Source: an uncultured bacterium (lineage in GTDB: Bacteria; Patescibacteriota; Gracilibacteria; UBA1369; PNNO01). From it: 32,000 bases of DNA. This document shows, in pieces, positions 1 through 32,000 of this stretch. The notes beneath the pieces are model-generated. The model did not search any database. It was not told where the DNA came from and worked only from the letters and a program-made list of their open reading frames with translations. The stretch lies in the NCBI GenBank assembly GCA_963704705.1, contig OY969931.1, positions 780,001-812,000 on the forward strand, in the 5' to 3' direction. A program made the translations under genes and the position numbers. Every line of letters begins with the position of its first letter. Within the stretch, counting starts at the first letter, position 1.

Positions 1-29
1 GGCGCTCTAGCCAACTGAGCTACAGCCCC
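1..29 (-). tRNA. tRNA, 5' portion only (continues past left edge); acceptor/D-arm most like tRNA-Ala
   Basis: Reverse complement of 1-29 = GGGGCTGTAGCTCAGTTGGCTAGAGCGCC, i.e. acceptor strand plus canonical D-arm (TAGCTCAGTTGG..AGAGC). The anticodon is outside the window, so the isotype is a guess. Confidence 0.6.
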
Positions 30-48
30 ATAATAATTTATTGGGGAT

Positions 49-438
49 TTATTCTTCTTTTTTTGATTCGGTTCCTACTTCGGAACCTTCAATAGAGCTC
101 GCCTTCGGCTCGCTCGGTTCAGTCATAATAGCATTCTCTTTCATCATTGGTTCTTTTTCTTCTTTTTCTACTTTCTTTTCTTTTTCTTTTCTTTTCATGT
201 TCATAAATCCGTCATATAGAACATCTTTTAAAGAAAACAAACTCCATATAACAAATAATATAATTAATGGCATGCTATTAATCTGCCATGCGTATACTGA
301 TAACAATGCAGCACCAATCAAATTAATAAAATCATATTCAAAATCTTGAGTTTTCCATCTGCCTATTTGATTTAGGAGGAATGCCACAAGAAGTACAAGT
401 GCTCCTATATATCCAATTATAGTGTTAGCTTCTAACAT
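49..438 (-). CDS. small integral membrane protein (CBU_0592-like pattern) with Lys/Glu-rich C-terminal tail
   Basis: 129-aa ORF with 3 clear hydrophobic helices (IIGYIGALVLLVAFLL, LIGAALLSVYAW, PLIILFVIWSLFSL). The antisense ORF 41-349 is low-complexity. Has its own putative promoter at 469-497. Confidence 0.6.
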   Translation of the reverse strand: MLEANTIIGYIGALVLLVAFLLNQIGRWKTQDFEYDFINLIGAALLSVYAWQINSMPLIILFVIWSLFSLKDVLYDGFMNMKRKEKEKKVEKEEKEPMMKENAIMTEPSEPKASSIEGSEVGTESKKEE

Positions 439-468
439 GATGATTGTTTAAATTGATACGCAAAAGCA

Positions 469-497
469 AGTTTATATAAATTGATGATTAAGGTCAA
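469..497 (-). promoter_or_regulatory. putative sigma70 promoter for the membrane-protein gene
   Basis: Minus strand reads TTGACC - 17 nt - TAAACT, about 30 nt upstream of the ATG at 438. Confidence 0.35.
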
Positions 498-577
498 GAA
501 ATAATTCATCATGCTTTGCTAATTCTCATACCTAAGCAAAAAAAGCCGCTTTAATTTTTTGCGACTCTTTAATGTTT

Positions 578-604
578 TTAACATTCAGAGCGTAATAGAG
601 AAAC
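578..604 (-). other. 16S trailer half of pre-rRNA processing helix
   Basis: 578-604 (ttaacattcagagcgtaatagagaaac) is complementary to 2285-2311 at 25/27 positions. The two mismatches become G-U wobbles in the minus-strand RNA. Typical RNase III-type stem bracketing a 16S. Confidence 0.75.
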
Positions 605-693
605 CTCTGCCGTTTCAAATAAATGAAACGTGCTCGACCATATAGCACTGCATGCTAACAAATAAATGTTAACACCGTTCTACATGACTCCTT

Positions 694-2160
<1,467 letters not shown>

Positions 2161-2284
2161 AAAAAGTTTAATCAGATAATACCGCTAAAGTATTATCTGT
2201 AAGCTCAATGTTATTTCTGTTGTAAATTAATTACTCGGAAAAAATAGATTTTTTTGAAAAACCTATAAAAAATTGAATAAACAA

Positions 2285-2311
2285 GTTTCTCTATTACACT
2301 CTAAATGTTAA
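2285..2311 (-). other. 16S leader half of pre-rRNA processing helix
   Basis: Pairs with 578-604 (see that feature). Confidence 0.75.
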
Positions 2312-2356
2312 AGAACACACTTTTTTCGCACTCGAAGTTTTCAAAAGTGCCAGCAC

Positions 2357-2385
2357 ATTCTAAGTAACAAAACTTGAGAAGTCAA
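2357..2385 (-). promoter_or_regulatory. putative 16S rRNA promoter
   Basis: Minus strand reads TTGACT (2385-2380) - 17 nt - TAGAAT (2362-2357), about 190 nt upstream of the mature 16S 5' end and upstream of the leader stem. Confidence 0.55.
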
Positions 2386-2415
2386 GACATTTTAGAGGAA
2401 AAAAGTTATAAAAAT

Positions 2416-2424
2416 TGATATAAT
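2416..2424 (+). promoter_or_regulatory. extended -10 element upstream of clpP
   Basis: TGATATAAT (TGnTATAAT) lies 35 nt upstream of the clpP ATG. Confidence 0.4.
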
Positions 2425-2458
2425 GTTATAAGACATTAATTCTATTAACAAATCAACT

Positions 2459-3079
2459 ATGTCAGACGATACACAAACCAAAAAGCCTATCGAGAGCATG
2501 TTAGTACCAACAGTTATTGAAAAAAGTAACTTTGGAGAAAGGGCTTATGATATTTATTCACGTCTTTTAAAAGACAGAGTAGTTTTCTTGGGTTCCGCAA
2601 TAAATGATGCGGTAGCTAATAATATTATTGCTCAGTTATTGTTCCTTGAGAACCAAAATCAAGATAAAGATATTACTCTATATATACACTCCCCTGGCGG
2701 ACATGTAACTGCAGGGCTTGCTATTTACGACACAATGCAATACATCAAACCTGATGTTTCAACTGTATGTATCGGAATGGCTGCTTCAATGGGAGCTGTA
2801 TTGTTAGCAGGTGGCGCAAAAGGTAAGAGATTTGCACTTCCAAATAGTGAAGTAATGATTCATCAGCCTCTTGGCGGAATTGAAGGTCAGGCTTCTGATA
2901 TCAGTATTCATGCAGATCATATTATTAAGACCAAGAAAAAATTAAATACAATTTTAGCTAATCACACTGGTCAAAAACTAGAACAGGTTGAAAAAGACAC
3001 TGATAGAGATAAATTCCTAAATCCGGATGAAGCTAAAAAGTACGGACTTATTGATAAGATTATTGAACGTAAAAAATAG
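2459..3079 (+). CDS. clpP: ATP-dependent Clp protease proteolytic subunit
   Basis: 206 aa with hallmark ClpP blocks: [37 protein letters not shown] (active-site Ser), MIHQPLGG (His). Confidence 0.95.
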
Positions 3080-3081
3080 TT

Positions 3082-4002
3082 TTACTTTTTATATTCCATC
3101 GCATATTTAACAGCATATTCAGCTATTAATTTAGCTACATCAACATGTGTTGCTTCTGTAATACCTTCTAATCCTGGATTGCAATTAACTTCCATAACAA
3201 CCGGCCCGTCTTTTGCGCGCAGAAGGTCAACTCCGGCTACTTTTAATTTAAGCGCTTCCGCTGCAGCCAAAGAAATTTCTTTTTCTTTTTTGCTTAATGT
3301 AGCAGGTGTACCAACGCCTCCAAGGGCAATATTTGATCTAAAATCTTTTCCCTGCGCATCGCGATCCATTGCAGCAACAATTTTACCGTCAACAATAAAT
3401 ACTCTTACATCCTTTCCTTCTGATTCAGCCACATATTCCTGAATCAATAATGAATTAAAATCACTTGAAGTTAAAAGCATATCGAATGCACTGTGAAGCG
3501 CACGTCTGCTTTCAACAATTGCAACTCCTTTACCCAAAGAACCGAAAGGAGTCTTTATAATAATTGGAAATCCGCCGATTCTTTTAATAGCTGTATCTAA
3601 ATATTCAAATCTTCGAACAACAAGAGTACGAGGAACAGGTATATGATTACCTGTTAAAAGCTGTAAAGTTCTTAATTTGTTCTTTGCTCTAACCAAAGAT
3701 GTATAGCTTTGAATAATTGGATATCCCAATACTTCTAATTGCTGAACAATTGCAGCTCTTAAAGAGATATTTTCCAATGCTGAAAATCTTGGAATAATAA
3801 CATCAATTTTTGGAAAATGTTTTCCTGCCAATAAAACTTTTGGTTTTTTTCTTGTATAGTAAAGTTGGCATTTATCATCACGAATAACTCTTGGCGTGTG
3901 GCCAATTTCAGTTATTGCTTTTTTAAGCATTTTAACGTCGTTTGGGAGCTTGGTTGAACGTATTGTTATACCAGGTTTGAAATGTAAAATACCGATCTTC
4001 AT
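3082..4002 (-). CDS. rimK: RimK-family ATP-grasp alpha-L-glutamate ligase
   Basis: 306 aa with blocks matching E. coli RimK: GKDVRVFIVDGKIVAAMDR..GKDFRSNIALGG, VAGVDLLRAKDGPVVMEVNCNPGLEGI. Confidence 0.85.
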   Translation of the reverse strand: MKIGILHFKPGITIRSTKLPNDVKMLKKAITEIGHTPRVIRDDKCQLYYTRKKPKVLLAGKHFPKIDVIIPRFSALENISLRAAIVQQLEVLGYPIIQSYTSLVRAKNKLRTLQLLTGNHIPVPRTLVVRRFEYLDTAIKRIGGFPIIIKTPFGSLGKGVAIVESRRALHSAFDMLLTSSDFNSLLIQEYVAESEGKDVRVFIVDGKIVAAMDRDAQGKDFRSNIALGGVGTPATLSKKEKEISLAAAEALKLKVAGVDLLRAKDGPVVMEVNCNPGLEGITEATHVDVAKLIAEYAVKYAMEYKK

Positions 4003-4132
4003 AAAAGAGTTTTATTAAAAAAATTCGCCCATAGAGCCTCGCAAGCTCGTCTCTGGCGTGTACATAATAAGAATTTTCTTTGAAAAAGCAAGGAAATTTA
4101 AGTACAATACGCCTGTCATTAACTTTAAATAA

Positions 4133-4711
4133 ATGAAAAAATTAAATATATTCCTATTGGGTGCGGTTTTTGTATTAACCGGATGCTTTGGAAGCGGTGA
4201 CGCTACAATCGATGTTCCACAATTTGAAGGTTTTAAAACTTATGAAACTCCAAGTTTTTTCATATCAGTTCCTGAAAGATGGGAGGTAATAGAACAGAAA
4301 GATTTTTCTGATGATATTCCAAGCCAGACTCAGATAATTTTCAGAAATAATATTAAAAACGATAAATTTACAGCAAATGCAAATGTAACCAAACAGCTAT
4401 TAAGTCAAGCAATGACATCTCAGGAATTCGCCAGAAGTGAGATAGCAGGCCATAAAAGTACTCTATTAAATTATCAGGAAATAAGCAGAAATGACGAATT
4501 TAAAGTAATTATAGGAGATAAAGTTCAAAATTCCGTTTATTTATTATTTGAAGGTAAGCAAGCTGAAGATCAGCCTATTATAAGGGTTGTACAAACTTAT
4601 GCTGTTAACGGTGCTGATGCATATACTGTTACTGCAGCATATTTAAAGGACTCTGATGAACTTACAGCAGAGGCAGCAGGCAGGATTATTGAAACCTTTA
4701 AATTAAAATAA
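4133..4711 (+). CDS. hypothetical lipoprotein
   Basis: 192 aa with an N-terminal signal peptide and lipobox (FVLTGC). No family recognised. Confidence 0.6.
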   Translation: MKKLNIFLLGAVFVLTGCFGSGDATIDVPQFEGFKTYETPSFFISVPERWEVIEQKDFSDDIPSQTQIIFRNNIKNDKFTANANVTKQLLSQAMTSQEFARSEIAGHKSTLLNYQEISRNDEFKVIIGDKVQNSVYLLFEGKQAEDQPIIRVVQTYAVNGADAYTVTAAYLKDSDELTAEAAGRIIETFKLK

Positions 4712-4773
4712 TTATTGACTTTGCGTTGTAATATTCCTACTATCTAATTAGGAATGATTCTTAATAATTCCAA

Positions 4774-5406
4774 ATGACAAATAAAGACGGAGAAAATTGG
4801 GTATATTCAGAAACCGTAAAGCAGCACTTTTTTGAACCGCAGAATATATTAAAAGAAAAGCCTGAAGATTATAATGCTGATGGCGTTGGATATGTTGGCA
4901 GCCCTGCATGCGGAGACATGATGAAAATGTGGATTAAGGTGGATAAACTTACTGATACAATAGCGGAATGCAAATGGCAGACATTCGGTTGCGCTTCAGC
5001 AATAGCTTCTACTTCGGTTCTTTCGGTAATGGCAACTGAAAACGGCGGAATGAGCCTTGATAGGGCAATGAAAATTACTCCACAGGATATTTGTGAAAGG
5101 TTGAGCGGACTTCCTGATAGAAAAATACACTGCAGTGTTCTTGGAGATAAAGCTTTAAGAGCAGCAATTAACGATTATTTTAAAAAAAGCGGTCAAGAAG
5201 AAAGAATAGTTAAAGAACAGGCAAAAGTTATTTGCAGATGCCTCGAAGTTACTGATCATGAAATTGAAGAAGCTGTTCTCGAAGGAAAACAAACATGGGA
5301 AGCGGTACAAAGAGAAACAAAGTGCGGAACAGCCTGCGGAGGTTGCAAAGCACGCATTGAAAATTTAATTAAACAATATAAATACCAGTACTTTGGAGAA
5401 GAATAA
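4774..5406 (+). CDS. nifU: NifU-like Fe-S scaffold (IscU/NifU N-domain + BFD-like [2Fe-2S] domain)
   Basis: GSPACGDMMKMW, QTFGCASAIASTS and KIHCSVLG give the three scaffold cysteines. The C-terminal CRCLEVTDHEIE...CGTACGGC is a BFD-like Cys pattern. Overlaps the downstream cysteine desulfurase gene. Confidence 0.9.
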   Translation: MTNKDGENWVYSETVKQHFFEPQNILKEKPEDYNADGVGYVGSPACGDMMKMWIKVDKLTDTIAECKWQTFGCASAIASTSVLSVMATENGGMSLDRAMKITPQDICERLSGLPDRKIHCSVLGDKALRAAINDYFKKSGQEERIVKEQAKVICRCLEVTDHEIEEAVLEGKQTWEAVQRETKCGTACGGCKARIENLIKQYKYQYFGEE

Positions 5407-6559
5407 ACAAATATATTTGGATCATGCAGCTACTACTCCAATGGACCCTCGTGTTTTGGAGGCGATGATGCCTTATTTTAAGGAAGAATTTGGAAATCCA
5501 TCTTCTATTTACTCTATCGCTCAAAGAGCAAAACAAGCTTTAGATGAAGCTCGCAGTGATGTTGCTGAAATTCTCGGATGCGCTCCCGAGGAAATAATAT
5601 TTACAAGCGGCGGAACCGAAAGCGATAATCTTGCGATTCTTGGAGTAGCTCGAGCAAATAAAACTAAGGGCAAACACATAGTAACAACTAAAATCGAGCA
5701 TCATGCTGTTTTGCATCCTTGTGAAGTTTTAGAGAAAGAAGGTTTTGAAGTTACTTATGTTGAAGTTGAAAAAAATGGAATTGTTGATGCAGAAAAAGTA
5801 AAAGCAGCAGTACGTGAAGACACAATTCTTGTAAGTGTGATGTATGCGAACAATGAAATCGGAACCATTCAGCCAATTGGAACAATCGGCAGGTTTTGCA
5901 AAAAACGTAATATCCCCTTTCATACAGATGCATGCCAGGCAGCAGGCGTTTTAGATATTAATGTTGATAGACTTAAAGCTAGTTTGCTTACTTTAAACGG
6001 CAGCAAAATCTACGGACCAAAAGGTGTTGGAGTACTTTTTGTGCGTAAAGGCGTGAGCATTCAACCTTTGATGTATGGCGGCGAACAGGAACGCAGAATC
6101 CGTCCCGGGACTGAAAATGTTGCAGGAATTGTTGGATTGGCGGAAGCTCTTAAATTGGCTCAGGCAGAGAGCGAAAAAGAAAACAAACGTTTAATTGCTT
6201 TGCGTGATTATTTAATAAAAGAAATCGAGGCGCGGATTCCAAAAGTAATATTAAATGGTGATCGAACAGAGCGTCTTCCAAATAATGTAAATGTTTCGAT
6301 TTTGGATATTGAAGGTGAAGCTTTATTGCTACGTTTGGATATGGCTGGATTTGCAGCCTCTAGCGGTTCGGCCTGCACTTCGGGTAGTTTGGATCCATCA
6401 CATGTTATTCTTGCGTTAGGACACCCATACGAAATCGCACACGGCAGTTTAAGATTTAGTCTCGGAAAAAGCACAACAAAAAAGGACCTCGATAAGTTGC
6501 TCGAAGTCCTTCCTAAAATTGTTGATGATCTCCGGGCTATAAGTCCGGTGAGACTTTAA
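5393..6559 (+). CDS. nifS: cysteine desulfurase (NifS/IscS class)
   Basis: 388 aa with IYLDHAATTP, FTSGGTESDN, HTDACQA, SLLTLNGSKIYGPKG (PLP Lys), RPGTEN and SSGSACTS (active Cys). Putative TTG start overlaps nifU by 14 nt. Confidence 0.93.
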   Translation: MEKNKQIYLDHAATTPMDPRVLEAMMPYFKEEFGNPSSIYSIAQRAKQALDEARSDVAEILGCAPEEIIFTSGGTESDNLAILGVARANKTKGKHIVTTKIEHHAVLHPCEVLEKEGFEVTYVEVEKNGIVDAEKVKAAVREDTILVSVMYANNEIGTIQPIGTIGRFCKKRNIPFHTDACQAAGVLDINVDRLKASLLTLNGSKIYGPKGVGVLFVRKGVSIQPLMYGGEQERRIRPGTENVAGIVGLAEALKLAQAESEKENKRLIALRDYLIKEIEARIPKVILNGDRTERLPNNVNVSILDIEGEALLLRLDMAGFAASSGSACTSGSLDPSHVILALGHPYEIAHGSLRFSLGKSTTKKDLDKLLEVLPKIVDDLRAISPVRL

Positions 6560-6561
6560 TA

Positions 6562-6870
6562 TTATTCATCATCTTCAGCCGATGGATCCGTTTGTTCTAA
6601 AACTTCCATTAATTCTTTTCCCCTTCTTTGTAATTTTTGCAAATATGGAGATTTATTTACTATGTCAGCTAAGTGGCCAGCTTTAAAGTGCCGTCCCCTT
6701 TCATTTACTTTGTATTGTGTAACTGGTTGATGGCTTTCATCAGATGCACAATCAGATAATCCATCACCATCACTATTTAAACCACCGTTACAATTATCAA
6801 TTTGAACTTCGCTATTTCCGAATAATCCCCCGGGTGCAAATATATCTTCAGGACCTTTTTTATTAGCCAT
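6562..6870 (-). CDS. hypothetical protein with one thrombospondin-type-3-like Asp motif (NSDGDGLSDC)
   Basis: 102-aa ORF with native AT-rich codon usage. No family recognised. Confidence 0.45.
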   Translation of the reverse strand: MANKKGPEDIFAPGGLFGNSEVQIDNCNGGLNSDGDGLSDCASDESHQPVTQYKVNERGRHFKAGHLADIVNKSPYLQKLQRRGKELMEVLEQTDPSAEDDE

Positions 6871-6952
6871 GATTTTAAAGTTATTATTTAAAGAGTATCA
6901 TTTTAAGATATTTGTTAAGTTTTGTCAAGTATGTATTTGTAATTCAAATTCT

Positions 6953-6964
6953 GATCCCGGGATC
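6953..6964. repeat. CCCGGG-centred perfect palindrome (gatcccgggatc)
   Basis: 12-nt perfect palindrome in an intergenic region. Same core as the repeat family at 14.8/18.7/21.5 kb. Confidence 0.5.
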
Positions 6965-7057
6965 GTGATATAGATTGTTGATTTTGCTTAAATTGAAGCT
7001 GAAATTGCTACTTTAAAATAAACTTCGAAAACAGCAAATATGTCAAATTTTAGTTTC

Positions 7058-7069
7058 ATGCCCGGGCAT
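7058..7069. repeat. CCCGGG-centred perfect palindrome (atgcccgggcat) followed by a degenerate subunit-like sequence
   Basis: 12-nt perfect palindrome. The downstream cattt..gtcaaattttcgctacgctcacctaccgg carries TTTGAC, GTAG and GGTAGGT words of the repeat family, in inverted orientation. Confidence 0.4.
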
Positions 7070-7187
7070 TTAAAACCTATAAAGTCAAATTTTCGCTACG
7101 CTCACCTACCGGCTCGCTCCAAAAGGCTTCGCTTGGGCTAAGCCCTGCGCTCCATACAGCTCCGTTCGCATTAGCTCACTTCGCTGT

Positions 7188-7276
7188 TGGTGCCGCGGGA
7201 GGGAATCGAACCCTCACATGGTATTACCCATACAGGATTTTAAGTCCTGCGCGTCTACCAATTCCGCCACCGCGGC
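7188..7276 (-). tRNA. tRNA-Leu (anticodon UAA), CCA encoded
   Basis: Reverse complement is GCCGCGGTGGCGGAATTGGTAGACGCGCAGGACTTAAAATCCTGTATGGGTAATACCATGTGAGGGTTCGATTCCCTCCCGCGGCACCA. It has a 7-bp acceptor, anticodon stem CAGGA/TCCTG with loop CTTAAAA, a long variable arm and T-arm GAGGG-TTCGATT-CCCTC. Confidence 0.95.
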
Positions 7277-7329
7277 AAATTTAGGCACAAATCTATTTAA
7301 GCGTGCCTGACATAAAATTTCAATAGCAT

Positions 7330-7719
7330 TTAATTACAAGTTGTTTCATCTGCTGTTATTTGAACTTCAGTAAATTTTTCATCGGAATCAGGACGCTTAC
7401 TCTCACCTTCTATCTGAATAACAGTACCTTTAAAACTAAATTCACCATTGCACATAGGCAGATCTTTAGTATAAACAACAAGCTGATCTCCATCTTCAAA
7501 ATCAACGTAAGAAATATAAGGATAATCCTCATGGATATCAATCATATGCTGCCATGGCTGATTCGACAATTTGCCTGTTAATTCAACTGTTTGGCCAACT
7601 TTAAGCTGTTTTTTTTCATTAGGAACAGGCTCGCACGAACAGGAACTGAAAAGTAAAATTGAAATAACGGGTATTGCTATTAGTCTCTTCATTTTATAAA
7701 GTTTAAATAACTTACTCAA
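7330..7719 (-). CDS. hypothetical lipoprotein
   Basis: 129 aa with signal peptide and lipobox-like LLFSSC. No family recognised. Confidence 0.55.
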
Positions 7720-7736
7720 TAATATATAATAAATTC

Positions 7737-8570
7737 ATGAAATTCAACAAACTCACATCTGAAGAAAAAGAAATAATCGAAAACAAAGGAACAGAACCGC
7801 CTAATTCCGGAGAATATAATGATTTTTTTGAAAAAGGTGTGTATTTATGCAGGCGCTGTAATGCTCTTTTATATTTATCTGACGATAAATTTCATTCAGA
7901 CTGCGGATGGCCAAGTTTTGATGATGAAGTTGTGGGTGCAATCAAAAAACAAACTGATGCAGATGGAATGCGCACTGAAATTCTTTGCAATAATTGCGGT
8001 GCTCATTTGGGTCATGTTTTTGAAGGTGAACATCTTACCAAAAAGAACACAAGGCACTGTGTAAACTCTTTATCAATGAAGTTTGTTCAGGCTGAACGCG
8101 CTATTTTTGCCGGCGGATGTTTTTGGGGAGTTGAACACTATATGAAAAAAGCTGACGGAGTTATTGAAACCACAGTAGGATATATTGGCGGTGATAAAGA
8201 AGATCCCACTTATGAAGAAGTTTGTGCTCATGGCACAGGCCACTATGAAGCGATTGAAATTTTATATGATCCAAAGAAAACAGATTATGAAACTTTAGCT
8301 AAATTGTTTTTTGAAATTCATGATCCAACACAAAAAAACGGACAAGGCCCTGATATCGGCGAGCAATATCAATCAGTTATATTTTATTTAAATGATGAGC
8401 AAAAAGAAATTGCTGAAAAACTTATTAAAATTCTGGAAGATAAAGGTTTGGATATTGCCACAAAATTATTTAAAGCAGGTAAATTCTGGCCTGCGGAAGA
8501 GTACCATCAGGATTACTATGATAAAACAGGGCATCAACCTTATTGTCACAAATATACAAAACGCTTTTAA
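7737..8570 (+). CDS. msrAB: bifunctional peptide-methionine sulfoxide reductase, MsrB-MsrA order
   Basis: The N-terminal half has the MsrB zinc/active-site pattern ([33 protein letters not shown]). The C-terminal half has the MsrA motif [10 protein letters not shown] plus [18 protein letters not shown]. Confidence 0.92.
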
Positions 8571-8600
8571 TTAAAATTCTATTTATTAACAACAATTAAA

Positions 8601-8858
8601 ATGGCAAAAAAAGATGAGGAATTCAAAGTAAACGGTGAAGAACTTCTAAAAAAAGTTAAACAACTTTTACATGAAGGAAATGTTCGCAGAATTATTATAA
8701 AAGATGAAAAAGGCCGCAAATTCCTGGAAATTCCGGTTACTGTTGGAGTGCTTGGAGCATTGGCAGCACCGGTTTTAGTTGCGGTTGGTGCAGTCGCAGC
8801 AATTGCAACAAGATTCACAGTTGAAATAATTAGAAAAGAGGATGGCAAAAAATCATAA
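8601..8858 (+). CDS. DUF4342-like small protein
   Basis: 85 aa. The pattern VNGEELLKKVKQLLHEGNVRRIIIKDEKGRKFLEIPVTVG followed by an Ala/Val-rich hydrophobic segment matches my recollection of DUF4342. Confidence 0.55.
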   Translation: MAKKDEEFKVNGEELLKKVKQLLHEGNVRRIIIKDEKGRKFLEIPVTVGVLGALAAPVLVAVGAVAAIATRFTVEIIRKEDGKKS

Positions 8859-9180
8859 AAAAGATCGCAAGCAAAAACATAATAAATTCGATAACCTAAG
8901 CAAACCGCAGGAAGAATTTGATTTTCATGATCGCGGAGCTTTAACGCCTTTTGATGTTAAAAAGCTTGCTGATGAATTTTTACAGGAATGCAGGGACCGC
9001 AATTTAACTAAAGTGCTATTTATTACAGGTAAGGGCCTGCATTCAAAACACGGCATGCCTGTTATTAAACCTATGCTTAAAAAATATCTTCTCGAAAAAG
9101 CTTTTGTTAAGCGTGTTTATGAAGGCAGATTTGATAGGGGCGGAGGCGGAACATTAGAAGTAATCCTTGATTTTGACTAA
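8842..9180 (+). CDS. Smr domain protein
   Basis: 112 aa with FHDRG..LFITGKGLHSKHGMPVIKPMLKKYL..GGGGTLEVIL, which fits the Smr/MutS2 C-terminal nuclease domain pattern. Confidence 0.7.
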   Translation: MAKNHKKDRKQKHNKFDNLSKPQEEFDFHDRGALTPFDVKKLADEFLQECRDRNLTKVLFITGKGLHSKHGMPVIKPMLKKYLLEKAFVKRVYEGRFDRGGGGTLEVILDFD

Positions 9181-9874
9181 GCGATTTTGGGAAATAGATT
9201 TTATGCGCGGTATCGCCATAATTGCGATGATAACTTTTCATATTGTGTTTGATTTGCAGTATTTTGGGATATTTAAAGTAAATGTGAATGATTTGTCCTG
9301 GATTATTTTCAGAGATGCGATTTTTAGCTCTTTCTTTTTGCTTGTTGGTATTTCTCTGACATTAAGCTATTCAAAAAGCAGGCCGTTTTCACATTTTTTA
9401 TTAAGAGGAATTAAAATTTTTTGCTGGGGGCTTTTAATTACCATTGCAACGTTGTTGTTTTTAAATCAGGGCTTTATTTATTTTGGAGTTCTGCATTTTA
9501 TTGGTGTTTCAATTGTGATTAGCTACCCTTTTTTAAAATTAAAAAACGCGAATTTAATTTTTGCATTTATTATTTTTGGACTCTGGCTGCTGATCGCCAA
9601 TTTTACTTTAAGTTTCCCGTGGCTGCTGTGGCTGGGCCTTAAACCACATATTTTTTATAGTTTGGATTACTTCCCTCTTATCCCATATTTCGCGATTATT
9701 TTGATTGGGATATTTTTGGGAAACACGTTTTATAAAAACCATAAAAGGCAATATAAACTGCCGGAATTAAACATTAAACCAATTGAATTTTTAGGCAAAA
9801 ATGCTTTGGTGATTTATCTTATTCACCAGCCTTTAATTATTCTCTTTATAAGCCTTTTCAAATACTTCTTTTAA
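9167..9874 (+). CDS. DUF1624 / heparan-alpha-glucosaminide N-acetyltransferase-like membrane protein
   Basis: 235-aa polytopic membrane protein. The N-terminus RFWEIDFMRGIAIIAMITFH is typical of DUF1624. Start may be TTG at 9167 or ATG at 9203. Confidence 0.65.
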   Translation: MILTKRFWEIDFMRGIAIIAMITFHIVFDLQYFGIFKVNVNDLSWIIFRDAIFSSFFLLVGISLTLSYSKSRPFSHFLLRGIKIFCWGLLITIATLLFLNQGFIYFGVLHFIGVSIVISYPFLKLKNANLIFAFIIFGLWLLIANFTLSFPWLLWLGLKPHIFYSLDYFPLIPYFAIILIGIFLGNTFYKNHKRQYKLPELNIKPIEFLGKNALVIYLIHQPLIILFISLFKYFF

Positions 9875-10753
9875 TTCATCAGGGCTGAAAATCCCTTCGT
9901 TTGTAATTATTTTATAAAAGAATTCTGAAGGAACGCGATCGTGAGAATATTTGGTTCGTTCGTATTCTATAGGCTTACTAATATGTGTACGTTTATGTTT
10001 GTGAATAAATATCTCTCCTCTTTTTGCTGATTTCCATAAACTGAATTTATCAGTTCCAAAAAACATATAAATCGGTGTTTTATGAAGCTGGAATTCCGAA
10101 ATCAAGCTTAATGCACCGGGATTCATAACAAACTCCTGAGTATCTTTTAAGGTAAGGGCTCCGTAAAAAACCATATCTATTTCATCCTGAACATGTGAAA
10201 GCATGTAAGCAGGAACTACGGTAAAAGGAATTTCAGCATTGTGAAGTCTTTCAATATTATCCTGGGTTTTTTTATAATCCTGCTCAGCGATAATGACATT
10301 AAATTTTTTCTTTTTATTTTTGTAATGTACCAAAACATCCTGAACAGTGTGGCTGTGATCGTGAATTAATATTGTTTTTCCTTCTACATCAATTTTTTCA
10401 GCATTTTTCAACAGTAAAGTTCTTTGTTTGCGAGAATATTTTAATGTTTCATTGATCTTTTTTAACGCGAGATCCTTCCAATTTTTATCATCTGAAATAT
10501 TACATACCTTACCTGTAATTTCCTTTTCCAGATAACCAAAATAGAACCTAAAAATTCCAAATTTTGGTTCTGTGTTTTTAACCATTTCAGCAAAGTCGTG
10601 ATACTGTTCGCAGAAATTTTCAAACTTTGAACCCTTAAAGGCTTTTATCGCATCAATTAAAGATAAAAGTACAAGTTCAGTGAGATCTCTTGTGCCCATA
10701 TCAACTTCAAGATCTCTCATTAAGTCCGAAAATATTTCAGTTTTGGATGTCAT
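9833..10753 (-). CDS. IF-2B (eIF-2B alpha/beta/delta-like) family protein; divergent ribose-1,5-bisphosphate / MTR-1-P isomerase-like
   Basis: 306 aa. By eye it aligns with archaeal R15P isomerase: GKTILIHDHSHTV..FNVIIAEQ..AEIPFTVVP..DMVFYGALTLKD..MNPGALSLI..IYMFFGTDKF..HDRVPSEFFYKIITNEGIF. Conserved TETRP-type residues are not obvious. Confidence 0.5.
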   Translation of the reverse strand: MTSKTEIFSDLMRDLEVDMGTRDLTELVLLSLIDAIKAFKGSKFENFCEQYHDFAEMVKNTEPKFGIFRFYFGYLEKEITGKVCNISDDKNWKDLALKKINETLKYSRKQRTLLLKNAEKIDVEGKTILIHDHSHTVQDVLVHYKNKKKKFNVIIAEQDYKKTQDNIERLHNAEIPFTVVPAYMLSHVQDEIDMVFYGALTLKDTQEFVMNPGALSLISEFQLHKTPIYMFFGTDKFSLWKSAKRGEIFIHKHKRTHISKPIEYERTKYSHDRVPSEFFYKIITNEGIFSPDELKEVFEKAYKENN

Positions 10754-10756
10754 ATT

Positions 10757-12055
10757 TTATAAAGTTGCAAAATACAAATAAGCACTGCAAACAAGTAAAA
10801 TTCCAATTGTTAACGGAAAGCTGAATTTTAAATAGTTAATAAAACTGATATGCACGCCGTTCTTCTTGGCTATATCAGCTGAAATAACATTCGCGGATGC
10901 TCCGATCAAAGTTCCATTTCCTCCAAGACAGGCTCCAAGCGAAAGCGCCCACCATAAAACAGTCGTATCGATTAACGGAAATTGAGCTTGTATACCTATT
11001 ATCACCGGAATCATAACTGTTACAAACGGAATATTATCAAGAACCATTGATACAATTCCTGAAACCCATAAAACAATTAAAGACAATAAAAATAAATTTG
11101 AAGTTGAATTCGCCACCATTTGGCTTAAATCTTCAAGTACACCTGTTTTTTCAATACCGCCAACCATCACAAATAAACCCGCAAAAAATAACAAAGTACT
11201 CCATTCAACTGATTTAAAAGATTCATGAATGCTTATCTTTTTGGTTGTTAAAATTGCCAAAATTATTGCTGCTGTAAATGCAATCACATAATTTGGAAGC
11301 TGCAAATAACTTTGCATCATAAAGCCAATAATTGTAACAGACAAAGCAATAACTACTTTTACAACAAAGTCTTTATGAATTGTTTTTTTAACAAATTTCA
11401 TTTTAACTTTTCTGATAATTACATTGGCAATAGTTAAATCAATAAGTTTATCAGAAATAGGTTTTATCGCCTTCCAGTTAACAAATATAAAAACACCAAG
11501 TGTAAACAAAATAACAGCTAAAATCGGCATCCACAGATTAGCAAGGAAATCCATAAAATTTAAATGGGCTGCACCACCGATAATAATATTCGGCGGATCA
11601 CCTATTAAAGTAAGCGCGCCACCTATATTCGAAAATATAATCTCGGCAAAAATGTAAGGTTTTGGATCTTTACCCATACCTTTAACCAATTCGATTGTTA
11701 AAGGAACAATTAAAATAACCGTGGTAACATTGTCTAAAAATGCTGAAAATACAGCTGTTAAAATTGAAAAGAACAAAAATATAGCGAGTGGATTGCCTTT
11801 TGTAAAAGCCGCTATTTTAACATTGAGCCATTCGAAAATTCCGCTTTTTGAAGCTATATTCACAAGTAGCATCATTGCCATTAAAAGCAAAATTGTTTCA
11901 AACTGAATTGCCTCTATTGCTTCTTCCGGGCTGAGAATTCGCAAAATCACCATTAACAAAGCTCCCAATAAAGCTGTAAGTGATTTATCAAATTTTTCAA
12001 TAACTATGAAAATGAATGCGAGTCCGAATATTCCGAGGGCGATGTATTCCAACAT
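10757..12055 (-). CDS. ArsB/NhaD-superfamily (CitMHS-like) ion/anion permease
   Basis: 432 aa with about 11-12 TM helices. Motifs FLDNVTTVILIVP and GDPPNIIIG / LDNIPFV are typical of this permease superfamily. Confidence 0.7.
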   Translation of the reverse strand: MLEYIALGIFGLAFIFIVIEKFDKSLTALLGALLMVILRILSPEEAIEAIQFETILLLMAMMLLVNIASKSGIFEWLNVKIAAFTKGNPLAIFLFFSILTAVFSAFLDNVTTVILIVPLTIELVKGMGKDPKPYIFAEIIFSNIGGALTLIGDPPNIIIGGAAHLNFMDFLANLWMPILAVILFTLGVFIFVNWKAIKPISDKLIDLTIANVIIRKVKMKFVKKTIHKDFVVKVVIALSVTIIGFMMQSYLQLPNYVIAFTAAIILAILTTKKISIHESFKSVEWSTLLFFAGLFVMVGGIEKTGVLEDLSQMVANSTSNLFLLSLIVLWVSGIVSMVLDNIPFVTVMIPVIIGIQAQFPLIDTTVLWWALSLGACLGGNGTLIGASANVISADIAKKNGVHISFINYLKFSFPLTIGILLVCSAYLYFATL

Positions 12056-12090
12056 TTGAATGAATTACTTCTCGATTACAGATCTTACAC

Positions 12091-12624
12091 CTATTTATAT
12101 AACTCTTCAACATCAGATCTTACAAGATCTCTTAGAGTATCTGCGGTGTCAAAATCGACATGTTCATCAGGTTCTTCTCTATTATCATGAGCAATTGTTG
12201 TTTTAATAAGTGAAAGATAATAATTTCGTAAACGTTTATCTGGAAGTAATTCTCTTTTTGTATTTAATAAAATTATTAACAATCCCAATTCATGAAGATT
12301 TCTTCTTTGAACTGCTATTTCAATAAGATTATTGAACAATTCAAATAAATTTCTTTCCAAATAATCTTGTGCAATTTCATCTGCAGGAAATCTCATTTCC
12401 AAAAGATGAGTATTAATTTGTTTATGTGCTTCGGAATCTGAAGTTTGAACAGATTGAGCATCACTGCGATCAATCAAACTTCTTTTATAAATAGTTTCAA
12501 GCAATTCCATTATCTTAGCTATTTCCGTCATTTCTGTTATTTCACCAGCCCAATATGCCAGACTGTGTTTATAACCTATTCCTTGGCATACTAGTGGGTT
12601 TTTTCTTTGATTTTCCATAAACAA
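12091..12624 (-). CDS. hypothetical protein
   Basis: 177-aa ORF with native composition. Probably co-transcribed with 12692-13258. Confidence 0.45.
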   Translation of the reverse strand: MFMENQRKNPLVCQGIGYKHSLAYWAGEITEMTEIAKIMELLETIYKRSLIDRSDAQSVQTSDSEAHKQINTHLLEMRFPADEIAQDYLERNLFELFNNLIEIAVQRRNLHELGLLIILLNTKRELLPDKRLRNYYLSLIKTTIAHDNREEPDEHVDFDTADTLRDLVRSDVEELYK

Positions 12625-12691
12625 AGATTAAGAGTATGTATTTATATCCCTTTTTGGAGTTTTTGTCAAGGTTTGTTTTGGAAGTTGATGT

Positions 12692-13258
12692 TTATTCTTC
12701 GGAATCTTCTTCTTCGTCATCAGTGTCCTGGGATTCTATAAAATTTCTTTTTGAAGCTAATTTCTCTAAAAGCTTTGCATTAAATTCTTTTTCAAGCAAT
12801 TTTATATTTGGATTTTCGCCTTTTGATAAAGGAATAATTAAATATTTTATAACTAAACTTGCCACTGCAATTCTGTTCACGGCAAATTTATTAAAATTAA
12901 ATTCTGGGAATGCGTCACGAATTATTGCATCAACAAATCTCCACCAGCTAAGTTCTTTACCGCAATATTGCAGTTTTTTACTGTATGGAGGATTACTCAA
13001 TGAAAGTTCATCAGGGTTTTCAATGCCGCAAATTTCCATAAATCCATGAACTTGCTCTCTAACTCTTTTTTCAATAGATTCCATTGCCAATCTATTAAAT
13101 TTACATTTAGTATATCTTTCTAAAGTTCCGACAATTCTTCTGTTTAATTCTATGGCAGTAATTCTTTCTTCTTCATCTTCTTCAATTTCCGGAATTTCTT
13201 CTTCAATTTCTTCAAACCCATCCGGATCCAAACTGAATTGATCTTCAATATCACCCAT
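12692..13258 (-). CDS. hypothetical protein with highly acidic N- and C-termini
   Basis: 188-aa ORF. The antisense ORF 12636-13049 is low-complexity Ser/Phe and is rejected. Confidence 0.45.
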   Translation of the reverse strand: MGDIEDQFSLDPDGFEEIEEEIPEIEEDEEERITAIELNRRIVGTLERYTKCKFNRLAMESIEKRVREQVHGFMEICGIENPDELSLSNPPYSKKLQYCGKELSWWRFVDAIIRDAFPEFNFNKFAVNRIAVASLVIKYLIIPLSKGENPNIKLLEKEFNAKLLEKLASKRNFIESQDTDDEEEDSEE

Positions 13259-13388
13259 ATAAATAAATTAATGTTGGGACTTTTTATAAATGATTTAAGC
13301 AAAAAAGTCAATGCCGAAATTATAAGATGACATCCAGGTATCTTACCGCTATAATTTAGCCAACCCCTCAATAATTAACCCCTCTTAA

Positions 13389-14810
13389 ATGAAAAAGCTT
13401 ATTCCAATGCTAATGATTTTAGCTTTGCTGGTTTCGCAAATGCAGATTAGTTTTGCACAAACCCAAGGTTTTAATGTTATTAATTCGGTTGTCTCAATTA
13501 ATACATATAATGATACAGGCAATGATGAGCTTGAATGGATGGGTTCGGGCAGCGGGACAATCATTAGTGATGATGGAATGATTTTGACCAATTATCATGT
13601 TTTGGTTGATGAAAACGATGAATTTGTTGATTATATTGAACTTTGTTATACGCTTAGCGAATTTGAGCCGCCATATTGTCTTGAAGACGCTTATGTTTTT
13701 GAATATAACGCTGATATGGATTTGGCTTTGCTGTACCCTTTTATGCGTTATGATTATGAAACCGGAGAATATTATGAATTAACTGAAGAAGATTATCAGG
13801 GATATCCTGCAATTACTTTCAGATCAAACACTGTTACTGCCGAAGAGCTACCTGCACTTCGTGAACGTATTGAAATTTTGGGATATCCGGGTGCAAGTCT
13901 CACAGGGAATATTGTTGTTACAGAAGGTATTGTTACCGGTTATTTAACTGTTTCAACAAGCGATGTTTTAAAAGAAGCCAAAATTGATATTAACAGTGAT
14001 CTTTACGATCAAATGCTTGAGCTGTTTGGTTCAACAATGACACTTGGAATTGAAACCGATGCAACAATTAATCCCGGTAATTCAGGCGGTGCTGCGATTG
14101 ATTCCGACGACAGATTTGTGGGAATTCCGACTTATTTCAGTGTTGGAGGTGAAGCAGGACAATACGGATATGTTATACCGACCAATGTAATTAATCTATG
14201 GCTTAATCAGTTGGTTGCTGAAGGAAAGCTCCCTTTTAACCCAAGCATGTATATTTATGATAATAATGGGTTTGATGAGCTGTTTTTGTTTTTGGATGTT
14301 GATGATACACACCCGAATTATGATGCAATCAAATACCTAAAAGATAATTCAATTATTAATGGATATCCTGACGGAAGTTTTCAGCCTGAAGGAGAAATAA
14401 CAAGAGCTGAACTTATGAAAATTTTGGCTCTGGCAACAGGAATCGAGATTAGTCCTGATGAATATAATAATTGCTTCCCTGATGTTACCGATGACTGGTA
14501 CGCAAAATATGTTTGTTACGCAAAACAGCAGGGCTGGGTAGAAGGTTATCCTGACGGCACTTTTAAGCCAGGCAATAATGTAGTTAAAGCAGAGGCAATT
14601 AAAATGGTCTTAAATACGCAAGGTATTGTTTTGGATCCGGTGGGAAGCGTTAAACCTTTTAATGATGTTGAACTTGGTGATTGGTTCGCTCCGTATGTTG
14701 TTACAGCAAAAAACCTTGGAATTCTGGAAGAAAACGGAATCAAATATAATCCGGGCAATAATGCTACCCGCGGAGGTGTAAGTGAAAATATTTACAGGGT
14801 AATTAAGTAG
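13389..14810 (+). CDS. secreted trypsin-like (S1) serine protease with three C-terminal SLH domains
   Basis: Signal peptide, then catalytic-triad contexts LTNYHV (His), DLALL (Asp) and GNSGGAAID (Ser). Three SLH-like repeats follow (FLDVDD..INGYPDGSFQP..ITRAE; FPDVTDDWYAKYV..GYPDGTFKP; FNDVELGDWFAPYV). Confidence 0.8.
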   Translation: MKKLIPMLMILALLVSQMQISFAQTQGFNVINSVVSINTYNDTGNDELEWMGSGSGTIISDDGMILTNYHVLVDENDEFVDYIELCYTLSEFEPPYCLEDAYVFEYNADMDLALLYPFMRYDYETGEYYELTEEDYQGYPAITFRSNTVTAEELPALRERIEILGYPGASLTGNIVVTEGIVTGYLTVSTSDVLKEAKIDINSDLYDQMLELFGSTMTLGIETDATINPGNSGGAAIDSDDRFVGIPTYFSVGGEAGQYGYVIPTNVINLWLNQLVAEGKLPFNPSMYIYDNNGFDELFLFLDVDDTHPNYDAIKYLKDNSIINGYPDGSFQPEGEITRAELMKILALATGIEISPDEYNNCFPDVTDDWYAKYVCYAKQQGWVEGYPDGTFKPGNNVVKAEAIKMVLNTQGIVLDPVGSVKPFNDVELGDWFAPYVVTAKNLGILEENGIKYNPGNNATRGGVSENIYRVIK

Positions 14811-14820
14811 AATCTACTCT

Positions 14821-14935
14821 ATCCCGGGAGGAGATTTGACCGTAGGCGATTTTTGGTGCGCGGTAGGTATACCAGGCCCGGGCCGGAATTAGACCCAGTA
14901 CTATTTTTGATGCGCAGTAAGATTACTTTCACGGG
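14821..14935 (+). repeat. REP/BIME-like composite repeat, copy A (2 subunits)
   Basis: Subunit 1 (14823-14873) is cccggg-agga-gatttgacc-gtag-GCGATTTTTGGTGCGCGGTAGGTATACC. Subunit 2 (14877-~14932) is cccgggccgg-aattagaccc..ctatttttgatgcgcagtaagattac. The 28-nt block is identical to those in copies B and C. Confidence 0.85.
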
Positions 14936-14951
14936 GATGAAATAATCAGCC

Positions 14952-14979
14952 TTGACTTTTTTCTAAAATATAGTACAAT
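14952..14979 (+). promoter_or_regulatory. putative sigma70 promoter of the GC-rich cassette
   Basis: TTGACT (14952-14957) - 16 nt - TACAAT (14974-14979), in AT-rich DNA just downstream of repeat copy A. Confidence 0.5.
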
Positions 14980-15078
14980 ATTATTCTTTGCTTAAATATC
15001 TATTTTGGATTGTTTGAGCAACGCTTATTTGAAAGAACAGCGAACAAAACCACAACACCCCAACGGGAGGAACAACAG

Positions 15079-15657
15079 ATGGGAAAACTCAGCATGTTTG
15101 TGATGATCGTCGTGATGGTCGCCAACGTCTTCGGATGCAGCAGCCGGAACGTGGGAGAACGTCAGCCCATGCCCGCGAGCACCATGGCGGTGCTCGATCG
15201 GATCGACGACTGCGACGACAGGTACTGGATCTACGCACGCAACCGCGATGACGACGCCTATGCCGCATGCCTCGAGAACCCGCCGGTGAGTCAATCTCAG
15301 TGTGCACTCGACTACGATGCAGCCAAGGAGCAGTCATGGAACGCCTACGAAGACTGCCTCATCAACCTGCCCATAGTCTCGCACGACTGCGTCCTGCAGC
15401 TCCAGCCCTTCAGCCAGGAGCAGGACACCGACGGCGACGGCGTCGAGGACTTCTGGGAGTACCAGATGGGCCTGAACCCCTGCGAGCCGTGTAGCTACGG
15501 CGGTACCCCCGGCGTGGACTGCGACGGTGATCTCGACTACGATCGGGATCCGCGCAACAACGCCGATGACACCAACCCGATCTGCGGGATGCTGTGGGAC
15601 GACGCGTGGCACAACGAGAACGCGGACTACGGCCTCAACGACGGCGGCTGCGTCTAG
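15079..15657 (+). CDS. foreign high-GC lipoprotein, Cys/Asp-rich with thrombospondin-type-3-like Ca-binding motifs
   Basis: Start ATG at 15079 is preceded by GGGAGG 8 nt upstream. Signal peptide plus lipobox (MVANVFGCSS). DTDGDGVEDFWEYQMGLNP and DCDGDLDYDRDPRNNADD motifs. Codon third positions are overwhelmingly G/C. The track ORF start at 15010 is probably an upstream extension. Confidence 0.7.
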   Translation: MGKLSMFVMIVVMVANVFGCSSRNVGERQPMPASTMAVLDRIDDCDDRYWIYARNRDDDAYAACLENPPVSQSQCALDYDAAKEQSWNAYEDCLINLPIVSHDCVLQLQPFSQEQDTDGDGVEDFWEYQMGLNPCEPCSYGGTPGVDCDGDLDYDRDPRNNADDTNPICGMLWDDAWHNENADYGLNDGGCV

Positions 15658-15686
15658 CAGCCGGTTCGCAACCTTTCAACAACCAG

Positions 15687-15719
15687 GGTGCGGCGCTTCG
15701 ACCTTCGAAGCGCCGCACC
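15687..15719 (+). terminator. GC-rich 15-bp perfect hairpin (terminator-like, no U-tract)
   Basis: ggtgcggcgcttcga-cct-tcgaagcgccgcacc lies 30 nt after the stop codon and marks the right edge of the high-GC island. Confidence 0.6.
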
Positions 15720-15757
15720 TCTTGCCTATATCTGCAAAATTGTTCTACACTATAAAT

Positions 15758-16336
15758 ATGATAAAAAAAATCATCTCAATTCTCGCATTATTTTGCGTTA
15801 TAGCAAGCCTCTCGGGCTGCAACTTATATAACCGCGATCATTTAAGCATTTATAATCCCGACCGCATCACAAAAAAATGGTTCGGCACTTATGTTGAGCC
15901 AGGCAACTCCCCTGTTGAACCTGAAAAATTCAAAGGTTATCACACAGGCGTTGATTTTGAGACTTTTGAAGATGAGCAGAATATCGATGTTCCTGTTTAT
16001 GCCATTTGCGACGGACCGATTGCACGAAAAGTTATTGCACAGGGCTATGGTGGTGTTGTCGCTCAATCATGCATCATCAACAATGAAAAAGTAACGGTTG
16101 TTTACGGCCATCTGGATATATTAAGCGTTACCAACGATGCTCAGGAAGTGCTTACATTCGGTGATTTTATTGGAAATTTGGGTGAAGGATTCACGAATCA
16201 AACAGATCACGAACGAAAACATCTTCATTTAAGTATTCACAAAGGTATTGAAGTAAATTTACTTGGCTATGTTCAAACACCCGAAGAATTATCAGAATGG
16301 ATTGATCCCTTGGATATTTTAACTTTAAAAATATGA
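15758..16336 (+). CDS. M23/LytM-family peptidase lipoprotein
   Basis: Real start is probably ATG at 15758 (MIKKIISILALFCVIASLSGC lipobox). Has YHTGVDFE and HLHLSIHKG metal-binding motifs. The track ORF from 15527 is an artefactual extension through high-GC DNA. Confidence 0.75.
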   Translation: MIKKIISILALFCVIASLSGCNLYNRDHLSIYNPDRITKKWFGTYVEPGNSPVEPEKFKGYHTGVDFETFEDEQNIDVPVYAICDGPIARKVIAQGYGGVVAQSCIINNEKVTVVYGHLDILSVTNDAQEVLTFGDFIGNLGEGFTNQTDHERKHLHLSIHKGIEVNLLGYVQTPEELSEWIDPLDILTLKI

Positions 16337-16716
16337 AAAATCATACAAATTTATGGCTGATTATTCTTGTTGTTATTCTTACCGCATTGATGACCACTGC
16401 AGCATTATTACTTTGGCAAAATCAACAAAACCCAACACCTTCTCAAAATGGCAGCTGGGTAACTTACGAAAGCCAAAACGGGTTCAGCTTCCAGCATCCA
16501 AAAGGTTATGGAGTTAATGAAACCATTGATCCGGAAGACCCTGAGAATACCATTGTTCATATTGTTAAATTAGATGAAAATGGTGAGTTCGAGCAGGTTC
16601 CGCCTTCATTACAAATCAATGTCTCGCCAAGTTCAGTTTCGTTTTCGCTTTGGGAAGGTGCTAAATGGGATGGATATCCTGAAATTATAGGAACTTTTAA
16701 ATTCGCAAGCAATTGA
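16333..16716 (+). CDS. hypothetical membrane-anchored protein
   Basis: 127 aa with a single N-terminal TM helix. Overlaps the M23 gene stop (ATGA). Confidence 0.5.
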   Translation: MKNHTNLWLIILVVILTALMTTAALLLWQNQQNPTPSQNGSWVTYESQNGFSFQHPKGYGVNETIDPEDPENTIVHIVKLDENGEFEQVPPSLQINVSPSSVSFSLWEGAKWDGYPEIIGTFKFASN

Positions 16717-17865
16717 TTAATCTATCAACAAATTAATGATTACGGAATTATGTTTGAATGATTCAACAATAGCTTCTTTAAACTTTCTTATGGCTTCAAT
16801 TGAATAAGGTTTACCTGTTCTTTTTGTGTTTCCCCAACTATTTGCAATTTGTTTTAAAGTTGCACTGGGTTCTTCAAAAAAATAACGCATTGTTATATAA
16901 AAAGCTAAATCTCGATCAAGACTTCTATATCCCACCTGTGAAAAATCAAAATTATAAATTTGTTCCGTTACTTCCTGCCGAAGCTTTCTTTGAAAATCAT
17001 CTTCTTCAATTTTTTCAAATTCAGGACAATCTAAACCAACAACATTGTGAAAACTTTTTCTTGAATCATCACCGTCAACAGGTGCATCTAAATGCAAAAT
17101 TCCTCTCCCTGAACTTTCTGATCTCGAAACCATATTAATAGGATAATGGAGAGTATTTAAATTTTTATAAATATAACCTGATACATAAGATCTTATCCAA
17201 TTATAAGCTGAGGTTGAAAATCTATATCCAAACCTTGGATTGTATTTTATTACTGCTTTTCTTAAACCCAAAATGCCTTCGTTGTGTAAATCTTCATAAG
17301 AAAAAGTACCATTTATCACATATTCTCCATAAAGCTGCATAATAACTTTTCGTATAAGCATCTCATTTTCCTGAATTATACTATTAATAGATTCAGTGTC
17401 GCCTCTTCTCACTTTTTCCCAGATTTCATTTTCTTCATCAGTCAAATTCAGATTTTTTTTTGAGGAAGTTAAGACATTTGTAACCGTATTAAAATTACAA
17501 CCGAATATTTCGTTGGTAAAAGTGTTTGCCATACCAGGTTTTGGATATCTTTGTTTTTTTGATCGAACAAAATCCTTAAGTTTTCCCTTAAGTCCGGAAT
17601 CAACCTGATATTCATAAAAATCCAAAACAAACCTTACTTTTGCATCTGCTTCAGCAATGATATCTTCATCATCTTCATCAACCAGACCTTCCTGAACAAA
17701 ACTAATTGCATCACTAACAAGTTCTCTTAAAAACTGCAGATCCTCAGCATATTTTAATTCAGCGGAAAGCGCTGATTCCGGCATATCTTCTGCACCGCTT
17801 TCAGTTAGCTTAGGCTGCTGAATTTCATAATTTAGATTAACCATATTAGTGTCCGAATTTTGCAT
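16717..17865 (-). CDS. divergent sigma-70 family RNA polymerase sigma factor with long acidic N-terminal region
   Basis: Region 2 aligns with RpoD: DLHNEGILGLRKAVIKYNPRFGYRFSTSAYNWIRSYV..HYPINM versus [43 protein letters not shown]. The region 3/4-like C-terminus (LDAPVDGDDS.., ATLKQIANSWG..SIEAIRKFKEAI) carries an insertion. Confidence 0.75.
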   Translation of the reverse strand: MQNSDTNMVNLNYEIQQPKLTESGAEDMPESALSAELKYAEDLQFLRELVSDAISFVQEGLVDEDDEDIIAEADAKVRFVLDFYEYQVDSGLKGKLKDFVRSKKQRYPKPGMANTFTNEIFGCNFNTVTNVLTSSKKNLNLTDEENEIWEKVRRGDTESINSIIQENEMLIRKVIMQLYGEYVINGTFSYEDLHNEGILGLRKAVIKYNPRFGYRFSTSAYNWIRSYVSGYIYKNLNTLHYPINMVSRSESSGRGILHLDAPVDGDDSRKSFHNVVGLDCPEFEKIEEDDFQRKLRQEVTEQIYNFDFSQVGYRSLDRDLAFYITMRYFFEEPSATLKQIANSWGNTKRTGKPYSIEAIRKFKEAIVESFKHNSVIINLLID

Positions 17866-17881
17866 ATAAAAGGTGCGCAGG

Positions 17882-18631
17882 TCAAAAAGTATCGAGATCT
17901 TCTTTTAAAAGACCCATCTGATTATTCCGCTTAAGTTTTAACATAAATAATGAAAAATAAATATTCTCGTCTAGTCCTTCCATTAATAATTTTTCAATTA
18001 GTTCATCCGGATTCAAAGGCTGTGATGTTTGTTCATCTAAAATTTCATCTCCAATTGTTTCGCAAATTCTTAACTGGAGTGATTCTGTGGGCTCATCAAG
18101 AGATTCAGCATATTCTTGCTTTGTTTTATTATAGTACTCAATATCTTCATCATCTAGATATTCCATTAATTCTGGAGGTAGGGATCTTCCTTCAATACAT
18201 AATTGTATAAGAATATTTCTTCTAAAAGTATGTTTAAATTTTTCAAGAATAAATTCATTCAAATCCAATTCCCCTGTTTCAACATTTCCGCCAACATACA
18301 TATATATATTTAACAAGAAAAACGCTTTAACCCTAATAATAGTATTAATTCTAATAAAAGAATCGAAATCATCATCAAATTCCGTTATCCGCTTCCATAA
18401 ATCAAAAAAATCTTCATTTGAAAGTTGAGATTCTTCAAAAATATCAAGATCCGGCAAAGCCATTTCCAAAATATCAGCTTGAGGCATTAATTTTAGTTGA
18501 TTTATATCAAAACTTAAAAAATATTTTTCAATATCTGACTTTAGCTGTTCATTATCACCTGCAATTATTTCAGCATATATTGTAATAAGACTGTTTACCG
18601 GTGTTTCAATATTGGGCTCTTCAGTATTCAT
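17882..18631 (-). CDS. hypothetical acidic helical protein, upstream gene of the sigma-factor operon
   Basis: 249-aa ORF ending 16 nt upstream of the sigma gene on the same strand. No family recognised. Confidence 0.5.
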   Translation of the reverse strand: MNTEEPNIETPVNSLITIYAEIIAGDNEQLKSDIEKYFLSFDINQLKLMPQADILEMALPDLDIFEESQLSNEDFFDLWKRITEFDDDFDSFIRINTIIRVKAFFLLNIYMYVGGNVETGELDLNEFILEKFKHTFRRNILIQLCIEGRSLPPELMEYLDDEDIEYYNKTKQEYAESLDEPTESLQLRICETIGDEILDEQTSQPLNPDELIEKLLMEGLDENIYFSLFMLKLKRNNQMGLLKEDLDTF

Positions 18632-18708
18632 AATATTTATTTAAATCGGCTATTTATTTTAACTTGATATTCTATTTTGTCAAGATTCCGAAAGTTTACT
18701 ATTGCCAA

Positions 18709-18863
18709 TCCTCCCGGGAGGAGATTTGACTATAGGCGATTTTTGGTGCGCGGTAGGTATACCCGGCCCGGGCCGGCGTTTGACCTCGGTTCATTTTAGT
18801 TGCGCTGTATGCGAAAGTGGTCACGTGACCACTTTTTTTAGAAAAATTTAATCTAAATTTAAT
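18709..18863 (+). repeat. REP/BIME-like composite repeat, copy B (2 subunits + terminator + conserved tail)
   Basis: tcctcccgggaggag palindrome, then atttgac..GCGATTTTTGGTGCGCGGTAGGTATACC, then the ccggcccgggccgg palindrome, then gtttgacctcggttcattttagttgcgctgtatgcg, a hairpin and tagaaaaatttaatctaaatttaat. 18736-18863 matches 21485-21613 apart from 1 indel and 1 substitution. Confidence 0.9.
18814..18839 (+). terminator. intrinsic-terminator-like hairpin inside repeat B
   Basis: aaagtggtc-acgt-gaccacttt followed by a T-run (7 Ts in total from the end of the stem). The core gtggtcacgtgaccac is a perfect 16-nt palindrome, so it could equally be a protein-binding site. Confidence 0.5.
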
Positions 18864-18899
18864 GATTGGCAGGTATTATTTGGCCATAATATTTAATTA

Positions 18900-18928
18900 T
18901 TGACTTTGTAGCTACATTTTTATATAAT
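18900..18928 (+). promoter_or_regulatory. sigma70 promoter with inverted-repeat operator, hicA cassette
   Basis: TTGACT (18900-18905) - 17 nt - TATAAT (18923-18928). The inverted repeat ctacatt/aatgtag brackets the -10. Confidence 0.6.
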
Positions 18929-18954
18929 GTAGTTACGGTTGCACGCCAATTTTT

Positions 18955-19194
18955 ATGACCAAAATCGAAAAAACCGTACAAAACCTGCTAAATAATCCCA
19001 AGTCTCTTAAATTCAAGGAAATTCAAAAAGTATTAACATTTTTAGGATTTGAATTGATCAAAGCAAAGGGAAGCCACAAAAAATTCAAGCATCAAAATCT
19101 TAATCACGACCTGATAATCCCGGTCCACAACAACGATTGCAAAACCTTTTACAAAATTCTCGCCTCAAAAACCATAAAAAAGCTTATATCATGA
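18955..19194 (+). CDS. hicA: HicA-family mRNA interferase toxin
   Basis: 79 aa. LTFLGFELIKAKGSHKKFKH...IIPVHNNDCK matches the HicA pattern (GF....GSH..f.h......v.vP.H). Confidence 0.8.
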   Translation: MTKIEKTVQNLLNNPKSLKFKEIQKVLTFLGFELIKAKGSHKKFKHQNLNHDLIIPVHNNDCKTFYKILASKTIKKLIS

Positions 19195-19511
19195 AAAACA
19201 TCATTCATTACATAACAATCAATAATAAAAAGTATACATATACTTTAAAGCCCGGAAGCGGCAAAAAAACCCTTGTTGAATGCAAAGAGGCCAATATAAA
19301 TCAGAAATTTTTAAATGAAGATATCCCTGAACTGTTAAATGATCTGCCAAATTTGATTTTGGCGGAAAAAAAATATAAAAAGCAGCAGTCTGAGCTGATA
19401 AGGTTCAGGGTGAGCGCGGATGATAAAAAACAAATCGAAAAAATCGCGGTTAAAAAAGGCTACAATTCGGTTTCGGGCTATTTGAGGGATTTGGCTTTGG
19501 GGGATGTTTAA
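19191..19511 (+). CDS. cognate antitoxin with C-terminal ribbon-helix-helix (CopG-like) domain
   Basis: ATG at 19191 overlaps the hicA stop (ATGA). The C-terminus IRFRVSADDKKQIEKIAVKKGYNSVSGYLRDLAL is a typical RHH. The track start at 19137 is probably too far upstream. Confidence 0.65.
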   Translation: MKNIIHYITINNKKYTYTLKPGSGKKTLVECKEANINQKFLNEDIPELLNDLPNLILAEKKYKKQQSELIRFRVSADDKKQIEKIAVKKGYNSVSGYLRDLALGDV

Positions 19512-19573
19512 AAATTGACAAATTAGACAAAAAGAGCTAAATTAATTTCTTGATTTACTCTTAACATTCCACC

Positions 19574-20553
19574 ATGAATACTGAACCTAAAGACAAAATC
19601 GCAGAAGAATTAAACGCACAACCGGAATTAGCAGACAAAGCAAATGATACAAGTGCCCAAGAATATAATATGGGTGTCTCAGATGAAGTATCTGAGGTTC
19701 TTGAACAAACTGAATTAATCGAAAAAGCAAAAACAGAAGTAACAAAGGCAGTTAAACAAGCAGGAGAAGTTTTGTTACAACTTTTAGGTAAGGTGGATTT
19801 TGAATTTAAAGATGATGGAAGCCATGTTACAAAGGCTGATACAAGAGTGCAGGAATTAATCCGAACTCATTTAAGCGAAGCTTTCCCTGATTTTTCTTTT
19901 ATGGGTGAAGAAGGTGAAGATTCCGGAGTACAAAAGTTTGATTTTGAATGGGTGGTTGATCCATTGGACGGGACTATAAATTTTGGAAATAATATTGATT
20001 TCTTTGCTATATCAGTTGGCTTGAAGTATAAAAACACTCCGGTTTTGGGGGTTGTTTATGTCCCTGCTCAAAAAGAATTAATTACAGGTGATTTAACTGG
20101 TAAAAGCAAATGCAATGATATAGAAATCCAGGAATCAACTGAAAAAAATCATAAGAAAAAACCTTTTGCAGATGGTGTTTGGAATAAAAATACAGTTGTT
20201 TATTCAGAAGAGGCTGCAAAATTAAAAGGTAAGCCTCGAACAATGGGTACAGCAGTTCATACATTAATGGATGTTGCCAAAGGCGGATTCGGTCATGCAG
20301 TTTTATCAAATGTATTTATTTGGAATATTTTAGCTGCAATGCCAATTTTAAAAGGCGCAGGTGCTGATTTGTTAATTTGGCAGGATGGTGAGTGGAAAAA
20401 ATATAATAAATTGACCCTAGTTTATTTAATAAAGAAAACTCTTTTACTGTTTTAGCTGCAAGCAATACTAATCTAGACTATTGCAAAGCTAATATTTCAA
20501 TTGATAAATCACGTGAATTTGATTTTCAGACGAAAAACCACCTTTTGACATAA
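19574..20553 (+). pseudogene. inositol-monophosphatase-family gene (copy/domain 1), 3' end frameshifted
   Basis: IMPase motifs are present: KADTRVQELI, FMGEEG, WVVDPLDGTINF. The reading frame breaks near 20410-20413. The family-like C-terminus (DPSLFNKENSFTVLAASNTNL...) continues in another frame to the stop at 20551-20553. Confidence 0.7.
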
Positions 20554-21426
20554 GCACTACCGATAAAAAAGAAGCTGAATATGATCCTGCAGTACTTGAT
20601 CGTTTTCAATCGTTATTTGCAAAAATAGCAGAGATTACACGAAACGTTATTAATACAGGTAAAAAAGAAATTACTTTAAAAGAGGATGACTCAGAACAAA
20701 CAAACGAAGACGTTAGAATCGAAGAAGAACTCAAAGAATTATTAATGACTGAATTCCCGGATTTTAATTTTATGGGAGAAGAAACACCAAATATATTAAC
20801 TGGCAGCAGATACGGTTTTATTGTTGACCCTATCGACGGCACAACAAATTACTCAAACAATTTACCGTCTTTTGCAACCATAGTTTGTCTGGACTTTTGA
20901 CAGCAAACCTATTGGCGGATTGATTTACTTCCCTAAGCTTGATATGGCGGTTTTCAACAATGCAGATTCGACTTTTATAAGCAGATTTGATCATAATAAT
21001 GAAGCACAAATAGAAAAAGTTGATGTAAAAGATGACTTATTTGAAAATGAAGATGAAAATATTCCATTTGGATTTAGTTCACACGCCAGAAGCAAGATCA
21101 AATATAATAAAGAAGTATCAAAAGTATTTAATCAGCCACGAACATTCGGTTCAGCTGCTTCAGTTATCTCATTTACAGGTACGGGCAGTTTAAGAGGATT
21201 TGTTTTGGCAGGAGCAAAATTATATGATTTTGCAGGAGGTGTGCCTTTAATTGAAAACGGAGGTGGTAAAGTATATATTCTTGATGAGGAAGACGCTTGT
21301 TGGAAAGAATATGATGAAATGTTTGAAAAGCTAATGCAGGAACCTGAAGTTAAAAGATATATAATTGGAGGTGGCCCAAATACAGTTAAAAAATTGATGG
21401 AAAATATGCATCCTGAGGTGAAATAG
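20523..21426 (+). pseudogene. inositol-monophosphatase-family gene (copy/domain 2), no start codon, internal frameshift
   Basis: Frame 20523-20900 encodes ..EELKELLMTEFPDFNFMGEE..FIVDPIDGTTNYSNNLPSFATIVCL but has no start codon before the motif region. It shifts near 20884-20900 into ORF 20920-21426 (..KPIGGLIYFP...). An A-run at 20533-20537 could link it to copy 1. Confidence 0.65.
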
Positions 21427-21455
21427 GGGTAATCCTGAGGTGAAATAGGGGTAAT
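21412..21455 (+). repeat. perfect 22-nt tandem duplication (cctgaggtgaaataggggtaat x2)
   Basis: 21412-21433 equals 21434-21455, and the next 5 nt (cctgg) start a third unit. It spans the stop codon of ORF 20920-21426 and abuts repeat copy C. Confidence 0.9.
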
Positions 21456-21613
21456 CCTGGCCCGGGCCGGCATTTGAACTTTGAGCGATTTTTGGTGCGC
21501 GGTAGGTATACCCGGCCCGGGCCCGGCGTTTGACCTCGGTTCATTTTAGTTGCGCTGTATGCGAAAGTGGTCACGTGACCACTTTTTTTAGAAAAATTTA
21601 ATCAAAATTTAAT
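21456..21613 (+). repeat. REP/BIME-like composite repeat, copy C (2 subunits + terminator + conserved tail)
   Basis: Same architecture as copy B: ggcccgggccgg palindrome, catttgaac..GCGATTTTTGGTGCGCGGTAGGTATACC, ccggcccgggcccgg, then the second subunit, a hairpin at 21564-21589 and a conserved tail. Confidence 0.9.
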
Positions 21614-21651
21614 ATTTGTTTGTTATAATATTTACGTGTATTAACAATGTA

Positions 21652-21681
21652 TTGACAATGTAATTACAAGTTTGCTATACT
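21652..21681 (+). promoter_or_regulatory. sigma70 promoter with operator-like repeats, relB/yafQ-like cassette
   Basis: TTGACA (21652-21657) - 18 nt - TATACT (21676-21681). Direct repeats caatgta x2 and the palindrome tgtaattaca overlap the spacer. Confidence 0.55.
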
Positions 21682-21708
21682 GTAAATGAGAATCTAATCA
21701 CATTTAAT

Positions 21709-21984
21709 ATGGCAACTATACAACTTCGCATTGATAATGCTACAAAAAAATCCGCTAAAATAATTCTGGATAAACTGGGTATTGATATGACTTCTGCGAT
21801 TAAAATCTATTTAAAGCAGATAGTGATAAATAAAGGAATCCCCTTTAAACTGCTGACTGAAAATGGTTTAACCATCAAGCAGGAGAATGAAATACTCAAA
21901 GCTTCAAAAGAAGCTAAAAAAGGAATAGGGGTAACTAAGGCGATGAGTCCTAAAGAGGCGATAGAACATCTAAATAAGCTCTGA
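21709..21984 (+). CDS. RelB/DinJ-family antitoxin
   Basis: 91 aa. The N-terminus TIQLRIDNATKKSAKIILDKLGIDMTSAIKIYLKQIV is a typical DinJ/RelB RHH domain. Confidence 0.8.
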   Translation: MATIQLRIDNATKKSAKIILDKLGIDMTSAIKIYLKQIVINKGIPFKLLTENGLTIKQENEILKASKEAKKGIGVTKAMSPKEAIEHLNKL

Positions 21985-22245
21985 TGCAAATTATTAAACG
22001 CAAAAAATTTGATAAAAAATTTAAACAGCTTTCACCTAAACTAAAAGAAAAAATAAAATCTGCCATAAAGCTCTTTGCAGAAGACCCGCACAATCCAATA
22101 TTAAAAAATCATGCATTAAAAGGCCAACTAGAAGGATTACGCGCCTTTTCAGTAACTGGTGACGTAAGGGTTATATTTAAGGCGTATGACGATTACGTGC
22201 TCGTGATTATGCTAGGATGTTGGAATCCATAATCAGGTTTATTAA
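21984..22245 (+). pseudogene. YafQ/RelE-family toxin with C-terminal frameshift
   Basis: FKKQLSPKLKEKI..NPILKNHALKGQLEGLRAFSVTGDVRVIF is a RelE/YafQ pattern. The annotated frame ends ..VIMLGCWNP* at 22232. The family-typical ending DVGIHNQVY* is encoded at 22216-22245 in the +1 frame. Confidence 0.65.
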
Positions 22246-22305
22246 AACCTGAAAAGAATAAGTTCAGAAAGTGATTATTAGTCCCCCACTCCAACAATTT
22301 ATTTA

Positions 22306-22659
22306 TTAAGAAAGCCTCGATTTTTTCTTTGGATGCAGCAAATCCTCCCCTGTTCGTATATTAATTAGCCTGCTGTTTCTTAGCTGCCCTTTTACTCCGT
22401 CCTGTGGATATCTGTGCCCCCACGCGCAAAAGATTGGCACATGCCAGCATTTGCCTGTTTTTTGGTCGTAAATGTTAGAGATAATTCGGTATTTATGAAC
22501 CGGTGTATTGCATCTTCTACAGATATTGGGATTGCACACGCAGCTAATATCCCACTGCTCACCGTCAAACATGCATTTGCCTTTGTAATGGCCGCATTTA
22601 CTGCATCTTTTAAGTCCTGCAGGGACTTTTGGATTGGATTGTGATTCATTGTAGGGCAC
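22306..22659 (-). CDS. hypothetical Cys-rich (zinc-ribbon-like) protein
   Basis: 117 aa with CxxC pairs (CSKCGH, CRRCNTPVH) and further Cys/His. The region is GC-richer, so alternative overlapping ORFs exist. Chosen for the metal-binding pattern. Confidence 0.4.
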   Translation of the reverse strand: MPYNESQSNPKVPAGLKRCSKCGHYKGKCMFDGEQWDISCVCNPNICRRCNTPVHKYRIISNIYDQKTGKCWHVPIFCAWGHRYPQDGVKGQLRNSRLINIRTGEDLLHPKKKSRLS

Positions 22660-22740
22660 CTGTTCCTTTTGGGAAGTTGCCGGCGGGTCATAGAGTCAAG
22701 TCTCTTAGCCGCGCTCGTGATAAGTTGAGAAGACTAGTTA

Positions 22741-23586
22741 TTATTTCAATTTGTTTTTAGCTTGCTGTCCCGATAAAGGATTACTTTTTGTAATCACGCT
22801 TCGCCCTATTTCTTTTTCTGTATTTTTTCTGGCTTCGCCTGCGATATTTCCACCCCGTCTTGCTACTTTTTTATTTTCGGGTATGCCTTCGGGTTTCTCG
22901 TTTTTTGAGATTTCTGTTGTAACTTTTTCTCCAAGCATAGTGAAAATCAGCTCAAGGTCAGTCATGTTGTCACGCAAATTCGCTTTTGATTTGGTTGGAA
23001 TATTCTTGAATTTCTTGTATTGAGCCGGCGTCATGCCAAAAGTTGCTTTGGAAATTTCAGCGGTTAATATTCCATAATCTTTGTAATTGGATATACCTCT
23101 TTGTTTCCATTCATCTGTAAGATCTTGCCTGATCACAATGCCGCGAAGCCTTTTATCAATCCAGTCTTTGGGATAGCCTTTTTGCTCATAAAGCATTTTC
23201 ATTCTTTCCTGAGCCAACTCCGGATTTTCAATTTCTTCCATTCTTTCATAACCCACTTTTGCCAGCCATCTTTTGAAGGGTTCAGCTTTTGGTGAAGGAA
23301 TAGATTGAATAATACGAAGAAGTCCCTCCGTATTCGCGCAATCTGTAATATACTTTTTCCCGTCAGTAGCTTCCAATTTCAGTCGGTGACAAAATGTCAC
23401 CACCTCACTTCCTTCTTCCCTAAGCCTTTGTGAAAGCTTATTCCAATATTTTCTGGCTGTTTGATAATCCGGATTATCTGTTAAAGCAGAACAAACGTCC
23501 ACTACAGAAAAATACCACTCCTTATTATGCCAGATTCTTCGAATCTGTTTAGATTGAAAAAGAACGAGTTTATTTGAATGATCCAT
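22741..23586 (-). CDS. BRO-N domain protein (DinD / phage antirepressor-like)
   Basis: 281 aa. The N-terminus FQSKQIRRIWHNKEWYFSVVDVCSAL..ARKYW fits the BRO-N pattern, and the overall layout resembles DNA-damage-inducible protein D. Confidence 0.65.
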   Translation of the reverse strand: MDHSNKLVLFQSKQIRRIWHNKEWYFSVVDVCSALTDNPDYQTARKYWNKLSQRLREEGSEVVTFCHRLKLEATDGKKYITDCANTEGLLRIIQSIPSPKAEPFKRWLAKVGYERMEEIENPELAQERMKMLYEQKGYPKDWIDKRLRGIVIRQDLTDEWKQRGISNYKDYGILTAEISKATFGMTPAQYKKFKNIPTKSKANLRDNMTDLELIFTMLGEKVTTEISKNEKPEGIPENKKVARRGGNIAGEARKNTEKEIGRSVITKSNPLSGQQAKNKLK

Positions 23587-23625
23587 AAGTTTGATATTAC
23601 AAAAATAAATGTGTTTAAATTATAG

Positions 23626-23641
23626 GTGAGCGTACGCTCAC
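23626..23641. repeat. perfect 16-nt palindrome gtgagcgtacgctcac in a divergent intergenic region
   Basis: Lies between the divergently oriented BRO-N gene and DUF2779 gene and is preceded by ATAG. Could be an operator or a single REP-like hairpin. Confidence 0.5.
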
Positions 23642-23726
23642 TGTCAATTAATTTAAGATTTTTTGCGTTTTCTTAGTTCTTTTAATATGGTCATGATATA
23701 ATTTCAAACGATTTAATCCCCTCCCT

Positions 23727-25196
23727 TTGTCTCTATCCAAAACCGACTACAACCAATACCTTCAATGCCCCAAGCAGCTTTGGCTGAGTAAGTTTCGCAA
23801 AGAACTCAAAGCCCCGACCACTGAAGTTCAGCAGAATGTTTTTGACCAGGGGCATGAAGTTGAATCGTACGCGGACAAGTTGTTCCCCGAAGGCGTAACA
23901 GTTAAGGATTGGTACGCGAGAGGCCGCGAAGAAACGCAAAACTACATCAACCAAGGAAAAACAACGATTTTTCAGGCCAATGCGCTCACAAACGACCTAT
24001 ATTGCAAGGCCGACATCCTCCACTTCAACGACGAGACTAAAAAGTGGGACCTTTATGAGGTTAAGTCTTCGACTGAAGTTAAGCCCGAGCATATTCCGGA
24101 TGTGTGTTTTCAGAAAATCGCACTACAACAAGATGGAATCGACATTGATCGCACGTATCTGGTGCATGTTAATAAAAATTACGTACGTCAGGGCGAAATC
24201 GATCCCAAAAAACTGCTGACTTTCGAAGATATAACCGAGGATGTTGAAAACCTGCAACAAATCACTGAAACTCAAATTCCAAAGGCGCTTGAAATTCTAA
24301 AACTCACGCAGGAACCCCAAATTCAGATCGGAAAGCAATGCGATAAGCCGTACGAGTGTCCGTTTAAGCCTTATTGCTGGGCAAATGTTCCGGAGTTTTC
24401 GATTTATGATATTACAAGGATAACCAAAAAGCAGCTTAAAGCCCTGCAAGGCATGAATATTTTGAAGATTGAGGATGTTCCGGATGATTTTGACCTCACC
24501 CCTGCCCAGCAAAATCAGGTTATGGCAACAAAAACTCAAAAGCCGCTGATTGATAAAGAAGCGATTCATGACGAGCTCGCTAAACTCGAATATCCTTTGT
24601 ATTTTCTGGATTATGAAACGTACGGCGGGGCTGTTCCCCTTTTTGACGGACTTAAACCTTACCAGCAAATGCCTTTTCAGTACTCTTTGCATGTTGTTGA
24701 GCAAGAAGGCGCTGAGCCTGAGCATTATGAATATCTGCATCAGGGCAAGGATAATCCGATTCCGGCTTTGCTTGAAAGTATGCGCGCGAATATAGGTGAT
24801 ATTGGCAGTGTGATTGTGTGGTATAAGGGGTTTGAAAAAGGCAGGAATGAAGAGATGGCAGCGATGTATCCGGAGTATGCCGGGTTTTTGAAGTCAGTTA
24901 ACACGCGTGTTTTTGATTTGATGGATATTTTTAAGGCCCAGCATTATGTTGACGTGGGTTTTAAGGGAAGCTGTTCAATAAAAAAGGTTCTTCCTGTTTT
25001 GGTGCCTTCGCTATCGTATGCGGATCTGGAAGATGTGCGGGAAGGCGGAATTGCTTCGCTTTACTGGTTTAAGCATGTTTATGGCGCGGTTGATTCGGCG
25101 ATGCGGAAGCGCGTGTCGGAGAATTTACTTAAGTACTGTGAATTGGATACGTTGGCGATGGCAGAGGTTTGGAGGAGTATGTTAAAATTAAATTAA
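23727..25196 (+). CDS. DUF2779-like protein: N-terminal Cas4/RecB-like PD-(D/E)xK nuclease + C-terminal DEDD-like exonuclease fold
   Basis: 489 aa with a TTG start. YLQCPKQLWL, DILHF..WDLYEVKSS (D..ExK) and a C-x5-C-x5-C cluster (QCDKPYECPFKPYCW) give the Cas4-like 4-Cys pattern. C-terminal YFLDYET, VWYKGFEKG and YCELDTLAM resemble Exo I/II/III motifs. Confidence 0.7.
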   Translation: MSLSKTDYNQYLQCPKQLWLSKFRKELKAPTTEVQQNVFDQGHEVESYADKLFPEGVTVKDWYARGREETQNYINQGKTTIFQANALTNDLYCKADILHFNDETKKWDLYEVKSSTEVKPEHIPDVCFQKIALQQDGIDIDRTYLVHVNKNYVRQGEIDPKKLLTFEDITEDVENLQQITETQIPKALEILKLTQEPQIQIGKQCDKPYECPFKPYCWANVPEFSIYDITRITKKQLKALQGMNILKIEDVPDDFDLTPAQQNQVMATKTQKPLIDKEAIHDELAKLEYPLYFLDYETYGGAVPLFDGLKPYQQMPFQYSLHVVEQEGAEPEHYEYLHQGKDNPIPALLESMRANIGDIGSVIVWYKGFEKGRNEEMAAMYPEYAGFLKSVNTRVFDLMDIFKAQHYVDVGFKGSCSIKKVLPVLVPSLSYADLEDVREGGIASLYWFKHVYGAVDSAMRKRVSENLLKYCELDTLAMAEVWRSMLKLN

Positions 25197-25197
25197 T

Positions 25198-26043
25198 ATG
25201 AAAAATATAATAGTAAATCAGCCAAAAAGCGACAAAATGGTGGATCAGCTTGCCTCATTGTATTATGCGTTAATTCAACTTGATAAAAATGAAGCAGCCA
25301 ATTTTGATTTATCTCAGTTAAATTTTGTTGGATCTTTGCTTTTAACTACTCTTGCCTCTTACGTCAAAGATACCGATAGTGACTATATATCCCCGGATAA
25401 CGTAGATTTACGTTCTTATTTAAAAACAATAGCTTTTCCAAATTGTCTAAAAACCATATCAAGTATTCAAAAAAGGAAGAACTATTTGCCGCTCAGTTTG
25501 ATTGAGAAATCAAATAATCCCAATGAAAAAGAAGAAATACTTAATTGTTTTTATAATTTAATTTATAAATTAACAGGCGAAATTCCCAAAACACAAAATG
25601 CACTTATTTATCCGATTTCAGAATTAGTAAATAATATTTTTGAGCATAGCAAAAAAAAACAAGGTGTTATCTCGGGACAAACATTTCCCAAAAAGAATTT
25701 TCTTGAAATATCAATTGTAGATCGTGGAAGAGGAATCTCTGCTTCATATAAAGAAGCTTTAAATAAAGAATACACTGATGAAATGGCATTAAAACAAAGT
25801 ATGTTGGGCCAGTCCTCTAAAAGTGATGTAGAAAGAGGATATGGGATTCACACTTCAAAAAGATTGGTATGTACAGGATTGGGTGGTGAGTTTTTATTGC
25901 TTTCCGGTAATGCCGCATTAATATCTACCCCCAAAAGAGATAAAATTTTCACTTTGCCTAAATTTTATTGGCAAGGTGTGATAATATCATATCGAATACC
26001 GTTCCCCAAGTCCCCTATTGAAATATATAAGTATGTGGAGTAA
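25198..26043 (+). CDS. GHKL-superfamily ATPase (SpoIIAB/RsbW-like HATPase_c) with an uncharacterised N-terminal domain
   Basis: 281 aa with N-box ELVNNIFEHS, G1 VDRGRGI and G2 GYGIHTSKRL. The ATG is 1 nt after the DUF2779 stop. Confidence 0.7.
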   Translation: MKNIIVNQPKSDKMVDQLASLYYALIQLDKNEAANFDLSQLNFVGSLLLTTLASYVKDTDSDYISPDNVDLRSYLKTIAFPNCLKTISSIQKRKNYLPLSLIEKSNNPNEKEEILNCFYNLIYKLTGEIPKTQNALIYPISELVNNIFEHSKKKQGVISGQTFPKKNFLEISIVDRGRGISASYKEALNKEYTDEMALKQSMLGQSSKSDVERGYGIHTSKRLVCTGLGGEFLLLSGNAALISTPKRDKIFTLPKFYWQGVIISYRIPFPKSPIEIYKYVE

Positions 26044-26071
26044 TATATAAGATCCTCAAATAATTTATATT

Positions 26072-26407
26072 ATGAATAATGAAACAACAAAAAGAATAAA
26101 GATAATTGATATTGTTGGCGCTAACACAATTTCTTCAAGAGATGTTGTTATAAATTTTCTGCCAATTATCAAGAAAAATTTAAAAAACTCTATTGTTTTC
26201 GATTTTTCAGATATAAATTTTATTTCAAGGTCAGCTGCGCATGAACTTATTAAGCTTAAAACAAAATATTTTAATATTACATTTAGCAATTTGGCGGATG
26301 AAGTATCTGAAATGCTTAGGATAATTGCCGCAAACATTGCTTCACCAAAAAAATCACAAGACGAATTTTCACCGGAAAAAACTACTTTTAGTGCGTTGTT
26401 AAACTAA
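26072..26407 (+). CDS. STAS-like DUF4325 protein
   Basis: 111 aa. SSRDVVINFLPIIKKNL..IVFDFSDINFISRSAAHELI matches the DUF4325 / anti-sigma-antagonist-like pattern (..lDF.gV..iS.Sf..E..). Confidence 0.6.
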   Translation: MNNETTKRIKIIDIVGANTISSRDVVINFLPIIKKNLKNSIVFDFSDINFISRSAAHELIKLKTKYFNITFSNLADEVSEMLRIIAANIASPKKSQDEFSPEKTTFSALLN

Positions 26408-26410
26408 TTT

Positions 26411-26884
26411 TTGAATAAGATTGATCAAGAAAAAAGAGAATTCCTTAAAGAACATTATCACTATGAAGTTGAAATGATGATTTTATCATTTCAATCAAAA
26501 TTAAATATTAATTATGATAAAACTTCTTTTTTAAATAACCTTTTAATAGAAAACTTTTTATTACATTCTAGAGGTTTAATGGAATTTTATTTTTTTGATA
26601 TTAAGAAATTTAAAGATGATGATGTATTAGCATCAGATTTGATTGCAAACTGGAAAAAATTAAGACCTTATGAGTATAAAGATGTGGAATATATTAAAAA
26701 AAGGATTGATAAAGAACTTGCTCATCTTACTTGGTCTAGAAAAGATCCTAATGATATAACTAGAAATTGGGATTTGAATGAAATATTTAATATTCTAAGT
26801 CATACAACTAAAATTTTCATTAATAATTTATCTAAAAATTTAATAAATAAAAAAATAACTGAACTTAAAGAAATGATACAATAA
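26411..26884 (+). CDS. hypothetical helical protein (possible HEPN-like R-x6-H: RIDKELAH)
   Basis: 157-aa ORF with a TTG start 3 nt after the STAS stop, predicted all-helical by eye. The HEPN suggestion rests only on one short motif. Confidence 0.45.
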   Translation: MNKIDQEKREFLKEHYHYEVEMMILSFQSKLNINYDKTSFLNNLLIENFLLHSRGLMEFYFFDIKKFKDDDVLASDLIANWKKLRPYEYKDVEYIKKRIDKELAHLTWSRKDPNDITRNWDLNEIFNILSHTTKIFINNLSKNLINKKITELKEMIQ

Positions 26885-26897
26885 CAATGCTGTTATT

Positions 26898-29800
26898 TTA
26901 CTCAATCGGCCATTTAGGTATTAATTCATCAATTTCTTTCATAACTCTTATTGTCTCCCTTAAAGATACAACAATTTTCATATAATGAACTAAATCGTCA
27001 ACCGACAAACACCTATCTGCTTTTTTTCTATCTTTTAACCACTTTTCCAAAACCTGATAGCCTCCTATCATAAATTCCCAAACTTCAAGCTCAATACCTT
27101 CAAAATATTGACCTGAATTTACATAAACACGTTTTTCAGTTGGTTCGTACTCTACTTTTTCAATCTTCCAATCCTCAATATTTTCTGGTTTTTTACCTCC
27201 CGTTATAACATTCCACTTTGAATTATCATCAAAAATAGTACTAGAATCATCAAATGGATTTTCACCAAGAAGATGCAAATTAACAAGTTCCTTACCCTTT
27301 TTTACTAAATTTTTAAATAATTTCTTATCTTTAATTAATGGAATACGTGGAAAATCAATTTTTAATTGTTCAGCATAACGATTCCTGTAAGTTGGGCAAT
27401 GTAAAATAGCATAAATATAATAAAAAATATCTTCTGATCCAAAAGTTTTAGATAAATCGCCAGGTCCATTTCCAATGTATTTCATATAAAGTCTTTTAGA
27501 AAATTCACTTATAAATTTGTTATTTAAATTTGACTTAAATTCTTTTTCATTAAGAATGTTTGATTGAATATTTTCTATTTCAGGATATATATAAATAGGA
27601 AAAATATAATTTTGATCAGAAATAATATGTATATCAGCTAAAGATTTAACTAGAAAAGAATGATGGAAACTATCTCCAGGTATAAGTCTAGTGGTAACCA
27701 ATGCAAAATTTAATTTCAACAAATTACGCATTGTTTTATAACCCGGCGTGCCGACAAATCCTCTAGTTTTACCACTATACCAAATTTTTCTAATATCAAA
27801 AGGTCTGTATGAAATATCAAAAATTAAATTATCGTCATCTCTATGCTCTAATGTATCATTTTTTGCGTTATCAATCTTCCAGTCTCTACTATCTTTTTCT
27901 AAATTGTATTTTTTCTTTAATTCATCTTCAGTTAGTTCTCGAAAATCATTTAGTGTGTTTGTTAATTCTTTTTTATCAAAATGAATACAAATACCATCTC
28001 GTTCTGTTTTTACACCGCTTCCATATTCGTGAAAAATATCTTGGACACCCCAAAAATCACCATACTCAACAATTTTGTCACTAGAATCATCAGCATTGGG
28101 GACAAAAAAGTTCAGCTTTCCCAAAAATTCACTCCATTTTGTTGATAAAAATGCAGAATTAAAATTTTTATAGTCAATTTCTATCCAATTTAACTTATTA
28201 AATCTATTATCCAGCCATTCATATTTATATTTTTTCAACCCCCATAAATCAAAATAACATAAATTACATGGTTCATTATTATCATTTTTTTTAATAAAAA
28301 AATTAATTGAAACTCCGGTTTGAATATTAAATACATTCTCATCCGTGCTCCCATCAGTGCATACTTCACCTTTTCGGCTATTCCCATGTAAATTTAAGAT
28401 ATAAATTTCATTAAATTCATTTAATAATTCTCCCCTCATTCTTCTGTGAGTAATTCCATCAATAAATGAATTAGATGTAATCATAGCAAATATTCCTTGT
28501 CCCGATTTGTGTAATTTCCACTGCGCAAACCTAATAAATTTAATGTAATCATCATCAATATTAATTTTCTTTTCATTTAAATTCTTTTTGTAATCTTTTA
28601 ATAAATCTAAAATCCAAGGCTGTTTATTCATCATACCAAAATTACTATAAGGAGGATTACCTATTATTGCTAAAACTTCTTTATTGTTTTTTATATCTCT
28701 TGCAGATTCACTTTCTTTAGATATTGATTCAAAACCAAATAAATCTATTTTGGGATTTTCTGGATTATCTAAACTGTTTGCTAAAAATACTTGAAAGCGA
28801 TCATTTGTAGGATCTTCATCTTCGTAAGTTTTGTTAAAATCAAACCCAAGCCGCTCAATTTCAAGAGCAAGTTTTAAATGAGCAATGGCATAAGGTGCAA
28901 CTAATAATTCGAAACCATAAAAATGTTTTAATATGTGCTTTAAAACTTTATCTGTAAACTTCTTTTTAACAATATCTTCACCTAATGCACCATTTTTCTT
29001 TTTAATTCTTTCATGAACCTGTTGAATAGCTGACATTAAAAAAGTGCCTGTTCCGGCTGCAGGATCAAGTATATTAACTTCTTCATTTGCCAATCCATCT
29101 TCTTTATTAAATTTTGTTTTCTAATAAATAATCCACACTCCTAACAATTAGATCCACTATAGGCTTTGGGGTATAATAAACCCCCCTCGCTTCCCTTTCT
29201 TTTGGATCATATTCCTTCAAAAACGGCTCATAAAACTGTATTACAGGATCTTCGTTTACTTTATGGTCTACTAATTTATGCCGAATTTTATCAAGTTTTT
29301 AATTATTTAATTGATCTACAAGAGCTTCTGTAGCCTGATGAATAGAAGGAAATATTGACGAAACTCTTTTAACAAGATCATATAAATCCTTAAGAATAGG
29401 CACATTCTTTGGTAAAAAATCTATTGCTGTTGTAAGGGTGAAAGAGGAATCGGGGTGTTTTTCAGTATATTCTAGTGACGCTAAGAATAAAGAATACGCT
29501 AATGTTTCCGCAACCATATTAGCAAATTGGTGTTCATCAATATTTTGTATTAATGTTTCGGAAAAAGTTTTCTTTAATCTGTGCAATTCTGTGAATCTTC
29601 ATCTTCTTTATTAAAATTTTCTTCAACTTGTTGACTTAAAAGTTTAGTTTTTCTTGCAAGTGCCAATGCTAATTGTTTCCGAGTTTTTGCATCATAAGCT
29701 TGACCCAATAAAAATTTAACCAATAAAAGATCCAAATTTTTCTCAGAACCCTCGGTATAATCTCTAATATCAAAAGTTAATTCTTCAATCTTTTTTGCAT

Positions 29801-30167
29801 TACCATCAGAATCCCATTGCCATAACTCCCATTGCCTGAAATTAGTAAAAATAATATTTTCAAGACTATCTTTGTATTTTTTGAAGCTGACTTCAAAATT
29901 ACTATCCTAAATCATCAATGGCGATTTAACTTCAATCCACCCAACCAATCTATTTCCGTCTCTTATAGTAATATCAGGAAATCCAACTTTATCTTCATGC
30001 TGAGTGCTGCTTTCCTCTGCAGTTGCAGAAATATGATCATTTTTCTTATCATTCTCTTTAAAGAAGTTTTTCAAAAATTCACAAAAAGGTGGGTAATAAG
30101 TTCTTTCAGTGCCAATATCTTTAATTTTTTTAATTTCCTGTTGAAATTGTTGTAAAGAATTCATCAA
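26898..30167 (-). pseudogene. decayed type IIG/IIL (MmeI-like) restriction-modification fusion: PD-ExK nuclease + helical spacer + N6-adenine MTase + type-ISP/LlaBIII-like C-terminal specificity domain
   Basis: Segment 1 (30167-29910) has GFPDITIRDGNRLVGWIEVK, then an in-frame TAG at 29907-29909. The same frame continues to 29574, with a frameshift at 29577-29598. ORF 29586-29302 has FANMVAETLAYSLFLA, then an in-frame TAA at 29299-29301. The same frame then gives FYEPFLKEYDPKEREARGVYYTPKPIV, with a frameshift at 29110-29120. The main ORF has LDPAAGTGTFL (motif I), IIGNPPYS (motif IV), FYYIYAILHCPTYRNRYAEQLKIDFPRIP and IGGYQVLEKWLKDRK. Confidence 0.85.
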
Positions 30168-30232
30168 ATATAATAAATATAAAACATTTCATTTATATCA
30201 CGAAAAACTTATATGCTCAATTTATTGAATGA

Positions 30233-30891
30233 TTATTTAATATGTTCTTTTATTTTCTTTTTCAATTTCTGAACACTTCTATTATTTACTAATTTTTGAC
30301 CTATACTAAGTAATTCATAATAAACAGCATCTTTCTCTGCAGAGCTTTTCTTTCGCGAATACTTTATCCCAAAATTACAAACTTTGTTTCTTTGGATTTA
30401 CGCGAAGTATCATAATGCGCTCCACCGAGTTTATTACAAACATATTTAATAACATCTTCAGGATAAATAATCTGACCATGAATAATAAAACTAGGTTGTT
30501 TCAAATATTCACTAAGCTTTATAGGCCTATTTTTCTGTTTCTTACTTAGCTTATACATTTTTTTTGCTTCTTCATTTGAAGTTTCTTTATTTAATTCTTG
30601 AAATTTGGAAATTTTAAGACCTTTATATTTTGCTCCACCAGCTTGATAAAAAGTAGTATTTCCAACGGAATCTAAACTATCTTTTCTATTAGAATCATGA
30701 AGAAGAATCTTGATTTCAATATTCATCATTTTTGCCGCCTTCAATAATTTCCCATAAACAATTAAATTTCTAAGGACATTACTTGATCTTCGTAGAGAAT
30801 CATCAGCAATAACTTGATTCCATTCTTTGGTGATATATTCAATATCCTCAGCAACAAGTTGCAACAAATCATTGTCCATATTTAAAACCAT
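30233..30891 (-). pseudogene. hypothetical protein, probable 3' frameshift
   Basis: ORF 30364-30891 (175 aa) stops at a T4/G3 run. About 50 further stop-free codons (..IKYSRKKSSAEKDAVYYELLSIGQKLVNNRSVQKLKKKIKEHIK*) follow in another frame, which is unlikely by chance at ~28% GC. Confidence 0.4.
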
Positions 30892-30945
30892 ATATTTATA
30901 CTTAATTTTACTAAAACAGAGGCATAAGAGTTCACCTAACTAATA

Positions 30946-31059
30946 TTAATTAGGTGTGGATTTCCGGTGTCGCGGTACACGAACCGTCTTTCCACTAGGC
31001 AAGCGTTTAGTATACGGTTTCACCGGTACTATTTTCTTACCTTTGGCTGTTTTAGCCAT
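30946..31059 (-). CDS. small highly basic protein (37 aa: MAKTAKGKKIVPVKPYTKRLPSGKTVRVPRHRKSTPN)
   Basis: The most plausible start is the ATG at 31059. The longer track ORF reads through the leader. Lies downstream of a consensus promoter at 31235-31262. Confidence 0.45.
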   Translation of the reverse strand: MAKTAKGKKIVPVKPYTKRLPSGKTVRVPRHRKSTPN

Positions 31060-31220
31060 AGTAGAATGGGTTAAGAATAATAATGAGCGTAGGTTTAGTG
31101 TACGCCCAAGTTCAGCTACTACTTTTGTAATAACCAAACGGGGCGACTAAACTCTAGCCATTAATTCAACCCATTCTTTTGGGCTCAACCTTGCTTATGC
31201 CTCCATTTCAAAGAGCTAAA

Positions 31221-31262
31221 AATTAGCACTTGGTATTATAGAGTGCTAATTTAAAAAGTCAA
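31221..31262 (-). promoter_or_regulatory. near-consensus sigma70 promoter with embedded palindromic operator
   Basis: Minus strand reads TTGACT (31262-31257) - 16 nt - TATAAT (31240-31235). The inverted repeat aattagcac-N13-gtgctaatt (31221-31251) brackets the -10. Confidence 0.6.
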
Positions 31263-31446
31263 TTATAATTTGTGTTAAAATAAATTATAATTCGGCTATC
31301 CACCGGATCAACAAAAGCTCGCTACTGAAAACATATTGAAACAGGCAGAGCTACTTGCTGATGAATGGGTGGAGAAATAAATAGAAGTTGCCAACGTTAA
31401 AAAAGCGATTCCAATAGAAATTATCGCAACAATCATAGATTTTTTA

Positions 31447-31730
31447 CTAAAACTCTCGTGCTTCTTGTAATTCAATATATTCTAAATAATTAAAATACGC
31501 ACCCGGTGTTACACGGATACCTATTTCACCATGGGTTTCATAAGGATTAACATCAAAAACATAAATGATAACGAAATTAAATCATCATAATCGTTTATTT
31601 TTTTATTTTTATCATAATTAAAACCTTTAGATATCAAATATTCATATAACTCATCAAATTTGATACCCTTATTTACATTTTCAACTGCATATTCTAAAAC
31701 TGTTATATAAAGGTCCTTGTCGTTTTTCAT
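31447..31730 (-). pseudogene. hypothetical protein, probable internal frameshift
   Basis: ORF 31521-31730 ends in hydrophobic nonsense (FMFLMLILMKPMVK*). An overlapping frame stays open for 45 codons (FNFVIIYVFDVNPYETHGEIGIRVTPGAYFNYLEYIELQEAREF*) down to 31447. Confidence 0.4.
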
Positions 31731-31749
31731 TTTTCATTATTATTTATAT

Positions 31750-32000
31750 CTACTTCTCAAACTTTTCAAATACCTGCCTTATCAAAAACATGGCATAAGC
31801 AATATCATCATTTGAATGAACATCAAAAAGAGTAATGTGCTTATTATAATATTTATAGCTATTTTTCATATAACGTGCTCTTTTCTCGGGGTCTTTTAAA
31901 TCTTTGGGCTGAGTTCTATTTAAACCTACTTCAACTTTTGACTTATAAATTCTTAAGCTTACTACAACAGATTTCCCTATTTTATAACCTATATATTGCT
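31750..32000 (-). CDS. hypothetical protein, C-terminal part (runs off right edge)
   Basis: Stop-free minus-strand frame from the window edge to TAG at 31750-31752: ..GYKIGKSVVVSLRIYKSKVEVGLNRTQPKDLKDPEKRARYMKNSYKYYNKHITLFDVHSNDDIAYAMFLIRQVFEKFEK*. Not in the ORF track because the start is outside the window. Confidence 0.5.
   Translation of the reverse strand, partial: QYIGYKIGKSVVVSLRIYKSKVEVGLNRTQPKDLKDPEKRARYMKNSYKYYNKHITLFDVHSNDDIAYAMFLIRQVFEKFEK

Follow-up and report, generated by a model that had tools for sequence, protein, structure and literature searches.

The Locus and Its Composite Repeats

The window, that is, the whole 32-kb stretch of DNA analyzed here, belongs to a 1,374,545-bp contig from a Patescibacteria/Gracilibacteria-like host, a lineage named only from homologue annotations, and covers a fast-changing defense/TA island that is variable between strains. 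As the preliminary description reported, three composite repeats (A, B, and C; table 1) occur there in one shared orientation, each followed by a near-consensus promoter. Copy A follows a gene for a 473-aa protease/SLH protein, with its first palindrome beginning 7 nt past the stop codon, and precedes a lipoprotein gene outside any TA module; between A and B, both strands carry genes. The modules downstream of B and C encode HicA with an RHH antitoxin and RelB with a YafQ-like toxin, respectively, and their promoters match at 11/12 positions. The arrays are GC rich (51–58% GC vs. 35% for the window) in an otherwise AT-rich genome.

A 28-nt block, GCGATTTTTGGTGCGCGGTAGGTATACC, is invariant across A, B, and C (chance expectation 0), and a degenerate unit pattern occurs exactly six times in the window, two per copy, against 0.04 expected. 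Each copy contains two tandem units as first described, although their period measures 54–55 nt rather than ~52 nt; likewise, the palindromes are indeed centered on CCCGGG, but not all are perfect, being imperfect in A and interrupted by a 1-nt bulge in the second palindrome of C, where the extra C is possibly a homopolymer error. Copies B and C end in a terminal hairpin and T-tract (a 22-nt perfect palindrome plus T7). They are 98% identical over 129 nt, unit cores in general are 56–95% similar, and the order of units differs among A, B, C, and the B array of a related strain (contig L004). The arrays were missed by tandem-repeat detection with TRF. At the left edge of C, a perfect short duplication is explained by slippage between ATCCTG repeats. 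In B and C, the GC-rich repeat stops short of the final ~30 nt (TTTTTTTAGAAAAATTTAATCNAAATTTAAT), which form a separate AT-rich leader; this leader is conserved in other species, upstream of unrelated TA modules.

Table 1. Features of the Composite Repeats and Associated Hairpins (window coordinates).
Feature	Position	Strand	Remark
Singleton hairpin GATCCCGGGATC	6953..6964	.	between tRNA-Leu and next gene
Singleton hairpin ATGCCCGGGCAT	7058..7069	.	downstream of tRNA-Leu
Composite copy A	14821–14935		
A first palindrome tatCCCGGGagg	14817..14834	+	degenerate left arm
A unit core 1, type U-I	14834..14872	+	contains invariant 28-nt block
A second CCCGGG palindrome CCAGGCCCGGGCCGG	14871..14885	+	1-nt bulge
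A unit core 2	14888..14926	+	resembles leftmost unit of longer array in related strain (L004)
A hairpin TTTCA-CGGGGA-TGAAA	14927..14942	+	
Promoter-like site	14952..14979	+	before high-GC lipoprotein gene; neighbor, outside repeat
Composite copy B	18709–18863		
B first palindrome TCCTCCCGGGAGGA	18709..18722	+	
B unit core 1 (U-I)	18724..18762	+	
B second palindrome CCGGCCCGGGCCGG	18763..18776	+	
B unit core 2 (U-II)	18779..18815	+	
B terminator-like hairpin AAAGTGGTCACGTGACCACTTT plus T-run	18814..18842	+	
AT-rich leader motif TTAGAAAAATTTAATCTAAATTTAAT	18838..18863	+	conserved upstream region of TA modules
Promoter after B	18900–18928		
Perfect tandem duplication (22 nt × 2.3)	21410..21459	+	covers stop codon of upstream ORF and left edge of C
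Composite copy C	21456–21613		
C first palindrome CCTGGCCCGGGCCGGC	21456..21471	+	
C unit core 1, U-I	21472..21511	+	1-nt insertion
C second palindrome	21512..21526	+	one more C than in L004
C unit core 2, U-II	21529..21565	+	same as that of B
C terminator-like hairpin plus T-run	21564..21592	+	
AT-rich leader motif before relB	21588..21613	+	conserved in L022 and L026
Promoter after C	21652–21681		

Anatomy and Covariation of the Hairpin Module

The window contains CCCGGG 10 times (1.8 expected), and 8 of the 10 occurrences lie inside intergenic palindromes; eight hairpins were counted in these 32 kb. We regard the basic module as an imperfect palindrome of roughly 30 nt, composed of an invariant CCCGGG center, an inner GC stem of 3–5 bp that varies in sequence while keeping its complementarity, and AT-rich outer arms (GGTCAAAT...ATTTGACC), the left of which has often decayed to GGTATAC. 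In the arrays the modules are arranged head-to-tail every 54–55 nt, with a GC-rich linker of ~24 nt (GGCGATTTTTGGTGCGCGGTA) between them. Both singleton hairpin types recur elsewhere: the one between tRNA-Leu and the next gene is also present in the L004 array and in a sister species, and the other at positions 5557–5568 of the sister-species locus L022.

For the analysis of covariation, 14 intergenic CCCGGG sites from the window, the related strain, and the sister species were aligned on the core. Four stem pairs stay complementary with 3–5 pair types each, the paired cells amount to 86.7% (vs. 63.7% in shuffles and 34–66% in slid controls), and double-sided changes are seen in 25 cells (vs. 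10.1 in shuffles). The last hairpin of copy A is a case in point: in L004 it reads TCCCA-GGGGA-TGGGA, compensatory changes having preserved the stem. Structure prediction likewise folds the hairpins. By this alignment, the conserved feature is the hairpins rather than the primary sequence.

Variation among Related Strains and Species

The number and order of units vary between strains. The L004 contig contains at least four units in one array, and its B and C copies are only ~83–91% identical; the first palindrome of its B copy is a perfect 32-nt palindrome (GGTCAAATCTCCTCCCGGGAGGAGATTTGACC), and the terminal hairpin is replaced by sequence without a hairpin. In the sister-species locus L022, other CCCGGG hairpins are found upstream of hicA and relB, right after genes, and the linkers are unrelated to those described here; the leader and promoter beside hicA and relB are 91–100% identical to those of the window. 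The sister-species hairpins AATCCCTCCCGGGAGGGATT followed by T7 and, after tRNA-Leu, CTGGCCCGGGCCAG followed by a T-run are canonical terminators. No hairpins were found at the corresponding sites of three more distant relatives (L026, L028, and L031). From this pattern it follows that the arrays turn over fast between species and are homogenized within a genome. At the level of DNA, copies are kept alike within a genome and reshuffled between strains, which makes the junctions they occupy recombination prone; these junctions coincide with shifts in gene content.

When 185,579 reference genomes, JGI metagenome contigs, and viral contigs were searched with exact as well as degenerate patterns, chance matches alone were returned. 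Among the collections searched, the family is found only in this population, and the known composite copies are the three described here plus those of one related strain, all within 7 kb.

The preliminary description had the repeats mark accessory cassettes at their 5′ boundary. They do lie at junctions where gene content varies; however, six of seven hairpin sites are directly downstream of a co-directional gene or tRNA, and are better taken to mark the 3′ end of the upstream gene than a 5′ boundary. Synteny with the sister species stops at 14813, just before copy A, and the breakpoint between L004 and the window strain, at 18709, is the left edge of copy B. The breakpoint with another strain (L020), at 19510, has no repeat, and hairpins are absent from the sister-species cassette junction at 6318–6350 of L022. 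The hicAB module, which had been taken for an accessory cassette, is a syntenic resident across genera with its own conserved leader.

A Proposed Lineage-Specific Family of Hairpin Elements

In general terms the first assessment stands: the repeats are modular, rich in GC, of the REP/BIME kind, and undescribed. The reading we favor, at about even chances, is that each composite is a cluster of small REP-like hairpin elements belonging to a lineage-specific family; the best description is of a new lineage-specific family resembling REP, BIME, and BOX elements, real yet fairly ordinary. Its members probably serve as 3′-end hairpins or terminators and supply recombination-prone homology. The position of the hairpin sites, just past genes, agrees with that described for REPs (Di Nocera et al. 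2013, PMC3733652). Given that the clusters lie immediately after the upstream stop codon, they would be transcribed as the 3′ end of that gene. Hairpins at transcript 3′ ends could block 3′ exonucleases, and the array hairpins together with the last hairpin (with its U-tract in B and C) could halt read-through into the next promoter. New copies could come from gene conversion, recombination, or an unseen single-strand DNA enzyme. Several observations count against this reading: the known composites are few, the database searches gave chance matches alone, T-runs are limited to the terminal hairpins of B and C, with none in copy A, and a role for hairpins alone leaves the strict identity of the 28-nt linker unexplained. 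In addition, the promoters on either side of copy B diverge in the window strain, leaving no upstream transcript that would need termination there.

The array hairpins resemble intrinsic (Rho-independent) terminators in being GC-rich hairpins right after genes, and the one that closes B and C is canonical, but most lack a T-run, and they share a common center and conserved linkers and are repeated as a family. The BOX elements of Streptococcus pneumoniae have the structure boxA-boxB(n)-boxC, with more than 100 dispersed copies, partly complementary ends, and no transposase of their own. The composites are similarly modular, intergenic, and hairpin forming, with tandem internal modules (~45–55 nt) that vary in number and with distinct end modules; they adjoin promoters and terminators and likewise come without a transposase of their own; however, the sequences are unrelated, and the ends here are unrelated hairpins.

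Alternative Explanations

The first alternative, which we consider unlikely, is that the repeats are functionless local duplications, the debris of repeated rearrangement in a hypervariable island. The confinement of all known composites to 7 kb, the absence of the family from the public collections searched, and the differences in the island between strains are all expected of such debris, but complementarity held through many compensatory changes across two species is not, and neither is the presence of the same hairpin types at unlinked sites (such as the trailer of tRNA-Leu and the TA island of the sister species).

Slightly less likely again are true REP/REPIN elements whose mobilizing RAYT (Y1 HUH transposase) would be encoded at another locus of the genome. 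REPs are 20–40 bp GC-rich palindromes with a stem of about 6–13 bp and a loop of 2–4 nt, dispersed through genomes in high copy number and located just downstream of genes, in the space separating co-directional genes, and tandem REP clusters with flanking DNA are known; most members keep an unpaired GTAG/CGTC tag 0–2 nt from the stem end, and mobilization of REPINs needs inverted pairs, head-to-tail dimers being rare in known families (Di Nocera et al. 2013, PMC3733652). The RAYT gene of such systems is single copy, with the repeats on its flanks. The palindromes described here (12–32 nt, centered on CCCGGG, with predicted 4-nt loops) have the GC-rich, short-loop character and alternative complementary stems of REP subfamilies. 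They also lie downstream of ORFs, copies are identical within the genome, and, as in the clusters of REP/BIME repeats (PMC3733652), which are lineage specific and near-identical within a genome, hairpins are reiterated with conserved spacers. However, the grammar recognized by RAYTs, which the preliminary description read in these units, does not hold. GTAG, GTAA, or GTAT stands at a fixed distance in all array units, a regularity in favor of a RAYT, but this distance is 6 nt from the stem rather than immediately 5′ of the palindrome, and the singletons (6953 and 7058) and the L022 hairpins have no GTAG-like tag. Moreover, the unit cores of A, B, C, and L004 all lie on one strand, without the inverted pairs of REPINs. 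The regular 54–55 nt spacing and conserved linkers are features of BIMEs, but the linkers all run one way, which argues against BIME alternation; the hairpins, being symmetric, give no orientation of their own. The invariant CCCGGG further distinguishes the units from the RAYT-mobilized REP/BIME elements of Proteobacteria, and neither the window nor the gene tables of the related loci compared show a Y1 transposase or Y1_Tnp domain.

Two further possibilities are distinctly unlikely, and to a similar degree. In the first, a dimeric DNA-binding protein (a regulator or a nucleoid or ParB/Noc-like protein) would occupy the arrays at sites spaced five helical turns apart. The invariance of the CCCGGG center and 28-nt linker, the regular 54-nt spacing, and the recurrence of the outer arms GTCAAAT/ATTTGAC are consistent with such sites. 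In contrast, the stems between center and outer arms vary freely yet remain complementary, a pattern that indicates a structural constraint and not base-specific contacts; the left outer arm has largely decayed, and between sister species the adjacent promoters are conserved whereas the sites turn over. In the second, the CCCGGG hairpins would be substrates of a single-strand DNA enzyme (HUH/Y1 or another hairpin-recognizing recombinase) encoded elsewhere in this small genome, with the clusters and the AT-rich leader as joints for the exchange of TA and defense modules.

We consider it very unlikely that the repeats serve a site-specific cassette system, integron-like or otherwise, as recombination sites for the capture of TA and other accessory genes. 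Direct repeats at gene-content junctions, breakpoints at array edges, the sharp boundaries of the hicAB module in six genomes, and the 32-nt perfect palindrome of L004, laid out arm-spacer-arm like a tyrosine-recombinase core site, would fit such a system, and integron attC sites likewise keep structure while sequence varies and lie between cassettes that include TA modules. However, the perfect palindromes here (12–32 nt) lack R and L boxes and extrahelical bases; on inspection of the sequence, no R″-L″/L′-R′ palindrome with a GTTRRRY core is present, and no integrase or recombinase is encoded in the window or the related loci. The genes between A and B lie on both strands, the 19510 breakpoint is away from the repeats, and sister-species junctions can be free of hairpins.

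In type III TA systems of the ToxIN type, tandem short RNA repeats (ToxI) are followed by a terminator and then the toxin gene. A small RNA or a type III-like RNA antitoxin, as the order of tandem units, terminator, and hicA or relB-yafQ might suggest, is the least probable reading, given that the units are diverged (56–82% similar) rather than near-identical, that each downstream module is a complete type II system in which HicA or the YafQ-like toxin, not a ToxN/CptN/TenpN-type toxin without its own promoter, is paired with a protein antitoxin under its own strong promoter, that copy A precedes a lipoprotein gene, that no promoter-like site lies upstream of or within the arrays, that Rfam covariance models gave nothing at gathering score (only chance-level matches over the repeats, E up to 10), that covariation in the arrays is confined to local hairpins with none at long range, that the fold z-score of the arrays is only about −2, and that the arrays are not conserved in the sister species.

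Implications for Patescibacteria-Type Genomes

Small intergenic hairpin repeats are well known in Proteobacteria, but to our knowledge descriptions of them from uncultivated Patescibacteria-type bacteria, with their reduced genomes, are scarce. A family with an invariant center and co-varying stems would give a handle on transcript-end formation in these organisms and, given its fast turnover and homogenization, on the reshuffling of defense/TA islands. Should the reading that invokes a single-strand DNA enzyme be true, this would be the first REP-RAYT-like system in the Patescibacteria-type radiation; unless a dedicated mobilizing enzyme turns up, the practical importance of the family is modest. 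The hairpin arrays would also serve as a strain-typing marker. Short-read assemblies of the population break at these sites because of the repeats: independent short-read contigs end inside the shared block, and they confirm both halves of copy A.

Organization of the Repeat Arrays

The window holds three composite GC-rich repeats, A, B, and C, whose positions and common forward orientation are confirmed (see table), and the 28-nt block GCGATTTTTGGTGCGCGGTAGGTATACC, a conserved linker in the first units, shows no differences among them. A 19-mer from this block occurs three times in the window with none expected, and a degenerate unit pattern (TTTGAC-N8-ATTTT-N4-GCGC-N-GTA, at most three mismatches) picks out exactly six units, a pair in each copy, where 0.04 are expected. 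These six units bear out the tandem two-subunit build of the preliminary description, but their measured spacing is 54–55 nt rather than the ~52 nt proposed. CCCGGG occurs 10 times in the window against 1.8 expected, with 8 of the 10 inside intergenic palindromes; the palindromes are centered on this hexamer as had been described, but those of A are imperfect. The right ends of B and C carry AAAGTGGTCACGTGACCACTTT, a perfect palindrome of 22 nt, with a T-run behind it, and each of the three copies is followed by a promoter-like site that matches 10–11 of 12 consensus positions. The arrays are 51–58% GC in a window of 35% GC, their unit cores are mutually 56–95% alike, and TRF, run on the window, missed them. 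In an independent short-read assembly of the same sample, contigs stop or start within the shared block, and short-read contigs support copy A from both sides as well as the point where it joins the high-GC lipoprotein gene. The original observation stands with small corrections only.

Comparison of all units gives the core consensus aTTtGAc....g...ATTTTtg.tGCGC.GTA.G..tAc, and each core is followed by a hairpin of variable sequence. The array hairpin types are CCGGCCCGGGCCGG; CGATCCCGGGATCG; CCTCCCGGGAGG; TTTCA-CGGGGA-TGAAA, with the counterpart TCCCA-GGGGA-TGGGA, in which compensatory changes preserve the stem; and GTGGTCACGTGACCAC, whose center is CCCGGG altered by one compensatory pair. 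Unit number varies by strain, from two in the window to at least four upstream of hicA in L004, a contig of a closely related strain (98% identity to the window across 13 kb) whose end cuts the array. Given that one L004 hairpin is the perfect 32-nt palindrome GGTCAAATCTCCTCCCGGGAGGAGATTTGACC, we infer that ATTTGAC is the outer right arm of the palindrome; GGTATAC, which precedes other hairpins, resembles a left arm that has decayed, and the array may be read as ~30-nt palindromic modules with ~24-nt linkers between them. Unit order is mosaic: the first unit of A is shared with B, its second unit matches the leftmost L004 unit, and C begins with the palindrome type that stands second in B.

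Features of the window and of related contigs
Feature	Window position	Strand	Position in related contigs
28-nt inverted repeats around 16S rRNA gene	577-604, 2285-2312		
16-nt perfect palindrome, cysteine desulfurase-like gene	6104 (imperfect)		L018 1310-1325
Singleton hairpins, tRNA-Leu trailer	6953-6964, 7058-7069		
GC-rich ~110-nt trailer after tRNA-Leu	7080-7187	minus	L018 2430-2545
Copy A	14821-14935	plus	
62% GC foreign segment	~15040-15730		
33-nt GC hairpin ending the segment	15687-15719		
High-GC gene at the same site in the sister species			L018 11542-12051
Island gene 1, foreign lipoprotein gene, 62% GC			
Island gene 2, M23 peptidase gene			
Island genes 3-4, sigma-like gene and 249-aa gene		opposite	
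Copy B	18709-18863	plus	
Island genes 5-6, hicA and RHH antitoxin			
AT-rich motif	18838-18863, 21588-21613		L022 4998-5023, 5648-5673, 6324-6349; L026 1412-1437
hicA-antitoxin 3' boundary	19511		L020 9122; L022 6318; L026 6321; L028 10318; L031 10318
Short tandem repeat after antitoxin stop	19512-19531		
Promoter-like site overlapping it	19515-19543		
Island gene 7, inositol-monophosphatase-like gene	19574-21426		
22-nt tandem duplication	21410-21459		
Copy C	21456-21613	plus	
Island genes 8-9, relB and yafQ-like toxin			
Island gene 10, Bro-N protein, candidate defense family PDC-S13 (PADLOC, E = 1e-119)	22741-23586	minus	
Island gene 11, Cas4-like DUF2779 protein			
Island gene 12, DrmA-like ATPase			
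Island gene 13, Type ISP restriction enzyme	26898-29093		
Reverse transcriptase and bAvd gene beside hicAB			L031 10447-11748

Related Hairpins Outside the Arrays

Singletons of the array hairpin types lie in the tRNA-Leu trailer of the window. The sister species (loci L018 and L022), which is ~82–89% identical to the window at the nucleotide level and shares its gene order until window position 14813, has CTGGCCCGGGCCAG and a T-run in its own tRNA-Leu trailer, ATGCCCGGGCAT, CGATCCCGGGATCG, and AATCCCTCCCGGGAGGGATT plus T7 between a relB-toxin remnant and hicA, and TCCCTCCCGGGAGGGA upstream of relB. In an alignment of 14 intergenic sites anchored on the CCCGGG core, four positions beyond the core stay complementary with up to five pair types, paired cells reach 86.7% compared with 63.7% in shuffles and 34–66% in slid controls, and both-side changes occur in 25 cells compared with 10 in shuffles. 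As judged from this alignment, conservation lies in the predicted capacity to fold into a hairpin with a fixed center. We rejected a derivation of the repeat from the tRNA-Leu trailer: the shared words CGGTAGGT, GCTGTATG, and ATTTGAC are suggestive, but local alignment is no better than for shuffles except at the hairpin. In the sister species, a cysteine desulfurase-like gene also contains a 16-nt perfect CCCGGG-centered palindrome, TCCGTCCCGGGACGGA, of which the window has an imperfect version.

The AT-Rich Leader and TA Modules

A leader of ~30 nt at the right end of both B and C (TTTTTTTAGAAAAATTTAATCNAAATTTAAT) also occurs ahead of hicA, relB, and higB in the sister species; more distant relatives carry a shorter form ahead of hicA and relB. 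Upstream regions are conserved between species from the leader motif to the start codon. The GC-rich arrays left of the leader are not: a unit-core profile has no match in the sister species, and the more distant relatives have no hairpins at these sites. From this comparison between species, we exclude the leader from the repeat. In several species, nonhomologous toxin–antitoxin (TA) modules (hicA, relB, higB) are preceded by the AT-rich motif TTTTAGAAAAATTTAATCAAAATTTAATAATT(G/A)TTTG.TAT. This motif includes an internal duplication of 11 nt, and its relB versions carry an extended -10-like TGnTATAAT; it could serve as a shared promoter/leader or as a cassette joint.

By synteny, hicAB is a resident and not a recent arrival, since in a more distant genome it is flanked by the same DUF4342-Smr-HGSNAT block and DUF2779 gene. 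The hicA-antitoxin module has a sharp 3' boundary, with six different neighbors right after the antitoxin stop in six genomes or strains. In the window, 2.4 copies of AAATTGAC directly follow this stop and overlap a promoter-like site, and in L031, from a more distant relative, hicAB adjoins the reverse transcriptase and bAvd gene of a diversity-generating retroelement.

Turnover and Breakpoints

Over 129 nt, B and C of the window genome share 98% identity, compared with ~83–91% in L004, where B has no terminal hairpin; this difference points to gene conversion among the window strain's copies. Two breakpoints fall at array edges, the end of synteny between the species at 14813 and the L004/window break at 18709; a third, between the window and the strain contig L020, falls at 19510, the antitoxin gene stop codon, with no repeat there. 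Small repeat families typically show this pattern of rapid change from species to species with nearly identical copies in any one genome. Left of copy C, a perfect 22-nt tandem duplication (2.3 copies of ATCCTGAGGTGAAATAGGGGTA), also present in L004, spans the stop codon of the upstream ORF. We rejected it as a target-site duplication, as it is tandem and bounded by ATCCTG repeats, which fit slippage.

Proposed Function and Comparison with Known Families

Given that a co-directional gene or tRNA ends a few nucleotides before six of the seven hairpin sites and that the terminal hairpins with T-runs are canonical terminators, the most likely role of the hairpins is as 3'-end stabilizers and terminators. 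As RNA 3' ends they would stabilize the transcript of the preceding gene, end it, and insulate the promoter that follows. A side effect at the DNA level would be that the repeats provide homology promoting conversion and rearrangement, as supported by the strain comparison. Three features weaken the case for such a function: in the window strain, divergent promoters stand on either side of copy B, copy A is without a T-run, and a hairpin role does not account for the invariant 28-nt linker.

By the criteria for REP elements (Di Nocera et al. 2013, PMC3733652), the repeats resemble this class in hairpin dimensions, complementary stem variants, downstream-of-gene position, and tandem clusters; unlike REPs, however, their GTAG tag is 6 nt from the stem rather than adjacent and singletons have no tag, and unlike REPINs they are not arranged in the inverted pairs needed for mobilization. 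The proposed grammar of RAYT recognition is not established, and neither is the reading of the repeats as cassette boundary markers. The variable number of internal modules is shared with pneumococcal BOX elements. Features of integron attC sites and of type III TA loci were looked for in the repeats and not found, and Rfam and tRNA scans gave no match for them. A long-range RNA fold of the whole composite was rejected, with no compensatory pairs behind it, as were parS/Noc binding sites: the CACGTG and CCCGGG palindromes match the consensus sites in the 6-nt centers only.

Distribution

The exact 19-mer of the invariant block has no match in reference genomes, and its sole match in metagenome contigs (JGI), in a high-GC contig, is attributed to chance. 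The degenerate unit pattern has no match in viral contigs, and its 12 single matches in reference genomes, from unrelated taxa, are about the number expected by chance. An nhmmer profile of the 39-nt core, run on all fetched loci, matched only known units of this population. Six-frame translations of the arrays, used as protein queries for spurious ORFs over other copies, had no match, and ORFs over the repeats are absent from the protein collection searched. A scan of viral contigs for the AT-rich leader found nothing, and one for the outer-arm palindrome gave a single match, rejected as chance. To date, members of the unit-core family have turned up in this population alone (samples ERR11571143 and ERZ25039495), and CCCGGG hairpins in this species and the sister species. 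This is a real repeat family of a known general kind, undescribed as far as our searches show; evidence for a dedicated enzyme or for a role across the genome would be needed to raise its importance above moderate to low.

Genomic Neighborhood

The window is part of a 1,374,545-bp contig and contains a 16S rRNA gene and a tRNA-Leu gene; from ~14.8 kb onward it is a variable defense and TA island, whose genes are listed in the table. One protein encoded in the window has homologs that their source records assign to Candidatus Gracilibacteria or Patescibacteria. We interpret 22–29 kb as a defense island based on the PDC-S13 Bro-N protein, the DUF2779 protein, the DrmA-like ATPase, and the Type ISP enzyme. 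Transposase and recombinase domains were not found within the window. The foreign segment directly after copy A comprises the lipoprotein gene and a GC hairpin at its end, and the independent short-read contig L034 confirms this adjacency; at the same site, after the protease gene, the sister species has a different high-GC gene on the other strand.

The inositol-monophosphatase-like gene consists of 293-aa and 168-aa ORFs in the window compared with a single 617-aa ORF in L004, and the Type ISP restriction gene encodes 731 aa compared with 1088 aa in the short-read contig L005. These split or shortened ORFs indicate frameshifts in the window, reflecting either pseudogenes or indel errors of a long-read assembly.

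Between the two species, the GC-rich trailer right after tRNA-Leu shows 97% identity, compared with 84–89% for flanking DNA; it has no Rfam match and an unremarkable predicted fold (z = -0.6), and may be an unrecognized RNA or a processed trailer. Inverted repeats of 28 nt, 93% complementary, lie on either side of the 16S rRNA gene and probably form an rRNA processing stem.

Follow-up and report, generated by a model that had tools for sequence, protein, structure and literature searches.

Why does a single gene in an AT-rich bacterial genome carry the composition of a GC-rich one, and does that composition date its arrival? Horizontal transfer is routinely dated as recent when GC is atypical, and Patescibacteria have some of the most reduced genomes among known bacteria, and some of the richest in AT. 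We analysed a stretch of 32,000 nucleotides (the window) in which an earlier note, made from the sequence alone, had described an abrupt GC-rich island holding one gene. The note had taken the island to have arrived very recently from a high-GC donor, before any amelioration; were the organism an episymbiont, that donor could be its host. An assembly chimera was named as the alternative. Measured in 200-nt windows, GC is 0.60–0.66 between ~15040 and ~15720, against 0.35–0.40 around it, and drops again afterwards, in agreement with the description. The coding sequence in the island (15079..15657, + strand, 192 amino acids) has a GC of 0.622 (62% against ~35% in the genome), with 0.62, 0.40 and 0.85 at codon positions 1, 2 and 3. 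Its GC corresponds to z = 5.2 relative to all other 579-nt windows of the stretch, the highest of which, with the 16S gene left out, reaches 0.458. Its third-position GC (GC3) corresponds to z = 7.6 relative to the 22 other window genes (mean 0.267, s.d. 0.077). Codon choice is the inverse of that of the host: AAC is used in 13 of 13 cases, Leu is encoded by CTC and CTG only, and AGA is absent. GC skew over the island stays between −0.11 and +0.05. The other lipoprotein gene of the window (4133–4711) has ordinary codons and a GC3 of 0.21.

Sharp composition breaks of this kind are compatible with a high-GC fragment of another organism having been joined to an AT-rich contig. Yet an independent Logan assembly from another read set (L004) is 100% identical to the window over 14844–17851, and ten further assemblies, a single-cell genome among them, show the same architecture of a GC-rich gene within an AT-rich contig. 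An AT-rich leader conserved across the gene family is, moreover, fused to the coding sequence. We regard a chimera as having a negligible chance of being correct.

The encoded protein is a predicted bacterial lipoprotein, with a signal followed by a lipobox Cys. Its N-terminus is a hydrophobic segment ending in VFGC (MGKLSMFVMIVVMVANVFG-C20), and Cys20 is invariant in two nine-sequence alignments (A1 and A3) and nearly so in a 22-sequence alignment (A2). The protein is acidic and, as the note had stated, rich in Cys (11 residues) and equipped with two Asp motifs resembling the Ca-binding motifs of thrombospondin type 3 (TSP3) repeats. These motifs, DTDGDG.. and DCDGDLDYDRD, are its most conserved part, with D116, D118, D120, G121, E127, D149, D155, D157, N161 and D164 invariant. 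Residues ~110–150 are matched by hundreds of multi-repeat TSP3 proteins, and two homologues (P0008 and P0017) have precomputed PF18884 matches. The window protein gave a weak match of 15 bits to NCBIfam MtsD and no Pfam match at E ≤ 0.1. A disulfide-stapled helical hairpin is predicted at residues 34–95 near the N-terminus (pLDDT > 94); searched against the PDB, this hairpin found no match, and the family profile, compared with PDB sequences, returned marginal EF-hand/calexcitin matches only. The close family is poor in Lys (0–4 K, 4–9 R). On these features the product appears to be a small, disulfide-rich surface lipoprotein that putatively binds Ca and whose family is uncharacterised.

The gene is flanked by its own expression signals. 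A sigma-70-type promoter, TTGACT-16-TACAAT (14952..14979, + strand), matches 10 of 12 consensus positions and lies, as had been proposed, just downstream of a repeat copy that ends at 14919. Of 10 family loci, 7 have the pattern TTGAC(A/T)-N16-18-TAnnnT ahead of the 5′ arm of a predicted RNA helix described below. A CA-rich leader (15046..15078, + strand) contains the Shine–Dalgarno (SD) sequence GGGAGG at 15065–15070 with an 8-nt spacer to the ATG. Well-placed SDs are absent from all 21 other window genes, which bears out the remark that this signal is unlike those of host genes, and the anti-SD CACCTCCTTTCT is intact at the 3′ end of 16S rRNA. Downstream of the gene we located the reported 15-bp hairpin (15687..15719, + strand; 11 G–C pairs, 3-nt loop), which is followed by CTCTTGCC and has no U-tract. 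A GC-rich hairpin occupies the equivalent position in every homologous locus, with a T-run in most. In the window it probably serves to stabilise the 3′ end or as a leaky terminator ahead of the downstream M23 peptidase gene. The motif TTTGAAAGTTAGTAAT was considered as a general promoter or operator and rejected, as it was found upstream of family genes only and the window shows no enrichment of it. An Rfam scan of 14780–15760 gave no family match beyond chance hairpin matches.

The gene and its signals form part of an accessory segment (14811..15757, + strand) that extends from the stop codon of one host gene to the start codon of another and contains repeat copy A and the cassette. On the left lies a gene for a trypsin-like protease that is secreted and carries three SLH domains (13389..14810, + strand, GC3 0.28), and on the right a gene for an M23 peptidase lipoprotein (15758..16336, + strand, GC3 0.33). 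In a related genome (L013) with orthologous flanking genes (SLH-trypsin 59% and M23 68% identity), the segment is absent: only the dinucleotide CA separates the trypsin stop TAA from the M23 ATG, leaving 2 nt in place of 947 bp. Repeat copy A (14822..14919, + strand) is the left part of a repeat of ~100–170 nt, with the promoter just after it; copies B and C (18712–18879 and 21461–21629) both precede toxin–antitoxin modules. In L003, which is closely related to L013 (GT4 84% amino-acid identity), the cassette instead adjoins the 3′ end of tRNA-Lys(CTT), of which two extra tandem copies form att-like repeats, whereas the tRNA-Lys of L013 lacks the cassette. Two further loci, L005 and L017, are 89–90% identical over promoter, leader and coding sequence and 35% identical from ~55 nt past the terminator. 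No integrase, recombinase or invertase was found among the window genes scanned. Because the chromosomal site differs among genomes, comparison of these sequences places the cassette in the flexible gene pool. What survives of the proposed recent acquisition is an accessory insertion, documented by the empty site of L013; its qualification as very recent, unameliorated and derived from a high-GC donor, possibly the host, does not.

Further evidence came from the relatives of the gene. Genomic context covers 11 of roughly 30 family members, with lineage read from neighbouring genes labelled Patescibacteria. In the test that the note had itself named, homologues at 25–55% amino-acid identity proved equally GC-rich on AT-rich contigs of Patescibacteria/Peregrinibacteria type, one of them a single-cell genome, so that a recent, unameliorated import is not supported. 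All 11 loci lie on contigs of 35–48% GC, and at 10 of them GC3 is 0.65–0.85 in the family gene against 0.24–0.49 in neighbouring ORFs. A divergent member (L010) is AT-rich; GC richness is therefore not obligatory in the family. The supposed high-GC donor clade did not appear: among the 11 loci with context and in searches of plasmids, phages and viral contigs, we found no member in a GC-rich context, on a plasmid, in a phage or on a viral contig. GC3 does not drop with host AT-richness, and the highest value sits in the most AT-rich host. Synonymous sites are nearly randomised between members (codon identity at conserved residues 51.4%, null 47.5%). In the closest pair (dS 0.385), T-to-C and C-to-T changes are both seen, and the dN/dS of 0.12 indicates purifying, not diversifying, selection. 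The rise in GC is restricted to the coding sequence, within which GC3 is high in every third; leaders at −150 to −51 have a GC of 0.29–0.34. Cassettes with only 44–55% protein identity have the promoter in common, and likewise the AT-rich motif TTTGAAAG of the leader. Being homologous at that distance, promoter and leader would have travelled with the coding sequence throughout its divergence, and their 29–34% GC contradicts the idea of a block that is foreign in composition as a whole. We conclude, on this comparative evidence, that GC richness is a long-maintained trait of the family coding sequence and no remnant of recent import, given that relatives in other AT-rich genomes are equally GC-rich.

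Import could account for the same pattern if each Patescibacteria copy had been acquired recently and independently from an unsampled high-GC, SD-using donor pool, possibly the hosts, in which the family diversified, with no time since for amelioration. Such an origin would fit the codon usage, which is typical of a high-GC organism down to first-position choices (CTN, CGN), the Lys-poor protein, the combination of a strong SD with a U-less GC hairpin where SDs are otherwise scarce, and the variable accessory location, once beside a tRNA with att-like repeats. It would nevertheless demand about ten independent recent events that left no ameliorated intermediates, and it sits poorly with a GC rise that ends at the coding sequence while the AT-rich promoter and leader are homologous across cassettes. 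With none of the 11 loci in a GC-rich context, no plasmid, phage or viral-contig match and the highest GC3 in the most AT-rich host, we consider repeated import unlikely, if still worth weighing. The cassette appears instead to be a case in which the use of GC as a clock fails: it is accessory and mobile, yet has stayed GC-rich through synonymous randomisation. The persistence of a GC-rich coding sequence despite randomised synonymous sites implies a gene-specific force that holds GC3 ~50 points above the genome.

Structure of the mRNA beyond composition was considered and rejected. Under shuffling that preserves synonymous codons, folding z-scores of family members ranged from −3.7 to +0.1 (mean −1.87; −0.74 for the window gene) and were not significantly below those of 16 control genes (−0.94 ± 1.21). 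Dual coding was rejected as well: an in-register antisense frame is fully open in 5 of 10 members and broken in the window and in L003, and its openness is not telling because TTA, CTA and TCA are rare, so that an open frame is expected. Optimisation to the tRNA pool usually looks different in AT-rich bacteria; here third-position A and T are both avoided, and CTN and CGN are used. A literature search on GC-rich genes or codon usage in CPR returned nothing relevant.

By chance we also met two unrelated GC3-rich genes on Patescibacteria contigs (L015 9802–10587 and L001 4479–5087), both of which encode exported proteins and have strong SDs.

Selection might favour GC-ending codons precisely because they are rare, slowing or gating translation, for instance so that the 11-Cys protein can be exported and form its disulfides co-translationally, or limiting expression to certain states of tRNA charging. 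Almost all codons used are among the rarest of the host, the protein is predicted to be exported and Cys-rich, and the two genes met by chance share GC3 richness, export and strong SDs. Against gating, promoter and SD are both strong and the CA-rich leader is unstructured, which suggests high rather than throttled expression, and the lipoprotein gene at 4133–4711 makes do with ordinary codons. We think it improbable that rare-codon gating is the cause.

A second unusual feature is a predicted helix between the untranslated regions. The 5′ arm (15028..15045, + strand) consists of TTTGAAAG, an internal loop AACA and GCGAAC, and the 3′ arm (15664..15679, + strand) of GTTCGC, a loop AAC and CTTTCAA. 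The arms are paired in the minimum free energy (MFE) structure of the full window transcript (13 pairs, ensemble expectation 12.6), and in all five full transcripts folded the helix is present in the MFE structure with pairing probabilities near 1. Across family loci, where the arms lie between promoter and terminator, three distinct arm sequences each keep their complementarity, with cognate energies of −15 to −18 against −5 to −12 kcal/mol for non-cognate combinations, and a C-to-T change in the arm of L017 yields a G–U pair. Because RNAduplex on whole UTRs gave long spurious duplexes, we relied on local complementarity compared with shuffles and on cognate and non-cognate arm energies. By local complementarity, the window arms alone (7 + 6 bp) were not significant. 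Predicted pairing in the family exceeded that of 26 control genes (p = 0.0025), although end-to-end pairing is predicted in controls too, 8 of 26 having more than 10 pairs. A UTR helix enclosing the gene is accordingly a prediction, one that is backed by covariation.

Arms that flank a gene could also be DNA elements. A process at the DNA level might keep the gene GC-rich: it could be a recombination substrate like Borrelia vls, an invertible phase-variation segment, or an often-exchanged surface gene subject to GC-biased gene conversion. Like vls, it is a surface lipoprotein gene held GC-rich in an AT-rich genome; inverted repeats lie on either side, and the homology of L005 and L017 is lost at the cassette boundaries. 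Silent cassettes were not seen, however: with 20 family proteins as tblastn queries, the 32-kb window gave a single match, at 15079–15654. GC skew is near 0, compared with 0.52 in vls, and selection is purifying. For an inverton, the inverted repeats are present, but no recombinase occurs among the scanned window genes and the orientation of promoter, coding sequence and terminator is the same at all loci (10 of 10). Tract-wide biased conversion is countered by conserved UTRs that are AT-rich although they lie within the exchanged block, and the G–U change in one arm suits RNA pairing better than DNA pairing. DNA-level processes as a group thus seem doubtful to us.

The explanation we favour, to which we give about an even chance, is that the locus is a self-contained accessory cassette, highly expressed from a stable mRNA, in which selection keeps the coding sequence rich in GC. 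Its parts, in order, are the sigma-70-type promoter, the AT-rich leader, the strong SD, the coding sequence, the 3′ arm and the GC hairpin, and selection would act on the mRNA by a logic akin to that of the Bacillus subtilis hbs mRNA. Under this explanation, we infer a benefit of the GC-rich codons themselves. More speculatively, GC-recoded, SD-led and UTR-clamped cassettes for exported proteins might make up an expression class of their own in AT-rich, SD-poor Patescibacteria, perhaps tuned for a separate translation regime. In its extreme form, the gene would be a T-DNA-like effector, built for expression in an SD-using, GC-richer host cell after transfer from an episymbiont. This idea draws on the present lipoprotein family and on at least two genes unrelated to it that were met by chance, and we hold it to be a long shot. 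To our knowledge, gene-expression control in Patescibacteria is almost unstudied. A force on synonymous sites here goes together with expression signals that are themselves unusual, namely a covarying 5′/3′-UTR helix and an SD where the genome is otherwise poor in them. If that force is mRNA stability or a special mode of translation, the cassette would provide a handle on this control, and its product, a surface lipoprotein that is probably abundant and Ca-binding, would become a candidate for host attachment. The case also calls for caution in pipelines for binning and for detecting horizontal transfer, in which such segments are discarded or mislabelled.

Several known systems resemble parts of the cassette. 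With genomic islands and tRNA-associated elements it shares variable presence, atypical GC and, in one copy, a position at a tRNA 3′ end with direct repeats. It differs from them in comprising just one gene (~0.75 kb), with no integrase seen nearby, and in an atypical GC that is limited to the coding sequence and conserved among distant homologues rather than decaying. The protein resembles TSP3-repeat proteins (PF18884; Myxococcus MtsD, NF047639) in its two DxDxDGxxDxxE-type motifs, but falls below every Pfam threshold and has a helical hairpin (34–95) without a PDB match. The vls surface-lipoprotein gene of Borrelia has 49.1% G+C in a genome of 28.6%, a difference that holds across species and from which selection for high G+C has been inferred, and its associated inverted repeats are not conserved in sequence (PMC11499132). 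Likeness to the cassette lies in a surface-lipoprotein gene much GC-richer than its AT-rich genome and in the inverted repeats. A silent-cassette array, a GC skew of 0.52 and segmental gene conversion are peculiar to vls, whereas the cassette is single-copy in the window, lacks skew and has a dN/dS of 0.12. In Staphylococcus aureus, the 3′ UTR of the icaR mRNA pairs with the SD region, masking the SD and triggering RNase III cleavage, so that the gene is repressed (PMC3868564). The cassette differs in that its 5′ arm lies 20–37 nt upstream of the SD in the window and leaves the SD free; L008 is the only locus where arm and SD adjoin. In B. subtilis hbs mRNA, a 14-bp interaction that joins the 5′ UTR to the 3′ UTR and a strong SD control stability, limiting attack by RNase Y and RNase J1 and giving a stable, abundant transcript (PMC5737220). 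The two genes are not homologous, the pairing in the cassette is predicted and supported by covariation only, and its coding sequence is strongly GC-recoded while that of hbs is not; what they have in common is the combination of 5′/3′-UTR pairing with a strong SD.

In 200-nt windows, GC content climbs from 0.35-0.40 to 0.60-0.66 at ~15040 and drops to 0.40 again after ~15720, so the jump described in an earlier note, made from the sequence alone, is real and sharp. The island ORF (15079-15657, 192 amino acids) has a GC content of 0.622, with GC1, GC2 and GC3 of 0.62, 0.40 and 0.85, against 34.6% GC for the remainder of the window. Its GC content stands out from all other 579-nt windows (z = 5.2; maximum outside the 16S gene, 0.458), as does its GC3 from that of the 22 other window genes (z = 7.6; 0.267 ± 0.077). 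Its codon preferences are the reverse of the host's: all 13 Asn codons are AAC, Leu is encoded solely by CTC or CTG, AGA is absent, and Val, Pro, Thr and Ala never have a T-ending codon. Expression signals also match the earlier description, with a promoter (TTGACT-16-TACAAT, 14952-14979), a Shine-Dalgarno sequence (SD; GGGAGG, 15065-15070) 8 nt upstream of the ATG, and a hairpin with a 15-bp stem and 3-nt loop (15687-15719) followed by CTCTTGCC without a T-run. The SD is indeed unlike host genes, since a well-placed SD was found at 0/21 other gene starts in the window. Because host genes essentially lack SDs although the 16S rRNA 3′ end keeps the anti-SD CACCTCCTTTCT, SD-led initiation seems to be reserved for few genes in this genome. 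The 16S rRNA gene (696-2160, minus strand) lies between the 28-nt arms of an inverted repeat (577-604 and 2285-2312; 93% complementary), presumably a processing stem; no 23S gene was found within ~700 nt downstream of the 16S 3′ end (window 1-695; 33% GC, small ORFs), which suggests that the rRNA genes are unlinked. The exact island protein is recorded on a 1.37-Mb contig and in an independent Logan assembly of run ERR11571143. An assembly chimera, the alternative raised in the earlier note, is ruled out by the independent Logan contig L004 (3,008 bp), which is 100% identical to window 14844-17851 and therefore spans the AT-rich leader, island, hairpin and next three genes. The island architecture was found again at other loci on other contigs.

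The island protein gave no match in a Pfam search. Its N-terminal hydrophobic segment terminates in VFG-C20, and it contains 11 Cys, 37 Asp+Glu and only 2 Lys. An exhaustive representative search matched 298 proteins, the majority being long multi-repeat proteins that cover residues ~110-150 only, that is, generic TSP3-type Ca-binding repeats; ~30 are short relatives (156-250 amino acids) that match over their full length and share the lipobox and Cys pattern of the island protein. Motifs DTDGDGVEDFWE and DCDGDLDYDRD...N..D form the invariant family core. A confident AlphaFold2 model from the family alignment (pLDDT 87.9, pTM 0.77) predicts that residues 34-95 form a long helical hairpin, after which comes a loop-rich segment bearing the Asp motifs. 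Foldseek of the model against the PDB returned nothing at E < 1, and a profile search of PDB sequences gave only marginal EF-hand-type matches. Our reading is that of an uncharacterised surface lipoprotein that is stapled by disulfides and would bind Ca. Its neighbours in the window are the cell-envelope proteins SLH-trypsin (13389-14810) and M23 (15758-16336), and family neighbours elsewhere are also of the envelope: M23-SLH (L010), an SLH protein (L008), and Big_1/invasin-like and PG-binding proteins (L011 and L012).

The earlier note read the island as a recent acquisition from a high-GC donor. We compared 11 family members with genomic context (window, L001/L002, L003, L005, L006, L007, L008, L009, L010, L011/L012 and L016), adding L017, a close relative of L005. 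L005 is contig JBHPIO010000002.1 of a Patescibacteria single-cell genome, and L011/L012 encodes a protein labelled Peregrinibacteria by NCBI. The 11 members share 25-55% amino acid identity and all their contigs have 35-48% GC, yet the gene is a GC-rich single-gene island in 10/11 loci (GC 0.54-0.62 and GC3 0.65-0.85, against median GC3 of 0.24-0.49 for other ORFs on the same contigs). The exception is a divergent, Cys-poor member (L010; GC3 0.33) located 11 nt downstream of an M23-SLH gene. Where residues are identical, the same codon is used in 51.4% of comparisons versus 47.5% expected from the members' own codon usage (eight members); on this sequence evidence, synonymous sites have turned over. 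In the closest pair, L005/L017 (dS 0.385, dN/dS 0.12), T-to-C and C-to-T changes run both ways and GC3 remains 0.75-0.77. Across the close family the leader (-150 to -51) is 29-34% GC and GC3 is high from the first through the last third of the CDS; the rise in GC does not extend beyond the CDS. A promoter, TTGAC(A/T)-N16-18-TAnnnT, and the motif TTTGAAAG... are common to the cassettes of the window, L001, L003, L005 and L006, whose proteins are just 44-55% identical, and the L005 and L017 promoter and leader are 89% identical. By these alignments the AT-rich leader was inherited together with the gene. Import of the block from a high-GC donor is disfavoured because this 30% GC leader co-evolved with the gene, and GC-rich homologues on AT-rich contigs, synonymous turnover, CDS-confined GC and the inherited leader together speak against recent acquisition; equally GC-rich homologues in relatives were the outcome by which the earlier note would have its own reading refuted. 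None of the 11 members with genomic context lies in GC-rich surroundings. Repeated import is an alternative source of the GC richness, to be weighed beside the finding of no family member on a GC-rich contig, plasmid, phage or viral contig. We conclude that the GC enrichment is CDS-limited and long-maintained.

The transfer half of the acquisition reading did stand: the cassette is NEVERTHELESS accessory and mobile. In L013, the best available relative around the locus (M23 68%, SLH-trypsin 59% identical), these two genes are contiguous (TAA, CA, ATG), whereas in the window they are separated by 947 bp (14811-15757) made up of repeat copy A and the cassette. No family gene lies near M23 in L014 and L015. 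In L003, a close relative of L013 (GT4 84% identical), the cassette lies ~50 nt past the 3′ end of tRNA-Lys(CTT), with two extra tandem copies of that 3′ end (TTGTGGTGGGTCGTT) between tRNA and cassette (tRNA and copies, 1217-1321); the L013 tRNA-Lys (3694-3769) has neither repeats nor cassette. The tRNA copies look att-like, the classic trace of site-specific integration, although the contig ends beside the L003 cassette and shows no integrase. Between L005 and L017, homology drops from ~90% to 35% about 55 nt past the terminator. The GC-rich repeat (~100-170 nt) occurs as copies A (14822-14919), B (18712-18879) and C (21461-21629). Copy A precedes the cassette, and copies B and C, whose ends carry a terminator that is a perfect 22-nt palindrome (AAAGTGGTCACGTGACCACTTT plus T-run) and an AT-rich promoter, directly precede the HicA (18955-19194)/RHH (19137-19511) and RelB (21709-21984)/YafQ (21984-22232) modules. 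A 28-nt stretch, TTTTAGAAAAATTTAATCAAAATTTAAT, is identical in L003 (80-125), from a different species. The repeat seems to be a junction or promoter module that goes with accessory cassettes. Directly upstream of copy C is a tandem duplication of ATCCTGAGGTGAAATAGGGGTA (21410-21458). Window 18700-29100 is a cluster of mobile and defence-type genes that includes the two TA modules, a Bro-N protein (22741-23586), Cas4/DUF2779 (23727-25196; GC3 0.48), a HATPase protein and a Type ISP restriction-modification enzyme (26898-29093). The same stretch holds an inositol monophosphatase gene (19574-20455) with a second, truncated copy behind it (20920-21426).

Inverted-repeat arms lie on either side of the gene; their sequence differs from locus to locus, but they remain complementary. 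The arms are TTGAAAG..GCGAAC (15029-15045) with GTTCGC..CTTTCAA (15664-15679) in the window, GTTAGTAATT(C/T..) with (..G/A)AATTACTAAC in L001, L003, L005 and L017, AGATAGTAGTAAC with GTTACTACTTTCT in L006, GGTTAGAAA with TTTCTAACC in L008, and TTCGAGGAG with CTCCTCGAA in L011. Against 200 shuffles, local complementarity was beaten by 0/200 in L001 and L005, was marginal in L003, L006, L008 and L011 (3-6/200), and was not significant for the window arms alone. Cognate arms pair more strongly than non-cognate ones (window, -15.4 versus -5.0 to -10.8 kcal/mol; L006, -14.9 versus -7.4 to -9.8 kcal/mol). The repeat may act at the DNA level; L017 differs from L005 by a 3′-arm C-to-T change opposite G, converting G-C to G-U, which is tolerated in RNA, and a promoter upstream of the 5′ arm (7/10 loci) with a terminator hairpin downstream of the 3′ arm implies that both arms are transcribed. 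In all five predicted full transcripts tried (740-860 nt), the arm-arm helix is in the MFE structure (11-17 pairs), with an ensemble expectation close to the full helix. With -130/+80 flanks, the family has 16.2 expected end-to-end pairs versus 7.35 for controls (Mann-Whitney p = 0.0025), and 8/26 control genes exceed 10. Predicted end-to-end pairing is common for any RNA, and the case for a UTR-UTR helix is carried by comparative evidence, not thermodynamics. Read by eye, L001 (~163-230) and L005 (~5890-5945) have a leader hairpin with a compensatory change (GTAAGTGTT/AACACTTAC versus TGTAAGCGT/ACGCTTGCA, the latter pair with U-G), absent from the window's shorter leader, which may be a 5′ UTR regulatory element. 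Directly past the cassette terminator, L001, L005 and L017 have a perfect extended -10 box (TGCTATAAT or TGCTATAAC), which may serve the gene downstream as an outward-facing promoter.

The cassette is thus an autonomous transcription unit with a strong SD, a covarying predicted UTR-UTR helix and a GC-rich 3′ hairpin. GC enrichment approximately doubles the predicted folding energy per nucleotide (-225 kcal/mol versus about -120 for host genes of equal length); folding beyond this compositional effect was not established. We propose that SD, helix, hairpin and GC-rich CDS would jointly yield a compact, efficiently initiated, nuclease-resistant mRNA, which would serve an abundant envelope lipoprotein. 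As the hairpin has no U-tract, and 15720-15757 offers no convincing promoter for M23 (which formerly abutted the protease gene), the cassette promoter probably reads through into M23. The codon pattern is not classical tRNA-based optimisation, since U-ending four-fold codons are avoided as well, and the advantage of G/C-ending codons is the weak link of the mRNA-stability proposal. Rare-codon gating, in which such codons would pace translation of this Cys-rich exported protein, is an alternative.

Two unrelated genes, met by chance, are likewise CDS-limited GC-rich on AT-rich Patescibacteria contigs: a 261-amino acid lipoprotein gene (L015 9802-10587; GCA_042568205.1, JBHPJE010000003.1; GC3 0.70, neighbourhood 26-32% GC) and a gene for a 202-amino acid protein with a signal peptide (L001 4479-5087; GC3 0.63). 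Both genes have a long leader with a strong SD (AAGGAG; AAAGGAGGTGA) and a hairpin terminator, and neither protein matched in a Pfam/NCBIfam search. This pair hints at a wider class of GC3-rich, SD-led exported-protein genes. Maintained composition is a more instructive reading than the import model, with its mechanism a proposal.

We found no publication that describes the family, nor any on conserved GC enrichment limited to the CDS in CPR genomes. In its predicted pairing, the cassette resembles 5′/3′-UTR-paired mRNAs. By analogy, the nearest experimentally understood case for the proposed mRNA design would be B. subtilis hbs, in which a strong SD and a 14-bp 5′/3′-UTR interaction curb attack by RNase J1 and RNase Y (PMC5737220); in icaR (PMC3868564), by contrast, the arm masks the SD, which the cassette's arm leaves unmasked. 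The best precedent for a lipoprotein gene kept GC-rich in an AT-rich genome is Borrelia vls (49.1% G+C versus 28.6% for the genome), attributed to selection (PMC11499132). A vls-like DNA-level requirement is an alternative for the island, but silent cassettes and a GC skew of 0.52 characterise vls, neither of them seen in the window, and the family dN/dS of 0.12 (L005/L017) also speaks against the comparison. Like compositional islands, the cassette is atypical and absent in relatives, but no donor-like homologues were seen among the 11 loci, the atypicality does not extend over the whole block, and long-resident copies show no amelioration; we rate it an accessory gene island that maintains its atypical composition instead of losing it.

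Follow-up and report, generated by a model that had tools for sequence, protein, structure and literature searches.

The window, by which we mean the whole 32,000-nt stretch of DNA analysed, carries four co-oriented genes on the plus strand: gene 1, encoding a 489-residue DUF2779 protein (positions 23727-25196); gene 2, encoding a 281-residue VapK-like kinase (25198-26043); gene 3, encoding a 111-residue STAS/DUF4325-type protein (26072-26407); and gene 4, encoding a 157-residue helical protein (26411-26884). A preliminary description of this DNA had given these open reading frames and their intergenic gaps of 1, 28, and 3 nt correctly. The gaps showed no terminator-like site. Their GC contents are 0.44, 0.32, 0.28, and 0.21, respectively, and the break in composition noted earlier at 25196/25198, between genes 1 and 2, is genuine.

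The genes surrounding the four had been described as BRO-N, toxin-antitoxin, and decayed restriction-modification genes, and this account of the context proved accurate. Divergent from gene 1 on the minus strand lies a BRO-N gene (22741-23586; Pfam Bro-N, 6.8e-14; PADLOC candidate family PDC-S13, 9.8e-120); a perfect sigma-70 consensus occurs on the minus strand at 23647-23619. Convergent with gene 4 is an N-terminally truncated Type ISP/IIG restriction-modification gene (26898-29093, minus strand) that matches Type_ISP_C (2.3e-87) and positions 546-1075 of the 1096-position PADLOC REase_MTase_IIG model (1.2e-152); because it aligns only to residues 894-1461 of the 1578 in LlaBIII, its N-terminal half is missing. 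A RelB/YafQ pair is annotated in L009, a contig from the same strain.

Homology and intact ATP-binding motifs mark gene 2 as a kinase of the VapK/CapK type, in which an N-terminal STAS-like domain (about residues 1-128) is followed by a GHKL ATPase/kinase domain at the C-terminus (about residues 133-281), the latter detected by Pfam HATPase_c above threshold (1e-6). In hhalign comparisons the gene 2 family profile, which represents a family of 324 clusters at 90% identity, matched Escherichia VapK with a probability of 97% (E 8e-11) over 243 aligned columns covering both domains, profile columns 15-271 pairing with VapK residues 18-285. Against CapK, the GHKL part alone aligned (CapK residues 206-318, 43% probability). 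An AF2 model of gene 2 (pLDDT 90) used as a Foldseek query retrieved GHKL folds only, namely WalK, Hsp90, and TopoVI-B.

The N-box of gene 2, E142-L-V-N-N146-I-F-E-H150-S (25621-25650, plus strand), pairs with 'EIYANSFEHS' of VapK, and its E142, N146, and H150 are invariant among 20 homologues, as are the G1 box D175-x-G-x-G179 and the G2 box G214-x-G216 (20/20). In the N-terminal domain, hhalign placed 'FDLSQLNFVGS' of gene 2 opposite 'FIFTHCRFLRP' of VapK, so that F43 (codon 25324-25326, plus strand) aligns with VapK F54, the equivalent of CapK W68. These aromatic residues serve in ssDNA sensing, W68 stacking on ssDNA (PMC13373217), and each of the 20 homologues has an aromatic residue in the F43 column (15 W, 5 F).

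Gene 3 is the presumed substrate and partner of this kinase. The window protein itself matches Pfam STAS below threshold (E 0.013; 15.7 bits against a 22.6-bit threshold); within its family, 40 of 42 members match STAS (best 3e-8) and 14 of 42 match DUF4325 (best 7e-5), and homologues from phages carry the annotation 'DUF4325 domain-containing' or 'STAS-like'. Its best PDB sequence match is the anti-sigma antagonist TM1442 (E 0.024). The family HMM detects psiM100 ORFC (4.5e-20), BF1-TP2 gp42 (4e-18), and VapS (2e-4). Homology of gene 3 to VapS and CapS is detectable only in the LDFSxV strand and the STAS fold.

The tripeptide S52-R53-S54 of gene 3 (codons 26225-26233, plus strand), located at the phospho-acceptor site, where STAS helix 2 begins, is invariant in the 42-member alignment, which also shows a conserved C-terminal tail, 'MLRxVAANRAxPK'. 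The surrounding motif F-[IM]-S-R-S-[AF]-A-[HD]-E is common to the gene 3 family and its phage and archaeal homologues. The proven acceptor serine of CapS, S54 in Enterobacter and S58 in Vibrio, stands immediately before F-P-R-E (PMC13373217), and S54 of gene 3 falls in register with it. S54 is the preferred candidate, and most likely the residue phosphorylated if gene 3 accepts phosphate. When the sequences are aligned without gaps, however, the canonical SpoIIAA-type acceptor position (TM1442 S59, VapS S48) coincides with the invariant Arg53 rather than with a serine, so phosphorylation of gene 3 is not assured.

The two genes are tightly linked. Of 42 Patescibacteria species loci, 41 have gene 3 directly downstream of gene 2 and in the same orientation, while the remaining one is at a contig end; the median gap is 28 nt. 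No other conserved neighbour family accompanies the pair in the Patescibacteria loci. Together with the GHKL and STAS matches, this linkage bears out the preliminary suggestion that genes 2 and 3 form a kinase/STAS signalling pair, and when co-occurrence was checked across neighbourhoods it was these two genes that proved co-conserved, whereas gene 1 was rarely found with them and gene 4 was not.

Gene 1 is the nuclease it had been taken for, a Cas4-like domain fused to an exonuclease fold. It matches Pfam DUF2779 (PF11074; 1.6e-40, 138.7 bits against a cut-off of 23.3) and Cas4 (1e-7, 32.5 bits against a cut-off of 22.7), and has a four-cysteine cluster (Cys14, Cys205, Cys211, Cys217) and the nuclease motif D96...E111-V-K113. 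DUF2779 proteins combine a Cas4-like PD-(D/E)XK nuclease with an RNase H-like 3'-5' exonuclease domain (PMC3985635, PMC13621843). Such genes occur near the pair in three lineages only, represented by the window together with L009, by L006, and by L029, and their order changes: in L006, the closest relative (84% identity), DUF2779 lies downstream of the pair, from which a 790-nt gap and an antisense ORF separate it; in L029 it lies upstream, at 36% identity. The pair stands without DUF2779 in 39 of the 42 species loci. Gene 1 is therefore a facultative island neighbour of the pair and not a fixed component, as an early caveat had allowed, and it may be an occasional functional associate.

These distributions also bear on the preliminary proposal that all four genes constitute one defence operon, with DUF2779 as effector, the GHKL/STAS pair as switch, and gene 4 as a HEPN-like accessory or toxin. 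The tight spacing, the shared orientation, and the absence of terminator-like sites suit that proposal, as does the proximity of DUF2779 to the pair (about 1 kb or less) in three lineages, one of which (L029) is independent. In L037 and L044, moreover, the pair is closely followed by a PD-(D/E)XK nuclease of a type other than DUF2779, and a nuclease that produces or uses up ssDNA would suit an ssDNA-sensing kinase. However, the scarcity of DUF2779 beside the pair, its displacement behind an antisense ORF in the closest relative, and the sharp GC break between genes 1 and 2 all count against a single four-gene system. Gene 4, moreover, appears in no other pair locus, and its family was never beside the pair in 80 loci. 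We consider a four-gene operon improbable, and as a claim about one operon system the proposal was not borne out.

Gene 4 belongs to a large helical-bundle family that is unlinked to the pair elsewhere, and it too is an island neighbour. A phmmer search of 1.84 billion representatives returned 1395 clusters at E<=1e-3 and 135 at E<=1e-10. The relatives are proteins of about 160 residues encoded by solo genes amid metabolic and miscellaneous neighbours, and neither gene 2 or gene 3 homologues nor any conserved neighbour was found in the 80 gene 4-family loci. Conversely, gene 4 is missing beside every other pair examined. Conserved family positions are Y18, E19, H52-x-R54, R98-x3-E102-x2-H105, R110, and W120; they include the R-x6-H motif pointed out before (R98-x6-H105), which is nearly invariant. 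The AF2 model (pLDDT 91.7) consists of four long helices. No significant match to gene 4 was obtained in Pfam, PADLOC, NCBIfam, PDB, or BFVD. Faint HEPN-type HMM matches each arose from one of 46 family members (HEPN_RiboL-PSP, 0.038; pEK499_p136, 0.071; Cas13c, 7e-4), and the fold similarity to AbiV and to a HEPN-MNT toxin was weak and non-significant (Foldseek E 5-7).

It is conceivable that genes 2-4 form a VapKSC analogue in this strain, gene 4 having been captured as a STAS-restrained toxin in place of the PIN protein VapC. The 3-nt gap after gene 3, the nearly invariant R-x6-H with the conserved H52-x-R54 in a four-helix architecture, and the faint HEPN and AbiV/HEPN-MNT resemblances would fit such a capture, and in psiM100 a third gene follows the pair, homologues of which are annotated as PIN domain proteins. 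On the other hand, the HEPN assignment is significant in no test, the relatives of gene 4 are solo genes, the 84%-identical L006 has the pair without gene 4, and the GC content of gene 4 (0.21) is nearer that of the adjacent restriction-modification remnant (0.28) than that of the rest of the window. Capture of gene 4 as the toxin of the pair seems to us very doubtful.

The earlier impression that the combination is none of the named anti-phage systems held in part. HMM searches of genes 1-4 against PADLOC-DB v2.0.0 matched no named system: gene 1 matched Cas4 models only, gene 2 hit a single DrmA model of 1750 positions, and that only in its N-terminal region (positions 101-244), and genes 3 and 4 matched nothing. 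Yet gene 2 is homologous over its full length to VapK, the kinase of a named system, although the third component of that system, the PIN protein, is absent. VapKSC and CapKS are DNA-damage-sensing immune switches (Chambers et al., EMBO J 2026, PMC13373217), and CapK and CapS act as DNA-damage-responsive regulators of CBASS, Bub, Thoeris, and other immune operons (PMC13373217).

Like VapK of VapKSC (E4736), gene 2 joins a STAS-like domain to a GHKL domain without an HTH and aligns end to end, with correspondence both at the ssDNA-contacting aromatic position and in the N-box, 'N-x-F-E-H-S'. Like VapS, gene 3 is a STAS protein of about 110 residues with a short conserved C-terminal extension, encoded right after the kinase, and both VapKSC and the window pair occupy variable or mobile regions. 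Unlike VapKSC, the window system has two genes, not three, and the acceptor region reads S-R-S in gene 3 but A-S-P in VapS. Neither phmmer searches with VapC nor a scan for the PIN N-terminal motif revealed a PIN/VapC gene after the pair in the window or in the 42 Patescibacteria loci, and no PIN domain was found in gene 4 (Pfam) or in 20 downstream genes scanned.

With CapKS the pair shares an invariably adjacent kinase-then-STAS arrangement, a homologous GHKL domain, and the serine before [FA]-[PA]-[RH]-E in register with the CapS acceptor. Unlike CapK, gene 2 lacks an N-terminal HTH and begins directly with the STAS-like domain; unlike CapS, gene 3 has no winged-helix DNA-binding domain and shows no alignment to the CapS C-terminal half, so that it cannot repress in the way CapS does. 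Nor are the genes downstream of the pair immune operons in most loci, as they are for CapKS; they are mixed, comprising serpin, Fic, LemA, IS200, HicB, PD-(D/E)XK, DUF3800, SecDF, IF3, and unknowns. The pair is thus a two-gene relative of CapKS and VapKSC without a recognisable output gene. Relatedly, a 2017 paper (PMC5499597) described a PIN group as 'transcriptionally coupled to DUF4325 genes', which ties the DUF4325 family to VapKSC-type systems.

SpoIIAB/SpoIIAA and RsbW/RsbV likewise consist of a GHKL serine kinase and a single-domain STAS protein, which the kinase phosphorylates there. The pair shares with them the STAS fold and the strand-loop-helix acceptor region, and genes 2 and 3 could accordingly be an ordinary partner switch, made up of an anti-sigma and an anti-anti-sigma factor and acting on a host sigma factor, unrelated to phage or DNA damage. 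Some gene 2 homologues are named 'anti-sigma regulatory factor (Ser/Thr protein kinase)' by JGI, the TM1442 match of gene 3 points the same way, and sigma-70 genes lie a few kb from the pair in two loci. However, gene 2 scored 17.6 bits against the NCBIfam SpoIIAB/RsbW anti-sigma F model TIGR01925, far under its cut-off of 135, and the additional N-terminal STAS-like sensor domain is foreign to SpoIIAB/RsbW, whereas the alignment with VapK runs the full length. The pair has no linked sigma factor or PP2C phosphatase among its conserved neighbours, and it is distributed as mobile elements are, patchily and with carriage by phages, prophages, and plasmids. An ordinary sigma-factor switch is therefore unlikely.

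That distribution extends well beyond Patescibacteria. Homologues of both genes are present in Bacteroides phage BF1-TP2 (gp43/gp42, after the endolysin), in Methanothermobacter prophage psiM100 (ORFB/ORFC, on the inserted fragment IFa), and on Pseudomonas plasmid pBYT1-1; Streptococcus prophage Javan140 probably also carries the pair, after its lysin. In HMM comparisons the mobile-element kinases scored 1e-56 and 1e-35. The BF1-TP2, psiM100, and pBYT1-1 pairs, which bear automatic annotation only, have the same gene order, the same sizes, and the S-R-S-[AF]-A-[HD]-E motif; they reside on phage, prophage, and plasmid, whereas the Patescibacteria pair clade is chromosomal. The GC content of the pair was below that of the flanks in 37 of 44 loci, and one locus has two copies of the pair, one of them interrupted by an IS. 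Among 145 neighbouring genes, raw counts were four for Fic, three for DUF3800, two for AbiE, two for RT, and three for BRO-N/PDC-S04. In its patchy distribution, its AT-richness relative to the flanks, its location in variable regions, and its carriage as phage, prophage, and plasmid cargo, the pair behaves as a mobile accessory module, which points to a phage- or stress-responsive switch and not a housekeeping regulator. Against this, many neighbours are housekeeping genes, such as those for ribosomal L10/L12, SecDF, enolase, ATP synthase, and IF3.

We favour the reading, with a probability of roughly 0.6, that the functional unit is the gene 2-gene 3 cassette, a phage- or stress-responsive switch of the VapK/CapK type, and that the other two genes are neighbours. 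Gene 2 would be a serine kinase whose STAS-like sensor domain packs on the GHKL kinase domain. By analogy with VapK and CapK, ssDNA arising from DNA damage or phage replication would enter the interdomain groove, stack on F43, and turn the kinase on; gene 2 would then phosphorylate gene 3 within S52-R53-S54, most likely at S54, and the modification would alter binding by the STAS face and the conserved C-terminal tail of gene 3. Because gene 3 lacks a DNA-binding domain and the pair has no conserved toxin neighbour, the target is presumably encoded elsewhere or depends on the locus; with no output domain to name, this mechanism is incomplete. The homology, the motif conservation, and the linkage of the two genes are observed, whereas activation by ssDNA, the choice of acceptor residue, and a role in defence are inferred.

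A bolder version of this cassette reading, possible but on the unlikely side, is that the pair is a portable ssDNA-sensing switch without a dedicated toxin, in which the C-terminal tail of the phosphorylatable STAS protein either engages a host factor in trans or controls an adjacent effector, such as the DUF2779 or other PD-(D/E)XK nucleases, Fic proteins, or the HEPN-like gene 4. If so, the pair would be a modular 'sensor head' common to Patescibacteria, to Bacteroides and Streptococcus phages, and to an archaeal virus, and the window would hold a new nuclease-armed, VapKSC-like abortive-infection system.

Four adjoining plus-strand ORFs make up the locus: gene 1 (23727-25196, 489 aa), gene 2 (25198-26043, 281 aa), gene 3 (26072-26407, 111 aa) and gene 4 (26411-26884, 157 aa). 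ORF calls and reading of the junctions in the sequence agree on gaps of 1, 28 and 3 nt, as given in the preliminary description, which had proposed the four as a candidate defence-type operon of DUF2779 nuclease, GHKL ATPase, STAS-like DUF4325 protein and a helical, perhaps HEPN-like protein. Gene 1 matched Pfam DUF2779 (1.6e-40) and Cas4 (1e-7), and has Cys14, Cys205, Cys211 and Cys217 as well as the motif D96...E111-V-K113. In published analyses DUF2779 proteins are fusions of a Cas4-like PD-(D/E)XK nuclease with an RNase H-like 3'-5' exonuclease (PMC3985635, PMC13621843), and the description of gene 1 as such a nuclease with a four-Cys cluster and an exonuclease fold stands. Gene 2 matched HATPase_c (1e-6), and its N, G1 and G2 boxes showed no variation across homologues. 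Gene 3 by itself gave a weak STAS match (E 0.013); in its family, STAS was found in 40 of 42 members and DUF4325 in 14 of 42. Gene 4 had zero matches in Pfam, PADLOC and NCBIfam. GC content drops from 0.44 in gene 1 to 0.32 in gene 2, the break noticed earlier, and is 0.28 and 0.21 in genes 3 and 4.

Genes 2 and 3 form a two-gene cassette that is the conserved and probably also the functional unit; the four genes together do not constitute a system. Close homologues of gene 2 number 46, and a profile search extends this to 324 clusters, nearly all from Patescibacteria. We fetched nine contigs by exact protein and 42 species-level loci, and searched these 51 loci with all four proteins by tblastn. 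In 41 of the 42 species loci, gene 2 is succeeded by a co-oriented gene 3 homologue at a median gap of 28 nt; the remaining locus is cut off by the end of its contig. Together with clustering of six neighbours per locus, three on each side of the pair, in which no conserved neighbour family emerged, the searches left gene 2-gene 3 as the only conserved linkage, hence the two-gene cassette. Nor did tblastx of the pair's flanks, 450 nt on the downstream and 300 nt on the upstream side, reveal a small ORF or motif shared beyond closely related genomes. Among the fetched loci, gene 4 lay beside the pair only in L009, a contig of the same strain as the window. Gene 1 was near the pair in L009 and two other contigs: in L006, the closest relative (84% identity for gene 2, 82% for gene 1), it lies downstream of the pair, separated from it by a gap of 790 nt and an antisense ORF, and in L029 a 36% identical homologue is found immediately upstream, 190 nt away. 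The proposed four-gene operon is thus not conserved, and the caveat attached to it, that gene 1 might be a mere neighbour, is borne out by this shifting position in three contigs; across the loci, the co-occurrence suggested for checking was confined to these contigs for DUF2779 genes and to L009 for gene 4.

A four-gene operon having the DUF2779 protein as its effector would suit the close spacing of the genes in the window, but given the linkage data it is improbable. Cas4-like or PD-(D/E)XK nucleases do recur near the pair, being of the DUF2779 type in the window, L006 and L029 and of the PDDEXK_1 type in two further loci (L037, L044); this amounts to ~5 in 43 loci against fewer than one expected from an assumed background, a minor lead that would make sense for a switch sensing ssDNA. 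The four-gene 'operon' should stay out of defence catalogues as a unit.

Gene 4 had appeared to be an orphan in a word-indexed search, which gave the same-strain copy only, until exhaustive phmmer returned 1395 representative clusters (50% identity) at E <= 1e-3, 135 of them at E <= 1e-10. The family, for which there is no Pfam model, comprises four-helix proteins of ~160 aa with the motifs EHxxYE, LHxR and RxxKExAHLTxxR; Y18, E19, H52-x-R54, R110, W120 and F136 are invariant, and R98-x3-E102-x2-H105 is nearly so. The helical character and R-x6-H motif noted earlier are therefore upheld by the AF2 model (pLDDT 91.7, four long helices) and by R98...H105, whereas the queried HEPN likeness is not: profile, PDB-sequence and Foldseek searches of the family and fold all fell below significance, with faint matches to HEPN models, each in one member, and a weak fold likeness to AbiV and a HEPN-MNT toxin. 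Neither gene 2 nor gene 3 homologues occurred in 80 metagenomic loci of the gene 4 family, where the genes alongside were miscellaneous and no neighbour was conserved. Gene 4 thus belongs to an uncharacterised family of solo genes and happens to stand behind the pair in the window strain. A strain-specific analogue of VapKSC in which gene 4 is a HEPN-like toxin draws on those faint matches and on the 3-nt gap to gene 3, and is quite improbable on the same searches and on the restriction of the arrangement to one strain.

The kinase-STAS switches of Chambers et al. (EMBO J 2026, PMC13373217) offer the closest comparison. CapK combines HTH, STAS and GHKL domains, and CapS a STAS domain with a winged helix; switched on via W68 by the ssDNA of DNA repair, CapK phosphorylates CapS S54, whereupon the repressor dimer dissociates and the downstream immune operon is turned on. 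VapK consists of STAS and GHKL domains and VapS of a STAS domain extended by a short C-terminal helix, its acceptor being S48; with the PIN toxin VapC they form VapKSC, which shields E. coli against a phage (PMC13373217). Using the sequences in the supplementary files of that paper, we found the gene 2 family profile to align with both VapK domains (probability 97%, E 8e-11, 243 columns). The alignment places 'FDLSQLNFVGS' of gene 2 opposite 'FIFTHCRFLRP' of VapK, so that F43 faces F54 in a column that is W or F in 20/20 sequences, and the N-box NNIFEHSKKKQG opposite ANSFEHSKSKIG. With CapK the GHKL part alone aligned, at 43% probability. The AF2 model of gene 2 (pLDDT 90) alternates strand and helix in its N-terminal half; Foldseek recognised the GHKL half only. 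In PADLOC, gene 2 also matched positions 101-244 of the 1750 in PDLC02567, a model of the DISARM protein DrmA (1.5e-10), from which it follows that some DrmA helicases may carry an N-terminal VapK-like GHKL module.

We therefore favor, with a probability of about 0.6, a cassette in which gene 2 is a kinase of the VapK/CapK type, probably activated by ssDNA, and gene 3 is its STAS substrate; gene 2, once switched on, would act through the STAS face and conserved tail of gene 3 on a target encoded outside the cassette. An ordinary anti-sigma partner-switching module would have the same GHKL and STAS folds, but it is unlikely, as gene 2 scored 17.6 bits against the anti-sigma F model, whose threshold is 135, while aligning with VapK along its full length.

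In gene 3, S22-R23, F45, F50 and S52-R53-S54 are invariant and the C-terminal tail is conserved. Likeness to VapS is confined to the LDFSxV strand; in a test on six sequences the family HMM gave VapS a score of 2e-4, there was no alignment with CapS, and a PDB sequence search with the gene 3 profile retrieved neither CapS nor VapS. In ungapped alignment, both S59 of TM1442, the canonical SpoIIAA-type acceptor, and VapS S48 coincide with R53, which is invariant. In CapS, the proven acceptor directly precedes F-P-R-E (S54 in Enterobacter, S58 in Vibrio; PMC13373217). Gene 3 S54 directly precedes A-A-H-E, and its counterpart in phage homologues F-A-[HD]-E. Because this register matches that of the CapS serine, we infer S54 to be the preferred candidate acceptor, with S52 as the alternative.

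The pair is absent from PADLOC-DB v2, in line with the earlier impression that no named system matches, although the full-length alignment of gene 2 with VapK qualifies that impression. The kinase is common to the pair and VapKSC, and by analogy the pair may work likewise, but it is without the PIN toxin; comparison with VapC and a motif scan of the loci found no PIN/VapC toxin hidden near it. CapK and CapS each have an HTH-type domain and the pair has neither. These observations suggest a free-standing form of the kinase-STAS core as well, a two-gene cassette without the output of CapKS or VapKSC, which have been known only since 2026 as ssDNA-activated switches that de-repress immune operons or free a PIN toxin. 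The cassette is widespread in reduced Patescibacteria genomes (at least 324 protein clusters) and is also cargo of bacterial and archaeal viruses and plasmids. Its target, once found, would show the reach of kinase-STAS signalling logic, and whether episymbiotic CPR bacteria, in which stress signalling and phage defence are both poorly understood, use the cassette to sense DNA damage or infection.

Classified with Pfam and PADLOC, 145 genes flanking the pair included both housekeeping neighbours (ribosomal L10/L12, SecDF, enolase, ATP synthase) and mobile, toxin-antitoxin or defence-like ones (four Fic, three DUF3800, two AbiEi/AbiEii, two reverse transcriptases, three BRO-N/PDC-S04, two DUF2779). 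The gene directly 3' of the pair differs by locus, encoding a serpin, HTH-Fic, LemA, an IS200 transposase, HicB, a PD-(D/E)XK nuclease, DUF3800, SecDF, IF3 or an unknown protein. Cassette GC is below that of the flanks in 37/44 loci (means 0.347 versus 0.387). In one Patescibacteria genome (L001) the pair is present twice, with 5 kb between the copies (6001-8319 and 11399-12644); in one of these an inserted rve-family IS separates the kinase gene from the STAS gene. Mixed neighbours, low GC and this two-copy, IS-split locus show that the cassette behaves as an accessory, horizontally moving module.

A tblastn search of annotated phage and plasmid records with gene 2 located the pair, under automatic annotation only, on mobile elements. 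In Bacteroides phage BF1-TP2, gp43 ('ATP-binding protein') and gp42 ('DUF4325 domain-containing protein') lie 3' of the endolysin; in Streptococcus prophage Javan140, a 298-aa kinase homologue and a 99-aa partner lie 3' of the lysin, with paratox and a nuclease gene as neighbours; and in Methanothermobacter prophage psiM100 (2848-5469 of record L135), ORFB and ORFC, followed by ORFD, occupy 'inserted fragment IFa'. Pseudomonas plasmid pBYT1-1 encodes an 'ATP-binding protein' and a 'STAS-like domain-containing protein', and a 6.8-kb A. baumannii plasmid a related single gene that adjoins BrnTA, with no partner annotated. Family HMM scores confirm the homology of both partners for BF1-TP2 and psiM100 (kinase: gp43 1e-56, ORFB 1e-35; STAS: ORFC 4.5e-20, gp42 4e-18), and ORFC and gp42 both carry S-R-S-F-A-[HD]-E; the Javan140 partner was marginal (0.004). 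IFa is annotated as an insertion; the flanking ORFs have notes of similarity to phage psiM2, whereas ORFB, ORFC and ORFD have none. For ORFD (492 aa), plasmid homologues carry PIN domain, GNAT and ASCH annotations; its PIN assignment comes from the annotation of one such homologue and motif inspection, while direct comparison with VapC gave no significant match and a PDB sequence search nothing. The psiM100 insert may be an archaeal three-gene VapKSC-like cargo.

The island context first described around the locus is present, namely a BRO-N gene, a RelB/YafQ pair, annotated in the same-strain contig, and an N-terminally incomplete Type ISP/IIG gene. The BRO-N gene (22741-23586, minus strand), upstream of the locus, aligns nearly end to end with PDC-S13, a candidate family of single-gene defence in PADLOC (9.8e-120), and has a perfect TTGACA-17-TATAAT promoter (23647-23619); genes of the BRO-N/PDC-S04 type turn up close to the kinase-STAS pair at other loci too. 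The Type ISP/IIG gene (26898-29093, minus strand), equivalent to residues 894-1461 of the 1578 in LlaBIII, has been reduced to its methyltransferase and target-recognition half; short minus-strand ORFs upstream of it (29299-30891) may be remnants of the nuclease-helicase half, and a PDB sequence search with the 175-aa ORF at 30364-30891 gave no match. Elsewhere in the window, GC spikes to 0.58 at 15001-15500, against ~0.35 for the genome, overlapping ORFs 15010-15657 and 15527-16336 and matching none of the Rfam families. An inositol-monophosphatase-like coding sequence (19574-21426, plus strand) falls into two ORFs, 293 and 168 aa long, where the same-strain contig has a single 617-aa call, which could reflect a frameshift, tandem duplication or assembly difference. 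The genome is of Patescibacteria (CPR), its close homologues all coming from such MAGs and a 16S gene being present in the window. This 16S rRNA gene (696-2160, minus strand) is complete, and 23S and 5S are absent from the whole 32 kb, so that the rRNA genes are unlinked; the sole tRNA is tRNA-Leu(TAA) at 7188-7276 (minus strand).
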